NCBI GenBank assembly: GCA_000614405.2
Contig: GCA_000614405.2_3612.1
Reading direction: 5' to 3' (one strand)
Source of the DNA: Escherichia coli O157:H7 str. 2011EL-2287
GTDB taxonomy: Bacteria; Pseudomonadota; Gammaproteobacteria; Enterobacterales; Enterobacteriaceae
Length of the DNA: 64,000 nt
A program made the translations under genes and the position numbers. This document shows, piece by piece, positions 1 to 64,000 of the stretch. The notes below the pieces were generated by a model. It saw only the letters and a list, made by a program, of their open reading frames with translations. It was not told the origin of the DNA and searched no databases. Position 1 is the stretch's first letter, and every line of letters starts with the position of its first letter.

Positions 1-2
1 TG

Positions 3-1373
3 GACCAGAACAACAATATGATGGGTGTTGATCCTCGACAGGTGAGAAGGATTTTAATACCGCTTATGCCTAAAGATTGGGTAAGCAATAGCACAAACCC
101 AAGAACGGAAAATGTAGAGTGTGAGTTGCGCCTAGATCTGCTTCAGCCAGACACAGGCTGGAAAATGATGCAACTTAACAATATTCAGGTGAAAGAACAC
201 GACGTTGGGATCTGCACAGCATATGACGATATGTGGAACGTGTCTCCTTTAAGGGTGTTGAACAATATCAAGCGTCTGGGCTATACCGGAACCATAAACC
301 ACTATGTTGGTATGAGTCATTATTATGACTACACATGGTCAGGAACCCAATGGTCTATAAACAGAACAGGGGCGCTAAACGCTGCAGCTTATAAATGGCA
401 TGATGATTTTATGTACAATGCCAAACGACATAACTTCGACGTTATGCAGTCTGTAAGTTTTGAGCTTTACAGCGATGCCTGCCCGTTGGAATGGACCCAA
501 AGAGACTGGAATGATAACTACGCTAAAACAGGATATACACCTTGTAGCTACCTCCTGTCTCCAACCATTGAAGAGGGTATGAATTTCCTTACGGCAGTAT
601 TTAAGAATTTTGCATCAGCCGCTATGAGAAACAACCTGCCAGTGATTATGCAGGTTGGTGAACCGTGGTGGTGGTTCAATACCGATACTCGTAGACCTTG
701 TATTTATGATTACCCTACAAAACAGGCGTTTTATGATGAGACAGGTGAGTATGCATTAGATATTGGGACTATTGACGATCCTAAAACTGGCGGTGTTTAC
801 GACAAGTATGTAGCATTTTGTCGTGGTAAGCTTGGCGCTCGTATTGCGGCTATTTCAAAGGCAATAAAGGCACACGCTGCATCAGCTCAGATGACAGCTC
901 TGCTGTTTTTCCCAACCATTATGGAAACCGAGCTTACGCAAAAGCTGAACCTTGCTGACCAATATAAAAAAGAAGCAGGTGCTCTTGATTTCTTCTGCAC
1001 CGAGTGCTACGATTGGGTGATGCAGGGAGGTATTGAAAAGGCAAAAGAGTCTGTAAACATACCTATCGTTAAGCTAGGTTGGCAACCGTCTGAAATACAA
1101 TACCTTGCAGGGTTCGTTCCTAGTAAAGAGCTTGCTCCGGTATATGGATACGACCCAACTAGGAATTACCAAGAATTTTTATGGAGATGTATTTGCGGAA
1201 ACATGGCAACTATAGAGTATAGATACCCTGAGGTAAAACAGTATGTGTGGGCATACCCGCAAGTAATGTCTGACAGCATCACTGTTACCGCTAGAGATTC
1301 TACCGTGCTTCATATGGGGCAGGTTGCTCTGAAAGGGTATGTAGAAGATGTTGTCCCGCCAGACTTCTCATAA
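3..1373 (+). CDS. virion structural protein (tail/baseplate-associated), 5'-partial
   Basis: Reading frame is open to the window start; lies directly upstream of the tail-fibre genes; no catalytic motif recognised. Confidence 0.4.
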   Translation, partial: DQNNNMMGVDPRQVRRILIPLMPKDWVSNSTNPRTENVECELRLDLLQPDTGWKMMQLNNIQVKEHDVGICTAYDDMWNVSPLRVLNNIKRLGYTGTINHYVGMSHYYDYTWSGTQWSINRTGALNAAAYKWHDDFMYNAKRHNFDVMQSVSFELYSDACPLEWTQRDWNDNYAKTGYTPCSYLLSPTIEEGMNFLTAVFKNFASAAMRNNLPVIMQVGEPWWWFNTDTRRPCIYDYPTKQAFYDETGEYALDIGTIDDPKTGGVYDKYVAFCRGKLGARIAAISKAIKAHAASAQMTALLFFPTIMETELTQKLNLADQYKKEAGALDFFCTECYDWVMQGGIEKAKESVNIPIVKLGWQPSEIQYLAGFVPSKELAPVYGYDPTRNYQEFLWRCICGNMATIEYRYPEVKQYVWAYPQVMSDSITVTARDSTVLHMGQVALKGYVEDVVPPDFS

Positions 1374-1385
1374 TCAGGAGATAAA

Positions 1386-2426
1386 ATGTCAAAACCTAGT
1401 TTTCCATTAGAGATTTGGGCAGAGGAGGATCAGGTTCTGCCTAACACCCACAGACAGAACAGGCTACGCCCGATTGATGATTTGTGGAGAAAAGGTTGGG
1501 ATCTTGGTCAAAAGCCCTCATGTGAAGAACTTAACTATATTTTCAATATGCTCGGAACTTGGGCAAAATACATTGCTGACGAGCAGATCCCCGCTCAAGA
1601 AGGCCGTTATCTGGTACGTGATAATAACTTGAGTGATCTTTTGAACATCCCTGTTGCCCGTAGAAACCTTGGGATTATTACTAAGGAAGAGGCAGACGCC
1701 AGGTATGTAAAAGTTACAGGTGATACAATGACAGGCCCATTGGGTTTGCAGCGTATCAACTTTAAAGCTGCCGAGACAGATAAGGCTTGGATAGAGACAA
1801 CTATTGGCCCAGATAAGACAACTCTCGACTTTGGGTTAAGTGATAATACTGGGTCGTTTGATGATGGTGGTACATCTACGGTAGATGCGTTTCGTTGGAG
1901 ATTCCAGCCAACTCAGCCGGATATTAATCCAGAGTTCACTTTGATGTACCTTAACGCGATCACGGCTAACCGTGCGCTGTTGAAAGTGGTAGGCAATGTT
2001 GAAGTTGTCGATAACATGAGGTGCAATAACCTTACTATCAGCAATACAGCAACATTCACCAACTGTAATGTGGCTAGTCAGTTGACGACTGGGTCAGTGT
2101 ATGTTAATGGTGGTGCAAGTTGTGACAGTATGGTTGTAAGAAGTCAGCACTGTGTTGTCGGTAACAGAAATGTGGTGCGCTCTGTGAATGGAGTGACGGC
2201 TAACGGTAACGGTGATGTAACAATCACTATCCCGCAGACAGGTGTGCAAGACATCAGAATCGGTGCAAGACTTGTTGACGGCGTTTCTGAATCTCCAATT
2301 CGCAACGGCTACGTTGTCACAGGCTGGCATTTCGGTGACAAAAAAGAGATGCGTGGTTCAACCTACTGGGCAGGACCTTTACAAAAACTTGTAAATGGTC
2401 AATGGATCACTGTTAATTATGCATAG
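1386..2426 (+). CDS. tail fibre protein, paralog 1
   Basis: NLSDL..ARRNLG and GDTMTG tail-fibre motifs; C-terminus LQKLVNGQWITVNYA shared with ORF 3441-4484; AGGAGA RBS. Confidence 0.7.
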   Translation: MSKPSFPLEIWAEEDQVLPNTHRQNRLRPIDDLWRKGWDLGQKPSCEELNYIFNMLGTWAKYIADEQIPAQEGRYLVRDNNLSDLLNIPVARRNLGIITKEEADARYVKVTGDTMTGPLGLQRINFKAAETDKAWIETTIGPDKTTLDFGLSDNTGSFDDGGTSTVDAFRWRFQPTQPDINPEFTLMYLNAITANRALLKVVGNVEVVDNMRCNNLTISNTATFTNCNVASQLTTGSVYVNGGASCDSMVVRSQHCVVGNRNVVRSVNGVTANGNGDVTITIPQTGVQDIRIGARLVDGVSESPIRNGYVVTGWHFGDKKEMRGSTYWAGPLQKLVNGQWITVNYA

Positions 2427-2440
2427 ATCGGAGGACTAGC

Positions 2441-3025
2441 ATGAAAATACTTCAAGAGTTTAAACTTTACCAACCGGGATCTGGCGAATACCACTCCAAC
2501 AAGGAAACCAAGGAGCTGACCCCTCAAGAGGTTGAGGATTACACCGCATACACTGGGTATTTTTTACGTAATGATGATGGCGATTGGTATGTGCAGTCAC
2601 GAACATTACGACAAGAAAATCCGGGTTGTATCTTCCTACTTGTTGACGAGAAGGGAATTCTTAAGACATCTACAGAAGAACCTGATGCCTTATGGCCTGC
2701 TCCAGGTCTTCGTGTGGTTATCGCCAAAAAAGAAGAGGTACCAGAAAACATTATGCTTCACCACGACGCTTTGCGTTTAGTTGGTGATGAATTTGTCACA
2801 GATAATGAATTCTTTGTTCAACAGGCAGAGGGTGTCATAGAGACAGAACTTGCTTGGGCTACTGCTAGAATTGGTGCCTATCAAGACATGATTGACCTTG
2901 AATATGATCTTACTGATGACCAGAAACGTAACATCAGAGATTTGAAAATGTACAGGGTAAAACTTCTTGAAATAGATACATCTAAAGCCCCTGACATTTT
3001 CTTCCCGGAGCGACCTACCCTCTAA
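2441..3025 (+). CDS. tfa: tail fibre assembly chaperone (Tfa-like)
   Basis: C-terminal KMYRVKLLEIDTSKAPDIFFPERP matches the Tfa signature (YRVxLxxVDxSxAPDIxWPxxP); immediately downstream of a tail fibre gene. Confidence 0.75.
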   Translation: MKILQEFKLYQPGSGEYHSNKETKELTPQEVEDYTAYTGYFLRNDDGDWYVQSRTLRQENPGCIFLLVDEKGILKTSTEEPDALWPAPGLRVVIAKKEEVPENIMLHHDALRLVGDEFVTDNEFFVQQAEGVIETELAWATARIGAYQDMIDLEYDLTDDQKRNIRDLKMYRVKLLEIDTSKAPDIFFPERPTL

Positions 3026-3036
3026 GAGGAGGTGTT

Positions 3037-3351
3037 GTGGAGTTGGATTTGGCGGCATTGTACGGTATCTGCATGGGTACCGTTGTCCCGATCTGTGTAT
3101 GGGCTTTCAACCAGTGGCACACCAAATGGAAAGGCATTTCCAAGAGGTTGGATGAACTGGAGAAAGACCTCATCTTAGTGAAAAACAGTATGGTTACAAA
3201 AGATAAACTTGATTCCGTTATCGAGACCCGGTTAAGCAAGCTAGAGGCCGATATTAACGACCTTAAGCAGGATGTCAGGACAGATGTCTCCGGTATCCGA
3301 GCTGATGTACAAAAGATTTTGCACATGCTCGTAGAGCATAGTAAAAGGTAA
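3037..3351 (+). CDS. membrane-anchored coiled-coil protein
   Basis: N-terminal hydrophobic segment then charged heptad-like region; RBS GAGGAGG upstream. Confidence 0.4.
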   Translation: MELDLAALYGICMGTVVPICVWAFNQWHTKWKGISKRLDELEKDLILVKNSMVTKDKLDSVIETRLSKLEADINDLKQDVRTDVSGIRADVQKILHMLVEHSKR

Positions 3352-3440
3352 ACAAAGGTCAGAACGGAAAGGACTCCGTTCTTGCATTTTGTTCTCTAAA
3401 GTGTTAAAATAGTCCTAAGGAATTTTCTCAGGAGAACGCG

Positions 3441-4484
3441 ATGACTAAACCAGTTATCCCTCTTGATATTTGGGCCAATCAGGATGTTGTGCTTGAAAAT
3501 ACGGGAGAGTTGAATAAGTCTCAACCAAAAAAAGAAGAGAGATTGAAAGGTTGGGATATGACACAAAGAGTGGCATGTGAAGTTGTTAACTTTGAACTTC
3601 ACATGCTTTCTGCGTGGTTAAAGCATCTAACAGAAGATGTTGTCCCAGGATGGGATAATAGATTCTTAAGGGTCACTAATAATCTAGCAGACGTTCCAGA
3701 CAAAGCTGCTGCACGTCAAGTTCTCAATGTATACTCGCCTGAAGAAATGGACGATCTGTATGTTGACAAGTCTGGAGACATAATGACTCAGACTCAAACT
3801 TTAGGTCTTCAAAGAATCGAGTTTGCATCTGCGTCAACAGACAATGCGGCAATATATACCACCATAACTCCAGACAAGACGACGATGGATTTCTGGATTA
3901 TGGACAACATCGGTGGTGCTGACGGCACAGACCTTGATGATCCTTCTCACCAAATAGACGGGTTCCGTTGGAGATTTCAACCTTCTGGTGGGCAGCCTGT
4001 GTTTTCGGCTATGAAGCTCAATGCTATAACTGCCAACCGTGCAAGACTGGCCATCCAAGGAAATCTTGAATGCAACGATGCAAAAAGTTCCTCTGCAAAT
4101 GCCAATGCGGTCACGATACCAAGAGCCACTGTTAACGGACAACAATCCTGCGGAAGCGCTCAAATAGGTGGAAGAGTTGATTGTAACGATGAAACAGTCA
4201 GGGGTCAATATGCAACAGTTGGTGGAAGAAACGTGGTCCGCAGGGTAAATGGTAACGGCGCAGACAGTAGTGGTAACCTTACTATCCCTATGCCCAGCAG
4301 AGGGGTTGATGATGTAAGGATAGCAAACCGTTTCAAAACCACCTACAGAGAGTCAAGAGTCTACCCTGGACATGTGATGTGCTCTGGTAACTACGCTTAT
4401 AAACACCCTTATCAAGGTGATTACTGGACAGGTGCTATCCAAAAACTTGTAAATGGTCAATGGATCACTATATCTTATGCTTAA
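3441..4484 (+). CDS. tail fibre protein, paralog 2
   Basis: N-terminus and C-terminus (AIQKLVNGQWITISYA) parallel ORF 1386-2426; NNLADV..AARQVLN and GDIMTQ motifs; divergent central region. Confidence 0.7.
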   Translation: MTKPVIPLDIWANQDVVLENTGELNKSQPKKEERLKGWDMTQRVACEVVNFELHMLSAWLKHLTEDVVPGWDNRFLRVTNNLADVPDKAAARQVLNVYSPEEMDDLYVDKSGDIMTQTQTLGLQRIEFASASTDNAAIYTTITPDKTTMDFWIMDNIGGADGTDLDDPSHQIDGFRWRFQPSGGQPVFSAMKLNAITANRARLAIQGNLECNDAKSSSANANAVTIPRATVNGQQSCGSAQIGGRVDCNDETVRGQYATVGGRNVVRRVNGNGADSSGNLTIPMPSRGVDDVRIANRFKTTYRESRVYPGHVMCSGNYAYKHPYQGDYWTGAIQKLVNGQWITISYA

Positions 4485-4495
4485 AAAGAGGGTAA

Positions 4496-4762
4496 ATGAA
4501 ACTAACTCAGTTTTTATGGGGACTGGTTGCGGCATCTGATGACCCTACGAAAGTGTCCCAAACTAAGCTATGGTCGAACATAGGCATGGCGGTGATGACT
4601 GGGGTGTTTATTCATATGGGGTATAATGATACGCTTCCTGAATGGTATGCGTGGATATACGCGCCTTCAGTAGCTTGCCCCCAGCTTATTAGCAAATTCA
4701 TCTCGCTCCGGTGGGGTTGCCAGCACCCTGACCACGTTAAAAACGAAGAGCAAAAAGCTTAA
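4496..4762 (+). CDS. hypothetical small hydrophobic protein
   Basis: ORF with hydrophobic core, between tail fibre genes. Confidence 0.35.
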   Translation: MKLTQFLWGLVAASDDPTKVSQTKLWSNIGMAVMTGVFIHMGYNDTLPEWYAWIYAPSVACPQLISKFISLRWGCQHPDHVKNEEQKA

Positions 4763-4771
4763 GGAGAAATC

Positions 4772-6517
4772 ATGGCGCAAGACATGACAAGCTTTGAGCA
4801 GGCGGTAGATCAAGTAATTGTTGATTCTGAACGTTTGCACTTGGTTGTCAACGGTAACGCTGTGGATGAAGTTGTCGTAGAGGATGGGACCACCATCCCT
4901 ACGGTACGAAAAGCCATGCTTGACAACCTTTATTTTAAAACGCCACCGATCCCTTGGGCGTATGGTGCATCCACAACAGTTTTTAACCAGCTGTACGAGT
5001 TTAAAGGGGACACAGGCCCTCAGTGGTGGTACGCTCCCGCAGCATCAAAATCTAACCCGGTTAGAATGCCAGCAGATCCTTCACAATCTCCAAACTGGAG
5101 ATTATATACCGACTCTGCAGTAATGGCAAAATACTACGCAAAACTTAACAGCCCGAGGTTCGAAGGTGACCCACGAGTACCTACACCTCCAATGGACGAT
5201 AAGTCAGAGTCCATAGCAAACACAGAGTTTGTTGTTGACTATGTTGATAGCATATTTAAAGCCATGGAGGGGATGAAAGTTACTGTAGGGTCTTTGGTGG
5301 TAAAAGGTCTTACAGAACTCGCTAACACTATAGTTGGTGGCACCCTTACCTTACATGGACCTGTTAATGGGGCAGATTCTACTGCACGCTTTAGGAATCT
5401 AATCCTCACGGCAAATACTTCTACACTTACTTTTGCGTGGAGCGATCCTAAGCATGCAGACTGGAGAAGTACAGAGCTGCAACCTCATGAAGTGTCCACC
5501 CACAGGGTTATAGCTGACACTATAACTTCTGGGAAACCAGTGGCTAATAATAACGATGTGCATTTTGATGGTCTGGGTAATAACTTTTTTGACTACGTGT
5601 ACATTCGTGGTAATGCCATGAAGGCAGCAACCGAACCGACATTGCAGGTCGATGGGACCACCAGGGTTAAGAACCTTGAGGTGACAGGTACCGTTACAGG
5701 GATAACATACTCTGTCGATGGCACCATGATCTACCCTAGCTATATTGAAAGCACGGGTGATGCATTGATAAATGGCGATTTGGAGGTTGGCGGGTCTGTA
5801 GTTATTCGAGGTACAGCCTCTATCCAAAATATAGCTCTGAATACTCTAAGAGTCAATGAGCGTGCAACTTTTGAAGGAGAAGGGCTTACAGCCAATAAAG
5901 GTACAATTACCGAGCTAACCACCACCACTTTAACTGCAACAACTGCAAACTCTGAAAACTGCAACATTACCAGAAACTTGCAGGTAAATGGAGATGTTAG
6001 TTTAAACGCCGCAGGGACTGGCACCACCCACCTTCACAACCTTGAAATATCCGGCACAGTGACCGGGTGGCTGCCAGACTTCTCTAATGTCAACTTTGTC
6101 TGTAATGGCATTAACTCCAGTGGTAAGATAACCACCTCTCAAGAAATTGAGGCGGGTAAAACCATTACTGCCCCTACTTTCCACGCAGGAAAGGTAGATT
6201 TTGACTTAGAGGAGGTTGACGCGTCCAGTGGGACATGGACACCTAACGGGCAGGCCAGCATGTATGTTGTCCACTCGAAAGGGGATTTTACAATAGGACA
6301 GTGGCCTGGGACATCAGCGGAAGATAAACCTTATCCATTCACTGCAGTTATCTATGTCATTCAGGATGCTGTAGGTCACAACGTGACTTTGCACGATAAG
6401 TATGCTATCCTGTCGGCAACACCTGTTATTAACAACAAGGCTAACAGTGTTACCTTGCTGCAATTAACGTATTGTGGTGTTGGTGATATTGTAGACGTAG
6501 TAATTGCACAACGTTAA
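4772..6517 (+). CDS. beta-rich tail fibre / tail spike-like protein
   Basis: Repetitive Thr/Gly/Val-rich segments (VTGTVTG, TTTTLTATTAN) typical of fibre shafts; located in tail module. Confidence 0.5.
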   Translation: MAQDMTSFEQAVDQVIVDSERLHLVVNGNAVDEVVVEDGTTIPTVRKAMLDNLYFKTPPIPWAYGASTTVFNQLYEFKGDTGPQWWYAPAASKSNPVRMPADPSQSPNWRLYTDSAVMAKYYAKLNSPRFEGDPRVPTPPMDDKSESIANTEFVVDYVDSIFKAMEGMKVTVGSLVVKGLTELANTIVGGTLTLHGPVNGADSTARFRNLILTANTSTLTFAWSDPKHADWRSTELQPHEVSTHRVIADTITSGKPVANNNDVHFDGLGNNFFDYVYIRGNAMKAATEPTLQVDGTTRVKNLEVTGTVTGITYSVDGTMIYPSYIESTGDALINGDLEVGGSVVIRGTASIQNIALNTLRVNERATFEGEGLTANKGTITELTTTTLTATTANSENCNITRNLQVNGDVSLNAAGTGTTHLHNLEISGTVTGWLPDFSNVNFVCNGINSSGKITTSQEIEAGKTITAPTFHAGKVDFDLEEVDASSGTWTPNGQASMYVVHSKGDFTIGQWPGTSAEDKPYPFTAVIYVIQDAVGHNVTLHDKYAILSATPVINNKANSVTLLQLTYCGVGDIVDVVIAQR

Positions 6518-6565
6518 TATATCTAACCGCTCCTGACGGGGCGGTTTTCTTATCTGGAGAACACA

Positions 6566-9500
6566 ATGCTTCCAATCCCTTTGCTAAAACTTGGTCGTCA
6601 TTTCCTCGATAAGAGGGGTGGAATTAAGGAACTTGCTGTTCTGTCATACCCAATAGACAACAGTGATGGTACAAGCAACACAGTATCCTATGTAAATAGC
6701 TTAGCTATACTTTTTGATGATGGTCAGCTTAATATTACTGGCTATAATAGGTTCGGAGAGTGTCGGACTGGAGATCTTGATACAATAAACTATCCTAATG
6801 AGGCAGCTTGGAACGTAGACCATGTTTGGAGAGCTGACCGTGCATTTGTAATCCGCACATTCGATAATAAATTTTTCTATATTGGTTGCACAGCTGGTCT
6901 TATCGGATCGGAGGCAGCAGGTGGAAACGATGTTTGTGTCAGAGAGTGGACACCTTTGCCGGAACAGATCGTAACAGGGTTGCATTTGGACACCCATCCT
7001 GAGAGACTTGTTGAAGTAATGGGTGGCGTAAACAATACAGTGTGGGTAATTGCTGCACCAGAGGCTGATGGTATGCTTCACCTGTACGGCTCTGGCAATA
7101 ATACTTACGGCTCTCTTCATGTTGACAAAAGTCAACACGCTACTCCAGTTAAGATAGGTGAAACATCTGAAAGTCCAGAGACAGGTCCTTGGAAAAATCC
7201 AAGAATTAATTGTGAAGTTCATGACAACTCGGTTATTTTTGGTGGTCCTAACGGATTCTGGATTGCAGGTTATGATTTCTTAAGAAATAACAGCAAAAAC
7301 ACACTAGTTTATCCAGCCGAGCATGTGACTCTTGACCAGTTTAAAGGCATCCCGGTGGGCGAGACATGGAAAGGGTTCATGTGTGGACCTAATGGTGCAA
7401 TTATAGCCACAGAAAGGATGCACAAACCTGATGACCAACAGCTTGTTAATGTGTTTTATGGTCAGGATGTTTGGGGTGACGACACGTGGAGAAGCCTTAA
7501 CATCACCTATACCCATGAAGTAATTATGGCTCGCGGGTACGGGACTAGTGGAATTTTCTTCAATAATGGTACAAAACAGTACCGTGGTTTCTCCAGAAAC
7601 CTGTGTAACGATATTGGTGCTCAATCTGCTAATAATAGTCCTAGGGCCAATTTTATTCATTACAGAGCGCTGGCAACAGCTAAGTTTGTTGAACAGACAG
7701 AGCCAGTAAGCTGGACAGAAAGCGTTTATTTTCAAGGGATCCACAGGGAAGGTTTCTTAGGCACATTCTGTGTGGTAAATGGAAAGCTTTGGTGGTCAGG
7801 AATACCACGTGGTAGTTTTTCAGGATCTAATAACCTCTTTGGCGGCAGACTTAACAGCCAAGGGTTCACAGAGATTCCGGAGAATTGGTATAAAAATGTC
7901 CCGGTAGATAGCTGGGGTATCGAAGACATCTTTGATGTCAATGGTGTGAGCAATGTTAGCAACATTTACATCGGAGATACTGTCAAGATGAAATTGAAAC
8001 CTCAGCCGGAGGGTGCTACGTTCATTATTGACAAGATTGAGTTGGTAAATGCTGCAGGCACTGTTGTTACAGATGCAAACTATCAGTTCTCCACTAACTG
8101 GAACCATGGTGGTGCTAACGAAGTTGTGGTCACCCAGTATAACCGTAACATCAACAGACGTGGTTTGTATTCTATCAAGATCACCTACCATGACAAGCAT
8201 GGCACTGGAAGAACCTATACGACAAGGACTTTGAACTGGAACACTATAGTTCCTGCGTATCCGTCCAACGGCAAGTGGCATACCGTTGGTAGAAACAAGC
8301 AGTTCCATGTTAACGATACTGTATACTTTGGGCTGAATGGGACCCAGCCTGCAGTAGAAGGGGATACATCGTATATGGTCAGACTCCACAGAATGGATGC
8401 TGGATCAGTCACTTATGATGTGACCCAAGAGATCTACGATCAAAGACGCGCCACGTATGACAATATTGTGAAAACACAAGCCTTGTGGGAGTTCAATCCT
8501 AATGGCAAGGGTGGTAAAATGTTGCAGGTTAATGAGCAGAACGGAACGTCGTTGACTGTTCACGAACACCCAGACCCTTGGCCTGATCCTGGAAAACCTC
8601 ACCCGGGAGCTCGTACACTGAAAATTGTCAGCCATGATGCAGGATATTTCGGAATACGCTGGGAAGCTACAGTAAGATATGTCGACGGGACAACAAACAA
8701 CATAGGGATTACACTTGGCGGCACTAGTGAAGATAACTCGCTGAAAATTGCCTACACGCCCAGAGGTATCTCTATTGATAATATGGATGTTGTTCGCAAT
8801 GGCTACGGCGATGTGAATGTCAAAGTTACTCTTGGCGAACATCTTGGTGGGGAAAGGATCATCATGTATGCCTTTGATCATGATCCACGCACCAATGGAA
8901 CTTATGCAAATCAGGCATGGAGTTACCTGATAAATGCACCTGAGCCGAATACTAAAGAGTTCTACTATGGTATGAAGCGAGATGTGTGCAAGAAAACAGG
9001 AACACATGACTGGATTGCTATCTGCGTTAAAGATGAGCGCACAGCTTGGGATGAGCCTGTTAACAGATGGTTCATAGGTATTCCTACCAGAAGTGATAAG
9101 TATGTCGCAGAATATATTGTATGCATGGGCGGTACCAACCTAAACATGTGTTGGAACGAAGATGTAAACAAATACTCTGATTATGACTATATGAGGGATT
9201 ACTCTTGTAATTTGTGGTTTAACCAAACTACAGGTTACCCTCCAAGACAGGCAAGGGTAAATCCTGCAATCTTTACAGATACTCAGGTTTTCTTGACAAA
9301 ACAGGCAAACGAGGTTCAGACCTTCAAGAATAACTATGACCCTAACAAGTGGTTCTATAATTGTTACGGGGCATACTTTTGGGGGCCTGCTGAACTGCCT
9401 GACAGCGGTTCTTGCTTCGAGGCTGCAACCTACGGCAGCGACTATATCATGGGACAGGTCAAGAAGTACAAGATGATCCCAGGGCCTGAAACTTTAGGTA

Positions 9501-12202
9501 ACGCTGTTGACCCATACATAAATTTCGCAGCTTTGCATGCGAATATGGATGGTGCAAGGTATCCGTTCGACGTTCCAGTTGCCAATGGGTACAAACGTGT
9601 TGTGATGATCATTAAGTGCGACCTGATAGGTAAACAAGTTCTTGCAGAAAACGGGACATCCACACATCCTTTTGAGATCGCTCTGCACTATCAGTTTGCT
9701 GACTCACCTTTTGCAGGGGATAAGAGAATATCTGATACAGACGCACAGCGTTGTAAGAAAGTATTGTTGGGTGCAGGTTGGTGGTGGTATGAGTTTGATT
9801 TAACAGATAAGTTCACAGATGATACCAAGACTCTCACAGGTATCCGTCTGGATCTTGGTGAGAACATGCACAAAGCTGTTTGTGATGGCACCTACGGTGA
9901 TCCTACAGTATACTTGAAGTATGTCTCTCTTGAGCATCCAGAGGATGCCGTAATCGGTCCTAAACTGAAATTATTCGGCGCATGGATTGCCAAGGATAGA
10001 GTAGGTATGGGTAAGAAAGTGAGAGGATTCCTGATAGATGCAGGAACAGAGGACATGCTGGTTAATGCAGTGTGGCCTACGCTAGAAGGAACTGCCTACA
10101 ACAATGCAGCCAGGTCTATAAATTGGTTCAACATTCACAGAGCTATGTGGACTACCAACTGCTACTTGTGGAGAGAGCTCAACGATCAGGCCTTTGGCTT
10201 TAGTAACGGCAGAAGGATGGCGATCATCTGCTGGACAACACTGCAAAGATGTTATGACCATGACTACGAGATTGGCGGTAGAGCATGGAAAGATATCCGA
10301 GATAGAATCATATACAATTTTGCAGATGATAATGGTGGCGGGGCATATAACTTTGGCACAAGCCGACTTATCCACTTGAACGGATCTTCAGCCTACAAGA
10401 AAGAAGGTTACTCTGGATCCATGATCGAGTGGGGTCTGGTGAAAGATGCTCGCGTATTGATGGGCCAGCAACTTGCTGCCGCAATAGGTCCCAGCGCAGT
10501 GCAGTCGGTTAAACCAGCGTGGTTTGATATTCCATTGTGGTCACCCGGAACACCGGGAACTGCTGCAATCAACCCTACCACTGGGGATCTAGAAATCTCC
10601 TGGGAGGACTTGAAGCAGGTCGGCGGTTGGGACAAAACAGGGTATCAGGTTCAGTGGTGGAGAGCTGATGGATCTTTAGCTGCTGATGAGTTTGTTAAGG
10701 ACAATTTCTACACTATGTCCTCTGCAAAAGCACAGCAATTATTTGGTCAGGCCACTCCGTCAACAATCACCATGTCTATGTGCTGTAAAGACAACAGGAC
10801 TGGAGCTTTGGGGCCAAGGGTTGCTAAGGTTTTCTCAGGTATTAAATGGAATCTTCCTGTTCAAAGTGTTTCATGGAAGCAAATAGGTGATAACAAGCTG
10901 CTGGTTACCCCTGCCTGTCAGTTCAACGCAACTCTTAACGTTAATCCTGCTGTTGCGGCAAACTCAGCTAAAGCTTCTGACTTCTCTGTGTCTAACACCG
11001 CTATGGCAGATGTGAGGAAGATTGACACACTGAACGCCAGAATTACCTGTAAAAACACTTATGGCACATTCCAGATCATCAACAACTTCACAGATGCTGA
11101 TTCTAAGGTAGTGAGGACAGCAAGCCAGACTTTGAGTTTAGGAACTCTGGCCTATGCGGCCCTGATCACTGAACAGTCGGCAACACTCCAAGGAGGTGGT
11201 GTAGGCAAGTCCATTACAACACCTGTGTGGAAGCCAAATGAGTGGGTTGTGTTTGATTTGACTGTGGACTTCTCCAGCGATAATAACTGGACATGGGTAA
11301 GGAATTGTTTGTCACAGTTGATGGGCGGTCCAAGCTCCGTTAGTGATAGTCACGACTCTACTGACCCGAGTGTGTTCCAGGTAGGTAAAACTCACCCAGA
11401 GACTGGAGAAACGTTGCCTGACAGGAAGTATGCTTTGGTTTGCATCTCTTACGGAAAAGCAGATGTCACCTTCTCAGGGACACACACTTATAACGGAACT
11501 TACAACTTCTCAAGGAAGTATAGTCTCAAAGCAGGGAACATTATAGACGAGGTTGGTGTGCTGTATAATCCGGGCAACGGCATAGGGATTGTTGGTGGTA
11601 AACTGCAGATGCAGGAACCTTCTATTACCCCTTCCAACGTAGCCGGGATTAGAAAGACTTGGGAAAGTAGTAATACCAACATTGCAACAGTGGATGCCAC
11701 CACAGGACTGGTAACATTTAAAGCTACTGGGAATGTCACCATAAAGTTTGTAGTTACTGATGATGCAGGGCGCAAAACGTCTTCAACATCTTTTACTGTC
11801 AAACAGATGGCACCACAGTGGAGAATGTGGATAGGTACAGCAACAAACGGGGCATACCCTAATCCGGCAGGTACTTCTGGTATGAAGACTTTCTCTACAA
11901 GCAAACCGATGGAGTACGGCAGCGGTCCTAAGGTAGGGCAGATGGTGTACTTTGGTGCGTATATTCCTGAAATTATAGGGCTTCCGAGAAGTCAGCTTCA
12001 GTTGCTGTTTGGGGCTGGTGTTGACGATCTTGCCACTTTCGGGTATAGCGACAACATCGAGGCTGCAAGGAGTTCAGGATGGGTAGGGTTCAGAATGGAG
12101 CCTGGAAAGGAAGGCAGGATTCTAGGGACAGCCTCTATAGGTGTTATGTTCCCTGGTGACCAGCAGTATCGTCTAGAAGCCTACGCAACCTTTTCTCGTT
12201 AA
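6566..12202 (+). CDS. giant virion/tail-associated protein with Ig-like (Big_2-type) domain
   Basis: 1878-aa ORF; Ig-like segment (TWESSNTNIATVDATTGLVTFKATGNVTIKFVVTDDAG); N-terminal Gly-rich repeats; last gene of late operon. Confidence 0.55.
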   Translation: MLPIPLLKLGRHFLDKRGGIKELAVLSYPIDNSDGTSNTVSYVNSLAILFDDGQLNITGYNRFGECRTGDLDTINYPNEAAWNVDHVWRADRAFVIRTFDNKFFYIGCTAGLIGSEAAGGNDVCVREWTPLPEQIVTGLHLDTHPERLVEVMGGVNNTVWVIAAPEADGMLHLYGSGNNTYGSLHVDKSQHATPVKIGETSESPETGPWKNPRINCEVHDNSVIFGGPNGFWIAGYDFLRNNSKNTLVYPAEHVTLDQFKGIPVGETWKGFMCGPNGAIIATERMHKPDDQQLVNVFYGQDVWGDDTWRSLNITYTHEVIMARGYGTSGIFFNNGTKQYRGFSRNLCNDIGAQSANNSPRANFIHYRALATAKFVEQTEPVSWTESVYFQGIHREGFLGTFCVVNGKLWWSGIPRGSFSGSNNLFGGRLNSQGFTEIPENWYKNVPVDSWGIEDIFDVNGVSNVSNIYIGDTVKMKLKPQPEGATFIIDKIELVNAAGTVVTDANYQFSTNWNHGGANEVVVTQYNRNINRRGLYSIKITYHDKHGTGRTYTTRTLNWNTIVPAYPSNGKWHTVGRNKQFHVNDTVYFGLNGTQPAVEGDTSYMVRLHRMDAGSVTYDVTQEIYDQRRATYDNIVKTQALWEFNPNGKGGKMLQVNEQNGTSLTVHEHPDPWPDPGKPHPGARTLKIVSHDAGYFGIRWEATVRYVDGTTNNIGITLGGTSEDNSLKIAYTPRGISIDNMDVVRNGYGDVNVKVTLGEHLGGERIIMYAFDHDPRTNGTYANQAWSYLINAPEPNTKEFYYGMKRDVCKKTGTHDWIAICVKDERTAWDEPVNRWFIGIPTRSDKYVAEYIVCMGGTNLNMCWNEDVNKYSDYDYMRDYSCNLWFNQTTGYPPRQARVNPAIFTDTQVFLTKQANEVQTFKNNYDPNKWFYNCYGAYFWGPAELPDSGSCFEAATYGSDYIMGQVKKYKMIPGPETLGNAVDPYINFAALHANMDGARYPFDVPVANGYKRVVMIIKCDLIGKQVLAENGTSTHPFEIALHYQFADSPFAGDKRISDTDAQRCKKVLLGAGWWWYEFDLTDKFTDDTKTLTGIRLDLGENMHKAVCDGTYGDPTVYLKYVSLEHPEDAVIGPKLKLFGAWIAKDRVGMGKKVRGFLIDAGTEDMLVNAVWPTLEGTAYNNAARSINWFNIHRAMWTTNCYLWRELNDQAFGFSNGRRMAIICWTTLQRCYDHDYEIGGRAWKDIRDRIIYNFADDNGGGAYNFGTSRLIHLNGSSAYKKEGYSGSMIEWGLVKDARVLMGQQLAAAIGPSAVQSVKPAWFDIPLWSPGTPGTAAINPTTGDLEISWEDLKQVGGWDKTGYQVQWWRADGSLAADEFVKDNFYTMSSAKAQQLFGQATPSTITMSMCCKDNRTGALGPRVAKVFSGIKWNLPVQSVSWKQIGDNKLLVTPACQFNATLNVNPAVAANSAKASDFSVSNTAMADVRKIDTLNARITCKNTYGTFQIINNFTDADSKVVRTASQTLSLGTLAYAALITEQSATLQGGGVGKSITTPVWKPNEWVVFDLTVDFSSDNNWTWVRNCLSQLMGGPSSVSDSHDSTDPSVFQVGKTHPETGETLPDRKYALVCISYGKADVTFSGTHTYNGTYNFSRKYSLKAGNIIDEVGVLYNPGNGIGIVGGKLQMQEPSITPSNVAGIRKTWESSNTNIATVDATTGLVTFKATGNVTIKFVVTDDAGRKTSSTSFTVKQMAPQWRMWIGTATNGAYPNPAGTSGMKTFSTSKPMEYGSGPKVGQMVYFGAYIPEIIGLPRSQLQLLFGAGVDDLATFGYSDNIEAARSSGWVGFRMEPGKEGRILGTASIGVMFPGDQQYRLEAYATFSR

Positions 12203-12218
12203 CAAGAGGGGGTAAATA

Positions 12219-12250
12219 AAAAGGGGCCAAACGGCCCCTTTCTTTTTATA
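12219..12250. terminator. bidirectional rho-independent terminator
   Basis: Hairpin AAGGGGCC-AAAC-GGCCCCTT flanked by T-run on + strand and A-run (T-run on - strand); sits between convergent clusters. Confidence 0.6.
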
Positions 12251-12251
12251 G

Positions 12252-12452
12252 TTAGTAATACTCCCAACATGCACCATCTTCAGACGGCTTGACGCGCTTA
12301 CCTTTATGGTCAACATAGGTATAGCCACAACCTTCACAAATAACAGGTGCTGCATAGCCTTCCTTCCACTGATCCTCAGTGATCAGACCTTCCAAATCTT
12401 TGCAGTCAAAGCCAAACAACTCTTCAGAGCAATCTTTACAAAAATCAGCCAT
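12252..12452 (-). CDS. zinc-ribbon protein
   Basis: CxxC ... CxxC cysteine pairs (CKDC, CEGC) in a 66-aa ORF. Confidence 0.45.
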   Translation of the reverse strand: MADFCKDCSEELFGFDCKDLEGLITEDQWKEGYAAPVICEGCGYTYVDHKGKRVKPSEDGACWEYY

Positions 12453-12455
12453 TTC

Positions 12456-12863
12456 TCAGTCCTCGCATTTAACAAATTTTTCTACAGATCCACCAAGCAC
12501 AGCTTGTTGTTTGATGGCACTTTCTTCATCATAGTGAATAGACTTATGTTCCGTACCTCCAAACTTACCTGTGTGGAAGGTGTGCACCCAAATCTCTTTA
12601 GGAAGGGATTTATTCTCTTCTTCCACCAACTCCCACATTCCCCATAAGTGATCTGTGATATCTCTGATGAAATATCCCTCGCCTAGGTTTGTATTCACAC
12701 TATAAGCTGATTCGTGATCTCCACAAATATAACGGAAGGCTGTGTACTCTTTACCTGGTGTGAAGTGGGTATCCATTAGTATAGCTGTTAAAGAATAAGG
12801 GTCTCGAAAGCCCAAGAACTTTAGTTTAACAATTTCGACATTCACACTTGCAAGATTCTCCAT
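12456..12863 (-). CDS. hypothetical protein
   Basis: ORF tightly packed with neighbours; no motif recognised. Confidence 0.4.
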   Translation of the reverse strand: MENLASVNVEIVKLKFLGFRDPYSLTAILMDTHFTPGKEYTAFRYICGDHESAYSVNTNLGEGYFIRDITDHLWGMWELVEEENKSLPKEIWVHTFHTGKFGGTEHKSIHYDEESAIKQQAVLGGSVEKFVKCED

Positions 12864-13026
12864 GGCAGTCTCCTCTGTTTGGTTGGTGAGATAATCCTAT
12901 ACAAATCTGTTGTTGGTGTCAAGATTAATTTTAAGAGATCTGAGAGGGTATTTTATTCAGGAAGGCAATCGCACAGGGTGGGGCAATTTATGAAGGCACA
13001 GGCCTCGTTTGAGGCCTTAAATTATA

Positions 13027-13407
13027 TTATGACACTTTGACATAGCGCTCTGACAAAGCTGGGAAGCCAAAAGTAGTGCCTATACTACCATAGGCTATCC
13101 ACCATTGAAGTTCATCGTGACACCATTTTCCGATCAGGAAGGTGCTGGGATAGCGGGTCAGTATTTTGGCATAAGCTTTAGGATCTGCATCTTCTGGGAT
13201 AATGATGCTTGGAACATCTTTGTTATGACCACAGCAGCAGTTTAGCGTTTTCAATCCTGCCGCCCATAGACTCATGATAGGCTTAGCCATGCACTTATCA
13301 AGGCACACACGTTTTTTGCCGTCACGGAGCTTTTTAGGCACATCAACGATAACATTTTGATGCTTGGCACCTTTCACTTTCCAATTATAGGATTTACACT
13401 TGCACAT
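13027..13407 (-). CDS. cysteine-rich hypothetical protein
   Basis: Multiple Cys clusters (CKCK, CLDKC, NCCCGHN). Confidence 0.4.
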   Translation of the reverse strand: MCKCKSYNWKVKGAKHQNVIVDVPKKLRDGKKRVCLDKCMAKPIMSLWAAGLKTLNCCCGHNKDVPSIIIPEDADPKAYAKILTRYPSTFLIGKWCHDELQWWIAYGSIGTTFGFPALSERYVKVS

Positions 13408-13434
13408 TTAATCAGTCTCCATCTAGAAAGCAAT

Positions 13435-13608
13435 ACTTTACTTAAAATCTTTGTCACCTATTACGATTGCACGAATCCACTCATTGTGATGTTCAATGGC
13501 GGTAAGGTGTAACATAATGCAGTGATTGTCATTACCAAACACGGTGCGGTAAGCTTTAGCAGCACCATGATATAACTTCCACATCAGGTAATGATATCTT
13601 AGCCTCAT
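13435..13608 (-). CDS. small hypothetical protein (57 aa)
   Basis: Below ORF-track threshold; start codon overlaps stop of upstream gene (ATGA) suggesting translational coupling. Confidence 0.3.
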
Positions 13609-14084
13609 GGCTCTTTCTCCGGTTCAGGATCTGGGTAATCTTCAATAATAAAAGGCCATCCATTACGCTTTGCTTCAGACTTATACTTAATCTCCTTCAT
13701 TGCAAACTCTAATTGATTCTTAGCCGGAATACATGCCGGAGAATCATCAATCCAGATATCTGGGTAGATATCAAACTGAGCCAGATAGGCTGCCTTCTGA
13801 ACACCTCCAGTATAAAACACACCAACATCAAGCTCCTTGCGCCAATACTCAATGTCTACATTGTCTTGAGTAATGAATCGGAAAGTCACAAGGTAGACTG
13901 CCCACCCCTCCTTCTTCAGATCCCTGATCAGGCGGGAGAAGATGAAAGGGCTCGCATTAAACGTTCCATCAAAGTCAATGGCAATGATGTGCGTGCCGTG
14001 GCGAGTCTCATATGGATTGCTTGTGGTAAGATTGCTGTAGTTAAAAGGAACTTCTTCCCCGCAGTAGCTGTAGTCCATATTCAC
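13605..14084 (-). CDS. HAD-superfamily phosphatase
   Basis: HAD motif I IAIDFDGT and distal IWIDD motif. Confidence 0.6.
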   Translation of the reverse strand: MNMDYSYCGEEVPFNYSNLTTSNPYETRHGTHIIAIDFDGTFNASPFIFSRLIRDLKKEGWAVYLVTFRFITQDNVDIEYWRKELDVGVFYTGGVQKAAYLAQFDIYPDIWIDDSPACIPAKNQLEFAMKEIKYKSEAKRNGWPFIIEDYPDPEPEKEP

Positions 14085-14356
14085 ACCTTCTCGTTGATAA
14101 ATTTACGGGCGGTTTGGTGAGTTGTTTCTGCTGTCTTCAGAATGATATTAATCTTATTGTCAAGATCATTCATCTCTGCAGTTAATTCAGGAATCTCTCC
14201 GGCATGCATAGTGAAATCATACATAGACATGCCCAGAATCTCATTGATTCGGCGGTTGCATTCTGCAGCACGCTGGTTCATTTTCCAAGCTAACACCAGA
14301 GCCTCTTGCGTAGCCTCCAGTGCAAAGTCTAATACGTCAGCTTCTTCTTTCGTCAT
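14081..14356 (-). CDS. hypothetical protein
   Basis: Overlapping stop/start with neighbours in leftward operon. Confidence 0.4.
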   Translation of the reverse strand: MTKEEADVLDFALEATQEALVLAWKMNQRAAECNRRINEILGMSMYDFTMHAGEIPELTAEMNDLDNKINIILKTAETTHQTARKFINEKV

Positions 14357-14411
14357 CTCAGTCTCTCTTGTTGTATTGTTGGTAGGTGCATGAACACCTT
14401 ATATCTCACTT

Positions 14412-14978
14412 TTATTCAAACTGCAATAGCAAGTCCACCACCGCACTAGGCCTGTCAACAAATTCCCCAGGCCCACATGCCCATAGAGGGTATCCATCAA
14501 CATACCGCCATATCCAACCTGCAGTGTGAAGCTCAAGCAGGGCAGTGCCGTCCTTACTGTCAACCACCCTTTCCCACAGTGTTGGGCAGCGAAGCTTGAG
14601 AATCGGGTCCCCGCCCTTATACCCGTCCATGTAGATACCCATTGCAAAGTTCAGCATCATCTTTTTGTGCACTGATCTCTTACTGAGAGTGCTCATCACT
14701 TCCTCTTTGTGAATGTTTGTAAGCTTCTCCTTGGCTACCCGCAGATTGTTGCAACCATTGTTCAGCAGATCTTCCAGACACTTGATCCGAAGGTCGTGAA
14801 TGTCTTTGTCGTGTACCGTTGGCACAGGGTCGTAGCGGTATAGCACTGTTGATACAAGGTTGCTCGGGTGTGGGTCTGACAGCAACCCATAACCCCAATA
14901 CTCTTCTGTATCTGAAAGGACAAGACACCCAATGTCTCTGTCAAGCTTTCCTGTGTTGTAAGCCACATTGACCGCCAT
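14412..14978 (-). CDS. hypothetical protein
   Basis: 188-aa ORF in operon context. Confidence 0.4.
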   Translation of the reverse strand: MAVNVAYNTGKLDRDIGCLVLSDTEEYWGYGLLSDPHPSNLVSTVLYRYDPVPTVHDKDIHDLRIKCLEDLLNNGCNNLRVAKEKLTNIHKEEVMSTLSKRSVHKKMMLNFAMGIYMDGYKGGDPILKLRCPTLWERVVDSKDGTALLELHTAGWIWRYVDGYPLWACGPGEFVDRPSAVVDLLLQFE

Positions 14979-14980
14979 GA

Positions 14981-15226
14981 CTATAGCTCCACTAGCAAAG
15001 TGCTTTCAAAGTGCCGTTCATGCAAACCGTTGTAAGGGACCACTTCTACAACGCCATCACGGACATATGGGGCCATCATGGTGGTATAATCTCCAAACGG
15101 GTTGGTATTGTCACTAACCACAACCACCTTCTGCCCTTCCTTGGCAGAGTGCCAAATAGATCTGCACTTCATCAGGTGTTCGAGAGCTCCAGGTAAAATT
15201 TTGTTACGTTCTTTACGGGTCTTCAT
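14981..15226 (-). CDS. hypothetical protein
   Basis: ORF in operon context. Confidence 0.35.
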   Translation of the reverse strand: MKTRKERNKILPGALEHLMKCRSIWHSAKEGQKVVVVSDNTNPFGDYTTMMAPYVRDGVVEVVPYNGLHERHFESTLLVEL

Positions 15227-15672
15227 AACAGATATAGCTCCTTATGAAAGTGGTCTTTTAATTTCTCACTGAGAAACTTCTTGATACCTTCCTCTAAAGT
15301 GTTTTCGATGTAGTCCAGCTTAACTGCTTCGATGGACATATCATAGATCGCCAGCTCTAAGCTGTCAAGTCCCATCATAGCATGAACCATAAGATTTTCA
15401 TCTTCAGATACATTCAGGGGACTTCCTATAACATCTGTAGGTAGGATAGTTTCCCAATTATTCTGGGGGGTAGTTCTCCCACCATCCACTTTACGGCGCA
15501 GTTCGAAGGTGTTCTTAGTGTAGAACACTTCATAAGAAACGATACGACTATCGCTCTCATAATAAACGAAGTTCAGGTAGGAGCCTAGCCGCAGTCGGCA
15601 AACTTCTACCCCAAACCATTGTTTCTTATAAGAATTCAGGCTAATGCTGTCGCATTCACGCTTGCTCAACAC
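15223..15672 (-). CDS. hypothetical protein
   Basis: ORF with overlapping stop/start. Confidence 0.4.
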   Translation of the reverse strand: MLSKRECDSISLNSYKKQWFGVEVCRLRLGSYLNFVYYESDSRIVSYEVFYTKNTFELRRKVDGGRTTPQNNWETILPTDVIGSPLNVSEDENLMVHAMMGLDSLELAIYDMSIEAVKLDYIENTLEEGIKKFLSEKLKDHFHKELYLL

Positions 15673-15688
15673 GGCTATCTCCTTTTTG

Positions 15689-15922
15689 TTAATCTTCGTA
15701 AATCAGGATTTCTGCTTTAGGTTTTCGTGCTTTCAAGTTCAGCTCTATCCAGTGCACCATAGCTGTTTCAAGAAAAACAGCTTGGATGCATCCGTCCTCA
15801 GCGTGCCCCACCAACATAACAAGATCTTCACCTTCGTCATCTGCATCACGAACATACAGAATCTCTCCAGATTCAAAGTCTTTCACAACCTGATTGCTGG
15901 ATAATTTACGAATTTTTGCCAT
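15689..15922 (-). CDS. hypothetical protein
   Basis: ORF in operon context. Confidence 0.35.
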   Translation of the reverse strand: MAKIRKLSSNQVVKDFESGEILYVRDADDEGEDLVMLVGHAEDGCIQAVFLETAMVHWIELNLKARKPKAEILIYED

Positions 15923-15923
15923 A

Positions 15924-16187
15924 TCAGAAACCCTCTAAAAAGCTCTTGTAGAAAATAATTTCAGTATCAACACCAGTCACGATCTTGTCGTTCCTGATTT
16001 CATCGGTAAGATAGGTGTCAAAACGCAGAACCTGTGTGGTATTGTCGCACATCCACTCAGCTGTGACCATGGCGAAAATCTTAGCATCTTCATTATCTGG
16101 TGTAAATGTTACCACCTCACCACATTTAAATTTTTCGATAGGTTGCGTGTTAGCTTTCGGTTCTGCAATAGTGATTTTCGTGGTCAT
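15924..16187 (-). CDS. hypothetical protein
   Basis: ORF in operon context. Confidence 0.35.
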   Translation of the reverse strand: MTTKITIAEPKANTQPIEKFKCGEVVTFTPDNEDAKIFAMVTAEWMCDNTTQVLRFDTYLTDEIRNDKIVTGVDTEIIFYKSFLEGF

Positions 16188-16453
16188 TACTCTTCCTCCA
16201 TAGTTTCACCAAATACTTCGATACGAGCATCGAGCTCGGTTGCTTTCAGCTCCCCAACAAAATATTTTAGTTCTTTCTTGTCCAGATCGTAAGCCCACAC
16301 ACAAGAAGAACATGCAGATTTCACAATCAGCAGCGTAGATACACGACCTGACTCTGTGATCATGCTCACAATGGTTCCCACAGGGAACGTGTTGATAGCT
16401 TTTTTAACTGGGCGTTCAGCTTTAATTACTACCTCTGTTGCCATAAATAACAT
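16187..16453 (-). CDS. hypothetical protein
   Basis: ORF in operon context. Confidence 0.35.
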   Translation of the reverse strand: MLFMATEVVIKAERPVKKAINTFPVGTIVSMITESGRVSTLLIVKSACSSCVWAYDLDKKELKYFVGELKATELDARIEVFGETMEEE

Positions 16454-16459
16454 CCTCTC

Positions 16460-17941
16460 TTACTTAGCGTACTCGATTAATTCCACAGTTTTCCCAAAGC
16501 TAGGGATATAATTTTTATTATACCCTTCGGTGAGAACCCATAAAGTATCGTACTTTTTCCACTTGTTGTCAACAGCCTTTTGTTCAAAGTTATGCTCAAA
16601 GTATAGGTCGGTCAGGACGATGACATCTTTTGCATTCGGTATGTTGGCATCCAGATACTCGAACACGCAAGCAGCTGTTGTGCCCCATGTTGAGTGTACC
16701 TCATAGTTGATCATCTCGTCTATGTTGCCGCGAGTGTATACTTTAACCTCTCCGACTTCAGTTGACCAACAGAACATTGTAACCTTAAACTCTTTATACA
16801 GATTGCACAATCCGGTGATTTCATTGAACATTTTCTTTAAAGTTCTTTGAGAGATCGAGCCAGAAACGTCTAAAGCTACCACAATATCTATGGTGTTTTC
16901 CGGATTACGACCAGGAACAATAACGTGCTGGTTCTTGTTTATAGCCCCAACTTTTCGCATTGTGCTGGTCAAAGACCCAGATCGGCGACCAGGTTTTCTG
17001 TAGGTCAGTTCAGCCTTTCGTTTAGACAACATGCGTTGCTTGATGATGTCTATATAATTAATTACAGGCTTACCTCTATTCTTGACAAACTCACGAACCG
17101 CCTCAGGGCAACGGCCTCCGGAAGCTTGCATTGCTGCCTCCAGCATGTCACCAGAGTCCTGCATGGCCTGATCTTTATCAGATTGACTGATTACAGGTTG
17201 TGGCTGATCATACCCCATAGCCTTTCCAAGATCATCACTGGTGCCACCGTTACCACTCATGTGATCATCGGTTTGTCGCTTATCTTCTTGAGAGTTCTCA
17301 CCTTTACCGCTCTTACTTTTACCGTTATTCTGATCTCTTTGCTTATCAAGAACTGCATAAACGTTCTCAGCAATCCATCCATGAAACTTCATGTCGCAGT
17401 AGCAGCTGGCTAAGAAGCCAAAAGGCTTACCTTTCACGAACGTAGTGCTTTTCCCCTTCGAGAAGAAAACACAAGGAGGTTTGCTAAAGTCAACCACAAG
17501 GCCTGTGTTGATAACGTGATCACAAGCAATATTGAACAGTTCCGGCTCAAAGCTTTTACCACGGACCAGGTGATCACAGATAATATGCCCCACCTCATGC
17601 GACAGAAGAAAGGCCACCTCTTTCACAGATTTGGGGGAATAGAAAACCTCAGCCATCTCAAACTGCTTGTCAGTTAGAGAGGCCTTAAGAATAGCCTTGC
17701 GTTCATCAGCCAATCCCATAATGAACTCAGGGCTGTAATAGATGCGTTTATGGTCGGTTGCCATGGTGGAGCACCATGTGTGGTTTTCTACGAACTGCAA
17801 CCCTGACAGCAGTGTGCCATAAAACGGCAGCTTTTCAAGGAGATACATACGTGCAGCCTGCAACATTCTCAGGGCATCATCTTTCTGTGAGGCAACGATT
17901 TCTGAACTTCTGCTATCCATTAAAACTCCAGAAGGGGCCAT
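16460..17941 (-). CDS. vWA-domain protein with N-terminal HExxH metallopeptidase-like domain (DUF2201-type)
   Basis: HEVGHIICDH zinc-binding motif in N-terminal half; MIDAS motif IVVALDVSGSI in C-terminal half. Confidence 0.75.
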   Translation of the reverse strand: MAPSGVLMDSRSSEIVASQKDDALRMLQAARMYLLEKLPFYGTLLSGLQFVENHTWCSTMATDHKRIYYSPEFIMGLADERKAILKASLTDKQFEMAEVFYSPKSVKEVAFLLSHEVGHIICDHLVRGKSFEPELFNIACDHVINTGLVVDFSKPPCVFFSKGKSTTFVKGKPFGFLASCYCDMKFHGWIAENVYAVLDKQRDQNNGKSKSGKGENSQEDKRQTDDHMSGNGGTSDDLGKAMGYDQPQPVISQSDKDQAMQDSGDMLEAAMQASGGRCPEAVREFVKNRGKPVINYIDIIKQRMLSKRKAELTYRKPGRRSGSLTSTMRKVGAINKNQHVIVPGRNPENTIDIVVALDVSGSISQRTLKKMFNEITGLCNLYKEFKVTMFCWSTEVGEVKVYTRGNIDEMINYEVHSTWGTTAACVFEYLDANIPNAKDVIVLTDLYFEHNFEQKAVDNKWKKYDTLWVLTEGYNKNYIPSFGKTVELIEYAK

Positions 17942-17953
17942 TGGCCCCTGTCA

Positions 17954-18997
17954 TTATTTAACGTGTTTGAAAATACCTGCCAACTCGGTCATTGTCATGC
18001 GGGTGGTCTTCATAAGATCTGTCATAGCTTTCTCCATAATTGGAGATACTACCATAAAGTTTCCTTTAGTGAAACCTTTATTCCAGTCAGTCACCAACAG
18101 CGGTTTAAGTCCAGCTCCGAGACGTTCACCAGTTAAAGCACAGCATTTGCGAATATACGAACCCTTAAATTGGCTGAACGACAGATCAACTTTCATACCT
18201 GCATCGTAGAACGTTTGACAATAGAAAGTGTAAGCCTTAGCAATCTCAACATCATCAGGCAGTGCAGGAACCTCTTCTGCAATCTCCTCTTCGACCTCCT
18301 GAGGCTCTTTTTCTTCTTCAGAGGTCTGTTCTTCAATTTCTTCTGTCACAGTCTCGTTTACGATGTCTGAAATGTGTTTGTTGGCTGCACGATCAGCCAT
18401 GAAATTTTTAAAATCCTGCATCGGTGACATATCTTCTTCCTCTTCGTCAAATAGTGCTAGTTTATCTTCTTCTGTCCCGTATTGCAAGATGAAATCTTCA
18501 AAAGTATAATCACCTTTCAATTTCTCCATACGCTCTTCGCTCAGGTGGAGCATCATCTGCTGGACAATTTTTCGATCAGTTTTGTCTTTAATCAGGATTG
18601 CAGTCTTTTTATCTACCAGACAGTCTTTCAGAGCATTGCACCTCAACCCTACCACACAACAATTGTCAATTGCGTAAGGACCTTCATCATCTATACGCTC
18701 CAGAGATGGGTAGAAAGGATTTCCCAGCCCGTTTTCATCTGTGTGCATGTCAAAAGGTATAAGGGTATAGTCGCATACTCCATCTCCTAAAAGTTTTTTA
18801 CCAAATAGGAGGTATTCTTCCCATGACAGGTCGAACTCTATATCTCGTTTCCGTGCGTTATTCTGTTTGCGTCTATATTTTTTGAGCAAGCGCTCTAACT
18901 CTTCTGGTGTATAATATTTTTCAAGATTCATGAGTCGTCTCTCGTGCTCTGTAAGTGAAGAAATCGTATCAATTGTCTCAACAGATGTCAACATCAA
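17954..18997 (-). CDS. HNH-like nuclease-fold protein with acidic linker
   Basis: SLERIDDEGPYAIDNCCVVGLRCNALK resembles HNH/His-Me finger core; long Glu-rich linker; second related C-terminal segment. Confidence 0.45.
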   Translation of the reverse strand: MMLTSVETIDTISSLTEHERRLMNLEKYYTPEELERLLKKYRRKQNNARKRDIEFDLSWEEYLLFGKKLLGDGVCDYTLIPFDMHTDENGLGNPFYPSLERIDDEGPYAIDNCCVVGLRCNALKDCLVDKKTAILIKDKTDRKIVQQMMLHLSEERMEKLKGDYTFEDFILQYGTEEDKLALFDEEEEDMSPMQDFKNFMADRAANKHISDIVNETVTEEIEEQTSEEEKEPQEVEEEIAEEVPALPDDVEIAKAYTFYCQTFYDAGMKVDLSFSQFKGSYIRKCCALTGERLGAGLKPLLVTDWNKGFTKGNFMVVSPIMEKAMTDLMKTTRMTMTELAGIFKHVK

Positions 18998-19004
18998 AAA
19001 CGTG

Positions 19005-19033
19005 TTGACTTTACTCTAACTCCACAATATAGT
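19005..19033 (+). promoter_or_regulatory. sigma70-like promoter for 19074 operon
   Basis: TTGACT-N17-TATAGT followed by TAGGAG RBS and ATG at 19074. Confidence 0.5.
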
Positions 19034-19073
19034 GCACCCATTCGAAAGAAAACTAACATAGGAGCACTTACTT

Positions 19074-19973
19074 ATGGCAAATCTTAACAGTTTTAGTACG
19101 CGGTGGAAACAGGACATAACAACCAATCTTTCAGCTGGGGACATCCTTTCTGCAATTTACGAGGCTTTAGATGATAAAGCTACTTCAAAAGCGGTTTGTA
19201 CCAACCCACTAATTCCTGTAGTGATGAAGGTTATTGAGCGTAGATTGGTATCTGGGTCTGATAAGTGGACATATTTAGATAATGAAGGACACACCTATTC
19301 CAATGGGTACGTCGATATAAAAGTAGAATACGCGGTATCATACCGCCGGAGCGGTTCTGTAACTTTCAACTTCTCTGGAGGTTTTCGATCTCTGGCTACC
19401 TCACCTTTTGTTTCCTCAGAGGAGAAGTATGAGCTGCCATTTCTTTGGATGATGGCTAACGCGACAGGAAAAACCCCCGTTAGCATCCGAGTAAAATACA
19501 ACTACAACGGATCTAGTAAGATCTGTGCCGAAAGTGTCTCAGCAAGTTTTTATTTTGTGATGGGGGATGGAATCCTCAAACATATAAAGATGTGCGATAT
19601 GCATGATGTTATAAATGAAGTGACTGATAAGAATGTTCTAGTGAAAGACCTCAACAATTTTTATACACCCGGAGACTATTACGTCAGCCGTCCACTGTGC
19701 ATCTTTAATGCCGCACACCCTCTAGGTGAGTATTTGATCGCCAATAGCGATATTGCCAATAACCGCTTCGAGGTAGCAAGAGTTCAGAATGAGGTATTGA
19801 CATCTTGCAAGAGCGGTGATAAGTTTACCGAAGAAGAGATGGGTGTTTTAGAAATGATGGGATATAAGTGTAGCCTTTGGGTAGATGAGGTGTTTAATGA
19901 TTGCATCTATGGACAGGATATTTACCCATTAAAGAAGTATACTGATACAAGTTTAATTTATGCGAGGGTTTGA
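19074..19973 (+). CDS. hypothetical protein
   Basis: 299-aa ORF with RBS, first gene of rightward block. Confidence 0.45.
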   Translation: MANLNSFSTRWKQDITTNLSAGDILSAIYEALDDKATSKAVCTNPLIPVVMKVIERRLVSGSDKWTYLDNEGHTYSNGYVDIKVEYAVSYRRSGSVTFNFSGGFRSLATSPFVSSEEKYELPFLWMMANATGKTPVSIRVKYNYNGSSKICAESVSASFYFVMGDGILKHIKMCDMHDVINEVTDKNVLVKDLNNFYTPGDYYVSRPLCIFNAAHPLGEYLIANSDIANNRFEVARVQNEVLTSCKSGDKFTEEEMGVLEMMGYKCSLWVDEVFNDCIYGQDIYPLKKYTDTSLIYARV

Positions 19974-20248
19974 CTATGATGAAGGCATGTGGTAATGTAT
20001 ATTACGTCGGTGAACATGTTCAGGCAGACAGTGTGTGGAAATCTATTAAGTCCACCACTGACGATGCCTTTCTGAGTGGACTATGTTTCCCCAATCCGGG
20101 AGACATCCTCCCTCATCCTGGAGATTTTGTTGTCAACAAGATGGACGGTTATACCGTGTGCCTGATGGTTGAAAAAATCTTTTTAGACACTAGACACAAT
20201 CACCGTCTTGTGTTAAAATTTCAAGAATGTAAAATGACAATTGCCTAA
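19970..20248 (+). CDS. hypothetical protein
   Basis: ORF overlapping upstream stop. Confidence 0.35.
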   Translation: MTMMKACGNVYYVGEHVQADSVWKSIKSTTDDAFLSGLCFPNPGDILPHPGDFVVNKMDGYTVCLMVEKIFLDTRHNHRLVLKFQECKMTIA

Positions 20249-20618
20249 GGAGACCTTACCGATGTCTAAAGTTACTTATCGTGCAGCTATTTACTGCAAT
20301 GAACACCCAATCAATAATGATGGTCACTGCCTTTTTAAAGAAAATCAATTGGGCTGTATTGTCCTCCCTGATGAAGGGAAAGGTTATCTGATTGCATTGA
20401 CAGGGTTTGAACCTGAAGCTCTGGAAGCCAATCTGGACTACCTGGTAGAAGAGGGTGCTGCAGACCTGGTTGCCAATGGCTTCTCCATAAGCCTTGACGA
20501 AGTGGAGCGCTTCATGGGCAATTACCGTGTAGTGCGTGAGTTTACTATCGAGGTGGAAACTCCAGAGTGGGGTAGCCATGAAACTAATGCCGAAGAAAAA
20601 GAAGAGGAGGTAGAATAA
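20241..20618 (+). CDS. hypothetical acidic protein
   Basis: ORF with RBS AAGGAGA. Confidence 0.4.
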   Translation: MPKETLPMSKVTYRAAIYCNEHPINNDGHCLFKENQLGCIVLPDEGKGYLIALTGFEPEALEANLDYLVEEGAADLVANGFSISLDEVERFMGNYRVVREFTIEVETPEWGSHETNAEEKEEEVE

Positions 20619-20875
20619 TGAAAGTGCAGATCTTGACTAATGCCGAGAAGATGTTTATTGAAGATACACCTTTTGAAGCTGGTGAGCTACAGTTCATTTA
20701 TTTTGTTGACTTAGATAAGGTGTTCCCTGCACTGAATCTTGGTCTGGATGAAGTTCCTCATAAGGTTTTGTGCCAAGTTGTTCGTGCATTAGCGGCAGAT
20801 GGGGAGTTCCACACCCTTGAAGATGTCCAGACCTACGGGTATCTTGAACTACAACGAGAAGAAGAGGTGGACTGA
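20618..20875 (+). CDS. hypothetical protein
   Basis: ORF, start overlaps upstream stop. Confidence 0.4.
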   Translation: MKVQILTNAEKMFIEDTPFEAGELQFIYFVDLDKVFPALNLGLDEVPHKVLCQVVRALAADGEFHTLEDVQTYGYLELQREEEVD

Positions 20876-20877
20876 TA

Positions 20878-21258
20878 ATGGCCCTGTGGAAGACAACAGT
20901 TGACCTTCATGATCAGTGGTTAGGACGCATCACTGAAGACGGGAAGCTAGTGGAGTGGGACAATAAGCATGTTAGCGAGTTGGCAAGTATTGTGGCTGGC
21001 AAGTTACGCTCCAAGTTCCCTGAACAACTGGATCCTGATAGTTCAAAGTTCGATCCTGAGTTGGAGGATGTTGTATACTACTTCGACACCGTTGATGACT
21101 ACGACGCGTGGTTTGCAGCACGGGAACTTTACCCACAAGGCTCTGCTATGCGTCAGATGGAAGAAGATTATCCTCCGTGTGAGCAATTCAATAGTGCAAT
21201 GACTTGCCTCTATGATTGGGCAGATAAGAACCTTGTCTGGATTCGGACTGCATTTTAG
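20878..21258 (+). CDS. hypothetical protein
   Basis: ORF in operon. Confidence 0.4.
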   Translation: MALWKTTVDLHDQWLGRITEDGKLVEWDNKHVSELASIVAGKLRSKFPEQLDPDSSKFDPELEDVVYYFDTVDDYDAWFAARELYPQGSAMRQMEEDYPPCEQFNSAMTCLYDWADKNLVWIRTAF

Positions 21259-21302
21259 TGGGCAGGAATGGCGGCAAGGATGCTGCTTAAGGAGTAGTAG
21301 AG

Positions 21303-21572
21303 ATGTTATACCAGCAATATGAACTTCGTGCAGAAAAAGAGTTAAATTTTGACAAAGATATTCACAGATATTATTATGGGAAAGTTAGAGGGCAAGCAAG
21401 AAAGTGTACTCCAACACTCTTTTATGCCAGCAGACGACTAGCGCCAGAAGAGGCAACAGCAGAAAGGGTTGCGTACAACTGGAGAGTCACGTATGATATT
21501 GACAGATTCGATGTGATATCTGTTTTGGAAAACTTTGAAAACACTTACACACAAGTAGAGGACTTTTACTAA
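21303..21572 (+). CDS. hypothetical protein
   Basis: ORF in operon. Confidence 0.4.
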   Translation: MLYQQYELRAEKELNFDKDIHRYYYGKVRGQARKCTPTLFYASRRLAPEEATAERVAYNWRVTYDIDRFDVISVLENFENTYTQVEDFY

Positions 21573-22756
21573 TGTCAAGAAACGTATTCGAAAGTGGTCA
21601 AATCACTGTCCGTGAGTTGCCAGCTATTATTCAGTTTGCCCAACGTCATAGCCGATCTGTCCTAATTTTGGGACCAATGGGTGTGGGTAAAAGCCAGGTG
21701 ATGAAGCAGATCGCTGATAATATGTTCGGTGAGCGAGATGACAACCTTGTTGACGTGCGACTGTCAGATAAAGATCCTGCCGACTTATCTGGGCTACCTA
21801 TCCCTGTAGAAGCGGATGGAACTACACGTACAGTGTTTGCAATTCCAGAATTTTGGCCTGCGGATCCTGACTGGAGCGGAATTATCTTTCTGGATGAGCT
21901 CACTCATGCAGATAACTACCTGCAAAAGGTTGCAATGCAAATTATGCTTGACCACAAGTGCGGCACCTATGCATTCCCTAAGGGTTCTGTTTTTGTGGCT
22001 GCGGGTAACCGTTCTACAGATGGTGCGGTTCTTTCGGCGCTCGAAGCCCCTCTGGCTAACCGTTTTATCATTGTAGAGGTTACAAGCAATGCAGAGGTGT
22101 TTATTGAGGACTACGCATTCCTCAACGGGGTTCACTCCTCTGTGATTGGGTATCTGAAAAGAGTTCCATCAGCTATTGATAATTATGAGGCTATGGCTGA
22201 GATTAATTGTCCATCTTTTGCCACACCACGATCTTGGGTTGCTGCATCTGACATCTTGCACGATTTTGACAGCGGTATTATTTCTGACGCTATGGCCCGT
22301 GTTCTTCTGCAAGGTGCTATTGGTCACACTGCAGCGGTAGAGATCTGGACATACCACACCAAGAAACGCAATTTACCGGAAATCGGTCGGATTATGGCAG
22401 GTGGCTGCAAAGAATACATGGGTCCTAAGCAGCCAGACATTTTGTGGATTCTTGGATCTGAAGGTTGTATCGCTATTCGTAACATGATGGAAAATGCAAG
22501 TATCTCAGACGAAGATCTTGTCAGCTGCGTGGCAAACTTCCTAGATTTCCTTTGGGAAAACTTCAAGGACGAGAACCGAGATTTTGTATTCTCAGTCTTT
22601 ATGGCGATGATGAAACCTAATGCCTTAGGAAATGCCTTGCTTATCGGTAAAGGGCGTGACAAGATTGTTGCTCAGCTGATCAAAGCATACCCAAACCTGA
22701 TGAAGATTGTAAAAGAGTTTGGTGAAGAGTTTAGCGCCATTTTGGCTAAAGCTTAA
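21572..22756 (+). CDS. MoxR-type AAA+ ATPase
   Basis: Walker A GPMGVGKS, Walker B IIFLDELTHA, AAA_5-like organisation. Confidence 0.75.
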   Translation: MSRNVFESGQITVRELPAIIQFAQRHSRSVLILGPMGVGKSQVMKQIADNMFGERDDNLVDVRLSDKDPADLSGLPIPVEADGTTRTVFAIPEFWPADPDWSGIIFLDELTHADNYLQKVAMQIMLDHKCGTYAFPKGSVFVAAGNRSTDGAVLSALEAPLANRFIIVEVTSNAEVFIEDYAFLNGVHSSVIGYLKRVPSAIDNYEAMAEINCPSFATPRSWVAASDILHDFDSGIISDAMARVLLQGAIGHTAAVEIWTYHTKKRNLPEIGRIMAGGCKEYMGPKQPDILWILGSEGCIAIRNMMENASISDEDLVSCVANFLDFLWENFKDENRDFVFSVFMAMMKPNALGNALLIGKGRDKIVAQLIKAYPNLMKIVKEFGEEFSAILAKA

Positions 22757-22765
22757 GGGGGTTGT

Positions 22766-23146
22766 ATGGCTAAAGTAGGTAAGCGGGGAAACTACCTGGT
22801 GGTATTGACCGAGGAGCCGGAGAAGGAGTACGAATGCAGCTCCACTTGCGTGATCGATATCCGAGAAAAAGATGTAGATGAAATCTGGTTTAAAATATTG
22901 GACGCTTGCGATAGCAGTGATTATTTCTTCATCTATGTCAACGATAAGGCTGGGTTCTTCCATGACGACGGAGAGTTGCCGTATGAAATCTATGAACTTG
23001 TAGAGGCTTGCCATCGTGGAGATGCGGAGTTGTTTGGCTTACGGCTGAAAAGCGGTAAATTCTTCTATCAAGATGAGTGCATGAATCTTCATAACTTTGT
23101 AGAGGGAACTTGCAACGATGGAGAGATTTTGGCACACTACGATTAA
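22766..23146 (+). CDS. hypothetical protein
   Basis: ORF with RBS, ends before terminator. Confidence 0.4.
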   Translation: MAKVGKRGNYLVVLTEEPEKEYECSSTCVIDIREKDVDEIWFKILDACDSSDYFFIYVNDKAGFFHDDGELPYEIYELVEACHRGDAELFGLRLKSGKFFYQDECMNLHNFVEGTCNDGEILAHYD

Positions 23147-23156
23147 TTTCTAAGAC

Positions 23157-23187
23157 CTCCCCCGCTTCGGCGGGGATTTTCTATTTG
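23157..23187 (+). terminator. rho-independent terminator
   Basis: Hairpin CCCCCGC-TTCG-GCGGGG followed by ATTTTCTATTT. Confidence 0.55.
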
Positions 23188-23195
23188 GAGTTATT

Positions 23196-23696
23196 GTGAA
23201 AATTAAGATCTTTGCTATTATTTTGAGCGCATTTTTATCGCTGCCTGTTGTTGCAGCACCAAAACAAAAAGTATATCATACTTGCAAGCCCTCAGATACT
23301 AAGGAAAACATTCTGGCATGCAATATCTACAGGGAGGCTAGAGGGGATGGCACGATGGGTATGCTGGCATCCGGGTTTGCCACACTAAACAGGAAATCTC
23401 ACCCCAAATACCCAGACACTATAAGAAAGATTGTCTACCAACCTAACCAGTTTTCGTGGACAAACCACGGCAAAACTTTTAAGGTGACAGAAAAAGATTC
23501 ATGGGATCACGCTAAAAGTCTTGCAAAGATGCTTCTAAAGGTCTATAATAACAACCATGTTGCATACATGGCTATGGACATAACAGGTGGAGCAACACAC
23601 TACCATACAACCAAAGTACGACCGAAATGGGCAAAAAAGATGCAGAGGACAGCTCAATTCGGGAGTCATATCTACTACAAGGAGCGCAATAAATGA
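23196..23696 (+). CDS. secreted SleB-like cell wall hydrolase (Hydrolase_2 family)
   Basis: GTG start with RBS; N-terminal signal peptide (MKIKIFAIILSAFLSLPVVAAP); motifs NIYREARGD, ATLNRKSHPKYPDTI, QPNQFSW. Confidence 0.7.
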   Translation: MKIKIFAIILSAFLSLPVVAAPKQKVYHTCKPSDTKENILACNIYREARGDGTMGMLASGFATLNRKSHPKYPDTIRKIVYQPNQFSWTNHGKTFKVTEKDSWDHAKSLAKMLLKVYNNNHVAYMAMDITGGATHYHTTKVRPKWAKKMQRTAQFGSHIYYKERNK

Positions 23697-25675
23697 TTGT
23701 AAACAGTAATGAAACTAAAGCAGTACTAACCGGAAATATGGAGGTCACCAGGGGCTCAATTTCTCTGAACAAAGAGACTTTTGGGCTAATCATTAAAGGG
23801 ATTTACGAAGATAAGGTGCTGGCAAGCTGCCGTGAACCAATCTTCAATGCTGTGGACTCCCATGTTGAGTCTGGACGGGGTGATGTACCGATCATCATTC
23901 ACTCCCCTACAGACCTTGAACCATACTTCTTTGTGCAGGACGTTGGATTGGGCATGTCAGAAGAGATGGTCCGCAACACTTTCATGAACCTCGGGGAGTC
24001 AACCAAGCGCAACAGCAACGCTCTGGTAGGTAATAAAGGTGTTGGTTCAAAGGCTCCGTTCAGCATGGTGGACACTTTCGATGTTATCAGTGTGCACAAT
24101 GGTGTTGAAAGCACATATCTATTGTTCTTGGATCAGGGTATCCCAAACGTTACCAAGATCCGCGAGCGGAAGACTGAAGAGCACAACGGGGTAAAAGTTC
24201 AGTTTCATGTTAAGAAAGAGCATGTCCTGAAATATCGCACTGCTATTGCATCGTGCTTACGCTATGCGAAGTTTCCGTTCACCGTCACCGATCCCATGAC
24301 TAGTAAGATGTTAGAAGGTGACAAGGTTGAGGCGCAGTATCGCTACGAGAAAGATGGTTGGAAAATGACTATCCTGAAAGGTTATACCAGCTCTGATGAG
24401 AGCCGTGTGGTGATGGGACACCAACCTTACCGCTCTAAGTTTCTGGAAACATTGACCGATTACCCTGCAATCTGCGTGGAAATTCCTATTGGGGATTGCA
24501 ATATTAACCCTGGGCGTGAATGGACCATAGAGGGCCATGACGACGGTGGATTCCAGGATCGCCTGGAGGCCTTTGTCAAAGAAGGTATACGTCTTCGCGG
24601 GGCAGAAGTTGTTGCAGAACTGGAGACGGCAAAAACCTCCGCAGAAGCACGTGAAATGATGAAGAATAGTGGAGTGTTCGGACACATCTTCGGCAAAAAC
24701 TTTATGTGGAACCGTTGGGAAGAAACAGGGCTTGGCGACTTAGGCGATTGTGAAATTTTCGCTGGCGGCTTAAATAAAGGCCGCATAGGCTATGCCAGTT
24801 ACGGGAAGTCGGAGTTCTTACGAGGCGTATACCTTGTATTTAACGACGGAGACGGCAAATATAACCGAAATAAGTGTAACTACTTAAGCGAGATCACCGG
24901 ACGCAACGTTTTCTATTGCCGTAACACGGATCTGGTGGAAGAGTTTAAAGAAGCGGCACACCACCCGTTCTTTGCAGATACGGTCAAATTGTTATCAGAA
25001 CTCCCTCGCCGACCTGTCAAGAAAGGTGAAACAAAAACTCGTTATGAGCCAGGCTATTGGGTTAAAAAACTTGAGAAGGATGGTTACTTCCGCCGTGAGC
25101 GTATTACTAAGGCAGAGTTCCGGAAGATTAAACACTGCATCCCTTATGAGGGTGATATCCAACGTGGAAGTTGTTGGCTGGGGCAGATGAGTAACATCTA
25201 CCAGCAAGATTATGACCGTGTACGTGCGGCACTTCAGATTCCTGAAGGTGAAGATCTGTATCTGGTATCTGAATCTCGTCTGCTTTGGACTGATCCTGAT
25301 TGCCAGTATGTTACAGAGAAGAATGTGGAGCACCTGTTGAAAGAGGATGCTTGGAAATTCTTACTGACCCGTGCAGCAAATGAGACTTCTTATGACAGCC
25401 TGTATAGACAATTAGGGAAAATTATTCCCATGCAAGATTTTGGAAATTATCGGCCACATTTCCACAAGTGGGAAGGTAACACCACGTGGAAGCACAGTGA
25501 GCTAAATCATCGTGCCAAAATCTTAATCGCCAACCGAGTTAAATGCGGGAAGGCCTATATTGCAAGATTGGAAAAGAAATACCCGCTTTTGAAGCATGTA
25601 GGCTTGAAATATTGGGACACTCCTGCTATGATTGAATACCGTGAACTGATCGATACAAAGAATAACATCAAATAA
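23693..25675 (+). CDS. rIIA-like protein with N-terminal GHKL ATPase domain
   Basis: GHKL boxes: N-box REPIFNAVDS, G1 VQDVGLGMS, G2 GNKGVGSKA; ~660 aa followed by a ~400-aa partner, as in rIIA-rIIB. Confidence 0.55.
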   Translation: MIVNSNETKAVLTGNMEVTRGSISLNKETFGLIIKGIYEDKVLASCREPIFNAVDSHVESGRGDVPIIIHSPTDLEPYFFVQDVGLGMSEEMVRNTFMNLGESTKRNSNALVGNKGVGSKAPFSMVDTFDVISVHNGVESTYLLFLDQGIPNVTKIRERKTEEHNGVKVQFHVKKEHVLKYRTAIASCLRYAKFPFTVTDPMTSKMLEGDKVEAQYRYEKDGWKMTILKGYTSSDESRVVMGHQPYRSKFLETLTDYPAICVEIPIGDCNINPGREWTIEGHDDGGFQDRLEAFVKEGIRLRGAEVVAELETAKTSAEAREMMKNSGVFGHIFGKNFMWNRWEETGLGDLGDCEIFAGGLNKGRIGYASYGKSEFLRGVYLVFNDGDGKYNRNKCNYLSEITGRNVFYCRNTDLVEEFKEAAHHPFFADTVKLLSELPRRPVKKGETKTRYEPGYWVKKLEKDGYFRRERITKAEFRKIKHCIPYEGDIQRGSCWLGQMSNIYQQDYDRVRAALQIPEGEDLYLVSESRLLWTDPDCQYVTEKNVEHLLKEDAWKFLLTRAANETSYDSLYRQLGKIIPMQDFGNYRPHFHKWEGNTTWKHSELNHRAKILIANRVKCGKAYIARLEKKYPLLKHVGLKYWDTPAMIEYRELIDTKNNIK

Positions 25676-25685
25676 GGAGACCAAG

Positions 25686-26891
25686 ATGATTTTCATCTAC
25701 GAACATTTCAAAACTCGTAAAGAAGCACGCGACCGCCGTGCAGAACTTGAGAAGAAGGGTTTCACATGTGCCATTGAGAAAGGTGACACAACCTGGACAC
25801 TGGCAGTGGGTGCCCCAGAATTGTTCGATCCTGACCGTGACAGCGTCTGCTACACCCGTGAGGATTTTGAAACCCGTGAAGAGGCCCGTCTATTTCGATA
25901 TGGGCTGGAAGATAACGGTAAGTACGCCATGATCTTAGACTTAGGCGAAGGTTCCGTTAAACGTTGGGGCGTGATATACCCACTGTGTGTTGTTCACGGT
26001 GTGGGGTTCACCGGGGTGGCAATCAAGTCAGAAGAACCTTTAGTAGAAGTCAAAGACCCGGTGCTGGAGGTGGTGAGCAGTGTGTCTCAGCAACAGACTC
26101 GAAGCATCGAGCCTTTAGTAGTTATTTGTGGGGAACTCCTCCAGATCACCTGCAACGAAGGCATTTTTGAAATTCGCCGCAGCGAAAGTGAGGAAGTTTA
26201 CCAGAAAGTCTTCGACCATATCTCTGTTCAGGAATATGATGAGGCAATTGGTGAAATCCTTGTCTGGCTGGAACGCAAGAATGAGTTCACCACACTTGCA
26301 GACAACCTGATCATGAAAGATGGTAAGCTCTACTACTACGGTGTAGAGATGCGATCCACCATTGCAAAGAAAATTGAGAAAGACTATGCAGACGGAACAC
26401 TGGATGACCGCTATGTGAAATTCCTCGTTCGCCTGCTACGCAATCCTTCTGCAAAATCTGTAAACATGCTCTACGATTTTATGCAGGCCAACGATATCCA
26501 GATTGCAGAAGATGGTCGAATCATTTGCTACAAAGGGGTTCAGTTTAACGGCAGCAAGTGGGTGGATTGGCACAGTGGTAAAGTTCCACAATACCAGGGT
26601 GCTTTTGTATCCATGCCTCGTAACTTTGTAGAGGATGATCCTGAAGCTGCGTGCTCCTATGGCTTACACTGCGCCAGCAAGGAGTATGCAAAGAGCTACG
26701 GCACTGTAATGACTGTCATGGTTGACCCTGCAGATGTGGTTAGTGTGCCATACCAACACAATAGCGCTAAGTGCCGTGCATGCCGCTATGAGATTGTGGT
26801 AGCTCCGGAAGCACGCAAGGACGGAGACCCGATTGAATACGTGGTTGACCGAGACGGTAACACTATCGACATTCTTTACGAGGAGGCGTAA
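25686..26891 (+). CDS. putative rIIB-like protein
   Basis: Assigned by synteny only (immediately downstream of rIIA-like gene, size ~400 aa); no motif verified. Confidence 0.35.
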   Translation: MIFIYEHFKTRKEARDRRAELEKKGFTCAIEKGDTTWTLAVGAPELFDPDRDSVCYTREDFETREEARLFRYGLEDNGKYAMILDLGEGSVKRWGVIYPLCVVHGVGFTGVAIKSEEPLVEVKDPVLEVVSSVSQQQTRSIEPLVVICGELLQITCNEGIFEIRRSESEEVYQKVFDHISVQEYDEAIGEILVWLERKNEFTTLADNLIMKDGKLYYYGVEMRSTIAKKIEKDYADGTLDDRYVKFLVRLLRNPSAKSVNMLYDFMQANDIQIAEDGRIICYKGVQFNGSKWVDWHSGKVPQYQGAFVSMPRNFVEDDPEAACSYGLHCASKEYAKSYGTVMTVMVDPADVVSVPYQHNSAKCRACRYEIVVAPEARKDGDPIEYVVDRDGNTIDILYEEA

Positions 26892-28261
26892 TGGAAAAAG
26901 GGCAGTATGATGTAGGCACAGATGCTGCCCTCGTTGCAATCATGAGCGGTGAGAATGTCTTCGTTTCAGGACCCGCAGGTTGTGGGAAGACGTACCTCAT
27001 CAACATGATCCAGTCAATGTATGGAGACTCTTGCATAACGGTTGCCCCGACAGGGGTAGCCGCTTTAAACGTTAATGGAGCAACAGCACACCGAACCTTC
27101 GATCTTGCAGCAGGTGTGAGCATGGAGTCAGACTGGACCGCAATAAGGGCAAAAACAGCAAAGCCTTTGAAAAGCAAGGCATTTACCATCCTAATTATCG
27201 ATGAAATCTCTATGATCCGTGCTGATAAGTTTATAGAGATGGATAGGAAACTCCGCTTCCTTCGAAAAAATGACAAACCTTTCGGAGGCATACAGGTCAT
27301 ATTGTTTGGCGATTTTTACCAGGCACCTCCTGTTGTCTCTTCTATGGAGAAGGAAGCCTACTTCAACTTCTACCATACGGACCTGTGTTGCTACACCGAA
27401 TCTTGGAAAGAACTTGACCTCCACAACATAGCTCTAATAGATCAGTTCCGACAGGAGTCTATTCGATTTGCCACAATGCTCAACTGTGTTCGTGAGGGTC
27501 GTCGCATAAAAGAGGTTGTAGCAGAACTTAATGCTCGCTGTTACAAAGGCGGTGTACCAACAGACGCTCTCACAATTTGCGCCACCAACAAACAAGCAGA
27601 GGAAGTGAACAGAAGGTTCTATGATGCCATCAACGCCCCAGAGAAGGTATACACTGGTGAAATGAAGGGTAAGTTTCCCTCCACCCTGCCAGTTGAGCAG
27701 GAGATGAAGTTGAAAATTGGCATGAAAGTTATGATAACCGCCAACGATGTTGACCCGACGCACAAAGTACCTTATTATGTTAACGGAACACGTGCCACAA
27801 TTGTTAAATTTAAGAACAAGGCAGTGGTGGTAGAGCTTGAAGATGGAACACAGGTTGACATAGAGCAGAGGTTGTGGGAGAATAACGAGTATAAGCCCTC
27901 TCAGAGATACAACATTGCAGAAAGGAAGATGGAGAAGTTTATAGAGAGGGTAGTGATTGGGTCATACAAGCAACTTCCTCTGAAATCTGGGTACGCCGTA
28001 ACATCTCATAAAAGTCAAGGACTTACTCTAGATTGTTACAACCTAGACCTTGGAAAGAACGGAGCTTTCTCTCCTGGGATGACGTATGTCGCTTTGAGTA
28101 GAGTTAAGACAATACAGGGAATAAACTTGTTGCGTCCACTAAGAGAAGTTGACATTATTGTTGACCCGCGAGTCGTAGAGTTTTACAATACAACATTCCC
28201 TGACTTAGACAAAATTGTCAGGAAAGATTTTGAAACCAGAGCAGAAGAGGGGGACGTATGA
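26891..28261 (+). CDS. dda: Dda-like SF1 DNA helicase
   Basis: Walker A GPAGCGKT, Walker B IIDEISM, GDFYQAPPV, motif VI VTSHKSQGLT; ~456 aa. Confidence 0.8.
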   Translation: MEKGQYDVGTDAALVAIMSGENVFVSGPAGCGKTYLINMIQSMYGDSCITVAPTGVAALNVNGATAHRTFDLAAGVSMESDWTAIRAKTAKPLKSKAFTILIIDEISMIRADKFIEMDRKLRFLRKNDKPFGGIQVILFGDFYQAPPVVSSMEKEAYFNFYHTDLCCYTESWKELDLHNIALIDQFRQESIRFATMLNCVREGRRIKEVVAELNARCYKGGVPTDALTICATNKQAEEVNRRFYDAINAPEKVYTGEMKGKFPSTLPVEQEMKLKIGMKVMITANDVDPTHKVPYYVNGTRATIVKFKNKAVVVELEDGTQVDIEQRLWENNEYKPSQRYNIAERKMEKFIERVVIGSYKQLPLKSGYAVTSHKSQGLTLDCYNLDLGKNGAFSPGMTYVALSRVKTIQGINLLRPLREVDIIVDPRVVEFYNTTFPDLDKIVRKDFETRAEEGDV

Positions 28262-28599
28262 GTTTGTGGAGAAATATCGTTAACTACGTGTGTGGCAATC
28301 CAACTCCTGAAGAGAAGGATGTTGTGATTCACGATTTTACTAAAAGATCTCGTGAAAAAGATCTACTGCTAACAAAGGTGACTGATAAAGATCCTGCAGT
28401 AGGGGACTGGGCAGGTTTTGCGTTTACATCGGACGAATACACCTTTAACAAAGGTGACTACCTTGTTGTGGATTTTAACGAAGACATTGAGGGTGCTGAA
28501 CCTTACTATCAAACCCTTATTGTTGCAGGGTGTGTTAATCTCTCTGCAGGTATGCACAGTTTGATTCTTTTTGAGCTTGACTCTGAAGACCTTCAGTAG
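28258..28599 (+). CDS. hypothetical protein
   Basis: ORF overlapping dda stop (ATGA). Confidence 0.4.
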   Translation: MSLWRNIVNYVCGNPTPEEKDVVIHDFTKRSREKDLLLTKVTDKDPAVGDWAGFAFTSDEYTFNKGDYLVVDFNEDIEGAEPYYQTLIVAGCVNLSAGMHSLILFELDSEDLQ

Positions 28600-28659
28600 T
28601 AAGATGTAAGTCTAAAGGGGAGGCACTCCTCCCCACAAAAACTAAGGAAGCACTAAACG

Positions 28660-29868
28660 ATGAGTAAAACCAAATTAGAACTTACCTGGATAGGTAAAAA
28701 CGAGCGCAAAAAGTTAGAGCCGCACATTTTGTTAGAAGATTCTAGCAAATCTTACCACAGCCAGAAAGTGACCGAAAACGATATTTTTGATAATAAACTG
28801 ATTTTTGGAGATAACTTATTAGCATTGAAGGCGCTAGAGCAAGAGTATGCAGGTAAAGTGAAGTGTGTTTACATAGACCCGCCATTCAATACCGGGAGGG
28901 CTTTTGAGCACTACGATGATAGCCTGGAGCATTCCATTTGGCTGGGCTTAATGAGGGATAGGTTAGAAATAATTCGTAATCTTCTAAGTGATGATGGGGT
29001 AATATTCGTTCACTTAGATGATTGCGAAATGGCGTATTTAAAAGTTTTGATGGACGAGATTTTTGGTCGTGCAAATCAGTTAAATACCATATCGATGACC
29101 ACAAATTCCCCTTCGGGATTTAAGGCAACAGGAGCCACAGTTTTCTCCACAGCAAACTTTTTGCTTGTATATGCAAAAGATCGCACCCAGAAACCGCTTA
29201 ACAAAATCTATATACCTAAAGGGTATGATACAGGGTATAACAAATACTTATTAAACCCGGACGACCATTATAAAAATTGGACGTGGTGCGGTATTGCCGA
29301 TGCGTTTGCAAAGGCCAATGGCTATAAAGATGCAAAAGAAGCCAAGAAAAAACTGCCTGATACATTCGATGATGAATTAGCACAATTCGCAATTGATAAT
29401 GCAGAACGTGTATTTCAATCTGTTGCAATTGGTGGTGGAGCTAAAATAAAGAGAAAAGAAACTATCGAGAAGTCAAAGAGAGATAGGAATAAGGTTTATG
29501 TACATCCAAATGAGGATGTTGAAGGATTTTATATCGCAAATGGTAGGCAAATGGTCTTTTACTCCAATAGACTTTTGGAAATTGACGGTGAGATGCAACC
29601 TGCAGAACTAATAACTGATGTTTGGACAGACATTAGTTGGAATGGAATAGCAAATGAAGGCGGCGTTAGTTTCAAAAATGGGAAAAAACCAGAAGCTCTT
29701 TTGAAGCGGATTTTCGAAATGTGTACGCTAGAAGGCGATTTGGTATTGGATTCATTCGGTGGTTCGGGAACTACTGCTGCTGTAGCTCACAAGATGAAAA
29801 GACGTTGGATCTCAATCGAGCTAGGTGATCATTGTCATACCCATATTATTCCGCGCTTGGAAAAGTGA
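28660..29868 (+). CDS. Mod-like (beta-class) N6-adenine/N4-cytosine DNA methyltransferase
   Basis: N-terminus LTWIGKN...DNKLIFGDNLLALKAL; motif IV IDPPFNTG precedes motif I DSFGGSGTT (beta-class order). Confidence 0.8.
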   Translation: MSKTKLELTWIGKNERKKLEPHILLEDSSKSYHSQKVTENDIFDNKLIFGDNLLALKALEQEYAGKVKCVYIDPPFNTGRAFEHYDDSLEHSIWLGLMRDRLEIIRNLLSDDGVIFVHLDDCEMAYLKVLMDEIFGRANQLNTISMTTNSPSGFKATGATVFSTANFLLVYAKDRTQKPLNKIYIPKGYDTGYNKYLLNPDDHYKNWTWCGIADAFAKANGYKDAKEAKKKLPDTFDDELAQFAIDNAERVFQSVAIGGGAKIKRKETIEKSKRDRNKVYVHPNEDVEGFYIANGRQMVFYSNRLLEIDGEMQPAELITDVWTDISWNGIANEGGVSFKNGKKPEALLKRIFEMCTLEGDLVLDSFGGSGTTAAVAHKMKRRWISIELGDHCHTHIIPRLEK

Positions 29869-29997
29869 TCGATGGTGAAGATCAAGGGGGTATTTCTAAG
29901 TCTGTAAACTGGCAAGGTGGTGGTGGCTTCCGCTATTACAAACTTACTCCGACCTTAATTACGAAAGATAAGTCTGATCAATAAAGAGTACAATCAA

Positions 29998-30303
29998 ATG
30001 ATGAAACGTTATAAACCATACACTTTTGAAATCGATTTCGAACTTGACGATATGTTCACTGTGGAAGCTCAGGCAGTTGTCCAGTTGCCAGACCCAGAGT
30101 GCCGTGATTCTGATGTTGACTATTATGGATTTAGACAAATCACTGATGTGCATGTTTACCACAACGGTGAAGAGGTGGACTTCCACCAACTGCCAAACGA
30201 TATGCGCCACTCAATTTACAAACGTGCAGCCCGTGAACTAGAGTCATATCTGGATGCAGCGACGACAGCAGCTGCATTTGCTGAAGAAGTGGGAGGTTTC
30301 TGA
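29998..30303 (+). CDS. hypothetical protein
   Basis: ORF with RBS. Confidence 0.4.
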   Translation: MMKRYKPYTFEIDFELDDMFTVEAQAVVQLPDPECRDSDVDYYGFRQITDVHVYHNGEEVDFHQLPNDMRHSIYKRAARELESYLDAATTAAAFAEEVGGF

Positions 30304-30698
30304 TGATTACAGGTGTGAAGATTATCCAATACCACTTAACCAAATTGGAAGATGCTGAAAAAGAGCTTGCAGAAGTTCTGAATAGTGGATATACTTTACT
30401 ATCATGCGCCTGCTCAGACACCTACGCTGTGTGGACACTTATCCGGAAGGAAGAGCCTGCGGGGATCTTGGTGCCAAACCCTAAGATCATTAGTGAGGTG
30501 GATGACTACGCTCAGGACGGCCTGCCAGAAGGCTGGGAAGTATGGGAAGGTGGTGAAAACCCTGCACCAGGTAAGTGGGTAAAATACAAACTGCGTAGTG
30601 GCGCACAGTACGCTGACTATTCTGATGACCTGGACTGGAGTCATTCTTCACCAGAATCATCTGCAAGTTCCTATGATATCATAGCTTTTAAGGAATAA
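30303..30698 (+). CDS. hypothetical protein
   Basis: ORF, start overlaps upstream stop. Confidence 0.4.
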   Translation: MITGVKIIQYHLTKLEDAEKELAEVLNSGYTLLSCACSDTYAVWTLIRKEEPAGILVPNPKIISEVDDYAQDGLPEGWEVWEGGENPAPGKWVKYKLRSGAQYADYSDDLDWSHSSPESSASSYDIIAFKE

Positions 30699-30710
30699 GG
30701 AGAAGGCGGT

Positions 30711-31193
30711 ATGTCAGATTTTATGTGGAAAGTAGGTTACGCAGCCCCTGAAATGTGCGAAGCCTGCTTTGTGAAAATAGGCCGCGAGGATATCGACAAG
30801 GTGATCCTTAAGTTTCGTGATGTGGCTGTAATCGGCAACCGAGTGCTTAAGCACTTGAAGAATCTGAAGCTCACCAAAAAGAAGTTCTTCGGGCTTTTCG
30901 AAGAGAAGGTTGATGCTTGGACGCATTGCATTCAGGAAGCTAAATCTCACTACAGTGCTATCGTTACCCCAGAACGGGTAGCCAAGATGGAAGGGTTCAT
31001 CAACAGCACAGAGTTTGAGTGCCTGAAAGCTGCACTTGATAGTTATCCGAAATGCCTCAAGCACTTGGACAAATATGTAGAAAAGGATGGGGAAATGTAT
31101 CTCACCCTGGACGCATACTATGAGATGCAAGAAATTTTAAATTTAGATTTGACATTGGTATCCACCGAGTATACAATAGGTATCCGGGTTTAA
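30711..31193 (+). CDS. hypothetical protein
   Basis: ORF with RBS AGGAGAAGG. Confidence 0.4.
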   Translation: MSDFMWKVGYAAPEMCEACFVKIGREDIDKVILKFRDVAVIGNRVLKHLKNLKLTKKKFFGLFEEKVDAWTHCIQEAKSHYSAIVTPERVAKMEGFINSTEFECLKAALDSYPKCLKHLDKYVEKDGEMYLTLDAYYEMQEILNLDLTLVSTEYTIGIRV

Positions 31194-31198
31194 CATTA

Positions 31199-31228
31199 GG
31201 CCCTGCCCGAAAGGGTGGGGCTTTTTGC
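31199..31228 (+). terminator. rho-independent terminator
   Basis: Hairpin GCCCTGCCC-GAAA-GGGTGGGGC followed by TTTTT; same sequence recurs at 41622. Confidence 0.6.
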
Positions 31229-31242
31229 ATTAGGAGACAGCA

Positions 31243-32009
31243 AATTGAAATTCATCTACAAAGAACACTACCACAAAGGTGTTGTGTGGAGCCTATTTGA
31301 CGGGTCTGGTGGTGCAGTTATTGACTGGGCAAAAGCTGGGTACCTGTGCCTGTGCTTTAATGCAGAAGGTGCTGACCACGGCAGTTATGCAGAGGTGATC
31401 ACCGATCATCCAAATATTCACTATGTAGATTATTGGATTGATCCATGGTTCCCTCAGGAAACTTTCTGCATGTACCCAGCTCCGGACTTTGTTCTTGCAT
31501 TTCCTCCGTGCACCCACTTAGCGGTGTCAGGTGCTGCACACTTTAAGAAGAAGCTGGCTAAGGACCCGCTGATCCAGATTAATGCTGTAAAGGATGCTCG
31601 GGTTGCAGAAGAGTTGGGAGAGATTTACGATTGCCCGTGGCATGTAGAGAATCCTGTGGGTGTTATGTCCACACTGTGGCGCAAACCTGATTACCGTTTT
31701 CACCCTTCTGACTATGGCGGGTATTTACCGGAGGATGATGTAAACCCCTGGTTTCCTGAATTTATAGCTCCACGTGATGCCTATCCAAAAATAACTTGCG
31801 GCTGGATAGGTAATGGATTTATAATCCCGGCCACAAAACCTGTCCCGCAAATAGTTGACGCGGTTAGCGGGTATTCCATGCAACACGCCAAGCTGGGTGG
31901 AAAGAGTGCAAGAACGAAGATGATCCGAAGCCTCACACCACGTGGCTGGGCAAAAGCCGTATTCTTAGCAAACGAGCCTGTAGTAAGGAGCAGAATTAAT
32001 GGGAAGTAA
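31243..32009 (+). CDS. DNA (cytosine-5) methyltransferase
   Basis: Motif I SLFDGSGG, motif IV FPPCTHLAVSG, motif VI HVENPVG; probable TTG start after AGGAGA RBS (ORF track starts at 31215). Confidence 0.65.
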
Positions 32010-34077
32010 ATTTATGGCATCTGCATACAACCGTTTCGGTGAGCCAAACCCGAAAGCAACTAAGTATAAAAGTGGGGGAAGTGTGAAACGAGACTATCGT
32101 GATGAAAAAGAAGTTGAAACTGTAGAGACTGTTTTAGAAAATACTAAAATTGTCCCTGTCCCACAACAAAATATCGGTCTGATGGCTGCACAATATTTTG
32201 GTGTGCGATCAGCATTGTCCCAAGAAGACGGTGTGACAGTCACTGCAACATATTTCCCATATTACGACCGCTACGGAAATCTGTCTGGTTTCAAAAAGCG
32301 TGACTGGACTATTCCTAAAGAGCAAAGGGGCCATTTCTCCGTTGTTGGCATCGTAAAGGCCAACTCCCAGATGTTTGGTCAAAAGCTGTGTGCATCTTCC
32401 AACAACCGTAAGCAGATTAACGTTTGTGAGGGAGAAGGTGATGTTATTGCAGCATGGCAGGCTGCATATCAGATACAAGTAAAAGGGATTCTCACCAACG
32501 CTAAAGCCCCGGCAAAGGTGAAGCAGTGGGCTAAAGAGGTCCAGGACGGGATCGACGCAGTTATCAACGGTGGTGATCTGGCAGGAAAACCCTGCCTGCC
32601 TTTTGTTGGAATTAACTGTGGATGTGCAAACGCAGTAGATACTTTTGCAAACAATGAGAAGTTTATCCGTAGCTATGGAACAGTTGTGCTGGCAATGGAT
32701 AACGATGCAGCTAACGAGGTAGAGAAGCAAAAACACGTCATTAAAGGTGTTGAGGCCACGCACAATATCGCAGCATTTTTGATGGCTGATAACGTTTACC
32801 ACGTAGAATACCCTGGTGAAGTAAATGACCCTGACGGTGTAAAAGATATCCGAGACATGCTGAAGGCTAAAAAGCTGGAAGATATTGTCAACATGTTCCG
32901 GCACCCTGTTAAATATGTGCCTGATGCTGTGTCGGATTTAGAAGACTTCTCTATCGAGTCTTTGCGGAAAAAGACTTCCAACGGGGTAGATATCAGTGCA
33001 GAGTTCCCAAAACTGCAAAAAATGCTAAAAGGCTTGCACAAAGGGACACTCGTAATGCTTACAGGTCCATCAGGCGGCGGTAAAACAACCGTGGCTAAAA
33101 AACTGGAACACTGTATTGCAAGATACCTAATGGACCCGACATGCCCGAAGGCCGATGACTATGAAGAGGATGATCGTCTATGCATGATCCATCTTGAGGA
33201 GGATCCAGAGGAAGCAATTAACTCCTTGTATGCAAACCAGTTAGGGTTTGATGTTAAAGAGTTTGTTGAAGATCCTAGCCAGTTTTTAACTGATCAAGAA
33301 CATGCAGAGATTCACCAATCATGGGCAAAAGCTGGAAAAATCAAAGTGTTCAAACATTTCGGGTCTATTCCAGTGGACGAGTTGATTACCAAGCTTAAGC
33401 AAATGGTCTGCCTATACCATTGTCGCTATATTGTGCTGGATCACCTGTCTATGGTAATTTCAGGGCTTAATGTTAAAGATGAGCGAAAAGAACTGGACAT
33501 GGCTATGACTCAGCTGGCTGCGTTTTGTAAGCAGTTTAACGTGTTTATCTTGGTGATCGCTCACCTCAAACGTACAGAGATTGTGCCTCCTAAGGACAAG
33601 GATGGTAACCCATTACCTTTCTGGTATCCTGTGCGAAAAGAGAATTTGCGAGGATCGGCTGGGCTTGAACAGTTGAGTTGGGTAGTCATAGGTGTCGAGG
33701 CCGAAGAAATGGTGGATCGTTCTCGTGGGCGTGTCCGTCTGGTAGGTCTTAAAAACCGTCCAGCAAAAACTTTAGGTATTGCTGACACTTTAGTTATGGA
33801 CCCACATACAGGTAAGTTCCATGATGCCAGTAATTGGTACTGGGACAAAGAAATGCAGATGTTTACAGACGGAGAAGGTGGGGAGATTGTTTGGAGACCT
33901 CAGGCCATGTTTGAGGACCAAGAGCATGCAGTTGTAGAAACACCTATGGGCAAGGTTGTAGCCGATAAGGTTGTAACTCCTACTATTAAGCCTGTTGACA
34001 CGCAGGAAGACCTCCAGTACGATGATCCATCCTCTGATCCGGTCCCCGGTTTTGAGGATGATGAAACACCTTTTTAA
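31999..34077 (+). CDS. bifunctional DNA primase-helicase (TOPRIM + SF4, T7 gp4-like)
   Basis: TOPRIM Glu (VCEGEGD) and DxD (LAMDNDAANE); helicase Walker A LTGPSGGGKTT, Walker B RYIVLDHL; acidic C-terminus FEDDETPF. Confidence 0.8.
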   Translation: MGSKFMASAYNRFGEPNPKATKYKSGGSVKRDYRDEKEVETVETVLENTKIVPVPQQNIGLMAAQYFGVRSALSQEDGVTVTATYFPYYDRYGNLSGFKKRDWTIPKEQRGHFSVVGIVKANSQMFGQKLCASSNNRKQINVCEGEGDVIAAWQAAYQIQVKGILTNAKAPAKVKQWAKEVQDGIDAVINGGDLAGKPCLPFVGINCGCANAVDTFANNEKFIRSYGTVVLAMDNDAANEVEKQKHVIKGVEATHNIAAFLMADNVYHVEYPGEVNDPDGVKDIRDMLKAKKLEDIVNMFRHPVKYVPDAVSDLEDFSIESLRKKTSNGVDISAEFPKLQKMLKGLHKGTLVMLTGPSGGGKTTVAKKLEHCIARYLMDPTCPKADDYEEDDRLCMIHLEEDPEEAINSLYANQLGFDVKEFVEDPSQFLTDQEHAEIHQSWAKAGKIKVFKHFGSIPVDELITKLKQMVCLYHCRYIVLDHLSMVISGLNVKDERKELDMAMTQLAAFCKQFNVFILVIAHLKRTEIVPPKDKDGNPLPFWYPVRKENLRGSAGLEQLSWVVIGVEAEEMVDRSRGRVRLVGLKNRPAKTLGIADTLVMDPHTGKFHDASNWYWDKEMQMFTDGEGGEIVWRPQAMFEDQEHAVVETPMGKVVADKVVTPTIKPVDTQEDLQYDDPSSDPVPGFEDDETPF

Positions 34078-34135
34078 TGTTTAACAAAGAGTGGGAGGGG
34101 TAGTACAACCGCCTCCCCTTTAAGGAGAACTGTAT

Positions 34136-36559
34136 ATGAGCATGTGGTCGTTCGACTTTGAGTCATCCGGTTTGCTGGAAGACCCAGATCTTTATTATCA
34201 CTGCGGCCTGTTTAAAGAGCTGAATAAGAACCGTTTTATGCTGTTCCTTCCTCTAAATGACCGCACACACTACTCCGAGGAGGATATAGAAAAGGCTAAG
34301 AACTTCATTCTGGCAAAGAAAACTCTTTATAAAGATTTTGAAGTTCGCATAGCAGATTTTTCAGAGTTGGAAGGTTGGCTTACAGGAAATTCTGACTGGT
34401 CACCAACAGCTTTGAACTGCCATAACTGCTACAGTTATGACTTTATGCTGATGGAAAGATTATCTGGTATTCATTTTGATATGTTCCGTGATCCTAAATG
34501 TATGGGGACTATCAACGATCACCAGGTTAACCTGTTTGATACGTTGGCGATGAGCCGAATCTTGTGGCCTGATCGCCCTTTACCAAAAGGTTGTCCGGAC
34601 TCTGTATTCAACCCGGTTACTAAGAAAATGCAGCCTGTTGGTCCTCACGGCCTTATGGCATGGGGCTACGCCCTTGGTAACCAGAAAGTTCAAATTGATG
34701 ACTGGCGCGATCTTCCGTTATGGAAGTATGTGGATCGTGTATTTGAGGACGTTATCATCCAGGAGCTGCTCTGGAAAGAGCTGGTAGCGGAATCAAAAGG
34801 TGTATTCTACGGCAAATCTGACATGCAGAACTTTATGTACGATCCTGCCAAAGAGAAGCCGAAAGGGTTCAAGAAGATCACCTGGAAGAACGCATTACGT
34901 CGAGGCATGTTGCAGCACTTCCTGATGGAGCTGCAGGCCCGTCAGGGTGTATACTTCGACATAGATGGAGCTATTGCTTTACGTGACCGTTGCGATGCGT
35001 GGATGAAAGAAATCGCTGATCGTGTTGAACCACAACTGCCTTTAAAAGAGCTGTTAATGTCTCAGCGGCCCAAGTTCCCTGAAAAGCCGTTTAACCAAGA
35101 TGGGACAATCTCTAATAATGGTTGGAAATGGTTAAAAGATAAGCTTGGCTATCCTGTGGACATGAGTGCTTTAGAGTTCAAAGCCCCACCTAAGCGAGCA
35201 TTTACCTCTACAGGAGATGTCAGTAAGATGGGGATAAAATGGTGTGAAGAGATGGGCTGCAAAGACCACGATAAGATGGCTGATTTCTTGAGAGGCTATA
35301 TTAAGGGCACCTCCACACCACAACCTTTACCTAAAGAGCTGATGGATCAGGCAATAAGCGATCTGCAGCAGAAGCGAATGCCTGACTGCAAGATACCTAT
35401 GAAAATCAGCAATCAGGACGATATTAAGCGATACCTGATCAGTGCTGGTTGGCTTCCGACAATGTGGAGAACTAAGGATGTAACTAAAGACAGCAAGAAG
35501 AAAGCTTTACCTGATGCAGATGTTGATGCACGAGTATATGCATATATGGACGAGCTTTTGGAGTCAGAGTATTGTGACCTAATTATCAACTTCTGGAACA
35601 AAACTGATGCTAAGTTCCAGACAACCGTGCACAAGTTCCGAAGCTTTCCTAACTCCGAAAGGATTAAAAAGGAAGTATTCGGGAAAATACGTAGAAAAGC
35701 TAGGGCACTTATTACTTCTCCGCAACTGAAAGATACGTTTGGACACCTGTGTCCGAATCTTGAAAAATTGAACGGAGAGATGGCTAAAGATATCGTCTTA
35801 TGGTTATCATTGCGAAACCGCAGATCGGTCCTTGATCCACTCAAGGAGGATAAGGTTGACACTGGTCTTCTTAATCACCCACGCTTGAAGATTGACCATA
35901 AGCTTCCTGCTAAAAGTTCTGGGCTAACAAACACTTCCAGACAGAAACACAGTATTTGTGCAAACATGCCTAAACCATCTCCTAAAGTGGTTATGGGTAA
36001 AGAGATGCGTAGTCTATGGGGTGTTCCTCCGGGATACTTTGAGATCGGTATTGACGGGTCCAACTTAGAGCAGCTTATCGGAGCTTGGGGTGCCTTTGAG
36101 TTCGACAACGGCTTGTATTATGATGTTGTAAGTAACGGGGACGCACACCAAAACAATGCTGAGGCATATACAAAAGTAGCAGGTAGAGAGGTGTCTCGTA
36201 ACGACGGTAAACCTATCACGTATGGGGTTATGTACGGGGCACAAAAAGATAAAGTTGCAGACATGCTGGATATCTCTCCAGAGTTGGGACAAAGGGTAAT
36301 CGATGCACTCTGGGATGCCAACCCTGGTCTTAAGGGGCGCAAAGAGGATCTGGAGAAATTCTGGGAAGCAACAGGTAAGAAGTTTATCTACTCTTTTGAT
36401 GGTCATGCTATCTGGACCCGATCTAAACACTCTTTACTTAATGCATACCAACAGAATGGTGGTGCATCGCTGTGTGACTTAGTTGGGATACTCATGCACC
36501 ACCAAATGGTGAAGCGTGGGTGGTACGATGAAGGTGTTCGTCGTATTATTTATTACCAT
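34136..36559 (+). CDS. family A DNA polymerase, exon 1 (3'-5' exonuclease + polymerase motifs A and B)
   Basis: Exo I FDFESSG, HCGLF and WGYALG align to T7 gp5 as I recall it; motif A GIDGSNLEQLIGAWGAFEFDNG; motif B RNDGKPITYGVMYGA; ORF stops right at the His of motif C. Confidence 0.85.
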
Positions 36560-36835
36560 AAATAACATTGTGGCTTCATAGAGTAATCTATGTCGAATAA
36601 CCTCTTTAACTGCGGGAAGCCTAAACCTTATGGCAAGGTAATCCGCAACGAAGCGCTCAAAAGAGCGAACGCTCAGAGGCCATTCCGAAAGGAAGTAGAC
36701 CAGCAAGTGCGGTCGAAATGGGAGGATTCCTGTGGTTGCTTATCATAGGAATATGAGATGGTCCGATCCTACGTGAAAACGTATGGCTATGCACGTAATG
36801 GTGCGGGGTAGCTTAACGACCTACCTGAACTATTG
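36560..36835 (+). ncRNA. group I self-splicing intron (no ORF) in DNA polymerase gene
   Basis: Inserted between His and Asp-Glu of motif C; follows exon U, ends with G; GUGG guide near 5' end pairs with exon CCAU; core elements AACUGCGGGAAG, AAUCCGCAAC, GUAGACCAGC, GAGAUGGUCC. Confidence 0.7.
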
Positions 36836-37189
36836 GATGAGTACCAACTTCAGGTCCCTGACACACCTAAGTATAAGACTGTGTACACCTTCGACACAAT
36901 TGAAGAACTGGAAGCATTTAAGGCAGAGCAGGAAGCCAAACTTCATGTGTTCGACGGTCATAAGTACAAAAAGGCACGCAAGGATGAAAACGGAAACGAG
37001 GTGGTTGACAGAGACGGAAACACGGTGTACGATCCTATCCTGAACGATGACGGAAAGCTTGAACTTATCTGGAGCCCTGTGGGCGAGATGGTGGTACATT
37101 GCTTCTGGCAAGCTTCTAAAATGATGGGAGTCCCGTTCCAGATCACAGGTGAATACTTGTGTGGTCGTAACTGGGGTGATTGTCACTAA
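36836..37189 (+). CDS. family A DNA polymerase, exon 2 (motif C Asp-Glu to C-terminus)
   Basis: Begins DEYQLQV (cf. HDEIQV of T7 gp5); ends GRNWGDCH, matching the conserved Pol A C-terminal NW..H. Confidence 0.65.
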   Translation, partial: DEYQLQVPDTPKYKTVYTFDTIEELEAFKAEQEAKLHVFDGHKYKKARKDENGNEVVDRDGNTVYDPILNDDGKLELIWSPVGEMVVHCFWQASKMMGVPFQITGEYLCGRNWGDCH

Positions 37190-37238
37190 TGTAAACTATC
37201 AGCACAGGGAGGTGCTGTTGAGCAAAGAGGAGACTTTT

Positions 37239-37523
37239 ATGGTAGTAGAGCCAACAAAAACATTTACATCCATGACCATTCCTGTTATTATGCAGGTGGA
37301 GTGTGTTCAGGTATCTCAAGTGTGGCCTGGCACCAAAATCCCAACAGGGCCTGATTTCTTTCAGGTTGGGAAAGTGTACAATGTCTGGAAGGCACCAGAT
37401 TGTTACCCTTTCATTAAAGATGACCGTGGGATGCTGTGGTATCTTGGAAATGACTTGACACTGCACCTTGGGAATGCTATTATTGCAGTATTCAGACTTA
37501 ACAAGAAGGAGACCGATCAATGA
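37239..37523 (+). CDS. small paralog-family protein
   Basis: RBS AGAGGAG; shares GKxYxV...IKDDxGxxW pattern with neighbours. Confidence 0.4.
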   Translation: MVVEPTKTFTSMTIPVIMQVECVQVSQVWPGTKIPTGPDFFQVGKVYNVWKAPDCYPFIKDDRGMLWYLGNDLTLHLGNAIIAVFRLNKKETDQ

Positions 37524-37747
37524 CAACTTTGGTTAAAGCTACTTTTGTAGAAGAAAAGATGACAGACCTGTCCTTCTTTAAAGAAGGAAAGACCTACGAG
37601 GTTTATTACGATAAAAATCGTGCAAACAAGATGATTAAAGACGAGGAAGGGATTGCCTGGTTTATCTCCCATCTGGCAAACGGTGAGTATCATATCTACG
37701 GAACCGCCCTGCTTGCCAAGTTTGTAGCTGTTGAAGAGGGCCTATGA
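37520..37747 (+). CDS. small paralog-family protein
   Basis: ATGA start-stop overlap; KEGKTYEVYYD...IKDEEGIAWF pattern. Confidence 0.4.
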   Translation: MTTLVKATFVEEKMTDLSFFKEGKTYEVYYDKNRANKMIKDEEGIAWFISHLANGEYHIYGTALLAKFVAVEEGL

Positions 37748-37938
37748 AAGTAAAGTATCTGGCTGAGGGTATGAGTAGGTATTTCACCCTTGGTGAAGAA
37801 TATTGGCCCTTTACAAGCAACGGCGATGTCTACGTGAAAGATAATTTCGGCACGCCGTGGTTTCTGCACTCTAATGGGTTGGGATATTCCATTTACTGCG
37901 GTGCAGTGAACAACACAACTCTTGCAGAGTTCGTTTAG
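37744..37938 (+). CDS. small paralog-family protein
   Basis: ATGA overlap; GEEYWPF...VKDNFGTPWF pattern. Confidence 0.4.
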   Translation: MKVKYLAEGMSRYFTLGEEYWPFTSNGDVYVKDNFGTPWFLHSNGLGYSIYCGAVNNTTLAEFV

Positions 37939-37948
37939 AGGAGGTAGG

Positions 37949-38320
37949 ATGTTAGTAAAAGGTACCCACACAGTCAAACAACGTATCGAAGTTGAGATCG
38001 ATGACTGCGAGCTGAAGCATATTTTACGGTCATGTTCTAACGTTTTGCTACTCAGTATTCTCCAGGAGCGAGCGGAGAACGAGTTCTTAAATGCATTGGC
38101 AGGCCGTCCTGGTGACTTCTGCGTGCGTAAACGTGAAGGTCATAAGTCATGGTTGTGGGAAATCGATGCCGACTGGGATTACCACAAAAATGAGGGTATA
38201 GATGAGCCTATTCGTGAACTGACGGACAAAGAGATTCAGATGTACAATGAAGTTTGTCATTGGGCAACACGCCAACAAATTTACCTCGACCCTGTGTGGC
38301 TGATTGAAAATAGCCATTGA
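37949..38320 (+). CDS. hypothetical protein
   Basis: ATG after RBS AGAGGAGG (ORF track start 37922 lies upstream of it). Confidence 0.4.
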   Translation: MLVKGTHTVKQRIEVEIDDCELKHILRSCSNVLLLSILQERAENEFLNALAGRPGDFCVRKREGHKSWLWEIDADWDYHKNEGIDEPIRELTDKEIQMYNEVCHWATRQQIYLDPVWLIENSH

Positions 38321-38396
38321 CAAGAAGTAAGATTAGATATAAGATGCTTCACACAAACAGAGCGTTGATTTTTAAATAACTAAGGAGACTGCCAAG

Positions 38397-38651
38397 ATGA
38401 AAATTACTTTGAAGCCAGAATGCGTTGCAAATGACCGAGCTTTTAAAGATTGCACAGTCGGTGCAATTTATGAAGCAGAGTTTTGTGAGAACCCTCTGGT
38501 AAAAGCCCTTCTGGAAGAAGGGGCCCCTTTATCACAAGAAGAGATCGATGAGCTGGAAAACTCAGCACAGTGCCTTACCTTTAAAGATGATGAAGGAGAC
38601 TCTGTCTGGTGCACTGTTAATGAAGTCGTTTTTGTAAAACCTGAACATTAA
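38397..38651 (+). CDS. small paralog-family protein
   Basis: RBS AAGGAG; NDRAFKDCTVGAIYEA...FKDDEGDSVWCTVNEV pattern. Confidence 0.4.
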   Translation: MKITLKPECVANDRAFKDCTVGAIYEAEFCENPLVKALLEEGAPLSQEEIDELENSAQCLTFKDDEGDSVWCTVNEVVFVKPEH

Positions 38652-38714
38652 TACTTGACAACAGCGATAGGACCTAATACAATGGTCCTATCAAAACGAA
38701 AGGGGACCACAACA

Positions 38715-38987
38715 ATGACCAAACAATACCAACGAATTAAAGCCAAGGTTAAGCCAGACTATCTGGAGAAGGACTCTGCTTTTCGGGACTGCACAGCTGA
38801 CAAAGTTTACACAGGGGCCGTCCTGTTGAACGATGAACTTGAAGTAGATATTCTTGGTAAAGAGGCCACTATTAAGGACGACCAAGGCGATTATGTTTGC
38901 TGCACCACACGGGAGCTAGAAATCTTAGAATACTTCGGTGAAATCTTCACCTCTCTTGATGATTACTTAGATGACGAGGAAGCGTAA
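38715..38987 (+). CDS. small paralog-family protein
   Basis: DSAFRDCTADKVYTGA...IKDDQGDYVCCTTREL, paralog of 38397 ORF; promoter-like TTGACA upstream. Confidence 0.4.
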   Translation: MTKQYQRIKAKVKPDYLEKDSAFRDCTADKVYTGAVLLNDELEVDILGKEATIKDDQGDYVCCTTRELEILEYFGEIFTSLDDYLDDEEA

Positions 38988-39376
38988 TGAAAAATATTTG
39001 GGATATTGATATCTTTGAAGCCTCTAAGCTTGACGGTGCTGATGGAGTGATTATGGTGTCTGATGGCAAGGCAACACTAACTTCCGGAGATATCATCTAT
39101 GCCTTGGACGAGCTGGCGCTTCTGAAGTCTACCGGTAACACTCTAGAGGAGCGTCTTCAAGGCTTCGCCTTCAAAGAAGGCACAAATACCGCCATGATGT
39201 GCACCACACGGACAGTTCAGGTGGGTAACGGTGTCTATATGATCATTGCTGTGTGTCCTAAATTCAGCAACGTCAACAAAGATGATACTGACGCTGTCAA
39301 CGATGTGGTTGTTCTCTTCGTTGGTGACGCTATGGCAGATCTGATGAATGCAGGAGAGGCAGCAAATGAAGACTGA
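38987..39376 (+). CDS. hypothetical protein
   Basis: ATGA start-stop overlap. Confidence 0.4.
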   Translation: MKNIWDIDIFEASKLDGADGVIMVSDGKATLTSGDIIYALDELALLKSTGNTLEERLQGFAFKEGTNTAMMCTTRTVQVGNGVYMIIAVCPKFSNVNKDDTDAVNDVVVLFVGDAMADLMNAGEAANED

Positions 39377-39668
39377 AAACATCACCCCCGCAGGGTTCTT
39401 AAAAGTATACCGTGAACTGCTATACACTACAGAGGACAGTATTCTAGAGTATCCAGAGTATCTTTTGCTGTATAAGTATCTGCAGGAGGCTGGTGAAAAT
39501 CTGCCAGTTAGTGCAGAAGGTGGTCCGAACTGGATATACAGCGCATGGAGAAAGGTTGACATTCTCCCAGACCCAGGTAAAGATATGGTAGTTTGGCAGC
39601 TTATCAACAACATCGGGATTCCAATCTTTGATGAAGCTGTTAAAATCTATTTTGAACTTGACGATTAA
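39366..39668 (+). CDS. hypothetical protein
   Basis: ATG after GGAGAGG RBS (ORF track start 39348). Confidence 0.4.
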   Translation: MKTENITPAGFLKVYRELLYTTEDSILEYPEYLLLYKYLQEAGENLPVSAEGGPNWIYSAWRKVDILPDPGKDMVVWQLINNIGIPIFDEAVKIYFELDD

Positions 39669-39685
39669 TATCAGGAGACCTTAAG

Positions 39686-39931
39686 ATGGCTGAAGTAGTT
39701 GCTCGCGCAGGACAGAAAGTACGTTGTGTGGAAGTAGGTTTTGGTGGCAAAGGGTGTCAAAACTTGACTCAAGGTAAGGAATACGCTGTTATTTCTGGTG
39801 GTGGCGACGAGAGTATTGTGTTCGAGGGCCACATCCTGGATGCTGAAAACTTTGAAATCTTTGACGACGATGGAGATCCGATCACCTGCCTGCTGGACGG
39901 GAATTGGGGAACTTTCGAAGTGATTGGCTAA
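39686..39931 (+). CDS. small paralog-family protein
   Basis: GKEYAVIS...FDDDGDPITC pattern; RBS AGGAGA. Confidence 0.4.
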   Translation: MAEVVARAGQKVRCVEVGFGGKGCQNLTQGKEYAVISGGGDESIVFEGHILDAENFEIFDDDGDPITCLLDGNWGTFEVIG

Positions 39932-40014
39932 CAAATACCTATTGTAATTTACAGAAGGGGATGCTAAAATAGTGTCTCCTTCTATGTTGTTCAAATAAAA
40001 TCGGAGATTCCATA

Positions 40015-40380
40015 ATGGAACAAATGAACGATCAAGCGTCGGTTGCGATGAACGAGCAAGAACAACCTCAAGAATTTTTCTTAGGGTTAAGTAAAGATCA
40101 AGTGTCTCTTCTGCTAGTGCTTTCTTCTTTCATGGGAAGACTTCAGGAGCTCACACAACAGCCAGAGGCTGAACAATTATTCCAAGCTTTGCGTGAAGAA
40201 GAAAAATATCGTCGTTTGGACTATGCCTTAGGTTGGGTAGCTCAACAACGGGATATGCTGATGGCCCTCTCTGGGACCACAAGTTTTGCAATGGGCCTGT
40301 TGGCTCAAGTTCAGGACAAATTAATTCAAGCAGGGTTCGCACACACGGCAAGCACTAACGAAGAACAAGGAGACAAATAA
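40015..40380 (+). CDS. hypothetical protein
   Basis: ORF with RBS GGAGA. Confidence 0.4.
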   Translation: MEQMNDQASVAMNEQEQPQEFFLGLSKDQVSLLLVLSSFMGRLQELTQQPEAEQLFQALREEEKYRRLDYALGWVAQQRDMLMALSGTTSFAMGLLAQVQDKLIQAGFAHTASTNEEQGDK

Positions 40381-41606
40381 TGAGCGTTATTCAACAATTC
40401 GCTAACCCAATGAATCCGCGTGAAACTGTTTTACTAGCTCACGGCATGATTAAACGTGTTAGCATCAAGCCTATTAAAGGTGCTGATCCTACAACAGGTA
40501 TTAAAACCACTGTGTGGCAAGGTAAGAAAATTGAATCCAGCCACACCATCTCTTTACTGATTTCTGAACTGGATTCCTCTGATAACCTGCTTCAAGGTGG
40601 TGAAGAAGTCTGGATCAGCATGGGTGATAAGCTGCTTAAACCCGGTCATCAAGACTCTGTCTCTGTTAAGATTGATGACAAGTGGGAAACCGTAACGCCA
40701 GGATGGATCGTAAATATCCCTTTGAAGGCAAACGAGCATAACGGTAAGACCTATTACAAGGGCTCACTGGCTAAGATGGTTAAGCTGGGTGCAGGAGAGG
40801 CTCCAGCAGCGACTCAGCAGCAAAAACAGCAACAAGGTGCACAATCACAAGGCCAGAAGCAGAAACCTCAGCAGAATGCCAATCAGGACGTTTTACGCAT
40901 CTATGGTGATGTGACTCAGATTGTTGGCAACGTGGTTACTGTTAATGACCACAAGATTGGCGAAGGTGCTATGGTTGTAACTGATGAGCAGCTTAAAGAC
41001 CTGGTGGTAGGTGGTCGTGTTGCAGCCATTGTTGACAAAGACACCGGAAACATTATCAGTGGTTTCAAGGCCTATCCTCCTAAGGCAGAGAACGGCACTC
41101 AAGGATCTGGTGGCAAGCGTAAATCCTCTTACGACCCTATCGGTGTGGAAACGGGGCATAGCATCAATGCGTTGCAGATCATCCTGGATCGCGGGTTTAA
41201 GGTAGACGACCCACTGGGCGTGGCTAAAACACTGCACGTAGTCACCATTGAGCTTAAGAAAGAGTATGCTCAAGCCACCAACCGAACTGAAGATGAAGTA
41301 GGTGCCAGTGTCGGTAATGCGGTGTTGAACGCTTGTCGCCGTATTGACAAGAAAACGAAAGTTGATGATTTTGCAGCGGCAATTACTGCAGAAGCAAAAG
41401 ATGTCTTGACTAATCTGGCTGAACCGTTGTACGATTGGATCAAGAACGGTGCTGGGTCAACCGACCATCAAGAACCTCAGGCTGCCAAACAGGAAGCAGC
41501 TCCACAGCAAAACACTGTAGACGCTCCTCCTGTAAATGATGCGGAAGATGACCCAATGGATCAGAATCCAGCACAGTACGCCTTTGATGATGACATCCCT
41601 TTTTAA
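40380..41606 (+). CDS. ssb: single-stranded DNA-binding protein
   Basis: C-terminal acidic tail ...AFDDDIPF identical in form to bacterial SSB tail; Gln/Gly-rich linker; replication-module context. Confidence 0.6.
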   Translation: MSVIQQFANPMNPRETVLLAHGMIKRVSIKPIKGADPTTGIKTTVWQGKKIESSHTISLLISELDSSDNLLQGGEEVWISMGDKLLKPGHQDSVSVKIDDKWETVTPGWIVNIPLKANEHNGKTYYKGSLAKMVKLGAGEAPAATQQQKQQQGAQSQGQKQKPQQNANQDVLRIYGDVTQIVGNVVTVNDHKIGEGAMVVTDEQLKDLVVGGRVAAIVDKDTGNIISGFKAYPPKAENGTQGSGGKRKSSYDPIGVETGHSINALQIILDRGFKVDDPLGVAKTLHVVTIELKKEYAQATNRTEDEVGASVGNAVLNACRRIDKKTKVDDFAAAITAEAKDVLTNLAEPLYDWIKNGAGSTDHQEPQAAKQEAAPQQNTVDAPPVNDAEDDPMDQNPAQYAFDDDIPF

Positions 41607-41621
41607 CAATTAGTTAACATA

Positions 41622-41650
41622 GCCCTGCCCGAAAGGGTGGGGCATTTTTG
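41622..41650 (+). terminator. rho-independent terminator (copy of 31199 terminator)
   Basis: Hairpin GCCCTGCCC-GAAA-GGGTGGGGC + ATTTTTG. Confidence 0.6.
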
Positions 41651-41668
41651 TATAAGGAGATCTGAAAA

Positions 41669-42085
41669 ATGACATTAGAAGATATCATTGTTAAACCTGA
41701 GAACTATGACCAATACAACCTGTCAACTCAATCTGTAGACCTCGGATGCGCCACAGTCAGTGCATGGCTGGTTAACGGAAAAGAGCTTGACGAGTGCCTG
41801 GAAGCACACATGTCGGTGAATAAATTTCTTGATGAAAATACCCACTGGATAGAGGGTGCAGGAGTATATGCTTCATGGTTGGAGAGTATGGGATTCGACT
41901 ACCAATCTGAAGAGGGGTGGTGGAGCTATTTAGCTGTCTGCCCAGAGACGCTGCAATGCTTCATGAAATATTCTGAAGATTTGGAGTACCGGGCGGTGGT
42001 TGATAGTGCCATTGCCCGTTATAGCCGTAAACCTTTTTCCCACGACATTAAAACTGTGGAAGAATTTGTTGAAGTTTTCTGTTGA
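41669..42085 (+). CDS. hypothetical protein
   Basis: ORF with RBS AAGGAGA. Confidence 0.4.
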   Translation: MTLEDIIVKPENYDQYNLSTQSVDLGCATVSAWLVNGKELDECLEAHMSVNKFLDENTHWIEGAGVYASWLESMGFDYQSEEGWWSYLAVCPETLQCFMKYSEDLEYRAVVDSAIARYSRKPFSHDIKTVEEFVEVFC

Positions 42086-42181
42086 CACAGGTTGAAAGGT
42101 GTGCAATTATAACTTCATATAACGGGAGGACGCGATGAACGAAGAAAACTGGGATGTATAACTAACAGGAGGCCACTGCCC

Positions 42182-42379
42182 ATGATTTATCGAATCCGTG
42201 TAAGAGAAGACGCACCAGGCTGTTACTTTGACTGGCGTGGGTGGTGGTTTCTCCACCCAATGGATGGACTCACAGATAGAATGCTGGATGCTGCCCTTTA
42301 CACAGATACCGACATAGAATATAATCTCTATCTGAAGGACGGTATAGATAACGGCCTGTTTGAAGCAATTCCTGTGTAA
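42182..42379 (+). CDS. hypothetical protein
   Basis: ORF with RBS AGGAGG. Confidence 0.35.
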   Translation: MIYRIRVREDAPGCYFDWRGWWFLHPMDGLTDRMLDAALYTDTDIEYNLYLKDGIDNGLFEAIPV

Positions 42380-42447
42380 GAGACTGTGATAACTATGTTT
42401 TATGATCTTCCTGTAGCGCCACCACCTGTTGAACCCGGAGAACTAAG

Positions 42448-42873
42448 ATGATCTATGAAATGCCAAAACTGATTCGTGACGATGCCCAAAACGCTCACAC
42501 CATTATTATGGGCAAACGCATGGATATTATTTGTCATAAAGATTTCTGGGAAGGAAGTTACTTCACAGAGTATTTTGGTAAACTGGACAATGGTCTGCTG
42601 ATCCAGTTCTACACCGATGCGGAAAACAATATCTGCTGGGAGTTCGAAACTGAAGATATCCATAAACTTTTCACCTTCCTCGGTATTAAGGTTGAGGCCA
42701 AGTTTGAAGAAGGTGAGTGCGACGATTGTGGATTCTACGAGGTAACAGATTTCTACCTCCCGAGCGGTGAGAACCTTTACTATGAAAGCCACTTCGGTAA
42801 CTCCAATATGCCACAGTGCTGGACTGAGTTTTTTGAAATTGCGGAAGAGGAGCTGGCATACCGTGATTATTGA
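42448..42873 (+). CDS. hypothetical protein
   Basis: ORF immediately upstream of macro-domain gene. Confidence 0.4.
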   Translation: MIYEMPKLIRDDAQNAHTIIMGKRMDIICHKDFWEGSYFTEYFGKLDNGLLIQFYTDAENNICWEFETEDIHKLFTFLGIKVEAKFEEGECDDCGFYEVTDFYLPSGENLYYESHFGNSNMPQCWTEFFEIAEEELAYRDY

Positions 42874-42922
42874 TACTGTAGGGGGAGATCTAATCTCTCT
42901 TTTCAAGAAAGGGTCGGGCCAC

Positions 42923-43321
42923 ATGATCCACGGTTGTAACTGCTTTCACACAATGGGTGCAGGCATAGCGAAAGACATTGCCCGTGAGTTCCCTCAAGCA
43001 CTGGCAGCCGACAAAGAGACTGCTTATGGTAATCTAGACAAGCTGGGTATGTTTTCTTGTTGGGAGCATTTTGCCAAGAACAGGGCCGTATATGGAATCA
43101 ACCTGTATACCCAGTTCTACCCAGGGCCCAATGCTGAATACTTCTCAATCATGAAAGGTTTTGAGCGAGTCAACGAGGTATTCAAAGGTGTGTCATTGCC
43201 GTTCTACATTCCTAAAATCGGATGCGGTATTGGCGGTCTAAAGTGGGAACATGTAGAAGATGTAATTAATCTTGCAACCACAGATATTGATGTGGTTGTA
43301 GTAGAGTACAAAAAGTGTTGA
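42923..43321 (+). CDS. macro-domain (ADP-ribose binding/processing) protein
   Basis: HGCNCFHTMGAGIAKDI and IPKIGCGIGGLKW resemble macro-domain Gly-rich loops; start uncertain (ORF track frame opens at 42767). Confidence 0.55.
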   Translation: MIHGCNCFHTMGAGIAKDIAREFPQALAADKETAYGNLDKLGMFSCWEHFAKNRAVYGINLYTQFYPGPNAEYFSIMKGFERVNEVFKGVSLPFYIPKIGCGIGGLKWEHVEDVINLATTDIDVVVVEYKKC

Positions 43322-43375
43322 CGACCATCTTCTGAGGTGATATAGTCTCCACAACAACTAAGAGAGGAGAGCACT

Positions 43376-43546
43376 GTGGAGACTAAAATCTTAATTCTTG
43401 CTGTGGTAGATACAACCGAAGGAGCTATATTCGAATCTGCAGGAGGGTATTTCTACCTACCATACGGAAAAAGAACTTCCGAGCCAAGTAAAGATTCAAT
43501 CCGCAAAGTGTTCCCGTGTGCTTTCTGGCTGGAGATTTTGGTATAA
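43376..43546 (+). CDS. small hypothetical protein (56 aa, GTG start)
   Basis: Below ORF-track threshold; strong RBS AGAGGAGAG 7 nt upstream of GTG. Confidence 0.3.
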   Translation: METKILILAVVDTTEGAIFESAGGYFYLPYGKRTSEPSKDSIRKVFPCAFWLEILV

Positions 43547-43572
43547 GATTGCAGAGGATTTGGGAGAGAATT

Positions 43573-43767
43573 ATGAGAAACAAGAAAGAGCTTTACTCTG
43601 GTGAGTGGATCAACGATCAACAGGTGGGAGAGGTAACCTGCTTCCGATGTTTTACCAGGTACAATCTTAAAACTGCACCAAAAAGTGTTCCAAAGACTGA
43701 TGGTTATTACATAAAAGAACCTTATTGCCCAAAATGTAAATGCCGATTATACTGGAGTAACCTGTAA
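43573..43767 (+). CDS. zinc-ribbon protein
   Basis: CFRC ... CPKCKC cysteine pairs; ATG after GGGAGAG RBS. Confidence 0.4.
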   Translation: MRNKKELYSGEWINDQQVGEVTCFRCFTRYNLKTAPKSVPKTDGYYIKEPYCPKCKCRLYWSNL

Positions 43768-43830
43768 AAGATTGACATCTGAAAACTGCAGTGTATAATA
43801 TATGCATAAACTAACAGAGAGTGATGTATT

Positions 43831-44022
43831 ATGGTAATTTTTAACCGGGATGGTATCATAGTTAGACAGCACCCGTTCCTTGAATACTATCAAATTGAGC
43901 AATGGTGCTACGGGGATTGCAGTCACTCCTATGGGCAAAGTTGGGGATATCGTACAGTTTTTGAATCCACAGACCTTGACAAAGTAAGACAGAAAGTTTT
44001 AGAACTTATTAACAACAAGTGA
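43831..44022 (+). CDS. hypothetical protein
   Basis: ORF with RBS. Confidence 0.35.
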   Translation: MVIFNRDGIIVRQHPFLEYYQIEQWCYGDCSHSYGQSWGYRTVFESTDLDKVRQKVLELINNK

Positions 44023-44029
44023 GTATGAT

Positions 44030-44362
44030 ATGGTAACATTAGAAAGACGTAAAGCTATCGCCGCCACACTGGCAGACATCTTTTGGGAGTGCAATTTAAA
44101 AGATACTAGATATTGTGGCGCATCTGTAGATGCATTGTTCCCACGGCCTACTATTGTTGCAATGGGCAACCTGCTCGATGTGGTATATGGAGCATGGGAC
44201 AAGGAAGGTGGATTCTATATCTGGCAACCTGACTACGGGACTTGGAAAGAGGTTAGTGGTTCTTCGGACTTCACTCCTGCAGTGGCTAAAATGGATGGCT
44301 GGAAAATCTATGTCGGTAACGACATGGAACTGAAAGGCGAAATTGTTTACTGGTTACCTTAA
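44030..44362 (+). CDS. hypothetical protein
   Basis: ORF in operon. Confidence 0.4.
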   Translation: MVTLERRKAIAATLADIFWECNLKDTRYCGASVDALFPRPTIVAMGNLLDVVYGAWDKEGGFYIWQPDYGTWKEVSGSSDFTPAVAKMDGWKIYVGNDMELKGEIVYWLP

Positions 44363-44383
44363 GAAAGTCCAGGAGATAAAGTT

Positions 44384-44629
44384 ATGAACAAAGGGTGGAC
44401 ATTTGTAGACGGCGTTAAAAACATGCCTCTAGGAAAGTATATTGTAGCCATGGCAGATGAGAATGGCAATGTGGATTTCGGAGCTTGCGAGGTTGTTCTT
44501 GCAGGATCTGGTAACTATGTGGACAAAACCGGGATAATTAACGGTCAGTTCTACTTTGATCACAACCCTGTTGTAGCGTATATGGCTATGCCAGAGTTCA
44601 AGTTCCCAAAGGAGGGTGCAGATGTTTAA
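44384..44629 (+). CDS. small paralog-family protein
   Basis: RBS AGGAGA; beta-rich small protein. Confidence 0.4.
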   Translation: MNKGWTFVDGVKNMPLGKYIVAMADENGNVDFGACEVVLAGSGNYVDKTGIINGQFYFDHNPVVAYMAMPEFKFPKEGADV

Positions 44630-44819
44630 GCTTAAATCTGCATGGAACATCGCTGTGGGGGACGAGATCCGTATCCCAGGTGGAAAGACCATTATGAAGA
44701 TATCTCGTATCGAGTACGAAGGTGATCGTGTATTTCATATCTTTGCAGAGGATGGTCGAGAAATTTATATACAGGCAGGCTCTCACATCTATATTCGTAA
44801 GAAAGGGGACGACAAATGA
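44616..44819 (+). CDS. small paralog-family protein
   Basis: Overlaps upstream stop; AEDGREIYIQAGSHIYI pattern. Confidence 0.35.
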   Translation: MQMFKLKSAWNIAVGDEIRIPGGKTIMKISRIEYEGDRVFHIFAEDGREIYIQAGSHIYIRKKGDDK

Positions 44820-45145
44820 CAGAGATCATCATTTCAACTGCAGGGTATGTGTTCCTGACAATCATTGCACTGACCATTCTGGTGGTGGTATATGGAATTG
44901 TTATTCTCCCTATTCTTGAGACAATTAGTTTGTGTCGGTGTTGGAGAAAGGCTTACGGTCCACAGCCGTGGAAGGACTGGCCCCACCTGGTGCACATAGC
45001 GTTCTCTTATGCTTATGATCACGCCAGCAGTGCATGCATAACCGGGTATCACGCCCACAACTGGAGCTGGGAAGGGTTGAGGAAATGGAATGTTACAAAG
45101 ACCATACCTCTGCGCATGTACAAACCTAAAAACAAAGACAGCTGA
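44816..45145 (+). CDS. membrane protein
   Basis: N-terminal hydrophobic helix FLTIIALTILVVVYGIVILPIL; ATGA overlap. Confidence 0.4.
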   Translation: MTEIIISTAGYVFLTIIALTILVVVYGIVILPILETISLCRCWRKAYGPQPWKDWPHLVHIAFSYAYDHASSACITGYHAHNWSWEGLRKWNVTKTIPLRMYKPKNKDS

Positions 45146-45454
45146 TACTTGAAAATTCCTGGCATATCAAGTATAAGGGGGATTTCTAAAATGGATTTCC
45201 TCCTTTTGATATTTCACCGGGCCGGATATTTTAAAATTCTTAGAAAATCAGAAAATGGATCGAAAACTAAAATGGATTTTTCAGAGTAGGCGCGACAAGC
45301 TGAATAACTCATCCTATCGTTTGCACCATATTCCAGACCACCATTATAGATTTCCCGCACATGCTTACATCTCGCTACTAGAACTTCCTCCACTTACCCT
45401 TGACCTTTTATAGCAATAATCCAACCACTATCTTGAAGTTGCGGTGCAGCTTTC

Positions 45455-45620
45455 CAGGTACTCGATCTGTTTTTCGTTTCAAAGATTGAATTTTCTGAAA
45501 ATTTTTCTCGATAAATTTCTCAGTACTCGATCTGTTTTTCGTTTTCTGAATCGGATTTTCTGGAAATCGCTCCGGCTCTTGGCCTAAACTTTTTGGGGAC
45601 GAAATCGATTTTTCGTTTTC
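45455..45620. repeat. direct repeats (CAGGTACTCGATCTGTTTTTCGTTT x2 plus related CGAAATCGATTTTTCGTTTTC)
   Basis: Near-identical 25-bp copies at 45455 and 45521; related copy at 45600; AT-rich non-coding context. Confidence 0.5.
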
Positions 45621-45747
45621 AGAAATGGATTTTTAAAATTTCTATATGGGAATATTTTAGTGGATACTATTTTATAGGAAATTGTTACGGAGGGTAATTA
45701 GCGTGCTAATTAAATTTATTAAATGCGAGGAGTTCTCATTTAGAATT

Positions 45748-45766
45748 TTGAATGATAATCATTCTC
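45748..45766. promoter_or_regulatory. Fur-box-like operator (copy 1)
   Basis: TTGAATGATAATCATTCTC matches the Fur consensus GATAATGATAATCATTATC at 15/19. Confidence 0.45.
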
Positions 45767-45780
45767 GTTTGCAGAATAAC

Positions 45781-45821
45781 GGGCAGGCCCGGTGATTGTC
45801 TCCCGGCCCCTACTGCCCCGG
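45781..45821 (+). repeat. GC-rich structured element (copy 1)
   Basis: GGCAGGCCCGGTGATTGTCTCCC core shared with 45921 and, inverted, 54594. Confidence 0.5.
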
Positions 45822-45883
45822 CTTGTTATTATAGTAACACACAGGACAAAGAAAGCAAGAAGTTTTTGCATAAATTTTTAGAC

Positions 45884-45902
45884 GATAATGATAATCGTTC
45901 TC
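45884..45902. promoter_or_regulatory. Fur-box-like operator (copy 2)
   Basis: GATAATGATAATCGTTCTC matches Fur consensus at 17/19; overlaps a GATAAT -10-like hexamer with TTGCAT 18 nt upstream. Confidence 0.5.
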
Positions 45903-45920
45903 ATTTCATGCAGCGCCCAT

Positions 45921-45957
45921 CCCCGGTGGTTGTCTCCCCCGTCACCGGTGCCTGCCG
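45921..45957 (+). repeat. GC-rich structured element (copy 2)
   Basis: CCGGTGGTTGTCTCCCCCGTCACCGGTGCCTGCCG; internal inverted repeat CCGGTG/CACCGG. Confidence 0.5.
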
Positions 45958-46164
45958 TCCTTTCGATAGGTATATTTTGCCACCTGGCGGGGCCGCTGTC
46001 AACACTTTTCAAAAAAAAAAATTTCTAACCTGATGCGCTGACCGCTGCAACCTGGCGGGGCCAGCCTGGCAGGGCCTAACTGACCAGGTAGGAGAGAATG
46101 AAGGCTTGCAAACCTGGTGGGCCTATGCTATAGGATAGGTAACAATTGAAGAGGAGGTACAAAA

Positions 46165-46341
46165 ATGGAAGGTAATATGATCCCCCTGGAAAATGTAGCT
46201 ATTAATGACGCTGAGGCTATCGCCCTGGTTGAAAAGGCTATGGCGGGAGCGTTGGAACATAAAGAAGAGTACGAAAAAATGATGGTTAACCTGGCAGGGG
46301 CGGCGGCTGGAGAATTCTACCCAAAAAATAATTTTAACTAA
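46165..46341 (+). CDS. small hypothetical protein (58 aa)
   Basis: Below ORF-track threshold; strong RBS GAGGAGG before ATG. Confidence 0.45.
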   Translation: MEGNMIPLENVAINDAEAIALVEKAMAGALEHKEEYEKMMVNLAGAAAGEFYPKNNFN

Positions 46342-46344
46342 TGG

Positions 46345-46373
46345 TTGACAGCTCGGACAGTTCTTGTTATTCT
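46345..46373 (+). promoter_or_regulatory. sigma70-like promoter
   Basis: TTGACA-N17-TATTCT upstream of 46429 gene. Confidence 0.5.
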
Positions 46374-46428
46374 TATCCTCGCAAGGTGAACAACACCACA
46401 CCAATTAACAGAGAGGATAAAAAAAATC

Positions 46429-46626
46429 ATGAACGCCTACGGAATTAAAGTACGTCGCAACACTCGCCAGGTGGTCACCAATCAAGTGATTTGCCGGGTG
46501 GATGTAACCATCAACAACGGGCAAGGCCTTTATAAATTTCGTCGCGGTCATAGCTATACCCTGCAACAGCTTAACCGTTGCGCCCTGACAAAAGGTCAGA
46601 TCAACCACTGGTTTAATAAAAAATAA
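46429..46626 (+). CDS. hypothetical small basic protein
   Basis: RBS AGAGGA; own promoter. Confidence 0.45.
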   Translation: MNAYGIKVRRNTRQVVTNQVICRVDVTINNGQGLYKFRRGHSYTLQQLNRCALTKGQINHWFNKK

Positions 46627-46628
46627 TG

Positions 46629-46657
46629 TTGACATATGGTCTGACACAAAATACACT
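46629..46657 (+). promoter_or_regulatory. sigma70-like promoter
   Basis: TTGACA-N17-TACACT upstream of 46690 gene. Confidence 0.5.
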
Positions 46658-46689
46658 GAAATCGCAAAAGACACTAAGAGGATAAAATC

Positions 46690-47088
46690 ATGAAAACCAC
46701 TACCTTTAATTTTGATAATGCGGACTTTTCTTTTTCTGATGTCAAGAACTGCCGCCGTGATCGTGGATTTTACAAGGCTTATAATCTGGTGGGCCTGGAC
46801 GATGACAATAATTTGCACGAAGTAGCTGAGATCCGGTATTATGCCGCCGCCAGTGGTAACACTCACTACTGCGTGTTTTGGATTCACGACAACAAGAACA
46901 ATAAGTACGGTTATACTGGCGGCAAGGCGAGCGGTCACGGTTACGATAAAGCTAACGCAGCACTTGAGAGTGCATTAAATGCTATGGGGATCACTGCCGA
47001 CGGCTGGATCTACGAAGAAGAGTTTTTGTCGGCACTTGCTGACCACCTGGGCTATAAAAAGCACATTGTGACATGCGCCCACGAATAA
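46690..47088 (+). CDS. hypothetical protein
   Basis: RBS AAGAGGA; own promoter. Confidence 0.5.
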   Translation: MKTTTFNFDNADFSFSDVKNCRRDRGFYKAYNLVGLDDDNNLHEVAEIRYYAAASGNTHYCVFWIHDNKNNKYGYTGGKASGHGYDKANAALESALNAMGITADGWIYEEEFLSALADHLGYKKHIVTCAHE

Positions 47089-47102
47089 AAATCATTGACA
47101 CG

Positions 47103-47130
47103 CTGCAAAATTTAAGTAAACTAGACACAA
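47103..47130 (+). promoter_or_regulatory. sigma70-like promoter
   Basis: TTGACA-N16-TAAACT then leader hairpin GGCGGGAA-TGT-TTCCCGCC. Confidence 0.5.
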
Positions 47131-47170
47131 AAGGCGGGAATGTTTCCCGCCAGCACAAAGGAAAAAGATC

Positions 47171-47575
47171 ATGAATAAGAACGTACGCCGCATCATGAAC
47201 GAACTGGCAAACGATGAAAAAATTATTGACATGCACTTAGTGAACATTTGCCGCCGTTGTGTAACCTATAACAACCGCGCCGCAAAAGCGCGTGAGATGA
47301 ACGCAAAAGGCACCTTAAAGCCCTTCCAGGTGGTGGTAAAGGCCATTAAAGATGTAGCTAATACGGCAAACCAGGTACAGGGGAACACCAACGAGAGTAC
47401 CAATATTGATCCGGCTTACATCATGAAACGGATCCGGACCTGCAAGAACAAAGAGCAAGTGTATAACGTCATAGACTGGTTGGATTCCATGGGCGACGTG
47501 GTTTATAATAGGTTTTCTGCAGCCATTGAGATCCAGCTAGACAGGTTGGACGGGAAAGTACTAAAAACTTATTGA
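47171..47575 (+). CDS. hypothetical protein
   Basis: RBS AAAGGAAAAAG; own promoter and leader hairpin. Confidence 0.5.
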   Translation: MNKNVRRIMNELANDEKIIDMHLVNICRRCVTYNNRAAKAREMNAKGTLKPFQVVVKAIKDVANTANQVQGNTNESTNIDPAYIMKRIRTCKNKEQVYNVIDWLDSMGDVVYNRFSAAIEIQLDRLDGKVLKTY

Positions 47576-47576
47576 G

Positions 47577-47623
47577 TTTATTTTTAGATGGCCTTGACTC
47601 CAGGGCCATCGATAAAGTAAACT
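47577..47623 (+). repeat. promoter-stem-loop repeat (PeSL-like) copy 1
   Basis: TTTATTTTTAGATGGCCTTGACTCCAGGGCCATCGATAAAGTAAACT; hairpin GATGGCC/GGCCATC with TTGACT in loop. Confidence 0.55.
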
Positions 47624-47655
47624 AATCTCAGTTAAGCGAAAAAGGGGGCTTTAAG

Positions 47656-47775
47656 ATGGGCACTACACGCCAATACACAAAGGTAACTATTATCGTCTGC
47701 GTTGTCGGTTACATCCTGGCGCAAATGTTAATGAGTAGCGCTAACAGTTTTGCAAAATTTTTCTTAAATTTTTAA
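47656..47775 (+). CDS. hydrophobic micro-protein (39 aa)
   Basis: Below ORF-track threshold; RBS AAAGGGGG; central hydrophobic stretch VTIIVCVVGYILAQML. Confidence 0.35.
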   Translation: MGTTRQYTKVTIIVCVVGYILAQMLMSSANSFAKFFLNF

Positions 47776-47803
47776 TTGACAAGCTAACTTAGATCGGTAT
47801 ACT
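47776..47803 (+). promoter_or_regulatory. sigma70-like promoter
   Basis: TTGACA-N16-TATACT; leader hairpin GGGAA-AAC-TTCCC. Confidence 0.5.
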
Positions 47804-47854
47804 TAAACCCGTAAACGGGAAAACTTCCCAGAACACACAAAAGGAGAAAACACC

Positions 47855-48196
47855 ATGACCACTATGACCGCCGCAGAAAAAGCTATTCAGGTTGCCGCAC
47901 TGAAAAAACAGATCGCAGACCTTGAGAACAAGATCGATACCTTTGAAATCGACGAGGACAAGTACGACGAAAACTATGATGAATGGTTAGACGAGATCTA
48001 CGGAGAAATCATGATCGGAAACATTTCTTTTCTTCCGTCGCGTATCCTCAAGGAGCTAGATCCTATCGCTTACCGCTGCGGATTTAGCGACTACATCGAC
48101 AGCCTGGATATTGAGGACGATGAAGAATACCAGGAATTACAGACAGAGTTAGAAGAAGCAAAAGAAGAGCTTGCGGAGCTGGAAGAAAACGAGTAA
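47855..48196 (+). CDS. hypothetical acidic protein
   Basis: RBS AAGGAGAAAA; Glu/Asp-rich C-terminal half. Confidence 0.5.
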   Translation: MTTMTAAEKAIQVAALKKQIADLENKIDTFEIDEDKYDENYDEWLDEIYGEIMIGNISFLPSRILKELDPIAYRCGFSDYIDSLDIEDDEEYQELQTELEEAKEELAELEENE

Positions 48197-48198
48197 GA

Positions 48199-48244
48199 TT
48201 ATTTTTAGATGGCCTTGACTCCAGGGCCATCAATAAAGTAAACT
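48199..48244 (+). repeat. promoter-stem-loop repeat (PeSL-like) copy 2
   Basis: Near-identical to 47577 element (single G/A difference). Confidence 0.55.
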
Positions 48245-48285
48245 TTATACTGTTAACACTGAACTAATGCATAGGAGTTAAAACC

Positions 48286-48531
48286 ATGGCAGCACTAATC
48301 ACCAAATATTATGCCCCTACCAACACCAAAAGCGCCCGTATCATGGTAAAAGGCTTCGGACGTAAAAAGGTTTACACCTGGGATTATGCCTTAGACACGG
48401 AAGACAACTACACCAACGCGATGACAGATTTTATTAATGAGCTGAACACGCGGATCTTGACAAATTATAAAATTACCGATATTGCCTATATAGGGGAAGG
48501 CGGGATCTGTTTTGTCGGTATCGTCAAATAA
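48286..48531 (+). CDS. hypothetical protein
   Basis: RBS TAGGAG. Confidence 0.45.
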   Translation: MAALITKYYAPTNTKSARIMVKGFGRKKVYTWDYALDTEDNYTNAMTDFINELNTRILTNYKITDIAYIGEGGICFVGIVK

Positions 48532-48532
48532 G

Positions 48533-48580
48533 CTGTTTTTTCGGTGGTCCTGGTAGCAGGGCCATCTATAAAGATAGTTT
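48533..48580 (+). repeat. degenerate promoter-stem-loop-like element
   Basis: GGTCCTGGTAGCAGGGCCATCTATAAAG shares GGGCCATC-ATAAAG core with PeSL-like repeats. Confidence 0.3.
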
Positions 48581-48606
48581 ATCAACACAATGAAAGGAGA
48601 AAGTAC

Positions 48607-48960
48607 ATGATCAGCGGGGCAAGTTTTATTATTGGCGCTATTGCTACGGCTTTAATTGTAAACAAGATCCAATCTAAAAACGAAAAAGAGAGCAACGCGC
48701 TCACAGAATACCCATTTTGGGTATTCAACGACAATGAAGACTACATTATCAAGTACAAGAATGAGAAGGGCGACCAGGTAACACCGCGACCGATCCCGGC
48801 TTACAAGATGCAAGAAACACTATACCGCCTAAAGGCTGGAGGCGCAAAAATCGTAGACTTTTGGGGATATGATTGCAAGGATCAGGAGGTTATAAAGCGC
48901 CGTATCCGGGCTATTCAGGCCAATATTGAAGTTAGCAAGGGGGGAATATATGAAGATTAA
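48607..48960 (+). CDS. membrane protein
   Basis: ATG after AAAGGAGAAAG RBS; N-terminal helix ISGASFIIGAIATALIV (ORF track start 48544). Confidence 0.45.
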   Translation: MISGASFIIGAIATALIVNKIQSKNEKESNALTEYPFWVFNDNEDYIIKYKNEKGDQVTPRPIPAYKMQETLYRLKAGGAKIVDFWGYDCKDQEVIKRRIRAIQANIEVSKGGIYED

Positions 48961-49147
48961 TTTTGAGAAGATTGTAAAGCGATCTCATGATTCCGAAGAG
49001 CTGCCGGAACGACGCCAGCGTAACAATAAACTGAATAAGCCGAAAAGATTTGGGAAGATCTGGCGAAATCACTATGATCGCAAATTACCCAGCCTGCTTT
49101 TGGAACGTGAACGACAAGCGGAACGATACCGCCACAAAGACAAATAG
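48950..49147 (+). CDS. small basic protein
   Basis: ATG after AGGGGGGAATAT; Arg/Lys-rich; overlaps upstream gene end. Confidence 0.35.
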   Translation: MKINFEKIVKRSHDSEELPERRQRNNKLNKPKRFGKIWRNHYDRKLPSLLLERERQAERYRHKDK

Positions 49148-49154
49148 CAACCAA

Positions 49155-49184
49155 CGCCCCGCCATTGTGCGGGGTTTTTTATTT
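49155..49184 (+). terminator. rho-independent terminator
   Basis: Hairpin CCCCGC-CATTGT-GCGGGG + TTTTTT. Confidence 0.6.
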
Positions 49185-49328
49185 CTATCCTACGAATAGC
49201 GCCCCTGGTTGGCCCCACAAACGCCACAAAAGCCCCTACCTATGCAATCCCCTTTATTAACCTGAAAACATCACCCAGGGCCGTTTTATGGTGTTAAAAA
49301 ATATCATTGACAGTGATTTTATTTAAAG

Positions 49329-49357
49329 CTTGACACCTTGGAATAGTCCGGATATAC
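49329..49357 (+). promoter_or_regulatory. sigma70-like promoter
   Basis: TTGACA-N17-TATACT upstream of 49394 gene. Confidence 0.5.
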
Positions 49358-49393
49358 TAACCACATCAAAGCAAGAAGGAAGGAGTAAACGCC

Positions 49394-49654
49394 ATGCGTA
49401 AATTAAAAAATTTTGATAAAGTTGATGTTGTCCTGAATAATTTTTACTACTGCAATAACAAGGCCATTTGGTGGCGTGATAGTTCCACCGATAAAGTCAA
49501 GGCGCGCTTTCTCCAGGGGCACTGGCAAGGCCGTCCAGTGATTAAAATCATGGGGCAATTGGTAGCGTTTAAAAATTGCCGCCGTGTTGATGACGTTGAA
49601 GAGATTTTAAGCATTTTGCGCCACAATAATTTAAAAAATAGTGTTGACAAGTAA
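49394..49654 (+). CDS. hypothetical protein
   Basis: RBS AAGGAAGGAG. Confidence 0.45.
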   Translation: MRKLKNFDKVDVVLNNFYYCNNKAIWWRDSSTDKVKARFLQGHWQGRPVIKIMGQLVAFKNCRRVDDVEEILSILRHNNLKNSVDK

Positions 49655-49671
49655 ATCTCGATAAGTATACT
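49644..49671 (+). promoter_or_regulatory. sigma70-like promoter
   Basis: TTGACA-N16-TATACT; leader hairpin GGCGGGAA-AAC-TTCCCGCC. Confidence 0.5.
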
Positions 49672-49728
49672 TAAACACACAGGCGGGAAAACTTCCCGCC
49701 ACTAACAAAGAAAATAGGAGAAAATATC

Positions 49729-50352
49729 ATGACCACCGTTAACATTACCACAGGTTACAATTTATCTTTCGACGTGCTGACCGATGAACAAAAAGAAAAA
49801 GCTATTGAAATGGTCCGCGAAAGAGAAGAACACAGCGGGGATAACTTTTTTGCAGAAAGTGTAATTGAAGACTATAAAGAACATATCTTTCCAGAGTATG
49901 GCCTTGAAGATACCAAGGTACATTGGTCCGGCTTTTGGTGCCAGGGCGACGGCGCGTCAATCAGTGCGGAAAACGTGGATTTAGAAAAATTCTTGCGTAA
50001 AGTCAAGTCTCTGACTAAATTCCGCTCAATTCGTCACTTGTTCGGCACAATGCACGATGGCGAGCTATCCGCAAGTGTTGAGCGTGATCCATATAGCCGC
50101 TATAGTCACGAAAATACTGTGAGCGGGTACATCGATACTACATGGCTAGACCTGACAGCCAAGCAAGAAAGTAAGGTTGAAGAGCTGGAAGAGTTGATCA
50201 CCGAGAACGTACGGGAACTATCCCGCAAGGTTTACGTAGACCTGGAGCAAGCTTATCTTGAACAATTTACTACCGAAAACCTGATCGGCCTTATCGAGGC
50301 CAATGATTGGCGGTTTGATGTGGATGAATATGGAGAGATGAGTTTTTCATAA
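49729..50352 (+). CDS. hypothetical protein
   Basis: 207-aa ORF, RBS TAGGAGAAAA. Confidence 0.5.
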   Translation: MTTVNITTGYNLSFDVLTDEQKEKAIEMVREREEHSGDNFFAESVIEDYKEHIFPEYGLEDTKVHWSGFWCQGDGASISAENVDLEKFLRKVKSLTKFRSIRHLFGTMHDGELSASVERDPYSRYSHENTVSGYIDTTWLDLTAKQESKVEELEELITENVRELSRKVYVDLEQAYLEQFTTENLIGLIEANDWRFDVDEYGEMSFS

Positions 50353-50360
50353 ATAAAGTG

Positions 50361-50388
50361 TTGCAATAATCTAAAAACCTGCTATATT
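50361..50388 (+). promoter_or_regulatory. sigma70-like promoter
   Basis: TTGCAA-N16-TATATT; leader hairpin GGGGCAA-GACG-TTTGCCCC. Confidence 0.45.
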
Positions 50389-50442
50389 AAAACTCAAGGG
50401 GCAAGACGTTTGCCCCCCACACAAAACAAAGAGGAAAACATC

Positions 50443-50823
50443 ATGAAAAACACTACTAAAGCTATTGACACCGTCATGTTTAACCTGGTTACCTTTCGCG
50501 AGGATATGAAAGATCTTCCACGTGAAACAGTGTGCGATCACATTGAAAACTATCGCAAACTAATCAAAGAGTTGCCTTTAAAACGTGATCAGTATGCGGC
50601 TAACGCCATGCTTAATGCCATGATCAAAAAGATGATCCAGTGTGATTTAACTCTGGCCTATGACTATGCGGGTGGTCGTTTTGCAGTATACAATCAGCCC
50701 GTGCCCGGTATGGGCACCACCGAAGAATTGCACGCGTTAAATCTGAAGCAAGATGTATGGGATAACATGCCCCGCGTGGTGGTGTGGGCAGAAAGCGGAA
50801 AGATTTACGGCGATAATTTTTAA
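50443..50823 (+). CDS. hypothetical protein
   Basis: ATG after AAAGAGGAAAACATC leader (ORF track start 50410 lies within the leader hairpin). Confidence 0.45.
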   Translation: MKNTTKAIDTVMFNLVTFREDMKDLPRETVCDHIENYRKLIKELPLKRDQYAANAMLNAMIKKMIQCDLTLAYDYAGGRFAVYNQPVPGMGTTEELHALNLKQDVWDNMPRVVVWAESGKIYGDNF

Positions 50824-50832
50824 TCAGGTAAC

Positions 50833-50860
50833 AGGCGGCATATTTGCCGCCTTATTGTTA
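50833..50860 (+). terminator. putative terminator hairpin
   Basis: AGGCGGCA-TATT-TGCCGCCT followed by TATTGTT. Confidence 0.45.
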
Positions 50861-50887
50861 AACAGAGTTGCAAAAGAGGTACATAGA

Positions 50888-51259
50888 ATGGAATTTATTA
50901 TTTTGGCTGTAGTAGTTGCCTTGTTCAACGCCTGGATAGCTGGCAAAATAGGTAGATCCGCTTTTCTATGGTTTGTTATATCTATTTTCCTGGGAGTGGT
51001 TGCAACCATTGTACTAGTTATCCTTGCAATTGTTGACAAGGATAATAATAAGAAGGGTAAAGTATTTTCCGACCTGTATGACGCCCAAACTTTTGTTAAC
51101 GCCTATTATAGTGATCTTCCGGTCTCCTTGCGCTGCAGCCTGGCGCAACAAGTTTTTGATGAGGCTAAAACCAGAGATCAAGCCCATGAGATATGTTTAA
51201 CTGAGGCGGATCGCCTATTTGAGAGGAATAGAAAATATGTGGGCCAGCCGTTTAAATAA
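50888..51259 (+). CDS. membrane protein
   Basis: ATG after AAAAGAGG; two predicted TM helices (ORF track start 50753). Confidence 0.45.
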   Translation: MEFIILAVVVALFNAWIAGKIGRSAFLWFVISIFLGVVATIVLVILAIVDKDNNKKGKVFSDLYDAQTFVNAYYSDLPVSLRCSLAQQVFDEAKTRDQAHEICLTEADRLFERNRKYVGQPFK

Positions 51260-51482
51260 TACCACGTTAATTAATCCCTTTAATGAAGATTTGAAGCCAG
51301 CCGCCTGGCGTGATGGATTCAATAACGAACGCTTTATTTTCAGGCCTGATCTTGAGGAATTTTATAACAATGGATCGAACAACGACAGAGATAATTTTTC
51401 TTGTGATGTGCGTGGTGATGGTACTCCTGGGGGACATTGTAAACCACGTCACTACTACCAGGAGGAAAGGGGGAGACGATGA
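51237..51482 (+). CDS. hypothetical protein
   Basis: ATG after AGAGGAATAG; overlaps 3' end of upstream gene; start uncertain. Confidence 0.3.
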   Translation: MWASRLNNTTLINPFNEDLKPAAWRDGFNNERFIFRPDLEEFYNNGSNNDRDNFSCDVRGDGTPGGHCKPRHYYQEERGRR

Positions 51483-51598
51483 CAACCAAGGATAAGCCCC
51501 GCACCGATAAGGTGCGCCAGGTTATGGTATGGCTTGAGATCATCGCCCTTGAAATATTGTTAGGGGTAGGAATGTACTTTATTGCTATAAGTAACTGA
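51479..51598 (+). CDS. hydrophobic micro-protein (39 aa)
   Basis: Below ORF-track threshold; ATGA overlap; RBS GAAAGGGGGAG; TM segment WLEIIALEILLGVGMYFIAI. Confidence 0.35.
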   Translation: MTTKDKPRTDKVRQVMVWLEIIALEILLGVGMYFIAISN

Positions 51599-51602
51599 TA
51601 AC

Positions 51603-51631
51603 GCCCCCGATCATGGGGGCTTAACTTTTTC
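51603..51631 (+). terminator. rho-independent terminator
   Basis: Hairpin GCCCCC-GATCAT-GGGGGC + TTAACTTTTT. Confidence 0.5.
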
Positions 51632-51653
51632 AAAAAATTTTTCTTCCAGGGTG

Positions 51654-51681
51654 TTGCAATCTGGTCCGCAATATGGATAAT
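51654..51681 (+). promoter_or_regulatory. sigma70-like promoter
   Basis: TTGCAA-N17-GATAAT; leader hairpin GGGGA-AACA-TCCCC. Confidence 0.4.
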
Positions 51682-51737
51682 AACAATCAACGGGGAAACA
51701 TCCCCACCAACACAAAAACCAGAAAGGAGAAACAAAA

Positions 51738-51938
51738 ATGAGCAACAATATCCGCGTTATTAACTTCAAAAAAGAAGAAAAAATTGCCGTGCTGATTGAC
51801 GGTCAAGAAATCTTCAAGGGCGACTATGAAGATCATCAAACGGCGATTAGTATCACTCGCGTGATTGGTTACCATAATTTTTACCCCCAAGGCGCTGAGG
51901 CGGCGGTTAAACGAATCAAAGAGATTGTAGGCCTGTAA
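51738..51938 (+). CDS. hypothetical protein
   Basis: RBS AAAGGAGAAA. Confidence 0.45.
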   Translation: MSNNIRVINFKKEEKIAVLIDGQEIFKGDYEDHQTAISITRVIGYHNFYPQGAEAAVKRIKEIVGL

Positions 51939-51939
51939 A

Positions 51940-51985
51940 ATTTATTTTTAGATGGCCTTGACTCTAGGGCCATCAATAAAGTAAA
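51940..51985 (+). repeat. promoter-stem-loop repeat (PeSL-like) copy 3
   Basis: TTTATTTTTAGATGGCCTTGACTCTAGGGCCATCAATAAAGTAAAT; near-identical to copies at 47577 and 48199. Confidence 0.55.
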
Positions 51986-52031
51986 TTTAAACCCTGTTAA
52001 AATACCACGCAGTTAACAAGGAGTGATAGAC

Positions 52032-52331
52032 ATGTTTATCCAGGCTAATAATCTTTATTTCTTTGATGGTCAGATCGTAGATGGTGTGGAAGTGGAGATC
52101 ACTGGGTGCCCTGGTGGTCAGGCTATGACTTTTCGGAATAATGCCTTTGATGATTCTCATATCGTTATGAGAATGGAAGTTACAAAGCTGGACGACAAGA
52201 AAACGCTCATTGACTATTCCGTGAAAGATCATCCAGACTACCACATGATCTATGGTGATTTGTGCATTGTTGACCGTGACAAGGTGGGCGGCATTGTGAT
52301 CGCTATTGTGAACGATGTTTTCTCTGTATAG
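52032..52331 (+). CDS. hypothetical protein
   Basis: ATG after AAGGAG (ORF track start 52023). Confidence 0.45.
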   Translation: MFIQANNLYFFDGQIVDGVEVEITGCPGGQAMTFRNNAFDDSHIVMRMEVTKLDDKKTLIDYSVKDHPDYHMIYGDLCIVDRDKVGGIVIAIVNDVFSV

Positions 52332-52389
52332 TTCCGGCAAATGATGCAAAATAAGGCCCCTAGCAGGGCCTGCAGCGATATAATCACAT

Positions 52390-52425
52390 AAAGGCCATGC
52401 GGTTGCATGGCCTTTATTATTTTGG
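52390..52425 (+). terminator. rho-independent terminator
   Basis: 10-bp stem AAGGCCATGC-GGTT-GCATGGCCTT + TATTATTTT. Confidence 0.65.
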
Positions 52426-52471
52426 CGTTACAACGGCCTCCAAGGCGCTTAAAAATTTTTTAAAGAAGTAC

Positions 52472-52500
52472 TTGCATCAAGCCCTACAATATGGATAATA
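52472..52500 (+). promoter_or_regulatory. sigma70-like promoter
   Basis: TTGCAT-N17-GATAAT; leader hairpin GGGGGC/GCCCCC. Confidence 0.4.
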
Positions 52501-52552
52501 GTACGTGTCAGGGGGCGGCCCCCAATCATTAACAGAAACAGGAGTTAAAACT

Positions 52553-52837
52553 ATGGCTATTGTTACCGCTGGCGATGTAGTAGAAATGGAAGCAAAATAC
52601 TTAAAAGCGGGTATGCATATCCTGCGCAACGATCTTGAACTGGTCTTGACAATGGTTGACTATAACCCAGGGCAAGATTATCCAAGTGTTGACTACTTTT
52701 TTGAGTATGTTGATGAAGAGTTGAAAGAGGATGAGGCCTATTGCGGTGAGTTCTGCAACTTCTTTTGTCCTGATGAGGTTGTAAAGGTTATCTATCAACC
52801 TGGCGTAGCTTTCCCGCTGCACGCTATCAATAAATAA
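52553..52837 (+). CDS. hypothetical protein
   Basis: ATG after ACAGGAG (ORF track start 52505). Confidence 0.45.
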   Translation: MAIVTAGDVVEMEAKYLKAGMHILRNDLELVLTMVDYNPGQDYPSVDYFFEYVDEELKEDEAYCGEFCNFFCPDEVVKVIYQPGVAFPLHAINK

Positions 52838-52899
52838 ACCTGGCGGGGCCGAAAAGGCCTCCGCCTGAAATTATGAAAAATAAAAAGAGGCAAACTATC

Positions 52900-53130
52900 A
52901 TGATGGAACAAATTAAACGCGCTGAGGCTATTAATGGCAATGTGATCTATTTTGTCAGCAATAACGAAAAAGGCGTACCATATGCGGCGGTAATAGTACA
53001 GCCTGACGGCGATTATTGGTTTACTGTGTACGGCGCTTACTCTTTTGGGCGTCCAGTGCATGATAAAATTTTGAAAGTAGCGAACCCTACCGGGAAGAAT
53101 ATCACAGCAGAAAAATTTTTTGAAAAATAG
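52900..53130 (+). CDS. hypothetical protein
   Basis: ATG after AAAAGAGG (ORF track start 52873). Confidence 0.45.
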   Translation: MMEQIKRAEAINGNVIYFVSNNEKGVPYAAVIVQPDGDYWFTVYGAYSFGRPVHDKILKVANPTGKNITAEKFFEK

Positions 53131-53158
53131 TTGACATGGCCTTATAAGACTGTAGAAT
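53131..53158 (+). promoter_or_regulatory. sigma70-like promoter
   Basis: TTGACA-N16-TAGAAT; leader hairpin GGGGGC-AACAA-GCCCC. Confidence 0.5.
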
Positions 53159-53210
53159 ATAAATCAAAGGGGGCAACAAGCCCCACCAACCACAAAGAGG
53201 ATAAAAAATC

Positions 53211-53390
53211 ATGGCTATTATTGCAAAGACTGAGATCGTAGGCTTAGATTCTATTCTCCTCGCATATGAGGAAGCTATAGAAATGTATGTGGTTTCCTAT
53301 GGTGAATATATCCGTGAATATAAATCTATTGATCTGGCTTTTGAATGTTATATTCGCCAGGTTAATAAAGCGTACGATGATTATCGTTAA
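53211..53390 (+). CDS. small hypothetical protein (59 aa)
   Basis: Below ORF-track threshold; RBS AAAGAGGATAAAAAATC. Confidence 0.35.
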   Translation: MAIIAKTEIVGLDSILLAYEEAIEMYVVSYGEYIREYKSIDLAFECYIRQVNKAYDDYR

Positions 53391-53480
53391 AATAGCTTGA
53401 CAACAAACAACCATCTAACAAAGCATAATACATAAGGCGGTGGAATGGTCCGCCACCTGGAACAAGAAGAGGAAAACAAG

Positions 53481-53585
53481 ATGAAACAGAAATTAATTGA
53501 TGCGGTGATCCTGGTTATTGCCCTGGGTATTGGCCTGATTGCAACCATGTCTAATATGATCTTGTCTTCCAACGGTATCGGGTGA
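53481..53585 (+). CDS. hydrophobic micro-protein (34 aa)
   Basis: RBS AAGAGGAAAA; single TM-like segment AVILVIALGIGLIATM. Confidence 0.35.
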   Translation: MKQKLIDAVILVIALGIGLIATMSNMILSSNGIG

Positions 53586-53594
53586 GGTTGGCAA

Positions 53595-53810
53595 ATGATC
53601 ACTAACAAAACAGGCAAAACAGAATTTTTACGCAACTTACAGATCGGCAAGCCTGAGATCTGGTATTGCACTAAAACACCACGTGACGAAATGAAAGACT
53701 TCACCGCCACGCTGCAACGGGTAAAGATATCCATCACGCAGAAAAAGGCCTTATTAGTGGTGGAAGGTGAGATCCCCCAAACCGTTGTTATAGTTGAGCG
53801 TACAGCATAG
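53595..53810 (+). CDS. hypothetical protein
   Basis: ORF with RBS GGTGAGG. Confidence 0.4.
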   Translation: MITNKTGKTEFLRNLQIGKPEIWYCTKTPRDEMKDFTATLQRVKISITQKKALLVVEGEIPQTVVIVERTA

Positions 53811-53901
53811 TTTAATTTATACCGATACCCGAAAATTAACCAACAAAGCATAAACAGGCGGTTACCGCCGCCTTAAACGTAGCAGAAAGAGGATAGACAC
53901 A

Positions 53902-54186
53902 ATGAAAAAGATGATCGCAGCGGTTGCCCTGGTTGTTGGACTTAATGCGCCTGTAATGGCTAAAGAGCTGGCAAAAGAGGTTAATCTAACGGATATTCAT
54001 GCCGTCAATCAAATCGGGGTTACTTATCGCTTATGCCTTGCCGCTAAAACTTTCCAGGACGGCACGACAGAGTACTACGGATTCGAGGGTATCCGGTGCG
54101 GTGAGCTTGCTCGCGACCTTAAGGAAGATCCAGACCTGGAAGATCTGCCCATCACCGTAAACGGTAAAGCTTACGTAAACCGTTAA
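53902..54186 (+). CDS. secreted small protein
   Basis: Signal-peptide-like N-terminus MKKMIAAVALVVGLNAPVMA; RBS AAAGAGGA. Confidence 0.45.
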   Translation: MKKMIAAVALVVGLNAPVMAKELAKEVNLTDIHAVNQIGVTYRLCLAAKTFQDGTTEYYGFEGIRCGELARDLKEDPDLEDLPITVNGKAYVNR

Positions 54187-54188
54187 CC

Positions 54189-54323
54189 ATGAGAAAGATA
54201 ATCATCACCTTGGGGATTGTGGCGGGATCGCTGGCGCTCTTTCCCATTATGGTTAGGTATGTGCTGATCAGTATTGTCCTGGTAGTCAGTGATCTATTGG
54301 AAACGGTTGGCACCTTGTTTTAA
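54189..54323 (+). CDS. hydrophobic micro-protein (44 aa)
   Basis: Start overlaps upstream stop region; two hydrophobic stretches; weak RBS. Confidence 0.3.
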   Translation: MRKIIITLGIVAGSLALFPIMVRYVLISIVLVVSDLLETVGTLF

Positions 54324-54342
54324 AGAGCGATAAAAAAAAAAA

Positions 54343-54534
54343 ATGAATGTCGAACAAGTTAGAAAGGTATTGGCGGTACTGCGTTATCATAATCATAGAA
54401 AGGTCATAGACGATCCTGATTATGTCGATTCAAACCTGGAAGAGGATACACTACAAGCCATAAGTAACATGCAAGAATTGCTAAAGCGCATGACAGAGAA
54501 AAACCGACCGGACTACATAGGCGAAAAAATATAA
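54343..54534 (+). CDS. hypothetical protein
   Basis: ORF; weak RBS. Confidence 0.35.
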   Translation: MNVEQVRKVLAVLRYHNHRKVIDDPDYVDSNLEEDTLQAISNMQELLKRMTEKNRPDYIGEKI

Positions 54535-54550
54535 TATTTATAAACTACAA

Positions 54551-54580
54551 AACAGGGCTTGCAATGGTCCTGTTTTTTGT
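54551..54580 (+). terminator. rho-independent terminator
   Basis: Hairpin ACAGGGC-TTGCAATG-GTCCTGT + TTTTTT. Confidence 0.55.
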
Positions 54581-54593
54581 TATACTTATTCCA

Positions 54594-54640
54594 CGGCAGG
54601 CACCTGGCGACGGGGGAGACAATCACCGGGCCTGCCTGTC
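54594..54640 (-). repeat. GC-rich structured element (copy 3, inverted)
   Basis: Reverse complement GGCAGGCCCGGTGATTGTCTCCCCCGTCGCCAGGTGCCTGCCGT matches copy 1 (23 nt exact) and copy 2. Confidence 0.5.
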
Positions 54641-54661
54641 ATATAAGAACTATAAAAACCG

Positions 54662-54690
54662 TTGACATCTGCCATGGGGTGGGGTAACAT
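54662..54690 (+). promoter_or_regulatory. sigma70-like promoter
   Basis: TTGACA-N17-TAACAT; leader hairpin GGGCA-AAAG-TGCCC. Confidence 0.5.
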
Positions 54691-54744
54691 TTATCTTGAA
54701 GGGGCAAAAGTGCCCACACAACACCCAGGAGAGAGGAAAACATT

Positions 54745-55017
54745 ATGTCAAGCTGGATTAATCAAGAAGTCGAATCACGTTTTAATGCTATATGGGATCT
54801 CATCGAAAAAGAGGACGGAACATCAAGCCCCTACCTCAACAATTTGGAATTCCATTTTGTGGAAGCGATGAACGCAGAACATGATCACGAAGGTGGCGCA
54901 GATGAGTTCGCTAAAGGTTATGGCTTTAACAATGCCAACGAAATGATCGAGGCGGTAGTACTCCAGGCTGAGGAAGATTATCAATTAAAAACGCTTGAAT
55001 TCTGCCGCCGTAAGTAA
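54745..55017 (+). CDS. hypothetical protein
   Basis: RBS AGGAGAGAGG. Confidence 0.45.
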   Translation: MSSWINQEVESRFNAIWDLIEKEDGTSSPYLNNLEFHFVEAMNAEHDHEGGADEFAKGYGFNNANEMIEAVVLQAEEDYQLKTLEFCRRK

Positions 55018-55077
55018 TAAGATAATGACACGGGCCAAAAGGCCCACTAATCAGAACCACACAAAGAGAGAAAGAAA

Positions 55078-55296
55078 ATGACAACCCGTAAAATTAAAGT
55101 TGTTTGCATTGAATCGACTGGGGGCGCTTTTGTAGTTGGTCAGGAATATAATGCGGTTTTAATGGGTACGGATTGGAAGGTTAAAGGCCTTAATGGTTAC
55201 GAGTACGGCACTACTTGCGGCTTGCGTGGTCGAATCGGATACGTGAGTTTAGACAATAAAGAAAAATTTGTTTTCGACACCCTTGTGAGTAAATAG
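55078..55296 (+). CDS. small paralog-family protein
   Basis: RBS AAAGAGAGAAAG; beta-rich small protein similar to the 37-39 kb family. Confidence 0.45.
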   Translation: MTTRKIKVVCIESTGGAFVVGQEYNAVLMGTDWKVKGLNGYEYGTTCGLRGRIGYVSLDNKEKFVFDTLVSK

Positions 55297-55373
55297 CATG
55301 AATTGCTAAAAACTGATCTGCGAACTGCTGTATTATCAACTAATCAAAACGAACCACATAAAGAGGAAACATC

Positions 55374-55637
55374 ATGAAACGTCTGGATCAGCTTAAACTA
55401 GTTCAGTACATGGCCTACAAAGTTCTTGAAGTCCAAAAAGGTAGCAAAAAAGAGGTTTGCGAGAAAGCTTATAAGATCTTTACCCGCAAAAAAGATGACT
55501 GGATGCTACGCCAGACCAAAAAGGCTGACATCTTGGGGTACCTGGAAGAAGAGATCCGCCTTGAAGAGCAAGAAGAGATCCGCCGCAGTGAAGCAGATTA
55601 TCAGGCAGCCTGGGAAAACTGGATGAATAACAAATAA
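55374..55637 (+). CDS. hypothetical protein
   Basis: RBS AAAGAGGAAA. Confidence 0.45.
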   Translation: MKRLDQLKLVQYMAYKVLEVQKGSKKEVCEKAYKIFTRKKDDWMLRQTKKADILGYLEEEIRLEEQEEIRRSEADYQAAWENWMNNK

Positions 55638-55704
55638 TACAACAAGTTACATGGTCAGGGGGGCAATAAAGCCCCTTGATCACATAAAAATTATGCTATC
55701 CTTA

Positions 55705-55733
55705 TTGACAAGGATCGGCAGTTTTGCTATATT
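55705..55733 (+). promoter_or_regulatory. sigma70-like promoter
   Basis: TTGACA-N17-TATATT upstream of 55783 gene. Confidence 0.5.
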
Positions 55734-55782
55734 CTTTTTTAAAGGGAAGTTGTAAGAAAATTAACTAAGAGGTAAAAACACC

Positions 55783-56202
55783 ATGAACATTAAATCTAAT
55801 AATCCGGCATATAGCTTTGATAACGCTTTTTGTCACGGTCCGGCGGCGAAAGGATTCGAAATCGATGGTAAACTAATTATTGTCAATGTTGACGGGGAAG
55901 AGGTTGCAGTATATCCGGTGGCAGACGTAAAAAGCCGTTTACAATGCCGCATTGATGTTACCGCCTATCAGCTTGATCCGGTCCGCATAGTTGCCCTGGT
56001 CCTGGAAGAAGAAATTAAAGCCATGCACCATAGCAACAGGTTTATTGGTGACGCTCAGGATAATATGAAGGTGTGCCGCCATAAAGTTAATGAAGTGCTT
56101 AAAGAGTACGGCTATAAAGATCTTATGATCAAACGTGATGAAAAATTCCGGTACCGTAACGACCTGGCAAATCGGATTTTTGAAATATACGAATCATTAT
56201 AA
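55783..56202 (+). CDS. hypothetical protein
   Basis: RBS AAGAGG; last gene before non-coding region. Confidence 0.5.
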   Translation: MNIKSNNPAYSFDNAFCHGPAAKGFEIDGKLIIVNVDGEEVAVYPVADVKSRLQCRIDVTAYQLDPVRIVALVLEEEIKAMHHSNRFIGDAQDNMKVCRHKVNEVLKEYGYKDLMIKRDEKFRYRNDLANRIFEIYESL

Positions 56203-56220
56203 TTTTTTAACTGAATTATC

Positions 56221-56246
56221 AAGGGGCTTAGGCCCCTTTCTTTTTG
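56221..56246 (+). terminator. rho-independent terminator
   Basis: Hairpin AAGGGGC-TTAG-GCCCCTT + TCTTTTTG. Confidence 0.6.
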
Positions 56247-56854
56247 TCTGATCTTCCCCCTACCATAAACGGCCCTACCTGGCAAGTGGAATAATTGACG
56301 AGCCATCAACCCCACACACTGTACAAATATACATGGAAAATAACTATTGCATAATTTTTCATTGTGTGGTAGCAAGTCCATTTTTACCCGTTTTCTCTCC
56401 CAAAAGTGCACGTAATGCCGCTATTGCACAAATTTTAACCTGATGCACATCTCCAATATCTTGTCAACAACTAAAAATCTTTATAAGTCATACACTTACA
56501 CAGCATCGAAAGCGTGTTCTACGCGAAAAATCGAGTATAACTATAGCCGCCAGATCTCAGAATTCACGTACGCACGCCATTCTATAGCCTGCAAAGTATT
56601 TATTCCAACCACAGAATAACGGAATAGTCAATACCTGCATAAAATAATTATTCGTGTAAACTGCATAACATAAATCAGCTCAGGTGTCAACATTTTTCGT
56701 AAACAGTCCGAAATTATCACGATGAGTTATCATAAACAGAGAAATCTTTAGTCGTCTAATGTTTACTGTACATTACTATATTGACTGGAATCATTAGATG
56801 ACTAATAGAAAGATAAGAAATAATTAACAATACAATTATTTTATCTGTAACAAT

Positions 56855-57052
56855 AAGGCAACTATGCAAACGAATGGCATGGCGCGACGGAGTCGCGACA
56901 TAATATAAAAGCAGTAACCATCACCCCCGTGATAGTTTGTCTGCAATCTATTAATCAGATCATAGTTGCCTTGTATTTAGTTAATCATGACATAACAAGC
57001 AAGGCAACTATAGATCTGCTAATAGTTGCCCTGCTTTTATATTATGTCATAG
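56855..57052. repeat. nested palindromes / inverted iterons (AGGCAACTAT x4 alternating; 18-bp inverted repeat)
   Basis: AGGCAACTAT at 56856 and 57002, inverse at 56962 and 57023; GACATAATATAAAAGCAG (56893) inverted at 57031; GCAAACGAATGGCATGGC repeated at 56865 and 57127. Confidence 0.5.
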
Positions 57053-57157
57053 AAACACCCGAAGGGGTGACCAAAGGTCACCTGGCATAGCCAGTGAAAT
57101 ATTGTAAACAAGTTAATTATTGTCATGCAAACGAATGGCATGGCTTATCATCTCTGT

Positions 57158-57289
57158 GTAAACAGTTTGTTTGTAAACAGTTTATACGTGAACAGTTAAC
57201 TATGTAAACTATTGAGAATGTAAACAGTAAAGGAAGTGAATAGTAAGCGAGTGAATATTAATAGCGTGAATAGTGACAGCGTAAACAGT
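57158..57289 (+). repeat. iteron array: nine 9-bp direct repeats GT(A/G)AA(C/T)A(G/T)T at ~15-bp periodicity
   Basis: Copies start at 57158, 57173, 57188, 57205, 57220, 57236, 57251, 57266, 57281; non-coding context. Confidence 0.6.
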
Positions 57290-57873
57290 CAGGCATGTCA
57301 ATTAAGTCTAAAGTGTCAAAGGTGTCATATTATGTCACCATTATGTCAGACAAGTTTTTCTCCTCTTTGTCAAGTGCTGCATGAAAATTTACAATCTGGT
57401 ATGGTAGCATTTTTGCGGCCCTGTTTACATTCAGTTGTGTATGTATAAGCCTTGTTGTGTGGGCGTTTAGACGTCTAGACGGTTGGAAGTCTACAGGTCA
57501 ATATCTAATCTATTGGTTGCTAACTATATCCCACACAAATAGTAAGAAATATAATTGTTATGTGTGTAAACTGTAACTCATGTTATCAATCCCTGTATGG
57601 ATCGCCAGTGGTGCGCATAATGGGTATTATGTTAAATTGCCCGTAATGATAACAGTTCTCACAATGATAGGTATTCTCATTCACCCCACAAGATAGGTTG
57701 CAAATGTTGTGCCACTGTGTGAACGGCCTCACCTATTAATTTGCCTCACTGCCTCGATATTTGAGAATTATTATAAGAATGAGAAGTATTCCCATTCCGT
57801 CCGCCTGGCAGCACTCCTGTCGGTCAGGTCAAAATCGTGGTAGAATTGGGCCTATTCAGATATTTCTGGCTGA

Positions 57874-58068
57874 CTCTTCAGGTCTGTGTGGGAAAAGCCA
57901 ACCTCTCCGGCGGGGCAGGGGGAGGTCAATTAAAAAATTTACGTGGTGTATGAAGCGCTCTTCAGGTAAGGCAGGTATTATGGGATGAAACCCTCTTCAG
58001 GCAATGATATTTGTGGGTGTGATATTTGCTGGAAAGCCAGATATGACGGGACTCCCGGCGGGGCAGGG
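57874..58068 (+). repeat. direct repeats (CTCTTCAGG x3; CCGGCGGGGCAGGG x2)
   Basis: CTCTTCAGG at 57874, 57958, 57993; CCGGCGGGGCAGGG at 57907 and 58055. Confidence 0.4.
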
Positions 58069-58765
58069 GTAGTACAGACAGGGAAAATATGGGGATGTAG
58101 TTGGGTGAATTGATCGGGCAGGTAGAGTATGGAATATGTTACAAGTATGTTAAATATGGAGGTTGAATATCTGTAGGATTTGTGTGTAAAATCAAAGACT
58201 TAAGGGGTGTTGTGGTATTTTCTATAAATAATTCAAGTTTAATAGGCAATATTTGTCTCTATCCGCTTTGTGTGGTAAACAGATTCAGATTAGATTGGTT
58301 TACAAGTGTATACATAATATACAAATTAAAGATACAAGAAACCCCCCTCCCCCCTTCGGCTACCATTCACCTTTTCCTCTGACTGGTACTTAAACACTTA
58401 TTCAGACTCTTCAGGTTATCACCCATATATCATATGGCAGTGACTGGTGTCCTCCGGCCCCTCTTTCGTCACCCGTCCGCTTCGCCATGCTAATGCCATA
58501 GCTAATGGTTCGGTTGTTCACCCTGTTCACTCAGGTGTATCTCTATACCCCTTCAAACCGAAGAGAACAGAAAACCCGAATTACTCGGTAAAAGAAAAGA
58601 GAAGAACTTAATTTTATCAGGATAGGCAAGAATGTCAAGGCATGACTGCTCACTAAACAAGCAAACAGTCATGTGTGGGAGGTAAGTGATTGTGGTGGTA
58701 GGAAATTTAGTTGAAAGATGTGTTATAGGTGCTTCCAGCACTTTAGCCGGGCAGCTAATTGTGTG

Positions 58766-58981
58766 TCAGTCCAGCGGTTCATCCTCTACTTCACTGAAAT
58801 CAATGTTCATGGTCTCTTCCCAACCATCGATCTCAGCACAAGAGTGGAGTTCTTTAGGGTTTACTCCCAAAGCCTCAGCAACAGAGTCTATATTTAACAC
58901 CTCTGGCAGGTATGATTCATCGAATTCAAGGTAAATCAGGCCACGAGTGTTGTCAGCTCCACCAAATATTTCTATCTTCAT
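58766..58981 (-). CDS. small acidic protein
   Basis: ORF at 3' end of leftward cluster; Glu/Asp-rich. Confidence 0.4.
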   Translation of the reverse strand: MKIEIFGGADNTRGLIYLEFDESYLPEVLNIDSVAEALGVNPKELHSCAEIDGWEETMNIDFSEVEDEPLD

Positions 58982-59102
58982 AAAATCTCCTCTGGGAATG
59001 AAAGTGTGAACAGGGTTTTATACGTTCTAATGCACAGGAATTATACACGTTTGCCTCTTCAGGCCATGCTTTAGCATGAGGAACCTGTGTGGGCTCGGTG
59101 CT

Positions 59103-59516
59103 TCATAGTCTACCACCTCTGAACTCTTCGTGCTCAGGCATAATAGAGAACCAGATATCTACGATGTCCTCCCACGTCAGGTCATCAGCCTCAGGATCTG
59201 TCTGGGACGAAGATGAAGAGTCCTCAGAATCTAAGTTTTCCTCTTTAACTGGCTCATCCAAGGGACATATGGTCACTCCTTCGGATGTCTCTTCAGATGC
59301 ATGTGTGTTGATCATGTTCCACCCGTGAGTATTCCGGCAACAGCCGCTATGGAAGTAATGATCATCAGGATCACCACTAAAACTTCGGACAATGTTCTCA
59401 TTGTGTATTCCATATTCTCCAAATGATGTGTGGATATTATCACTGGAGCGGCAATGTGTCAACAGAAACGCCGCGAGGGTTTGGTTAAAATCCGAGCGTA
59501 TGGTGATTTGGGTCAA
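59103..59516 (-). CDS. hypothetical acidic protein (start uncertain)
   Basis: ORF with Ser/Asp/Glu-rich C-terminal half; alternative internal start near 59315. Confidence 0.3.
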   Translation of the reverse strand: MTQITIRSDFNQTLAAFLLTHCRSSDNIHTSFGEYGIHNENIVRSFSGDPDDHYFHSGCCRNTHGWNMINTHASEETSEGVTICPLDEPVKEENLDSEDSSSSSQTDPEADDLTWEDIVDIWFSIMPEHEEFRGGRL

Positions 59517-59617
59517 AACGGACGTGCGTTCTCGCTACGCTCGAAAAAGAGAGTTGTTTGTAGGAAGCTCTTAAACGCTCTGTAAGGAGATTATCTGTCC
59601 AAGGTATGCAATCGTGC

Positions 59618-59652
59618 ACCAGATAAAGAAAAGGACGCCACAGAGCGTCCTA
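59618..59652 (-). terminator. putative rho-independent terminator
   Basis: Hairpin AGGACGC/GCGTCCT with T-run TTTTCTTTATCT on - strand. Confidence 0.45.
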
Positions 59653-59675
59653 GGTGTCTTAAATTTGATATTTTG

Positions 59676-59987
59676 CTATACCCATGAGGGCTTATCAAGG
59701 TTGGAGTAGCTAAAAGGTGTCAAAAGGTGACTGTCAAAATCTCTCAAACTATCCAAATCTTTTTCCTCGTCCTGACACCATCTGTGCCTACATTTATTGT
59801 TGTAGTGCATAGAATGCATAGCGTTCTGCAACTTAACAGGCACAATTGATTCAGGAGTAGTTAGTATTGTTGGGTATGCCAGAACCACCTCAAACAGTGG
59901 AAACACATCGAAACTAAAATCTACCTCTGCAGAGGTTGATGGCATGTAGGAGTATTTAGCCGTCTTTGTAGACATAATCCACCTCAC
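59676..59987 (-). CDS. hypothetical protein
   Basis: ORF; overlapping start/stop with next gene. Confidence 0.4.
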   Translation of the reverse strand: MRWIMSTKTAKYSYMPSTSAEVDFSFDVFPLFEVVLAYPTILTTPESIVPVKLQNAMHSMHYNNKCRHRWCQDEEKDLDSLRDFDSHLLTPFSYSNLDKPSWV

Positions 59988-60310
59988 ACAGGTTTGATAA
60001 TACCTTCACCGAATAACTCTTCATATCTAATCTTATCCGGATCCCACTCCTGGATAATTTCGAAGACAATATCCAACCCTGGGATAATCACTTCTCCAGT
60101 GTCAAGTTTGGCAAGAACAAAACCAGAAGGCTGAATGGTTTCCCAGTTGCGACGATTGGAATAGAAGACCTCGAAAATATCACCGACCTTGATCTGTTGA
60201 TCAAGATGTTCAAGGTTCTCTTTCATGTAGACGCAGCGTATTTTTCGTGCAGGCCATAGACCACCTGCATCGCGTTCATTCAATTCTTTTACAGTGATCG
60301 GTATACTCAT
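59984..60310 (-). CDS. hypothetical protein
   Basis: ORF in leftward operon. Confidence 0.4.
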   Translation of the reverse strand: MSIPITVKELNERDAGGLWPARKIRCVYMKENLEHLDQQIKVGDIFEVFYSNRRNWETIQPSGFVLAKLDTGEVIIPGLDIVFEIIQEWDPDKIRYEELFGEGIIKPV

Positions 60311-60327
60311 CTCAAATCTCCTTCATA

Positions 60328-60358
60328 GATAGTAAAAAGAGGGGCCCAAGCCCCTCTC
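60328..60358 (-). terminator. putative intra-operon terminator/attenuator
   Basis: Hairpin AGAGGGGC-TTGG-GCCCCTCT followed by TTTTTACT on - strand. Confidence 0.45.
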
Positions 60359-60365
60359 TTTGTCA

Positions 60366-60671
60366 TTATTCTACAGAGCGTTTGAACAGAATGTCTGCCT
60401 CGGACATGTGCTCAACCTCTTCTTCGATTTTAGCTCGACGTTTTTCAGCCTCATATCGAATATCGAACTCGGTAGCCACCAGAGATTTGATGAATTTAGG
60501 AGAATACAGATGATCCTGCTTCTCAACAAGAATGATATCCTTGATGGCATCTTTCAGATCTTTAATCTGAAGTTGGAGTTCCACCAGTTCTTCGATTGTT
60601 TTGCGAAGGCGATCACGCTCTGCAGTGTCAGAAGGAAGAGAGGTGAACAGTTCAACTTTAGATTTAGCCAT
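60366..60671 (-). CDS. coiled-coil protein
   Basis: Charged heptad-like sequence (ELVELQLQIKDLKDAIKD). Confidence 0.45.
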   Translation of the reverse strand: MAKSKVELFTSLPSDTAERDRLRKTIEELVELQLQIKDLKDAIKDIILVEKQDHLYSPKFIKSLVATEFDIRYEAEKRRAKIEEEVEHMSEADILFKRSVE

Positions 60672-60699
60672 AGTAAGAGTCTCCTTATGTTGTTTTAAA

Positions 60700-60951
60700 T
60701 TAACGTTCTACAAAAATACCGTTCAGTTCAATAACCAGGAATTTCTGGTCTTCACTATCGTCTCGTGCCAGCACCTCACAGACGTATCGGTCATCCCCAT
60801 CATCATCGCAGTCAAATACAAGACTGAGGACTTTATCATGATAAACCTTCGCCACTACCGCCTCGTAAGTATTGCCGATTGTGAATCCAAGATAATCTCC
60901 GATGCATTTGACAACAACATGGTCGCCAGCATTCAAGTCAATCTTCGTCAT
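60700..60951 (-). CDS. small acidic protein
   Basis: ATG after AAGGAG RBS on - strand (ORF track extends to 61017); DCDDDGDD acidic patch. Confidence 0.4.
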   Translation of the reverse strand: MTKIDLNAGDHVVVKCIGDYLGFTIGNTYEAVVAKVYHDKVLSLVFDCDDDGDDRYVCEVLARDDSEDQKFLVIELNGIFVER

Positions 60952-61106
60952 TACTGCGCTCCTTGGGTAATAATACTGTATGTAAAACTTTAACCAGAGA
61001 TGTGAATAACGCCCCAAAACACACCGATAGCGCTAAAACAGACAAGGCCATCATTAAAGCTTCAGTAAAATCTGTCATTCCTCACCTCTTGTTAGTCACT
61101 ATACTA

Positions 61107-61370
61107 TCATTTATCCTTACCGTCAAGAACTTTTTTAAATCTTTCAGGGATATCTCCCGTTCTTAGATAGTTCATGACCTCACAAGGTTCCCACTTGAAT
61201 TTCTTACAAAGCAGGGCGGCTGATATTGTCTCATTGCGAAAAGAAAGGATATTAATATCCCATTCTGAGAACCCCAACTTCCGAAGGGTAGCTACAGAAA
61301 TCCTCACCGCAACCCAGCAGCAAAAACATGCAACAAACGCCACTGCTATAACCCACATCAGGATGTTCAT
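61107..61370 (-). CDS. membrane protein
   Basis: N-terminal TM helix ILMWVIAVAFVACFCCWVAV. Confidence 0.4.
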   Translation of the reverse strand: MNILMWVIAVAFVACFCCWVAVRISVATLRKLGFSEWDINILSFRNETISAALLCKKFKWEPCEVMNYLRTGDIPERFKKVLDGKDK

Positions 61371-61459
61371 ACAAGCACCTCACTGAAATACAAGACACAG
61401 TGTTAAGGTTACTGACCAGCAAATAATTAACAGTGCCGTTGCAACCTTGGCAAGATTTA

Positions 61460-61747
61460 TCATAGTGCCTCTAAGATTTCATATCCTTCGGGTCGGAATA
61501 CAAGCCACTCCGTGGCTCCGTTTGGTCGATACGCTTTATACAGAACAACCTGATCTCGGCACATGCACATAGCTACATAGTTTTCATCCACACCTGCAGC
61601 CTGCATTGCAGCTTCTTCTCCGGCAACTGCTTTGCTTACAACCTCCTTGGTAGGCAGGTGTGCGATCAGCTCGTCACCATCATTAATTCCAAAATGGCTG
61701 AGCTCTCCATTGGTATCTTTAATCTTAATCTTAACCAGATCTTTCAT
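61460..61747 (-). CDS. small paralog-family protein (leftward cluster)
   Basis: ORF; acidic, similar size and composition to neighbours. Confidence 0.4.
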   Translation of the reverse strand: MKDLVKIKIKDTNGELSHFGINDGDELIAHLPTKEVVSKAVAGEEAAMQAAGVDENYVAMCMCRDQVVLYKAYRPNGATEWLVFRPEGYEILEAL

Positions 61748-62076
61748 TAGTCTTCCTCCAGGTTCAAAGGCCCTAAGATTTCATATGCCAGATTAGAAGT
61801 TACCAGAGGGTCTTCTGCATCTTTAGTATTATACCACCCGTGAATAACCAGAGTCCCACTCTGTTTCATATCCAACTGGAACTGTTCTGCAGTTTCCTCA
61901 TCCATCTCTAAGATCTCCATGAGGTATTTGATGTTAGGAAGGTATGCAGCTGTTACAGTTCCCTCCACCAAACCTTCGGGCCAACCTACATCTGGATGAC
62001 AAGTAGGAACCAGGTTGGTCAGCTTAATGGTGTACGCTTTTTCTGCACGAGCCTTCAGTAACGGGTCAATCTTCAT
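61747..62076 (-). CDS. small paralog-family protein (leftward cluster)
   Basis: Overlapping start/stop. Confidence 0.4.
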   Translation of the reverse strand: MKIDPLLKARAEKAYTIKLTNLVPTCHPDVGWPEGLVEGTVTAAYLPNIKYLMEILEMDEETAEQFQLDMKQSGTLVIHGWYNTKDAEDPLVTSNLAYEILGPLNLEED

Positions 62077-62426
62077 TATTCGTCCTCCTCTTCGGTGCCT
62101 GCTTCCAGTAATAAGTTAAGAATATCTTCTGCACAAGGCTCATAGAACTCTTGGCCTTCATTATCGATGATTTTGTAGTCATCTCCACGAATAATCAGAG
62201 GATCACTCTCAAAATTATCGAGACCTTTAACAACGACAACACGATCGATTGCCATCATTGTAAGAACTTTATCAACATCTTCCTCTGCTACACCATACTG
62301 CAGCAGAATGTCTTTGGTAGGAGGAACAGCATCCACCACAACACCGTTACCAAAACCTTCCGGCAATTTAGATAAAATATCTTCCGGAACCGCATTCACA
62401 TCAAAACCGGTAATTTCTACTTTCAT
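62076..62426 (-). CDS. small paralog-family protein (leftward cluster)
   Basis: Overlapping start/stop; acidic. Confidence 0.4.
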   Translation of the reverse strand: MKVEITGFDVNAVPEDILSKLPEGFGNGVVVDAVPPTKDILLQYGVAEEDVDKVLTMMAIDRVVVVKGLDNFESDPLIIRGDDYKIIDNEGQEFYEPCAEDILNLLLEAGTEEEDE

Positions 62427-62687
62427 TTACAGCACCTCTTCGTCGACTACTTCATAAAAATGGCTTGGGATTGCAATAGCGTTCTCACCTTCACCTACAA
62501 ACACAGTTCCGTCAAGAATCAACATCATAAGAATTTCTGGAATATCCTCTTCCGGAACGTTGCCAAAACCTTTAATCAGCGTGTAGGTTGGAAGATTTAC
62601 CTCTAAGATGTCACCATCTTTAGAACGGAAATCTACACCGTCCTGAATCTCTGCCGTTTCAAGGTTTTTCAATTTAATCTTCATCAA
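62427..62687 (-). CDS. small paralog-family protein (leftward cluster)
   Basis: ORF; ...ILMMLILDGTVFVGEGE... resembles neighbours. Confidence 0.4.
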   Translation of the reverse strand: MMKIKLKNLETAEIQDGVDFRSKDGDILEVNLPTYTLIKGFGNVPEEDIPEILMMLILDGTVFVGEGENAIAIPSHFYEVVDEEVL

Positions 62688-62763
62688 TCGGTCTCCTGTC
62701 TTGTTAAGATGAAGGTATTATTTCACACAGGGTTGGCGTTGTCAACACCTGTGTGCAAGAAAA

Positions 62764-63159
62764 TTACTGAAACAGTGCGGATAAATTACCTTCTGGTGGA
62801 AACTTATCTGCCAAAAACGGTGTTAGCACAGTAGCCTTCTGAAGATCTGGGGTCCACTCGTTGTTCAGAACATCCCAGTAGTACGCAATGTTGCTGTGTG
62901 GGTGCCGCATTACGAACTTTTTCCCTTCGTAGTCATCTGAAACCTCTACAGAAGAAATAACAACAGAATCTTCAAGGGTTTCTTCATAGAAAGATCCACC
63001 TTCAAATTTCCAACGAGATGCAAGAGCCCCTGCCTTGAACGCTGCAGATAACGGACTGTCGGCAAGAACATACATTTCTTGCACTCTGTCGCTGCGATCT
63101 TTGCTTCTTACGTTGTATACAGTATCTGAGCTATACTCAACACGGTATAGTCTTACCAT
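62764..63159 (-). CDS. hypothetical protein
   Basis: ORF in leftward operon. Confidence 0.4.
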   Translation of the reverse strand: MVRLYRVEYSSDTVYNVRSKDRSDRVQEMYVLADSPLSAAFKAGALASRWKFEGGSFYEETLEDSVVISSVEVSDDYEGKKFVMRHPHSNIAYYWDVLNNEWTPDLQKATVLTPFLADKFPPEGNLSALFQ

Positions 63160-63491
63160 TACCGCACCTCCTCAATAACTTCCACATCTGAACCTACCAC
63201 AAATGCAAAAGGACAGGTTTCATGAAAGACATCCGGATCGCCGCCAAGCTTGCTAACAATTTCTCCACCACTAATAAACACAAGCTCACCGATATTCATC
63301 AGATTGCTGAAATAGTATCCATAATGATTAAAGAATGCAGCAGGGTCAGGTAAACTAGTAGCCTCAAGTTCTACATCGTTTGAGATTACTTTCTTATCAT
63401 AACCTCTCGCCTTCTGAGATGCAAGATCTGCAGAATCTTCAGGCGACCGGAGATGCACAGGAATTGTTTCACCAATAAATCGTACTTTCAT
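63159..63491 (-). CDS. hypothetical protein
   Basis: ATG at 63491 after GGGTGAG RBS (ORF track extends to 63518). Confidence 0.4.
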   Translation of the reverse strand: MKVRFIGETIPVHLRSPEDSADLASQKARGYDKKVISNDVELEATSLPDPAAFFNHYGYYFSNLMNIGELVFISGGEIVSKLGGDPDVFHETCPFAFVVGSDVEVIEEVR

Positions 63492-63495
63492 ATTC

Positions 63496-63759
63496 TCACC
63501 CAACAACCATAGCTTCAAAAGGAGTCATGAACGAATAAACGGCATCATCATCTGCTTCAGGGAATGCTCCCAAAGACTTCATGTCTGAGCCCTTGACAAA
63601 TACAAGGTTTTGATCAAAAGCTTCTTGGGGATCAATCCGATACATATCTCGTAGAATATCGCTTACCTCCTCATCAAGAGGTGAGTATGCTGTGCACGTT
63701 TTTCCGATCAAGCTTTGAGAATCAGGGTATCCACCTGAAGTTTTAAAATAAACAATCAT
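63496..63759 (-). CDS. small paralog-family protein (leftward cluster)
   Basis: ORF in operon. Confidence 0.4.
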   Translation of the reverse strand: MIVYFKTSGGYPDSQSLIGKTCTAYSPLDEEVSDILRDMYRIDPQEAFDQNLVFVKGSDMKSLGAFPEADDDAVYSFMTPFEAMVVG

Positions 63760-63854
63760 ATAGTATCACCTCTGGCAAGAGATGGGGATTCCTTTCCCAC
63801 AAATAATTACAAACTTTTCTTTTTATTGAGAGAAGTATGCTAATCCAAGCAGGA

Positions 63855-64000
63855 TTACTCTTCTACAATCTCATACACATCAGGAGTTACAATCAACTCT
63901 TCTCCGTTACCCGGTGCAACAAACACCACCAAGCCTTCAGGTGTGTGCTTTTTAGCCATCTCGATAACATCTTCCCGCAGAGCTGGCTCCATCAGATCAA
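63855..64000 (-). CDS. small paralog-family protein, 5'-partial (runs off window end)
   Basis: Open frame from window end to TAA at 63855; C-terminus ...LVVFVAPGNGEELIVTPDVYEIVEE resembles 62427 ORF. Confidence 0.35.
   Translation of the reverse strand, partial: DLMEPALREDVIEMAKKHTPEGLVVFVAPGNGEELIVTPDVYEIVEE

Follow-up and report, generated by a model that had tools for sequence, protein, structure and literature searches.

Two short tail fibres beside a single Tfa chaperone in a Vequintavirus genome, with gp30 as the derived, faster-evolving copy

The combination of two short-tail-fibre genes with one chaperone gene is real and has been known in rV5-like phages since 2013 and 2021; the closest described system is the 'short tail fiber' locus of rV5 (Escherichia phage V5, NC_011041) and of the BASEL Vequintavirus phages. 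For rV5, Kropinski et al. (2013) reported an identity of 42.3% between gp30 and gp33, used mass spectrometry to detect gp30, gp32, and gp33 in the virion, and proposed that the two fibres serve two LPS chemotypes (PMC3606486). Maffei et al. (2021) described the two short-tail-fibre paralogues and a chaperone as homologous to Mu GpS and GpU (PMC8594841). The stretch of DNA analyzed here (64,000 nucleotides, referred to as the window) represents a Vequintavirus (rV5-like myophage) genome, with a DNA identity of 98.5–99.7% to many GenBank records (e.g., rV5, FFH2, and BASEL phages), in which the genes considered here are annotated as 'short tail fiber protein (x2)' and 'tail fiber chaperone'.

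Outside the genus, close relatives are phi92 gp147 ('fiber III') and the phiTE STF (PDB 9CUY/9MJN), whose N-terminal wedge-docking domain and C-terminal tip are homologous to those of the window fibres. In both phages, the Tfa gene is located immediately downstream of the fibre gene and is followed by a gp31-like gene, as in the window; in phi92, gp147 precedes the Tfa homologue gp148, and cryo-EM places six trimers on the wedge protein gp145. However, phi92 and phiTE carry only one fibre copy. Their fibres are known as six trimers on the baseplate wedge; for rV5, mass spectrometry places both fibre proteins in the virion (PMC3606486). The phiTE STF also exceeds the window fibres in length (554 aa, including a coiled-coil shaft), flagella have been proposed as its target, and each wedge protomer of phiTE offers a single wedge-1 site.

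In Mu and P2, each tip variant normally comes with its own Tfa. The Mu system (GpS/GpS' with GpU/GpU', i.e., TfaMu; PDB 5YVQ and 8JU3) has a tip domain homologous to that of the window fibres, including the terminal QK.(V/I)NG.W strand, and its chaperone belongs to the Caudo_TAP family, like gp32. The receptor- and Tfa-binding tip of GpS comprises the last ~65 residues, and the Tfa stays on the mature fibre (PMC9608196), consistent with the presence of gp32 in rV5 virions (PMC3606486); the target of GpS is glucose of the LPS core (PMC8594841). By DNA inversion, Mu switches between two alternative tips, so that one is expressed at a time, and has a separate Tfa for each, whereas the window has two complete fibre genes that are fixed and both expressed, with a single Tfa; the N-terminal halves of the Mu and window fibres dock in unrelated ways. 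T4 gp12, which depends on gp57A and not on a Tfa, represents a functional analogy, being a baseplate fibre whose terminal receptor is the LPS core. HHpred matches to 1PDI (T4 gp12) were reported by Kropinski et al. (2013; PMC3606486); these were not reproduced in our PDB searches, where no T4 gp12 chain was found at E up to 1 with gp33, gp30, or a profile of 30 family members as query.

The window contains orthologues of rV5 gp33, gp32, gp31, gp30, and gp29 in identical order (Table 1). The gp33 and gp30 orthologues each differ from rV5 by 2 aa (99.4% identity each) and the gp32 orthologue is 100% identical; we see no material difference, and the window represents a further isolate of the genus. 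The arrangement reported in the initial annotation is thus correct in outline. What is new here is that gp30 is the derived copy, evolves faster, and has had its anchor motif remodelled, together with the slot that this copy occupies, a late-promoter-like motif in front of it, and a 30-nt tract shared by the 3′ ends of the two fibre genes.

Table 1. Features of the short-tail-fibre locus, with positions in the window
Feature	Position	Strand	Basis or remark
Short tail fibre 1, rV5 gp33 orthologue, 346 aa	1386..2426	+	PHROG 4465 'tail fiber protein', E 1e-171
Fibre 1 N-terminal wedge-docking domain, aa 1–~108	1386..1709	+	Match to phiTE STF
Fibre 1 Mu GpS-like tip, aa 286–346	2241..2423	+	Match to 5YVQ_A; shaft between domain and tip
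30-nt tract encoding QKLVNGQWIT, fibre 1 3′ end	2382..2411	+	Identical to 4440–4469
Tail fibre assembly protein/chaperone (Tfa), rV5 gp32 orthologue, 194 aa	2441..3025	+	Pfam PF02413 Caudo_TAP; PHROG 136
104-aa protein, rV5 gp31 orthologue, between Tfa and fibre 2	3037..3351	+	PHROG 5345, E 1e-48
Terminator-like hairpin, weak T tract, in 89-nt gap before fibre 2	3361..3382	+	Sequence
Late-promoter-like motif TGTTAAAATA upstream of fibre 2	3402..3411	+	Same as predicted rV5 promoter P030
Short tail fibre 2, rV5 gp30 orthologue, 347 aa	3441..4484	+	PHROG 4465, E 4e-166
30-nt tract, fibre 2 3′ end	4440..4469	+	Identical to 2382–2411
88-aa membrane protein, rV5 gp29 orthologue, next after fibre 2	4496..4762	+	PHROG 1322, E 1e-32

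Both fibre ORFs are present where the initial annotation had placed them, and pairwise alignment identifies them as true, full-length paralogues that align end to end with 43% identity (E = 3e-94); each covers positions 1–342 of the 342 positions of PHROG 4465 (E = 1.2e-171 for gp33 and 4.1e-166 for gp30). The near-identical C-terminal strings that had been quoted are exact. On the other hand, a pattern of shared termini with a divergent centre does not describe this pair. Identity in 20-residue windows peaks at aa 121–160 (0.60–0.65), at aa 261–280 (0.65), and over the last 16 residues (0.75), and is lowest (0.20–0.35) at aa 61–100, 221–260, and 301–340; the middle (aa 121–220) is among the better conserved parts, while the N-terminal 110 aa show an identity of 38% and the tips (aa 286–330) an identity of 33%, with a dN of about 0.8. 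Between the two genes, the next longest exact match after the 30-nt tract at the 3′ ends is 13 nt; 11 of the 12 conserved codons in this tract region also have the third base in common (binomial P about 3e-4), and the synonymous difference pS is 0.24 over the last 16 codons versus ~0.9 elsewhere. The encoded motif QKLVNGxW is found family-wide, including the phiTE STF and Mu GpS, and therefore is not special to the gp33/gp30 pair.

In PDB sequence searches, gp33 matched the phiTE STF (9CUY_c) with residues 1–108 (E = 1.4e-19) and Mu GpS (5YVQ_A) with its C-terminus (E = 1.7e-6). Residues 1–83 of gp30 also matched 9CUY_c (E = 1.3e-9); a single-sequence PDB search with gp30 gave no match to Mu GpS, although gp30 aligns within the family at the tip and retains the invariant residues Q334, G339, and W341. 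A profile of 30 family members matched 9CUY_c at both the N-terminus and the tip (E = 1e-37) as well as 5YVQ_A (E = 4e-13; tip 284–353 to 438–503), and residues 3–92 of the phiTE STF are homologous to the N-terminal wedge-docking domain of gp33 and gp30. The central region, which the initial annotation had considered likely to bind the receptor, is unlikely to do so, as in Mu GpS and the phiTE fibre, both homologous to this family, the tip that binds receptor and Tfa is formed by the last ~65 residues (PMC9608196). An AlphaFold2 monomer model of gp33 (30-sequence alignment; mean pLDDT 61.7, pTM 0.30) was too poor to use, which is to be expected when the protein is an intertwined trimer, and when run against the PDB with Foldseek it gave no match at E ≤ 0.001.

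Only the first fibre gene is followed by a Tfa gene, as had been claimed, and gp32 is the sole Tfa that could be detected. This protein matches PF02413 (Caudo_TAP) with 45.7 bits (cut-off 22.1; E = 9e-12; residues 121–192) and PHROG 136 over its full length (E = 2e-36), and is 30.7% identical to phi92 gp148; a PDB search with the phage Tfa alone returned nothing meaningful. A tblastn search of 221 phage records located a single Tfa position in every genome, and a local Tfa HMM run against all six-frame ORFs of the window and of 24.6 kb of rV5 gave a single match (1e-79; next best 0.004); neither search detected a second Tfa. An insertion in the Tfa N-domain (ELTPQEVEDY) was seen only in Tfas from two-fibre lineages. 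Downstream of gp30 is the gene for the 88-aa membrane protein instead of a Tfa gene; this gp29 orthologue is 37% identical to phi92 gp144 and 52% identical to Av-05 gp104. The membrane-anchored coiled-coil protein that had been said to follow the second fibre is the gp31 orthologue, which precedes it. It presents one N-terminal hydrophobic segment (Kyte–Doolittle maximum at residues 5–23), with the remainder helical and coiled-coil-like, and its domain matches are weak and limited to coiled-coil families; a homologue is found directly 3′ of the Tfa gene in Av-05, FENT2, phi92 (gp149), and L007, a metagenomic contig representing a diverged lineage. In the gap before gp30, the terminator-like hairpin is absent from the terminator list of Kropinski et al. 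(2013), while the sequence of the promoter-like motif is that of the late promoter P030 in their Table S4C (PMC3606486). Matches to the late-promoter motif occur twice in the window (0.42 expected), and a sigma-70 promoter scan of the region gave nothing above shuffled expectation.

Both fibre genes are found in all of the ~116 Vequintavirus records. The gp30 clade is monophyletic in 98–100% of bootstraps. A tree of the N-terminal 110 residues groups gp33 with the single-copy fibres to the exclusion of gp30 (97% bootstrap), while the shaft (residues 111–285) groups gp30 with gp33 (91%); these domain-wise trees, which rely on phi92 as outgroup, are the informative ones, as whole-protein neighbor joining places the duplication ambiguously (35% versus 65% of bootstraps). 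gp33 is nearer than gp30 to the single-copy fibres (47.6% to Av-05, 52% to FENT2), and fibres of phAPEC8-like and Rosemountvirus phages carry its tip type as well (~60%), while the gp30 tip type (diverged at aa ~288–331) was found only in Vequintavirus. Both genes are under strong purifying selection, with dN/dS values against phage FV3 of 0.020 for gp33 and 0.059 for gp30; amino-acid differences within the genus (window versus FV3, rV5, and MaxBurger) show no clustering in the tips. gp33 is the conserved copy of ancestral type, and gp30 is the derived one.

The N-terminal anchor that the initial annotation had described as shared is not simply common to the two fibres. gp30 deviates at nine of 91 family-conserved positions, and seven of these nine are located in aa 1–51: P19, R28, I30, W34, G41, K43, and Y51 are replaced in the gp30 clade and the PIDDLW motif is gone, whereas the gp33 clade retains them. 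The invariant N-terminal residues M1, P4, P7, W11, A12, L18, N25, P29, G37, D39, E47, N50, and W59 are kept in gp30. The gp30 gene occupies the position where single-fibre relatives have a gene for a 157-aa membrane protein, of which no homologue was found in the window; this gene was considered as a possible fibre remnant and rejected, as it encodes a polytopic membrane protein (PHROG 7451) with no similarity to gp30 (E = 2.4). The L007 contig shows the same two-fibre/one-Tfa layout (STF1, 74% identical to gp33, followed by Tfa, the 104-aa gene, and STF2), which fits a shared chaperone. The last 60 aa of its two fibres are ~90% identical although their synonymous sites have diverged (third-base identity 0.42–0.47; dS from 1.6 to saturated), suggesting that selection at the protein level keeps one tip type beside one Tfa. 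The duplication is thus old and stable.

Homology, gene order, the single Tfa, selection, and domain-wise divergence as observed here, together with the virion presence and baseplate position reported for relatives in the literature, make it likely that this locus encodes a Vequintavirus short-tail-fibre module in which two trimeric baseplate fibres share a single Mu GpU-type Tfa and gp30 is an old derived duplicate. gp33 and gp30 would be fibres of the phiTE-STF/phi92-gp147 kind, each consisting of an N-terminal domain predicted to plug into the wedge of the baseplate, a shaft, and a tip of ~65 residues whose homologue in Mu GpS binds the LPS core. gp32 most likely folds and trimerises both fibres through the C-terminal tip, where the two copies have retained the same putative last strand, QKLVNGQWIT, and probably remains on the finished fibres. 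gp30 would have arisen by an old duplication within the lineage, have taken the slot of the 157-aa membrane-protein gene, be transcribed from its own predicted late promoter with the downstream lateral-fibre genes, and have evolved faster chiefly in anchor and tip. The initial annotation had named a fibre copy that is not expressed or not incorporated into virions as evidence against its proposal; since gp30, gp32, and gp33 have all been reported in rV5 virions (PMC3606486), neither copy is left out. Against the module stand the divergence of the gp30 tip and its failure to match Mu GpS as a single sequence, which imply that gp30 could need another folding factor or none, the usual pairing of every tip variant with a Tfa of its own in Mu and P2, and the single wedge-1 site per protomer in phiTE, which makes the location of a second fibre type a difficulty.

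Dual receptor specificity, as suggested by the initial annotation, is unproven: the tips differ in sequence, but in published RB-TnSeq screens 18 Vequintavirus and eight single-fibre Justusliebigvirus phages all came out with GlcI of the LPS outer core as terminal receptor. As two-fibre and one-fibre phages do not differ in this respect, K-12 gives no sign of a second specificity. A tentative alternative, in line with these screens, is that both fibres bind GlcI and that the duplication provides dosage, avidity, or robustness (e.g., 12 fibres instead of six); the BASEL Vequintavirinae all fail on waaC and waaG mutants and neither paralogue shows allelic variation (Maffei et al. 2021; PMC8594841), and the ~90% identical tips of L007 are likewise consistent with one receptor. 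However, the low identity and high dN of the tip loops in the window and the confinement of the gp30 tip type to Vequintavirus, set beside the wider sharing of the gp33 type, argue against this alternative, and K-12 screens are blind to a receptor used only on other core types.

With comparable reserve, the remodelled anchor may be taken to suggest that gp30 sits off the canonical wedge site and docks either elsewhere on the baseplate or on the network of lateral fibres whose genes are co-transcribed with it. The loss of the seven anchor residues and PIDDLW from the gp30 clade, the separation of gp30 from all other fibres in the N-terminal tree, the promoter-like motif heading gp30-gp29-gp28-gp27, and the single wedge-1 site per protomer in phiTE are consistent with such a site. 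However, the gp30 N-terminus still matches phiTE STF residues 1–83 and keeps the 13 invariant positions, phi92 gp147 deviates in the same motif although it is wedge-seated, and the wedge genes are of equal length in one-fibre and two-fibre phages. A more speculative proposal is that the duplication split the jobs: gp30 would have gained an anchor type of its own and dock off the canonical wedge-1 site, giving two sets of short fibres, its tip would be free to evolve toward a second ligand (LPS core or another surface structure), and one virion-retained Tfa would serve both fibres by recognition of the QKLVNGQWIT strand alone, with help from the ELTPQEVEDY insertion.

It is rather improbable that gp30 folds without gp32, by means of another factor (e.g., gp31, cf. 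T4 gp57A) or host chaperones, which would render the sharing of one Tfa only apparent. The gp30 tip has diverged past single-sequence detection of Mu GpS, and in all relatives examined a gp31 homologue accompanies the genes for fibre and Tfa; however, single-fibre phages have gp31 just as well, so that it does not belong to the second fibre in particular, two diverged lineages have conserved the last 16 residues in both fibre copies, and the searches of the 221 records and of the window and rV5 found no second Tfa-like ORF. Heterotrimers of gp33 and gp30, forming one fibre type from two gene products, would agree with the equal length, the collinearity throughout, the common last strand, and the conserved blocks at aa 121–160 and 261–280, but are very improbable given the modest overall identity, lower still in the intertwined N-terminal joint, the separate promoter-like elements, the diverged tips, the clearly homotrimeric single-copy relatives, and the absence of a precedent among the homologous structures retrieved.

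While the basic observation is textbook for the genus, the residual value of this locus lies in the function of the second fibre copy. rV5-like phages rank among the E. coli phages recovered most often and feature in cocktails for therapy and biocontrol, and their terminal adsorption depends on the short fibres; host-range prediction and fibre engineering would gain from establishing whether there are two specificities, whether there are two baseplate sites, and whether one Tfa matures two tips. If the proposed split of jobs is true, this module would represent a natural case in which one Tfa accepts two different tips, and would provide a rule for engineering fibre tips without a chaperone swap.

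Window positions 1-6600 matched 118 phage records (111 with at least 80% query coverage, at 90-99.7% identity), almost all of which were Vequintavirus (rV5-like) coliphages (e.g., rV5, FFH2, FV3, and the BASEL isolates); gene assignments, under rV5 gene numbers, were read from the annotated matching records (see the table below). Over the same region, approximately 16-21 unannotated GenBank records (MG0656xx) titled "Campylobacter phage" matched E. coli rV5-like phages at 99-100% identity; their host label, Campylobacter jejuni, looks doubtful. The initial annotation described two paralogous tail fibres served by a single chaperone, and both ORFs (gp33 and gp30) were found as it gave them, with C-terminal peptides that are exact. 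Each belongs to PHROG 4465 ("tail fiber protein") over its full length, and the two align from first to last residue (43% identity, E 3e-94), far above chance. The call of gp32 as the chaperone (Tfa) was supported by a Caudo_TAP match over the Pfam threshold and by a PHROG 136 match; tblastn found exactly one place per genome in 221 genomes, and a local HMM trained on five Tfas, run against 655 ORFs from six-frame translation of the window and the neighbouring rV5 tail region, had this ORF as its only match.

Coordinates of features at the short-tail-fibre locus and at the corresponding loci of relatives
Feature	Locus	Coordinates	Description
gp34, C-terminal part	window	18-1373	lateral fibre
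gp33	window	1386-2426	short tail fibre
gp32	window	2441-3025	tail fibre chaperone (Tfa)
gp31	window	3037-3351	104 aa, one TMD
gp30	window	3441-4484	short tail fibre
gp29	window	4496-4762	88-aa membrane protein
gp28	window	4772-6517	lateral fibre
gp27	window	6566-12202	lateral fibre; 1878 aa
identity tract	window	2382-2411 = 4440-4469	gp33 and gp30 3' ends
predicted late promoter P030	window	3388-3424	sequence as in Table S4C of PMC3606486
hairpin	window	6525-6546	t028 of the rV5 paper
gp31-type gene	L003 (Av-05)	6638-6952	
gp31-type gene	L004 (FENT2)	6746-7060	
gp31-type gene	L006 (phi92)	5547-5888	
gp31-type gene	L007	1795-2109	
157-aa membrane gene	L003 (Av-05)	6949-7422	PHROG 7451
157-aa membrane gene	L004 (FENT2)	7057-7530	PHROG 7451
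Tfa	L007	1171-1785	

Both this observation and its interpretation as dual receptor specificity are already in the literature. Kropinski et al. (2013, PMC3606486) described gp30 and gp33 as 42.3% identical and short-tail-fibre-like, detected gp30, gp32, and gp33 among the virion proteins, and suggested recognition of two LPS chemotypes as possible. Maffei et al. (2021, PMC8594841) reported two paralogous short tail fibres with one chaperone in Vequintavirinae sensu stricto, described phi92-like phages as having a single homologous locus, with Mu GpS/GpU as the ultimate homologues, and found no allelic variation in either paralogue.

The proposed layout of conserved ends around a variable, receptor-binding centre did not hold. 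The identity profile of gp33 and gp30 is a mosaic: conservation peaks at aa 121-160, at aa 261-280, and in the last 16 residues, is poorest at aa 61-100, 221-260, and 301-340, and amounts to only 38% identity over the N-terminal 110 residues. A 30-member family profile matched the phiTE short tail fibre (STF) of the baseplate (9CUY; E 1e-37, over N-terminal 1-77 and tip) and Mu GpS in complex with TfaMu (5YVQ; E 4e-13, positions 284-353 versus 438-503). The joint by which the phiTE fibre binds the wedge-1 protein is made of residues 3-92 (one wedge-1 per wedge protomer). In phi92, gp147, encoded directly 5' of the Tfa homologue gp148, is "fiber III" by cryo-EM, with six trimers on wedge protein gp145. 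These matches make the N-terminus the anchor to the baseplate, the centre a shaft, and the last ~65 residues a Mu-type tip, where Tfa and receptor act according to North et al. (2019) as summarised in PMC9608196. T4 gp12 was not matched in any search with these fibres.

The two-copy state was limited to Vequintavirus (two places in every one of ~116 records), while one copy was found in Avunavirus, Seunavirus, Justusliebigvirus (phi92), and relatives infecting Klebsiella, Cronobacter, and Salmonella. The single-copy fibres of Av-05 and FENT2 are nearer gp33 (47.6% and 52%) than gp30 (37.5% and 45.7%). In these two phages the fibre gene is followed by Tfa, a gp31-like gene, a gene for a 157-aa polytopic membrane protein, and then gp29-like and gp28-like genes; in Vequintavirus, gp30 occupies the slot of the 157-aa gene, of which no homologue was present in the window. 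The 157-aa gene has no Pfam match and, between the gp31-like and gp29-like membrane proteins, completes a three-gene membrane cassette within the tail-fibre module. A diverged metagenomic contig (L007) also carries two fibres and one Tfa; its first fibre is 74% identical to gp33, and bootstrap support of 98-100% puts its second with gp30, which dates the duplication to before the split between this lineage and Vequintavirus. Domain-wise trees conflicted informatively: a shaft tree (aa 111-285) placed gp30 and gp33 together (91%), and an anchor tree (aa 1-110) placed gp33 with all single-copy fibres and left gp30 out (97%). Of 91 residues conserved across the family, nine are replaced in the gp30 clade, seven of them among its first 51 positions (the PIDDLW motif included), and two in the gp33 clade. 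Together with lower identity to the L007 orthologue (45%, versus 74% for copy 1) and higher dN/dS inside the genus (0.059 versus 0.020), these replacements show that gp30 is the fast-evolving copy, still clearly constrained.

The motif QK.(V/I)NG.W is invariant throughout the family and present in phiTE STF and Mu GpS; its conservation is therefore a family property. The 3' ends of gp33 and gp30 also share a 30-nt exact match (next longest, 13 nt), and synonymous difference is 0.24 over the last 16 codons versus ~0.9 elsewhere, indicating either constraint at the nucleotide level or a short, fairly recent gene-conversion tract. Over their last 60 residues the two L007 fibres agree at ~90% identity with largely diverged synonymous sites; protein-level selection appears to hold both tips alike in that one-Tfa lineage. 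The tip loops (aa 286-330) of the window lineage have diverged to 33% identity; the gp33 tip type is shared (~60%) with phAPEC8-like and Rosemountvirus fibres, and the gp30 type is not. An insertion containing ELTPQEVEDY, in the fibre-binding N-terminal domain (~aa 15-45 of gp32), is common to gp32 and the L007 Tfa and absent from the aligned Tfas of single-fibre Av-05, FENT2, and phi92. As the two two-fibre lineages are sisters, it represents a single evolutionary event, and its correlation with two client fibres is only suggestive.

The membrane-anchored coiled-coil protein that had been assigned to the 3' side of the second fibre is gp31, which sits 5' of gp30; the gene 3' of gp30 encodes a different membrane protein, gp29. 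Members of the gp31 family (PHROG 5345; 104-113 aa, one N-terminal TMD, coiled-coil-like body) lie directly 3' of Tfa in all relatives examined, one-fibre or two-fibre, and this tight linkage suggests a possible role in fibre assembly, as for T4 gp57A, a small coiled-coil chaperone, or in lysis. The phi92 member, gp149, is annotated as "lipoprotein". A strong terminator-like hairpin (9 bp, 6 GC, then a T run) separates gp28 from gp27, so gp30-gp29-gp28 may form a separate short late transcription unit. The C-terminal 451 aa of gp34 match (PF23845, E 2.7e-80) the TIM barrel of the "non-contractile tail sheath protein" gp65 of N4, which the literature ties to recognition of NGR/ECA polysaccharide, common ground of Vequintavirus, phi92-like phages, and N4. 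The sign of the GC skew flips in window 12001-20000 and 60001-64000, consistent with strand switches in the rV5 gene map (minus-strand genes beyond gp27), and the whole 64-kb window contains no tRNA genes.

The best-supported model for gp33 and gp30 is two homotrimeric short fibres, both matured by one Mu-type Tfa, which would act at the tip's conserved end and stay in the virion. Copy 1 would bind GlcI in the LPS outer core as its ancestor did, and copy 2 would be derived, its anchor and tip both altered. Copy 2 may or may not add a second specificity: RB-TnSeq on K-12 gave identical receptors (NGR polysaccharide, then GlcI) for 18 Vequintavirus and 8 single-fibre Justusliebigvirus phages, and the two fibres could instead be redundant, with the same receptor. 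Alternatively, gp30, with its divergent anchor, could dock at a different site, or gp33 and gp30, which align throughout, could form heterotrimers. That gp30 folds independently of Tfa is a further rival. The initial finding is real and its gist right, yet the phage genus is well studied and the feature was already known from it; without changing that category, this analysis adds the derived status of gp30 with its remodelled anchor, the membrane gene whose place gp30 has taken, the tract of 3' identity, and the two-fibre/one-Tfa layout conserved in a diverged lineage.

Follow-up and report, generated by a model that had tools for sequence, protein, structure and literature searches.

A giant multidomain gene closing the fibre operon of a Vequintavirus, orthologous to rV5 gp27, as a putative accessory adhesin of the virion

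The window, by which we mean the whole 64-kb stretch of DNA analysed, is Vequintavirus (rV5-like coliphage) DNA, and the 1878-codon gene that ends its fibre operon is an ortholog of rV5 gp27. The gene is thus already known and annotated and does not represent a new kind of system. Its existence, operon position, conservation pattern, domain classes and dispensability are established here or in the literature, and with moderate confidence we favour the reading that its product is a large accessory adhesin of the virion, non-essential and present in low copy number. Phages of the rV5 type rank among the coliphages isolated most often and serve in cocktails for biocontrol and therapy, and this single gene occupies approximately 4 % of the genome and is kept in more than 100 isolates while being dispensable on the laboratory host.

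The gene and its place in the late operon

The features that define the gene and its borders were as follows.

6525..6546, + strand: terminator-like GC-rich hairpin with U-rich tract (9 pairs, 6 of them GC; -14.9 kcal/mol, z -3.97)
6556..6559, + strand: GGAG ribosome-binding site, 6 nt 5' of the ATG, read directly from the sequence
6566..12202, + strand: 1878-aa CDS, ortholog of rV5 gp27, bas58_0041 and bas54_0041; phrog_15684
12220..12241, + strand: terminator-like hairpin with T-run at the operon end, where minus-strand genes converge

The reading frame runs from an ATG start to a TAA stop and encodes a product of 208.4 kDa with a pI of 6.2. An earlier note on this sequence had described a single uninterrupted frame crossed by many antisense shadow frames at the end of a tail-fibre operon, and all three observations held. 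At this base composition, 1878 stop-free codons would arise by chance with a probability of about 4e-51. Nucleotide differences from rV5 gp27 were distributed 68/44/268 over codon positions 1/2/3 and dN/dS was 0.05–0.08, which identifies this as the coding frame; the gene is genuine and under purifying selection. Six minus-strand ORFs of 97–200 aa lie across it, five of which share codon register with the main frame. In-register antisense stops require sense TTA, CTA or TCA codons, which are rare here (32 of 1879), so these shadow ORFs are the usual artefact and were rejected as genes.

The giant gene closes the late baseplate/fibre operon. Genes for fibres, short fibres and chaperones precede it on the same strand, the nearest being a 581-aa gp28-like fibre gene with its stop at 6517, the same position that characterizes the rV5 gp27 group, whilst on its 3' side the coding strand switches and a block of minus-strand genes converges on the junction. 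This operon-end position is kept in Vequintavirus genomes, two distant metagenomic relatives, Seunavirus and phAPEC8-like phages. Both hairpins are predictions from consensus matches only, and they are the two strongest terminator-like sites within the first 13 kb. The rV5 record carries annotated rho-independent terminators at the place equivalent to 12220–12241. The hairpin at 6525–6546 separates the giant gene from the 581-aa fibre gene. A hairpin with U-run occurs at the equivalent upstream site in L004/L005, EF1-1 and 4MG with differing stem sequences; judged from sequence, it probably attenuates read-through into the giant gene.

Orthology was evident along the entire protein. The phrog_15684 family covered residues 1–1878 of 1878 (E 0), giving full-length collinear similarity to the rV5 gp27 group, and 108 phage records matched over at least 80 % of the gene at 80–99 % nucleotide identity, in keeping with its presence in more than 100 deposited genomes. 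Orthologs have been annotated as 'Ig-like domain-containing' or, in the BASEL collection, as 'lateral tail fiber protein with intimin domain'.

Domain organization and allelic variation

Searches of sequence families, profiles and predicted structures divided the protein into the following regions.

6566..7915 (aa 1–450), + strand: RCC1-like repeat domain, presumed beta-propeller (profile match to PDB RCC1-like domains, PHROG matches)
7916..9085 (aa 451–840), + strand: about three to four Ig/FN3-like beta-sandwiches (aa 449–565, ~570–730 and 735–840; AF2, Foldseek)
9086..10555 (aa 841–1330), + strand: orphan central alpha/beta module (no relative beyond its own family; AF2)
9266..10465 (aa 901–1300), + strand: allelic cassette, a deeply diverged allele within otherwise near-identical genes
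10556..10855 (aa 1331–1430), + strand: FN3-like beta-sandwich (weak Pfam fn3 match; AF2 all beta, pLDDT 50–75)
10856..11611 (aa 1431–1682), + strand: additional Ig-like beta-sandwiches (AF2 beta, Foldseek)
11612..11764 (aa 1683–1733), + strand: Big_2 bacterial Ig-like domain (PF02368, E 9e-8)
11813..12199 (aa 1750–1878), + strand: C-terminal tip domain (phrog_215 'structural protein with Ig domain', E 1e-15)

AF2 was run on aa 1–840 and aa 841–1878 with alignments of 16–17 sequences, and mean pLDDT was 49 and 53, so Foldseek results are read here for domain class only and the models fall short of establishing the propeller fold, the monomeric state or the nature of the central module. Word-indexed homolog searches with the N- and C-termini returned only near-identical fragments and did not deepen the alignments.

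The best conserved part of the family was aa 1–450, which was about 75 % identical in homologs that were only 12–50 % identical further along, and which was the only part held in common with the 567–890 aa positional orthologs of other genera. When a profile built from this domain and its positional orthologs (profile A4) was searched against the PDB, 23 of the 24 hits were RCC1-like proteins, led by HERC1 (5.2e-9), HERC2 (1e-7), RPGR (4e-5) and UVR8 (1e-4), and the domain also matched phrog_4219 (E 1.1e-7) and phrog_11922 (E 3e-28). Taken alone, the 1878-aa protein brought no Pfam RCC1/RLD family model above its curated cut-off: PF25390 was weak (E 4e-4, 20.3 bits against 150) and RCC1_2 reached 13.8 bits against 22. 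PF25390 nevertheless appeared in 12 of 16 family members, and the PF00415 (RCC1) cut-off of 21.7 was passed by 4MG_038 (36.9) and EF1-1 gp176 (23.8). Seven candidate blades could be discerned by eye, in a region where AF2 pLDDT was 20–60 and the model therefore too poor to confirm the propeller fold, and hhalign self-comparison gave no significant internal repeat. The RCC1-like assignment is accordingly a statistically supported one, drawn from sequence profiles. The glycine-rich N-terminal repeats of the earlier note correspond to RCC1-like repeats with conserved glycines, but glycine itself is not enriched there (8–13 % compared to 9.8 % in the whole protein). We propose that aa 1–450 form a docking domain. 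Three RCC1-like proteins of the phrog_4219 family in the related phage W70 (W70_237–239) were detected with 141–233 spectra in purified virions (PMC11370258).

Immunoglobulin-type folds accounted for most of the remainder. Across aa 451–840 the AF2 model was almost entirely beta (pLDDT 56–82 at aa 449–565 and 81–85 at aa 735–840) and Foldseek matched tandem FN3/Ig arrays across approximately 400 columns, whilst Pfam, PHROGs and phmmer against representatives returned no sequence family beyond its own. Weak FN3-type representative matches by phmmer were confined to aa ~1320–1390. The stretch aa 1431–1682 was the most divergent among distant homologs, with 12–24 % identity at aa 1451–1600; pLDDT was 27–48 at aa 1430–1505 and 73–93 from aa 1590, and Foldseek matched cadherin, S-layer and Ig arrays. 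The Big_2 segment, which the earlier note had recognized, was confirmed at aa 1683–1733 above the Pfam gathering score (32.4 bits against 22.8); it is the 'intimin domain' of the BASEL annotation and matched intimin in the PDB at E 0.004. Intimin/invasin identity was rejected for the protein as a whole, NF033627 reaching 22.4 bits against a cut-off of 1400 and matching only aa 1696–1734 (NCBIfam). The tip domain is variable: phage MaxBurger carries a different allele (44–76 % identity over aa 1750–1878), homologs P0011 and P0014 stop short of it, and PF26918 is assigned to the tip of close homologs in precomputed annotation. Overall, the Foldseek matches of the non-propeller parts comprised tandem Ig, FN3, cadherin and S-layer arrays, an ice-binding adhesin from a bacterium and phage structural proteins decorated with Ig domains, Hoc among them.

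The chain of beta-sandwiches is interrupted by the central module, in which alpha-rich segments (aa 841–965 and 1126–1330; pLDDT 22–45) flank a beta-sandwich (aa 966–1125; pLDDT 60–85). Aromatic and charged residues are invariant at many of its positions, as in DAGTEDMLVNAVWP, SINWFNxHRAMW and EGYxGSMIEWG. No relatives emerged for it: phmmer with aa 451–1430 against 1.84 billion representatives recovered only its own family besides the FN3-type matches noted above, scans of the protein against Pfam (six segments, E up to 10), NCBIfam and PHROGs (by segment) yielded only its own PHROG for aa 451–1330, a PDB profile search with the module returned nothing meaningful, and PDB sequence and profile searches with the whole protein and whole family gave the Ig domain or noise only.

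Most of this module forms an allelic cassette. At aa 901–1300, dS was 1.36–1.42 compared to 0.005–0.03 in aa 1–600, dN/dS was 0.07–0.08, and protein identity to rV5, Bas58 and Bas54 fell to 72–90 %. Among 115 phage records, the 1.2-kb cassette was 95–99 % identical in two, 90–95 % in 11, 80–90 % in 76 and 60–80 % in 26. The window carries a rarer allele, with FFH2 closest (96.7 %) and most records at 80–90 %. Saturated dS together with low dN/dS indicates recombinational exchange of old alleles, and the same values led us to reject positive selection as an explanation for the variability of the centre. Such exchange is typical of host-recognition modules. An N-terminus that is conserved, a middle built of allelic cassettes and a C-terminal tip that varies together form the evolutionary pattern of a host-facing protein, which lends support to that side of the earlier note's interpretation.

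Candidate roles at the virion

The orphan module might alternatively harbour the catalytic centre of a virion-borne depolymerase or other glycan-modifying enzyme, a reading that we consider improbable. Invariant Asp, Glu, His, Arg, Tyr and Trp residues are dense in aa 841–1330 across homologs 45–57 % identical to the window protein, neighbouring fibre genes of the operon carry glycan-active domains, and the helical segments of the module might adopt an alpha/alpha-type fold as in some lyases and hydrolases. However, Pfam, NCBIfam, PHROGs and PDB sequence and profile searches revealed no catalytic family or motif (the earlier note had recognized none by eye), and the 1.84 billion representatives held no relative outside the family. 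The beta-helix and sialidase-type folds that the note had proposed looking for were absent, as were lyases, from the best 50 Foldseek matches listed per search for the two AF2 models, and a regular-expression search found no sialidase Asp-box. No other part of the gene is exchanged as freely as this module, a behaviour more in keeping with a binding surface than with an active site under conservation. The depolymerase-like interpretation thus found no support.

In rV5 mass spectrometry data from 2013, gp27 was identified by three low-quality non-tryptic or semi-tryptic peptides (nine spectra), and association with the virion is argued from these three poor peptides of one data set together with homology and position. 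This marginal detection, the gene's dispensability and the flanking terminator-like hairpins, which would make separate expression possible, would also fit a late-expressed protein outside the virion, acting in the infected cell or released at lysis, for example as a decoy, aggregation or exclusion factor. We regard this as improbable too, given that the protein has no signal peptide or membrane segment (regex/sequence search), its place at the end of a structural operon is conserved across genera, the PHROG family to which its N-terminal domain is related is abundant in W70 virions and its C-terminus matches a phage structural protein family, phrog_215.

The gene is not required on E. coli K-12, where transposon insertions in bas54_0041 are tolerated (bioRxiv 10.1101/2025.11.20.689424). 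Frameshifted or deleted copies occur in the deposited genomes of ime, Alma and V18, those of ime and Alma being single-base frameshifts that could be sequencing errors. In published comparisons, recognition of the NGR glycan is attributed to the deacetylase fibre protein, whose gene lies upstream of the giant gene; earlier genetics located the terminal receptor within the outer core of LPS and proposed that the short tail fibres bind it.

It is unlikely that the protein is instead a genuine trimeric lateral tail fibre, belonging to the three Vequintavirinae fibre sets and serving as the primary receptor-binding protein for non-K-12 hosts. In favour of this reading are the BASEL label, the location in the fibre operon and allelic variation of a type attributed by the BASEL authors to distal fibre proteins. 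Beta-propellers do occur within trimeric receptor-binding proteins such as endosialidases. Here, the chain begins almost directly with the RCC1-like domain, and Pfam and PHROG searches found no known N-terminal fibre or spike adaptor such as PF18668, which is matched by a neighbouring fibre gene in EF1-1. Pfam and regular-expression searches and the low-confidence models likewise gave no coiled coil, triple beta-helix, collagen repeat or S74 chaperone; predicted helices were short and confined to aa 841–965 and 1126–1330, and Foldseek returned Ig-type arrays only, from those same models. From the accessible parts of the HIDEN-SEQ report (10.1101/2025.11.20.689424), some Bas54 lateral fibre genes are conditionally essential on clinical isolates, which would suit a trimeric fibre, but bas54_0041 is not named among them in that text. 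In the accessible account of Bas54 and Bas49 cryo-EM, three of nine annotated fibres were resolved and the giant protein was not placed in these densities. The earlier note's view of a multidomain protein at the end of the fibre cluster is therefore supported, whilst a classical trimeric fibre is not.

Returning to the accessory adhesin, we infer its attachment to the virion, its monomeric state and its ligand as follows. The N-terminal RCC1-like propeller would attach the protein to some conserved component of the baseplate or of the fibre network, and from it would extend a thin, flexible chain of approximately ten Ig/FN3-type beta-sandwiches, roughly estimated from the domain count at 50–60 nm, which the orphan alpha/beta module would interrupt and the Big_2 and tip domains would close. 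Module and tip, swapped between phages as allelic cassettes, may bind reversibly to glycans that vary on the surface of particular hosts, or to other structures there or in the gut environment; such contacts could raise adsorption or widen host range, with K-12 infection proceeding independently of the protein. A low copy number is suggested by the conserved upstream terminator-like hairpin and the marginal detection in rV5 virions, and we count the conserved N-terminus, mosaic centre and replaceable tip in favour of an adhesin. A bolder version is doubtful: a monomeric tentacle with its propeller in the baseplate, an Ig chain and a swappable module representing a new glycan-binding (or catalytic) fold, conditionally essential on particular wild hosts or in mucus. 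If true, RCC1-like propellers would serve generally to dock accessory proteins on rV5-like virions, and the 'thin 70-nm fibres occasionally seen' on rV5 would be explained. The domain map distinguishes three parts, namely an RCC1-like anchor common to several genera, a spacer array of Ig type and an orphan module whose allelic cassettes are exchanged, and indicates where a conditional function should be sought and which piece to swap for host-range engineering.

Comparison with known systems

A 2026 structure paper on phi92 described no homolog of the giant protein and the supplements for phage W70 did not mention the gene. The closest known counterparts are rV5 gp27 (YP_002003529), bas58_0041, bas54_0041 and, among others, the genes of FFH2 and JES2013, which represent the same gene with the same length, collinearity, position and neighbours. 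The window gene shares 93.5 % nucleotide and approximately 96 % protein identity with rV5 gp27, and its product 97.6 % identity with the ortholog of phage isim; it differs from the rV5 gp27 group in its rarer cassette allele at aa 901–1300.

In other genera the orthologs are shorter proteins, namely 4MG_038 (567 aa), SSE121 gp048 and PVP-SE1 gp40 (604 aa), EspYZU15_31 (570 aa) and EF1-1 gp176 (890 aa), the last a member of phrog_11922 'tail protein'. The genes of 4MG, SSE121, EspYZU15 and EF1-1 likewise close their fibre operons where the coding strand switches, and an MxPIP start was invariant in all five aligned proteins. In 4MG_038 and EF1-1 gp176 an RCC1-like N-terminal domain is followed by Big_2 domains, as in the giant protein, whilst for the SSE121 and EspYZU15 proteins the likeness rests on N-terminal homology. 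Identity to the giant protein was 23–39 %, mostly confined to aa 1–207 and 392–449, and these orthologs are without the approximately 1200 aa of extra Ig/FN3 domains and orphan central module.

With RCC1-like domains (the RLDs of HERC1 and HERC2, RPGR, UVR8 and phrog_4219) the protein shares a repeat signature recognized by profile search, but its blades are highly diverged, fall below Pfam cut-offs alone and are poorly modelled, and the functions of cellular RCC1 proteins are unrelated. W70_237–239 have been shown to be virion components in the same subfamily. The combination of an RCC1-like propeller with Ig/FN3 arrays is the domain set of monomeric surface adhesins. The likeness to intimin/invasin adhesins lies in the Big_2 domain and tandem beta-sandwich arrays; a single Ig domain matches, whereas the full-length intimin model with its beta-barrel anchor and C-type lectin tip does not. 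T4 Hoc, Ig-bearing tail proteins and S-layer or adhesin arrays were matched in Foldseek. Ig-like accessory domains are known on phage structural proteins including T4 Hoc and major tail and capsid proteins (Fraser et al. 2006, cited in PMC7344957), and weak carbohydrate binding has been proposed for them. Compared to Hoc, the giant protein is far larger, is encoded in a tail operon and carries a propeller and an orphan module.

The terminal gene of the fibre operon

The giant gene runs from ATG to TAA over 1878 codons (6566..12202, +) as the single unbroken ORF described in an earlier note, and encodes a protein of 208.4 kDa with a pI of 6.2. A stop-free run of this length has a chance of ~4e-51 at the base composition of the window. 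Relative to the rV5 ortholog, codon positions 1, 2 and 3 carry 68, 44 and 268 substitutions, respectively, with dN/dS staying at 0.05-0.08 throughout the gene, a pattern indicating at the sequence level that the frame is translated and under purifying selection. The many antisense ORFs that the note had regarded as shadows were also found (six on the minus strand, 97-200 aa). Five of the six lie in register with the codons of the sense frame, and the TTA, CTA and TCA sense codons needed for in-register antisense stops make up just 32 of 1879 codons, so we rejected these as genes and consider them ordinary shadow ORFs.

The DNA of the gene matched 121 phage records, 108 of which covered at least 80 % of it at 80-99 % identity, nearly all of them rV5-like coliphages of the genus Vequintavirus. 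The protein belongs to the rV5 gp27 group and is matched over its full length by phrog_15684; gp27 is annotated 'Ig-like domain-containing protein' and the BASEL orthologs bas58_0041 and bas54_0041 'lateral tail fiber protein with intimin domain'. As a gene it is not new, with annotations in over 100 genomes and earlier probing by transposon sequencing. GenBank records named 'Campylobacter phage ...' (15-16 records of 135-143 kb, including MG065635, MG065654 and MG065666) were 92-96 % identical to it; all but one give Campylobacter jejuni as host, and their host assignment or naming looks doubtful.

Fibre and chaperone genes upstream and a switch of coding strand downstream confirmed the proposed position at the end of a tail-fibre operon.

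Fibre operon and flanking hairpins
18..1373, +, gp34-like fibre protein, C-terminal 451 aa (N4 gp65-type 'non-contractile tail sheath protein TIM barrel', PF23845, E 2.7e-80)
1386..2426, +, first of two short-tail-fibre paralogs, in the known fibre cluster upstream of the giant gene
2441..3025, +, fibre chaperone, between the paralogs
3441..4484, +, second short-tail-fibre paralog, same cluster
Coordinates not given, two small genes of the upstream fibre cluster
4772..6517, +, gp28-like fibre protein, 581 aa, directly upstream of the giant gene
6525-6546, +, terminator-like hairpin and U-tract, upstream of the giant gene
6566..12202, +, giant gene, 1878 aa, last of the fibre operon
12220-12241, +, terminator-like hairpin, downstream of the giant gene

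The two hairpins bracket the giant gene and are the strongest terminator-like ones in the first 13 kb. An upstream hairpin and U-tract with other stem sequences occupies the same place in phages EF1-1 and 4MG as well as in two distantly related metagenomic contigs (~9970-9996 in relatives L004 and L005, ~8962-8981 in L006, ~5961-5984 in L007). This recurrence with different stems suggests that transcriptional attenuation ahead of the last gene is conserved across relatives and other genera, and expression of the giant gene is probably attenuated.

The short-tail-fibre paralogs (346 and 347 aa, with the chaperone gene and a small gene in between) are 97-99 % identical to their rV5, Bas58 and Bas54 counterparts and therefore vary much less than the giant gene does. 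In L004 and L005, precomputed Pfam annotation places PF26208/PF26209 (Phage_phiTE_241_N and _C) on the gp28-like neighbour. Close behind the giant gene, and surrounded by small minus-strand genes, L005 also carries a 369-aa gene (17189..18298, -) with YadA_anchor (PF03895), the domain that anchors trimeric autotransporter adhesins in the membrane; this gene is missing from the otherwise syntenic L004 and, judged by length, from the window.

Domain architecture and exchange of the central module

Conservation was profiled with homologs 45-57 % identical on phage-sized contigs of 110-142 kb, and operon position was the same in both distant contigs examined. Residues 1-450 are the most conserved (~75 %), aa 450-1450 form a moderately conserved mosaic, aa 1450-1600 are hardly alignable among distant homologs and aa 1600-1850 reach 35-45 %; the C-terminal Ig module is missing from two homologs.

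Several lines of profile evidence support aa 1-450 as an RCC1-like repeat domain with a predicted propeller fold. Pfam matches to the giant protein alone were sub-threshold (PF25390, E 4e-4), short of the curated cut-off for membership. A profile combining this region with positional orthologs (proteins at the same operon position in other genera) recovered almost exclusively RCC1-like domains among solved structures (HERC1 5e-9, HERC2 1e-7, RPGR 4e-5, UVR8 1e-4), the orthologs 4MG_038 and EF1-1 gp176 passed the Pfam RCC1 cut-off, and phrog_4219, 'regulator of chromosome condensation', matched aa 1-450 (E 1e-7). The 'N-terminal Gly-rich repeats' of the note are RCC1-like repeats, but they are not enriched in glycine over the remainder of the protein. 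Its Ig-like segment was recovered as a Big_2 domain over the Pfam cut-off, which makes this a Big_2-containing protein. Other readings beyond aa 450 derive from the better parts and secondary structure of two AF2 models, both with low confidence overall (mean pLDDT 49 and 53).

Predicted domains beyond aa 450 (AF2 at low confidence unless stated)
aa 449-565, ~570-730 and 735-840, Ig/FN3-type sandwiches
aa 841-965, first alpha-rich stretch
aa 966-1125, beta-sandwich
aa 1126-1330, second alpha-rich stretch
aa 1331-1430, FN3-like domain (also weak Pfam fn3)
After aa 1430 up to Big_2, more sandwiches
aa 1683-1733, Big_2 (Pfam, E 9e-8)
aa 1750-1878, tip domain (phrog_215 match)

Precomputed annotation of three close homologs (P0001, P0025, P0026) shows PF26918 beside Big_2. 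The Foldseek matches listed for the two low-confidence models comprised only tandem Ig/FN3/cadherin/S-layer arrays, a bacterial ice-binding adhesin and Ig-decorated phage structural proteins, with no beta-helix, sialidase or lyase among them; the protein did not classify as a depolymerase, and the suggestion of a depolymerase-like tail protein was not upheld. Nor did it classify as a classical fibre, spike or intimin. A genuine trimeric lateral fibre would agree with annotation and operon position, yet no trimerising shaft, adaptor or chaperone feature was found in the protein, and we consider this reading unlikely.

The central module (aa 841-1330) is an orphan. A phmmer search of 1.84 billion representative proteins with aa 451-1430 as query returned no relatives outside the family of the giant protein, and a PDB profile search with the family profile of the module found nothing. 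Invariant aromatic and charged residues are plentiful in the module, and such conserved polar residues could belong to a hidden enzyme; no family, fold or motif supports one, however, making this very improbable.

Within Vequintavirus the giant gene shares 92-94 % nucleotide identity, whereas its neighbours share 97-100 %, and the variation in the giant gene clusters in aa 901-1300. When the window is compared with rV5 or HeinrichReichert, dS is 0.005-0.03 over aa 1-600 and 1.36-1.42 over aa 901-1300, the latter with dN/dS of 0.07-0.08. These values rule out positive selection as the source of the variation and point to an allele that diverged long ago and was acquired by recombination. The 1.2 kb encoding this cassette fell into several identity classes among 115 phage records. 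In MaxBurger the C-terminal tip is also of a different type.

Virion evidence and dispensability

In mass spectrometry of rV5 virions, gp27 ranked last but one (3 peptides, 9 spectra, 3.1 % coverage); all three peptides were non-tryptic or semi-tryptic and two had poor rank scores (PMC3606486, Table S5). The window protein contains two of these three peptide sequences. This is weak evidence for gp27 in virions, and a late protein acting outside the virion would fit so faint a signal, but conservation of the gene's position in a structural operon and its relationship to virion PHROGs render that highly unlikely. A cryo-EM study of Bas54 and Bas49 describes three resolved fibre densities against nine annotated fibre proteins (PMC12143355).

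In a transposon-sequencing study of Bas54, disruptive insertions in bas54_0041 were tolerated, so neither infective virions nor growth on E. coli K-12 require the gene; on clinical isolates, some lateral fibre genes that its text does not name are conditionally essential (bioRxiv 10.1101/2025.11.20.689424). Broken copies in the deposited genomes of phages ime (2-nt deletion), Alma (1-nt deletion) and V18 (several deletions) agree with dispensability; there the gene is annotated as two to four separate 'hypothetical proteins'. Such copies reflect knock-outs, whether natural or made in the laboratory, or else sequencing errors, and the single-base frameshift cases could be the latter.

On the basis of sequence comparison and k-mer modelling, NGR glycan recognition in Vequintavirus has been ascribed to a poly-GlcNAc deacetylase fibre protein of the gp34-like type (bioRxiv 10.64898/2026.04.02.716166), of which the gene at 18..1373 is a putative ortholog. 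The terminal receptor of phage LL12 was mapped genetically to the LPS outer core, with short tail fibres as the proposed binders (PMC8594841).

A proposed role and counterparts in other genera

We propose, with moderate confidence, that the giant protein serves the virion as a low-copy accessory adhesin. The RCC1-like propeller would dock the probably monomeric protein onto a conserved baseplate or fibre component, the Ig/FN3 chain would serve as a flexible spacer, and the exchangeable central module and tip may contact variable host-surface or environmental glycans reversibly, aiding adsorption on some hosts while being dispensable on K-12. New here are the domain map, the RCC1-like anchor common to several genera, the cassette module without known relatives and the pair of terminator-like hairpins that brackets the gene.

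Seunavirus (4MG, SSE121, EspYZU15) and phAPEC8/ESCO13-like phages (EF1-1) encode a 567-890-aa protein with the same N-terminus as the last gene of the fibre operon. PVP-SE1 gp40 (604 aa) came up as a structural match only. All five proteins aligned begin with an invariant MxPIP, identity of the positional orthologs to the giant protein is 30-39 % over aa 1-207 with a second match at aa 392-449, and Big_2 domains follow the shared N-terminus in both proteins scanned (4MG_038 and EF1-1 gp176). The Vequintavirus protein is thus an expanded form of a terminal gene with a conserved 'RCC1-like plus Big_2' layout. In the related phage W70, three stand-alone phrog_4219 RCC1-like proteins are abundant in purified virions (PMC11370258).

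Follow-up and report, generated by a model that had tools for sequence, protein, structure and literature searches.

The leftward-transcribed genes at positions 12252-18997 of the window (the whole 64-kb stretch of DNA analysed) lie between tail genes and a MoxR-type ATPase gene, and raise the question of whether a tightly packed array of mostly unfamiliar reading frames is a single operon with a single purpose, as a sequence-only reading had proposed in suggesting nucleic-acid modification or repair, or counter-defence. The window belongs to a Vequintavirus, with 99.1% nucleotide identity to Escherichia phage navn and 96.7% to rV5, and its ORFs correspond one to one with those of rV5. The block is the already published set of rV5 genes 11-26, ordinary and with no new pathway, and shares with it the locus, the gene order, the predicted promoters (P011, P020 and P025) and the terminators (t026/t027). 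In rV5 these genes form one of four proposed transcription units, for which the describers named no pathway either (Kropinski et al. 2013, PMC3606486), in agreement with the sequence-only reading, which could name none. The window and rV5 differ in that g13 is intact (493 aa) in the window but recorded for rV5 as two reading frames, ORF12 and ORF13, with a 1-nt gap, and in that the rV5 annotation has an additional overlapping ORF23.

The block contains 14 ORFs, all co-directional on the minus strand (Table 1). In every one of them dN/dS is 0.00-0.20 (against rV5 and/or phage VB-EcoM-WM), indicating purifying selection, so that even the 56-aa ORF g4 is a real gene. Coding density is 95.7%, and 10 of the 13 junctions overlap or are at most 16 nt long, the remaining gaps being 30, 55 and 163 nt. 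The array seen in the letters is real, but the 12 genes implied, seven of them unknown ORFs, are in fact 14 and nine. The block is a mosaic of mostly unrelated genes, four of which can now be assigned to a family; only g5, g9, g13 and g14 recur in other genera of Vequintavirinae, and the other ten encode small, genus-specific proteins absent from sister genera.

Table 1. Features of the leftward block and its surroundings, by position in the window
Feature	Position	Strand	Remarks
Bidirectional rho-independent terminator	12220..12241	both	rV5 t026/t027
g1 (rV5 ORF26), 66 aa	12252..12452	-	phrog_2210; Felix O1 homologue
g2 (ORF25), 135 aa	12456..12863	-	two modules
Internal sigma70-like promoter (rV5 P025, before g2)	12894..12922	-	TTGACA-N17-TAGGAT, predicted
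g3 (ORF24), 126 aa	13027..13407	-	Cys-rich
g4 (ORF22), 56 aa	13438..13608	-	genus-specific; dN/dS 0.16-0.20
g5 (ORF21), 157-159 aa	13605..14084	-	start ATG 14078 or GTG 14084
g6 (ORF20), 91 aa	14081..14356	-	
g7 (ORF19), 188 aa	14412..14978	-	
g8 (ORF18), 81 aa	14981..15226	-	phrog_4868
g9 (ORF17), 149 aa	15223..15672	-	travels with g13
g10, g11, g12 (ORF16, 15, 14), 77, 87, 88 aa	15689..16453	-	genus-specific ORFans
g13 (ORF12+13 in rV5), 493 aa	16460..17941	-	N4 gp25-like
g14 (ORF11), 325 aa	17954..18931	-	two Srd-like (degenerate HNH) domains
Promoter P011 (before g14)	18963..18991	-	TTGACA-N17-(TG)TACGAT, predicted
Divergent promoter P010	19005..19033	+	predicted
MoxR-type AAA+ ATPase	21572..22756	+	divergent arm, outside block; predicted g13 partner

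The bidirectional terminator said to end the unit was correctly recognised: its stem (AAAGGGGCC-AAAC-GGCCCCTTT) has T-runs on each strand, and it closes the leftward unit as well as the tail/Ig-like gene that is read rightward. The single operon fares less well. Three sigma70 promoters, P011, P020 and P025, were predicted within the rV5 unit (Kropinski et al. 2013, PMC3606486), of which the rV5 record places P020 in the 3' end of g7. P025 sits within the 163-nt gap between g3 and g2, downstream of an invariant hairpin (GGCCTCAAACGAGGCC) at 12998-13013, and the -35 box of P011 is inside a palindrome (18987-19009) that also holds the -35 box of P010. Among three phages compared, the -35 and -10 hexamers of P011 and P025 are conserved while their spacers vary; given these two predicted promoters and the third predicted in rV5, an operon with a single promoter is not supported.

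The product of g13 was rightly labelled a vWA-metallopeptidase (Pfam DUF2201_N, 8e-29; DUF2201, 3e-11). A zincin metallopeptidase domain (HEVGH at 115) is followed by a polar linker and a vWA domain with a MIDAS (DVSGS at 358, T421, D445), and 15 phage and bacterial homologues all keep HExxH and the complete MIDAS motif unchanged. The same architecture is found in N4 gp25 (vWFA), which is paired with the AAA+ ATPase gp24, and in the pairs of group 2.2 jumbo phages (PMC7824862); the gp25-like protein of EE36phi1 and gp564 of 121Q are homologous to g13, as are their ATPases to that of the window. In all six contexts examined outside Vequintavirinae (two N4-like phages, jumbo phage 121Q, Aeromonas phage 4L372D, the Sulfurivermis chromosome and gammaproteobacterial metagenome-assembled genomes), an AAA+ ATPase gene is directly upstream of the g13 homologue. 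Whereas the genes of the N4 and jumbo phage pairs are adjacent, in four genera of Vequintavirinae they belong to two arms transcribed away from each other, one gene on each side of the divergent promoters and with 3.6-4.6 kb between them (3.6 kb in the window). In Pfam the window ATPase matches no MoxR model and gives just a sub-threshold hit to AAA_14; it is 32% identical (E = 8e-37) to a bacterial AAA_5 partner. On gene neighbourhoods and homology, g13 is predicted to be the partner of the divergent-arm ATPase, and the vWA-metallopeptidase would functionally belong with what had been set apart as a separate MoxR module.

In three other genera of Vequintavirinae, a homologue of g9 comes immediately after the vWA-metallopeptidase gene and overlaps it, and this subfamily is the only one in which the peptidase gene has such a conserved small gene behind it; in the window, g10-g12 are an insertion between g13 and g9. 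The PHROG label of g9, "tail protein", is unsupported, and g9 is not among the virion proteins detected by mass spectrometry.

The start of g14 is the ATG at 18931, the sequence at 18963-18991 being promoter and non-coding. The long acidic linker ascribed to an HNH-like protein is present (34 D/E in 104 residues), but the domains that it joins are Srd-like, derived from HNH with no conserved histidine. The two halves of g14 align with residues 4-133 (E = 8e-7) and 30-80 (E = 1e-3) of T4 Srd, and its best PHROG Srd/decoy matches are 2e-14 and 5e-9; direct comparison of the N- and C-terminal halves is not significant, the C-terminal repeat resting on the E = 1e-3 alignment via T4 Srd. The N-terminal domain is homologous to that of T4 Srd, with R, C-x-Y, ER-x-D, Y, N and N as common invariant residues, whereas g14 has a second, more degenerate copy where Srd has its C-terminal half, and in addition the acidic linker of about 100 residues. 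Because the family has no invariant histidine (and has lost its zinc cysteines), g14 is probably not a nuclease. The rV5 gp11 was earlier named an Srd homologue (Kropinski et al. 2013, PMC3606486). T4 Srd, encoded in the dda/modA/modB region, was first postulated to be a decoy of sigma70/sigmaS and stimulates RNase E (Qi et al. 2015).

The HAD phosphatase label of g5 is supported by HAD motifs I-IV (DFDGT, T67, K97, DD113-114), which are invariant, and by weak fold evidence; no Pfam HAD model is matched. Its profile matches PDB 2obb (E = 6e-3) with DFDGT aligned, and those structural neighbours in BFVD that bear names are HAD-like (E down to 1e-6); the AlphaFold model itself is poor (pLDDT 63.5). 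Like the capless (C0) phosphatases, among them the phosphatase domain of T4 polynucleotide kinase and AphA, g5 has the four motifs in canonical order and a predicted beta-alpha-beta core, differing in a catalytic core of only about 90 residues; its weak structural and profile matches include class B acid phosphatase AphA, the CopA P-domain, 2obb and viral proteins resembling PNKP phosphatase, but hhalign with T4 Pnk is negative and g5 has no kinase domain. The motifs and weak fold matches support a putative minimal capless HAD phosphatase, in a family of 930 mostly uncharacterised representatives. The g5 homologue of Paraglaciecola GD virus 1 shares an overlap with an RNA ligase gene, and P0098 carries a domain like g5 as a fusion with a cREC cyclic-phosphate-processing domain (2.7e-20). 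A search of the 64-kb window for RNA ligase homologues was negative, and the text of the rV5 paper mentions DNA ligase gp88 and no other ligase (Kropinski et al. 2013, PMC3606486).

Among the remaining genes, the Zn-ribbon and Cys-rich labels hold: g1 (dN/dS 0.00) has the pattern CxxC-(30)-CxxC by inspection, g3 conserves C2, C4, C39, C57-C59 and H61 (CxC...C...CCCGH), and both are probably metal-binding, judging by these residues. Residues 12-81 of g2 (dN/dS 0.00-0.04) match phrog_30425, and residues 91-133 are common to phrog_3955/11192/36005.

That the products of one operon cooperate in a single pathway of nucleic-acid modification, repair or counter-defence would suit the tight co-directional packing, the one terminal terminator, and the RNA ligase overlap and cREC fusion of g5 relatives. 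This is very improbable: internal promoters are conserved, and neither the search of the window nor the rV5 text gave an RNA ligase. A single nucleic-acid function is unsupported because few genes are conserved across genera (10 of the 14 are missing from sister genera), the supposed nuclease-fold protein has no catalytic residues, and g13 is paired with a gene outside the block. Counter-defence or host takeover is plausible, and the small ORFs restricted to the genus (g1-g4, g6-g8 and g10-g12) might for the most part be inhibitors of host immunity, rapidly gained and lost, considering their size, limited distribution, insertion between conserved genes and location, which points to early expression because predicted sigma70 promoters precede them; the gene at the equivalent place in Av-05 is annotated as a Lar-like restriction alleviation protein. 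An anti-defence island of this kind is nevertheless rather doubtful, since Pfam, NCBIfam, PHROGs and PADLOC gave these ORFs no functional match and no characterised anti-defence homologue, and the genes, highly conserved among members of the genus and very low in dN/dS, do not resemble typical arms-race loci.

For the MoxR-vWA-metallopeptidase pair, Iyer et al. 2021 (PMC7824862) proposed a role in virion assembly, not host takeover, in jumbo phages of group 2.2, taking the MoxR-vWA tail-assembly system of ATV as the analogue. Accordingly g13 and the ATPase, perhaps with g9, could be a chaperone or processing system for virion assembly, and part of the block a misplaced late function beside tail genes, as the structural genes flanking the pair in 121Q, the adjoining tail/Ig-like gene gp27 and the PHROG label of g9 would suggest. 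It is unlikely, however, that this applies to rV5-like phages, in which the pair straddles consensus sigma70 promoters amid Srd-like, rII, helicase and methylase genes, and not behind the T4-late-like motifs that precede genes 27-66 (PMC3606486). N4-like phages place the pair between RNAP2 and nucleotide-metabolism genes, cellular homologues occur in non-viral contexts, and the 19 virion proteins detected by mass spectrometry include none of gp11-26.

The block is most likely an early host-takeover or accessory block, its early timing being inferred from the consensus sigma70 promoters and the analogy with T4, and the reading of the whole as a leftward Vequintavirus unit of this kind, a mosaic with a conserved four-gene core and no pathway, is probable. 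Host sigma70 RNA polymerase would start on the unit at the divergent promoter P011 and at one or more internal promoters, and stop after g1 at the bidirectional terminator. Within the proposed subfamily-wide core of g14, g13, g9 and g5, g14 has two predicted copies of the N-terminal domain of T4 Srd, an HNH/EndoVII-derived fold minus its catalytic histidine and zinc cysteines, and most likely binds a protein of the host instead of cutting DNA, just as T4 Srd binds RNase E. As co-chaperone and effector partner of the MoxR-type ATPase, g13 may have its vWA domain remodelled, or loaded onto a target protein via the MIDAS, whereupon its HExxH domain would cleave the target; g9 could be an accessory or adaptor particular to this lineage, and the candidate substrates of g5 are nucleotides or the 3'-phosphate ends of nucleic acids.

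The leftward cluster (14 minus-strand ORFs, g1 to g14, numbered from the terminator end) is an ordinary, already published feature, described in 2013 as a transcription unit: its genes correspond one-to-one to ORF11-ORF26 of phage rV5 in annotated records, and 'genes 11-26' is one of four rV5 transcription units proposed by Kropinski et al. (2013; PMC3606486). When nucleotides 12000-19200 were compared with the GenBank phages by megablast, 122 records matched, of which 114 covered 80% or more of the query; Escherichia phage navn ranked first (99.1% identity; rV5, 96.7%), and all were Vequintavirus. The block is flanked on one side by the gene for the 1878-aa Ig-like protein gp27, and on the other by a divergent arm encoding a 'putative fucosyltransferase' (gp10), small ORFs and an AAA+ protein annotated as 'MoxR ATPase' (gp4). 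The location and reality of the cluster, as first read from the sequence, are confirmed: dN/dS is 0.00-0.20 for every ORF (compared with rV5, with the more divergent phage VB-EcoM-WM, hereafter WM, or with both), so all 14 are real genes, the 56-aa g4 included; coding density is 95.7%, and 10 of the 13 gene junctions overlap or span at most 16 nt, the wider gaps being 30, 55 and 163 nt. Only g5, g9, g13 and g14 recur in other genera of the Vequintavirinae; the other ten genes are genus-specific and have no functional match in Pfam, NCBIfam, PHROGs or PADLOC. A PADLOC search of ten proteins gave no match, and no Rfam family was found in 11500-23500. The block is a mosaic and not a pathway; the sequence-only reading had taken its gene content to fit nucleic-acid modification or repair, or counter-defence. 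Sixteen 'Campylobacter phage' records (MG0656xx), of which 15 state C. jejuni as host, also match this E. coli Vequintavirus locus, and seven of them are among the best 20 matches (96-98% identity), which suggests that the stated host was mislabelled or reflects contamination.

One terminator closes the unit, as had been proposed; its stem has T-runs on both strands and equals rV5 t026/t027. The accompanying claim of a single operon is not supported, since conserved predicted promoters lie within the unit. The rV5 supplement predicts three internal sigma70 promoters, P011, P020 and P025 (Kropinski et al. 2013, PMC3606486), and in an alignment of the window, rV5 and WM, P025 keeps an invariant -35 hexamer (TTGACA) and a -10 hexamer of TAGGAT or TATGAT, with a variable spacer between them and an invariant hairpin preceding them; P011 is conserved too, and P020 is less convincing than either. 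The longest ORF called for g14, the gene at the promoter end, includes P011. Its upstream ATG, at 18994, is not kept in WM, whereas the ATG at 18931 is kept together with a GAGAG ribosome-binding site, and the start of g14 is therefore placed at 18931. The predicted architecture is one unit with several promoters and one terminator, and since the promoters are of consensus sigma70 type, the block is probably expressed early. No transcriptome of any rV5-like phage or other Vequintavirus was found in the literature. A single 23-bp palindrome, GTCAACA-N9-TGTTGAC, contains the -35 hexamers of both divergent promoters, P011 on the minus strand and P010 on the plus strand; a terminator scan flagged it as terminator-like, and it could be an operator co-regulating both early arms.

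Positions of the features discussed, in window coordinates
Feature	Position	Strand	Remark
Terminator stem	12220-12241		
Leftward block	12252-18997	minus	g1-g14
g2	12456-12863	minus	
P025	12922-12894	minus	in the 163-nt gap upstream of g2
g13	16460-17941	minus	intact gene, 493 aa
g14	17954-18931	minus	
P011	18991-18963	minus	same conservation pattern as P025: hexamers kept, spacer variable
Palindrome	18987-19009		
gp10 gene	19074-19973	plus	
Small ORF	21303-21572	plus	89 aa; stop overlaps the ATPase start
AAA+ ATPase gene (gp4)	21572-22756	plus	divergent arm
Macro-domain / 'putative phosphatase' homologue	42878-43315	plus	far from the block

The vWA-metallopeptidase label of g13 proved correct. 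The protein matches Pfam DUF2201_N (8e-29, 101.5 bits; cut-off 23.2) and DUF2201 (VWA-like; 3e-11, 43.9 bits; cut-off 26.4), both above the gathering score, and its HExxH motif (H115, E116, H119) and full MIDAS (D358, S360, S362, T421, D445) are intact and invariant in 15 phage and bacterial homologues that are 22-63% identical to it. Relatives were found by tblastn in 672 phage records, including N4-like phages ('N4 gp25-like') and jumbo phages; a PDB sequence search with g13 found no relative. The rV5 GenBank record divides the gene into ORF12 and ORF13 (positions 7483-8944 of that record, L001) through a 1-nt indel relative to the intact gene, probably a 454 sequencing error. RefSeq and PHROGs (phrog_1314, phrog_3118) call both g13 and g14 'HNH endonuclease', a label that has spread to many phage records and that for g13, an HExxH zincin with a vWA domain, is clearly wrong.

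In the six other contexts examined, a same-strand AAA+ ATPase gene lies directly upstream of the g13 homologue: the N4-like phage EE36phi1, an N4-like metagenomic contig, the jumbo phage 121Q, the Aeromonas phage 4L372D, the chromosome of Sulfurivermis fontis, and gammaproteobacterial metagenome-assembled genomes. In the window the ATPase gene is not immediately upstream of g13; it is found on the opposite strand at a distance of 3.6 kb, and in rV5, PVP-SE1, Av-05 and Mydo, which represent four genera of the Vequintavirinae, the two genes are 3.6-4.6 kb apart and flank divergent promoters. The window ATPase is homologous to all of the phage ATPases paired with g13 homologues, and to the AAA/AAA_5 protein paired with the DUF2201 gene in Sulfurivermis (BLASTP 8e-37, 32% identity over 250 aa). 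It matches no Pfam model of the AAA_3/AAA_5 (MoxR) type, only AAA_14 at 20.7 bits, below the cut-off of 27, and a PDB sequence search with it found Clp-type P-loop proteins only. Because the pairing of the ATPase with a DUF2201 gene is conserved across contexts, the earlier division of the region into an 'accessory cluster' and a 'MoxR module' separates two genes that form one conserved system; judged by gene order, g13 belongs functionally with the ATPase, outside the coordinates assigned to the cluster. Both PHROGs and the navn record apply the label 'ATPase' to an 89-aa ORF immediately before the ATPase gene; this ORF has no Pfam domain and may encode a separate small partner protein.

This type of MoxR-vWA pair, with an N-terminal metallopeptidase, is known in group 2.2 jumbo phages, for which a role in virion assembly and processing has been proposed (Iyer et al. 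2021, PMC7824862). Against such a role in morphogenesis, the pair here has Srd-like, rII, helicase and methylase genes as neighbours and lies downstream of sigma70 promoters, its position in N4-like phages is between RNAP2 and genes of nucleotide metabolism, and mass spectrometry, which identified 19 virion proteins, detected no gp11-26 product among them; for these reasons we tentatively favour an early, non-structural role. The literature searched yielded no experimental role for an ATPase-vWA-zincin pair in any phage and nothing on rV5 with MoxR or on DUF2201 with MoxR, and the block genes are not covered by CRISPRi-ART and transposon studies. A more specific form of the early, non-structural reading, which we put forward as speculation that is unlikely to be right, is that from N4-like to rV5-like to jumbo phages the ATPase and g13 would form an early ATP-driven targeted protease that cuts a specific host protein in takeover or counter-defence, replacing the proposed virion-assembly role, with g9 as an adaptor specific to the Vequintavirinae and the pair co-regulated from the palindromic divergent promoter.

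The g9 homologues of PVP-SE1, Av-05 and Mydo (23-27% identity) are each the next gene after the vWA-metallopeptidase gene and overlap it; the Vequintavirus arrangement has three ORFans, g10-g12, separating g13 from g9. This conserved linkage suggests that g9 is functionally tied to g13. PHROGs labels g9 'tail protein', for which no support was found. The g9 homologue is unannotated in the WM record (L017, PQ014731, positions 4698-5160), where the sequence is present with 93.6% identity and a dN/dS of 0.07.

The first gene of the unit, g14, encodes an Srd-like protein. It matches the PHROGs 'decoy of host sigma70' (phrog_4592, 2e-14) and Srd (phrog_1400, 5e-9), and also endonuclease VII (1e-10), the 'endonuclease VII' and 'endonuclease' PHROG matches being remote; no Pfam family, HNH and Endonuclease_7 models included, was matched at E ≤ 0.01, and a PDB sequence search returned nothing. 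By BLASTP, and in the numbering of the 347-aa ORF call (+22 relative to the 325-aa protein that starts at 18931), residues 30-165 align with residues 4-133 of T4 Srd (E = 8e-7) and residues 271-317 with its residues 30-80 (E = 1e-3). Since both parts align with the N-terminal region of T4 Srd, g14 is taken to contain two copies of the Srd N-domain; the duplication is supported through T4 Srd only, as direct BLASTP between the N- and C-domains is not significant (E = 0.29-0.67). Residues ~134-248 of T4 Srd, its C-terminal half, in contrast, have no counterpart in g14, which carries the second N-domain copy there instead.

An acidic stretch between the two domains (34 D/E and 8 K/R in 104 residues) is the long linker that had been described for an 'HNH-like' protein, and an HNH-derived fold also stands; the catalytic residues of a nuclease do not. 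In the domain, R29, C53, Y55, E78, R79, D81, Y86, N90 and N99 are invariant across five genera and T4, with no histidine and a single cysteine (C53) among them, which indicates a derivative of HNH/EndoVII that has neither catalytic histidine nor zinc ligands; where EndoVII has DHDH, g14 has ER-x-D. With no Pfam HNH match, no conserved catalytic histidine and no two CxxC zinc pairs, g14 lacks the marks of an HNH endonuclease that were looked for, and its RefSeq label is doubtful. The only tested function in the Srd family, as far as it is cited in PMC7430671, is the stimulation of RNase E by T4 Srd (Qi et al. 2015).

For g5, the HAD phosphatase label is upheld by the motifs and not by any curated HAD sequence model: Pfam, NCBIfam and PDB sequence searches gave nothing, whereas motifs I (DxDxT), II (T/S), III (K) and IV (DD) are present in order. 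Close relatives were few (five in a search for homologous proteins, seven in a search for related loci), and a full HMMER search gave 930 family representatives (~930 clusters at 50% identity). Eleven homologues (27-66% identity) all have D37, D39, T41, T67, R69, K97, D113 and D114; of these eight positions, D37, D39, R69 and K97 are also invariant in 147 sequences drawn from the 930, and the other four (T41, T67, D113 and D114) are conserved in 90% or more of them. PF06189 is weakly matched by only five of the 147. A profile of the 11 sequences matched nothing in the PDB or Pfam, and that of the 147 matched PDB 2obb (E = 6e-3) with DFDGT aligned, the best Pfam matches of 2obb, HAD_PNKP and Hydrolase, being themselves below threshold. 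A weak AF2 model (pLDDT 63.5) puts each motif at a canonical strand end or helix start. Foldseek matches of this model in the PDB are marginal (E ≥ 0.013), the top ones including AphA and the CopA P-domain; in the BFVD, those neighbours that bear a name are called 'HAD-like' (E down to 1e-6), PNKP-phosphatase-like or acid phosphatase. We consider g5 very probably a capless HAD phosphatase. Several of the BFVD structural neighbours are XkdF-domain fusion proteins, and among the relatives studied (P0206, P0209, P0214, P0118 and P0098) this minimal HAD family also occurs as tandem two-domain proteins. The gene at 42878-43315 is a homologue of macro-domain or 'putative phosphatase' genes of Av-05, Mydo and PVP-SE1.

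Processing of nucleic-acid ends by g5, as in RNA repair, is a weak lead that comes from two homologues: one overlaps an RNA ligase gene, and P0098 is fused, once in the family, to a cREC_REC cyclic-phosphate-processing domain (2.7e-20). Set against it are the negative hhalign comparison with T4 Pnk and the RNA ligase itself, of which no homologue was found in the 64-kb window and which the text of the rV5 paper, mentioning a DNA ligase only, does not name (Kropinski et al. 2013, PMC3606486). The label 'polynucleotide kinase' given to the g5 homologue in PQ014731 was rejected, as hhalign against T4 Pnk gave a probability of 1.7% and the protein is a single domain of ~157 aa with no kinase domain.

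Among the small genes, the descriptions of g1 as a Zn-ribbon and g3 as a Cys-rich protein agree with what was found: g1 is a mini-protein with a CxxC...CxxC pattern and a relative in Felix O1, and g3 conserves C2, C4, C39, C57-59 and H61. A PDB sequence search with g3 returned nothing, Pfam gave no match, and its poor AF2 model (pLDDT 66) had no PDB Foldseek match below E = 0.4. The 'TYW3' label of the g3 homologue in PQ014731 could not be reproduced, with no Pfam match and no TYW3 among the top 50 Foldseek matches listed. The g2 protein looks modular, residues 12-81 and 91-133 matching different PHROG families, and its C-terminal module of 45 residues is found again in three PHROGs that are unrelated in other respects. 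In the divergent arm, gp10 is labelled 'putative alpha 1-3 fucosyltransferase' and has no Pfam, NCBIfam or PADLOC match, and in PHROGs belongs only to a genus-specific family without known function; to judge from these searches the label looks unfounded.

More than 110 sequenced phages carry the locus nearly unchanged; as a feature it is of little import. Several database labels can be corrected, namely 'HNH endonuclease' (g13, g14), 'tail protein' (g9), 'polynucleotide kinase' and 'TYW3', and the family of minimal HAD phosphatases to which g5 belongs is large and uncharacterised. The gene g13 merits study jointly with the ATPase across the divergent promoter, as a pair that bacteria, N4-like phages and jumbo phages all conserve.
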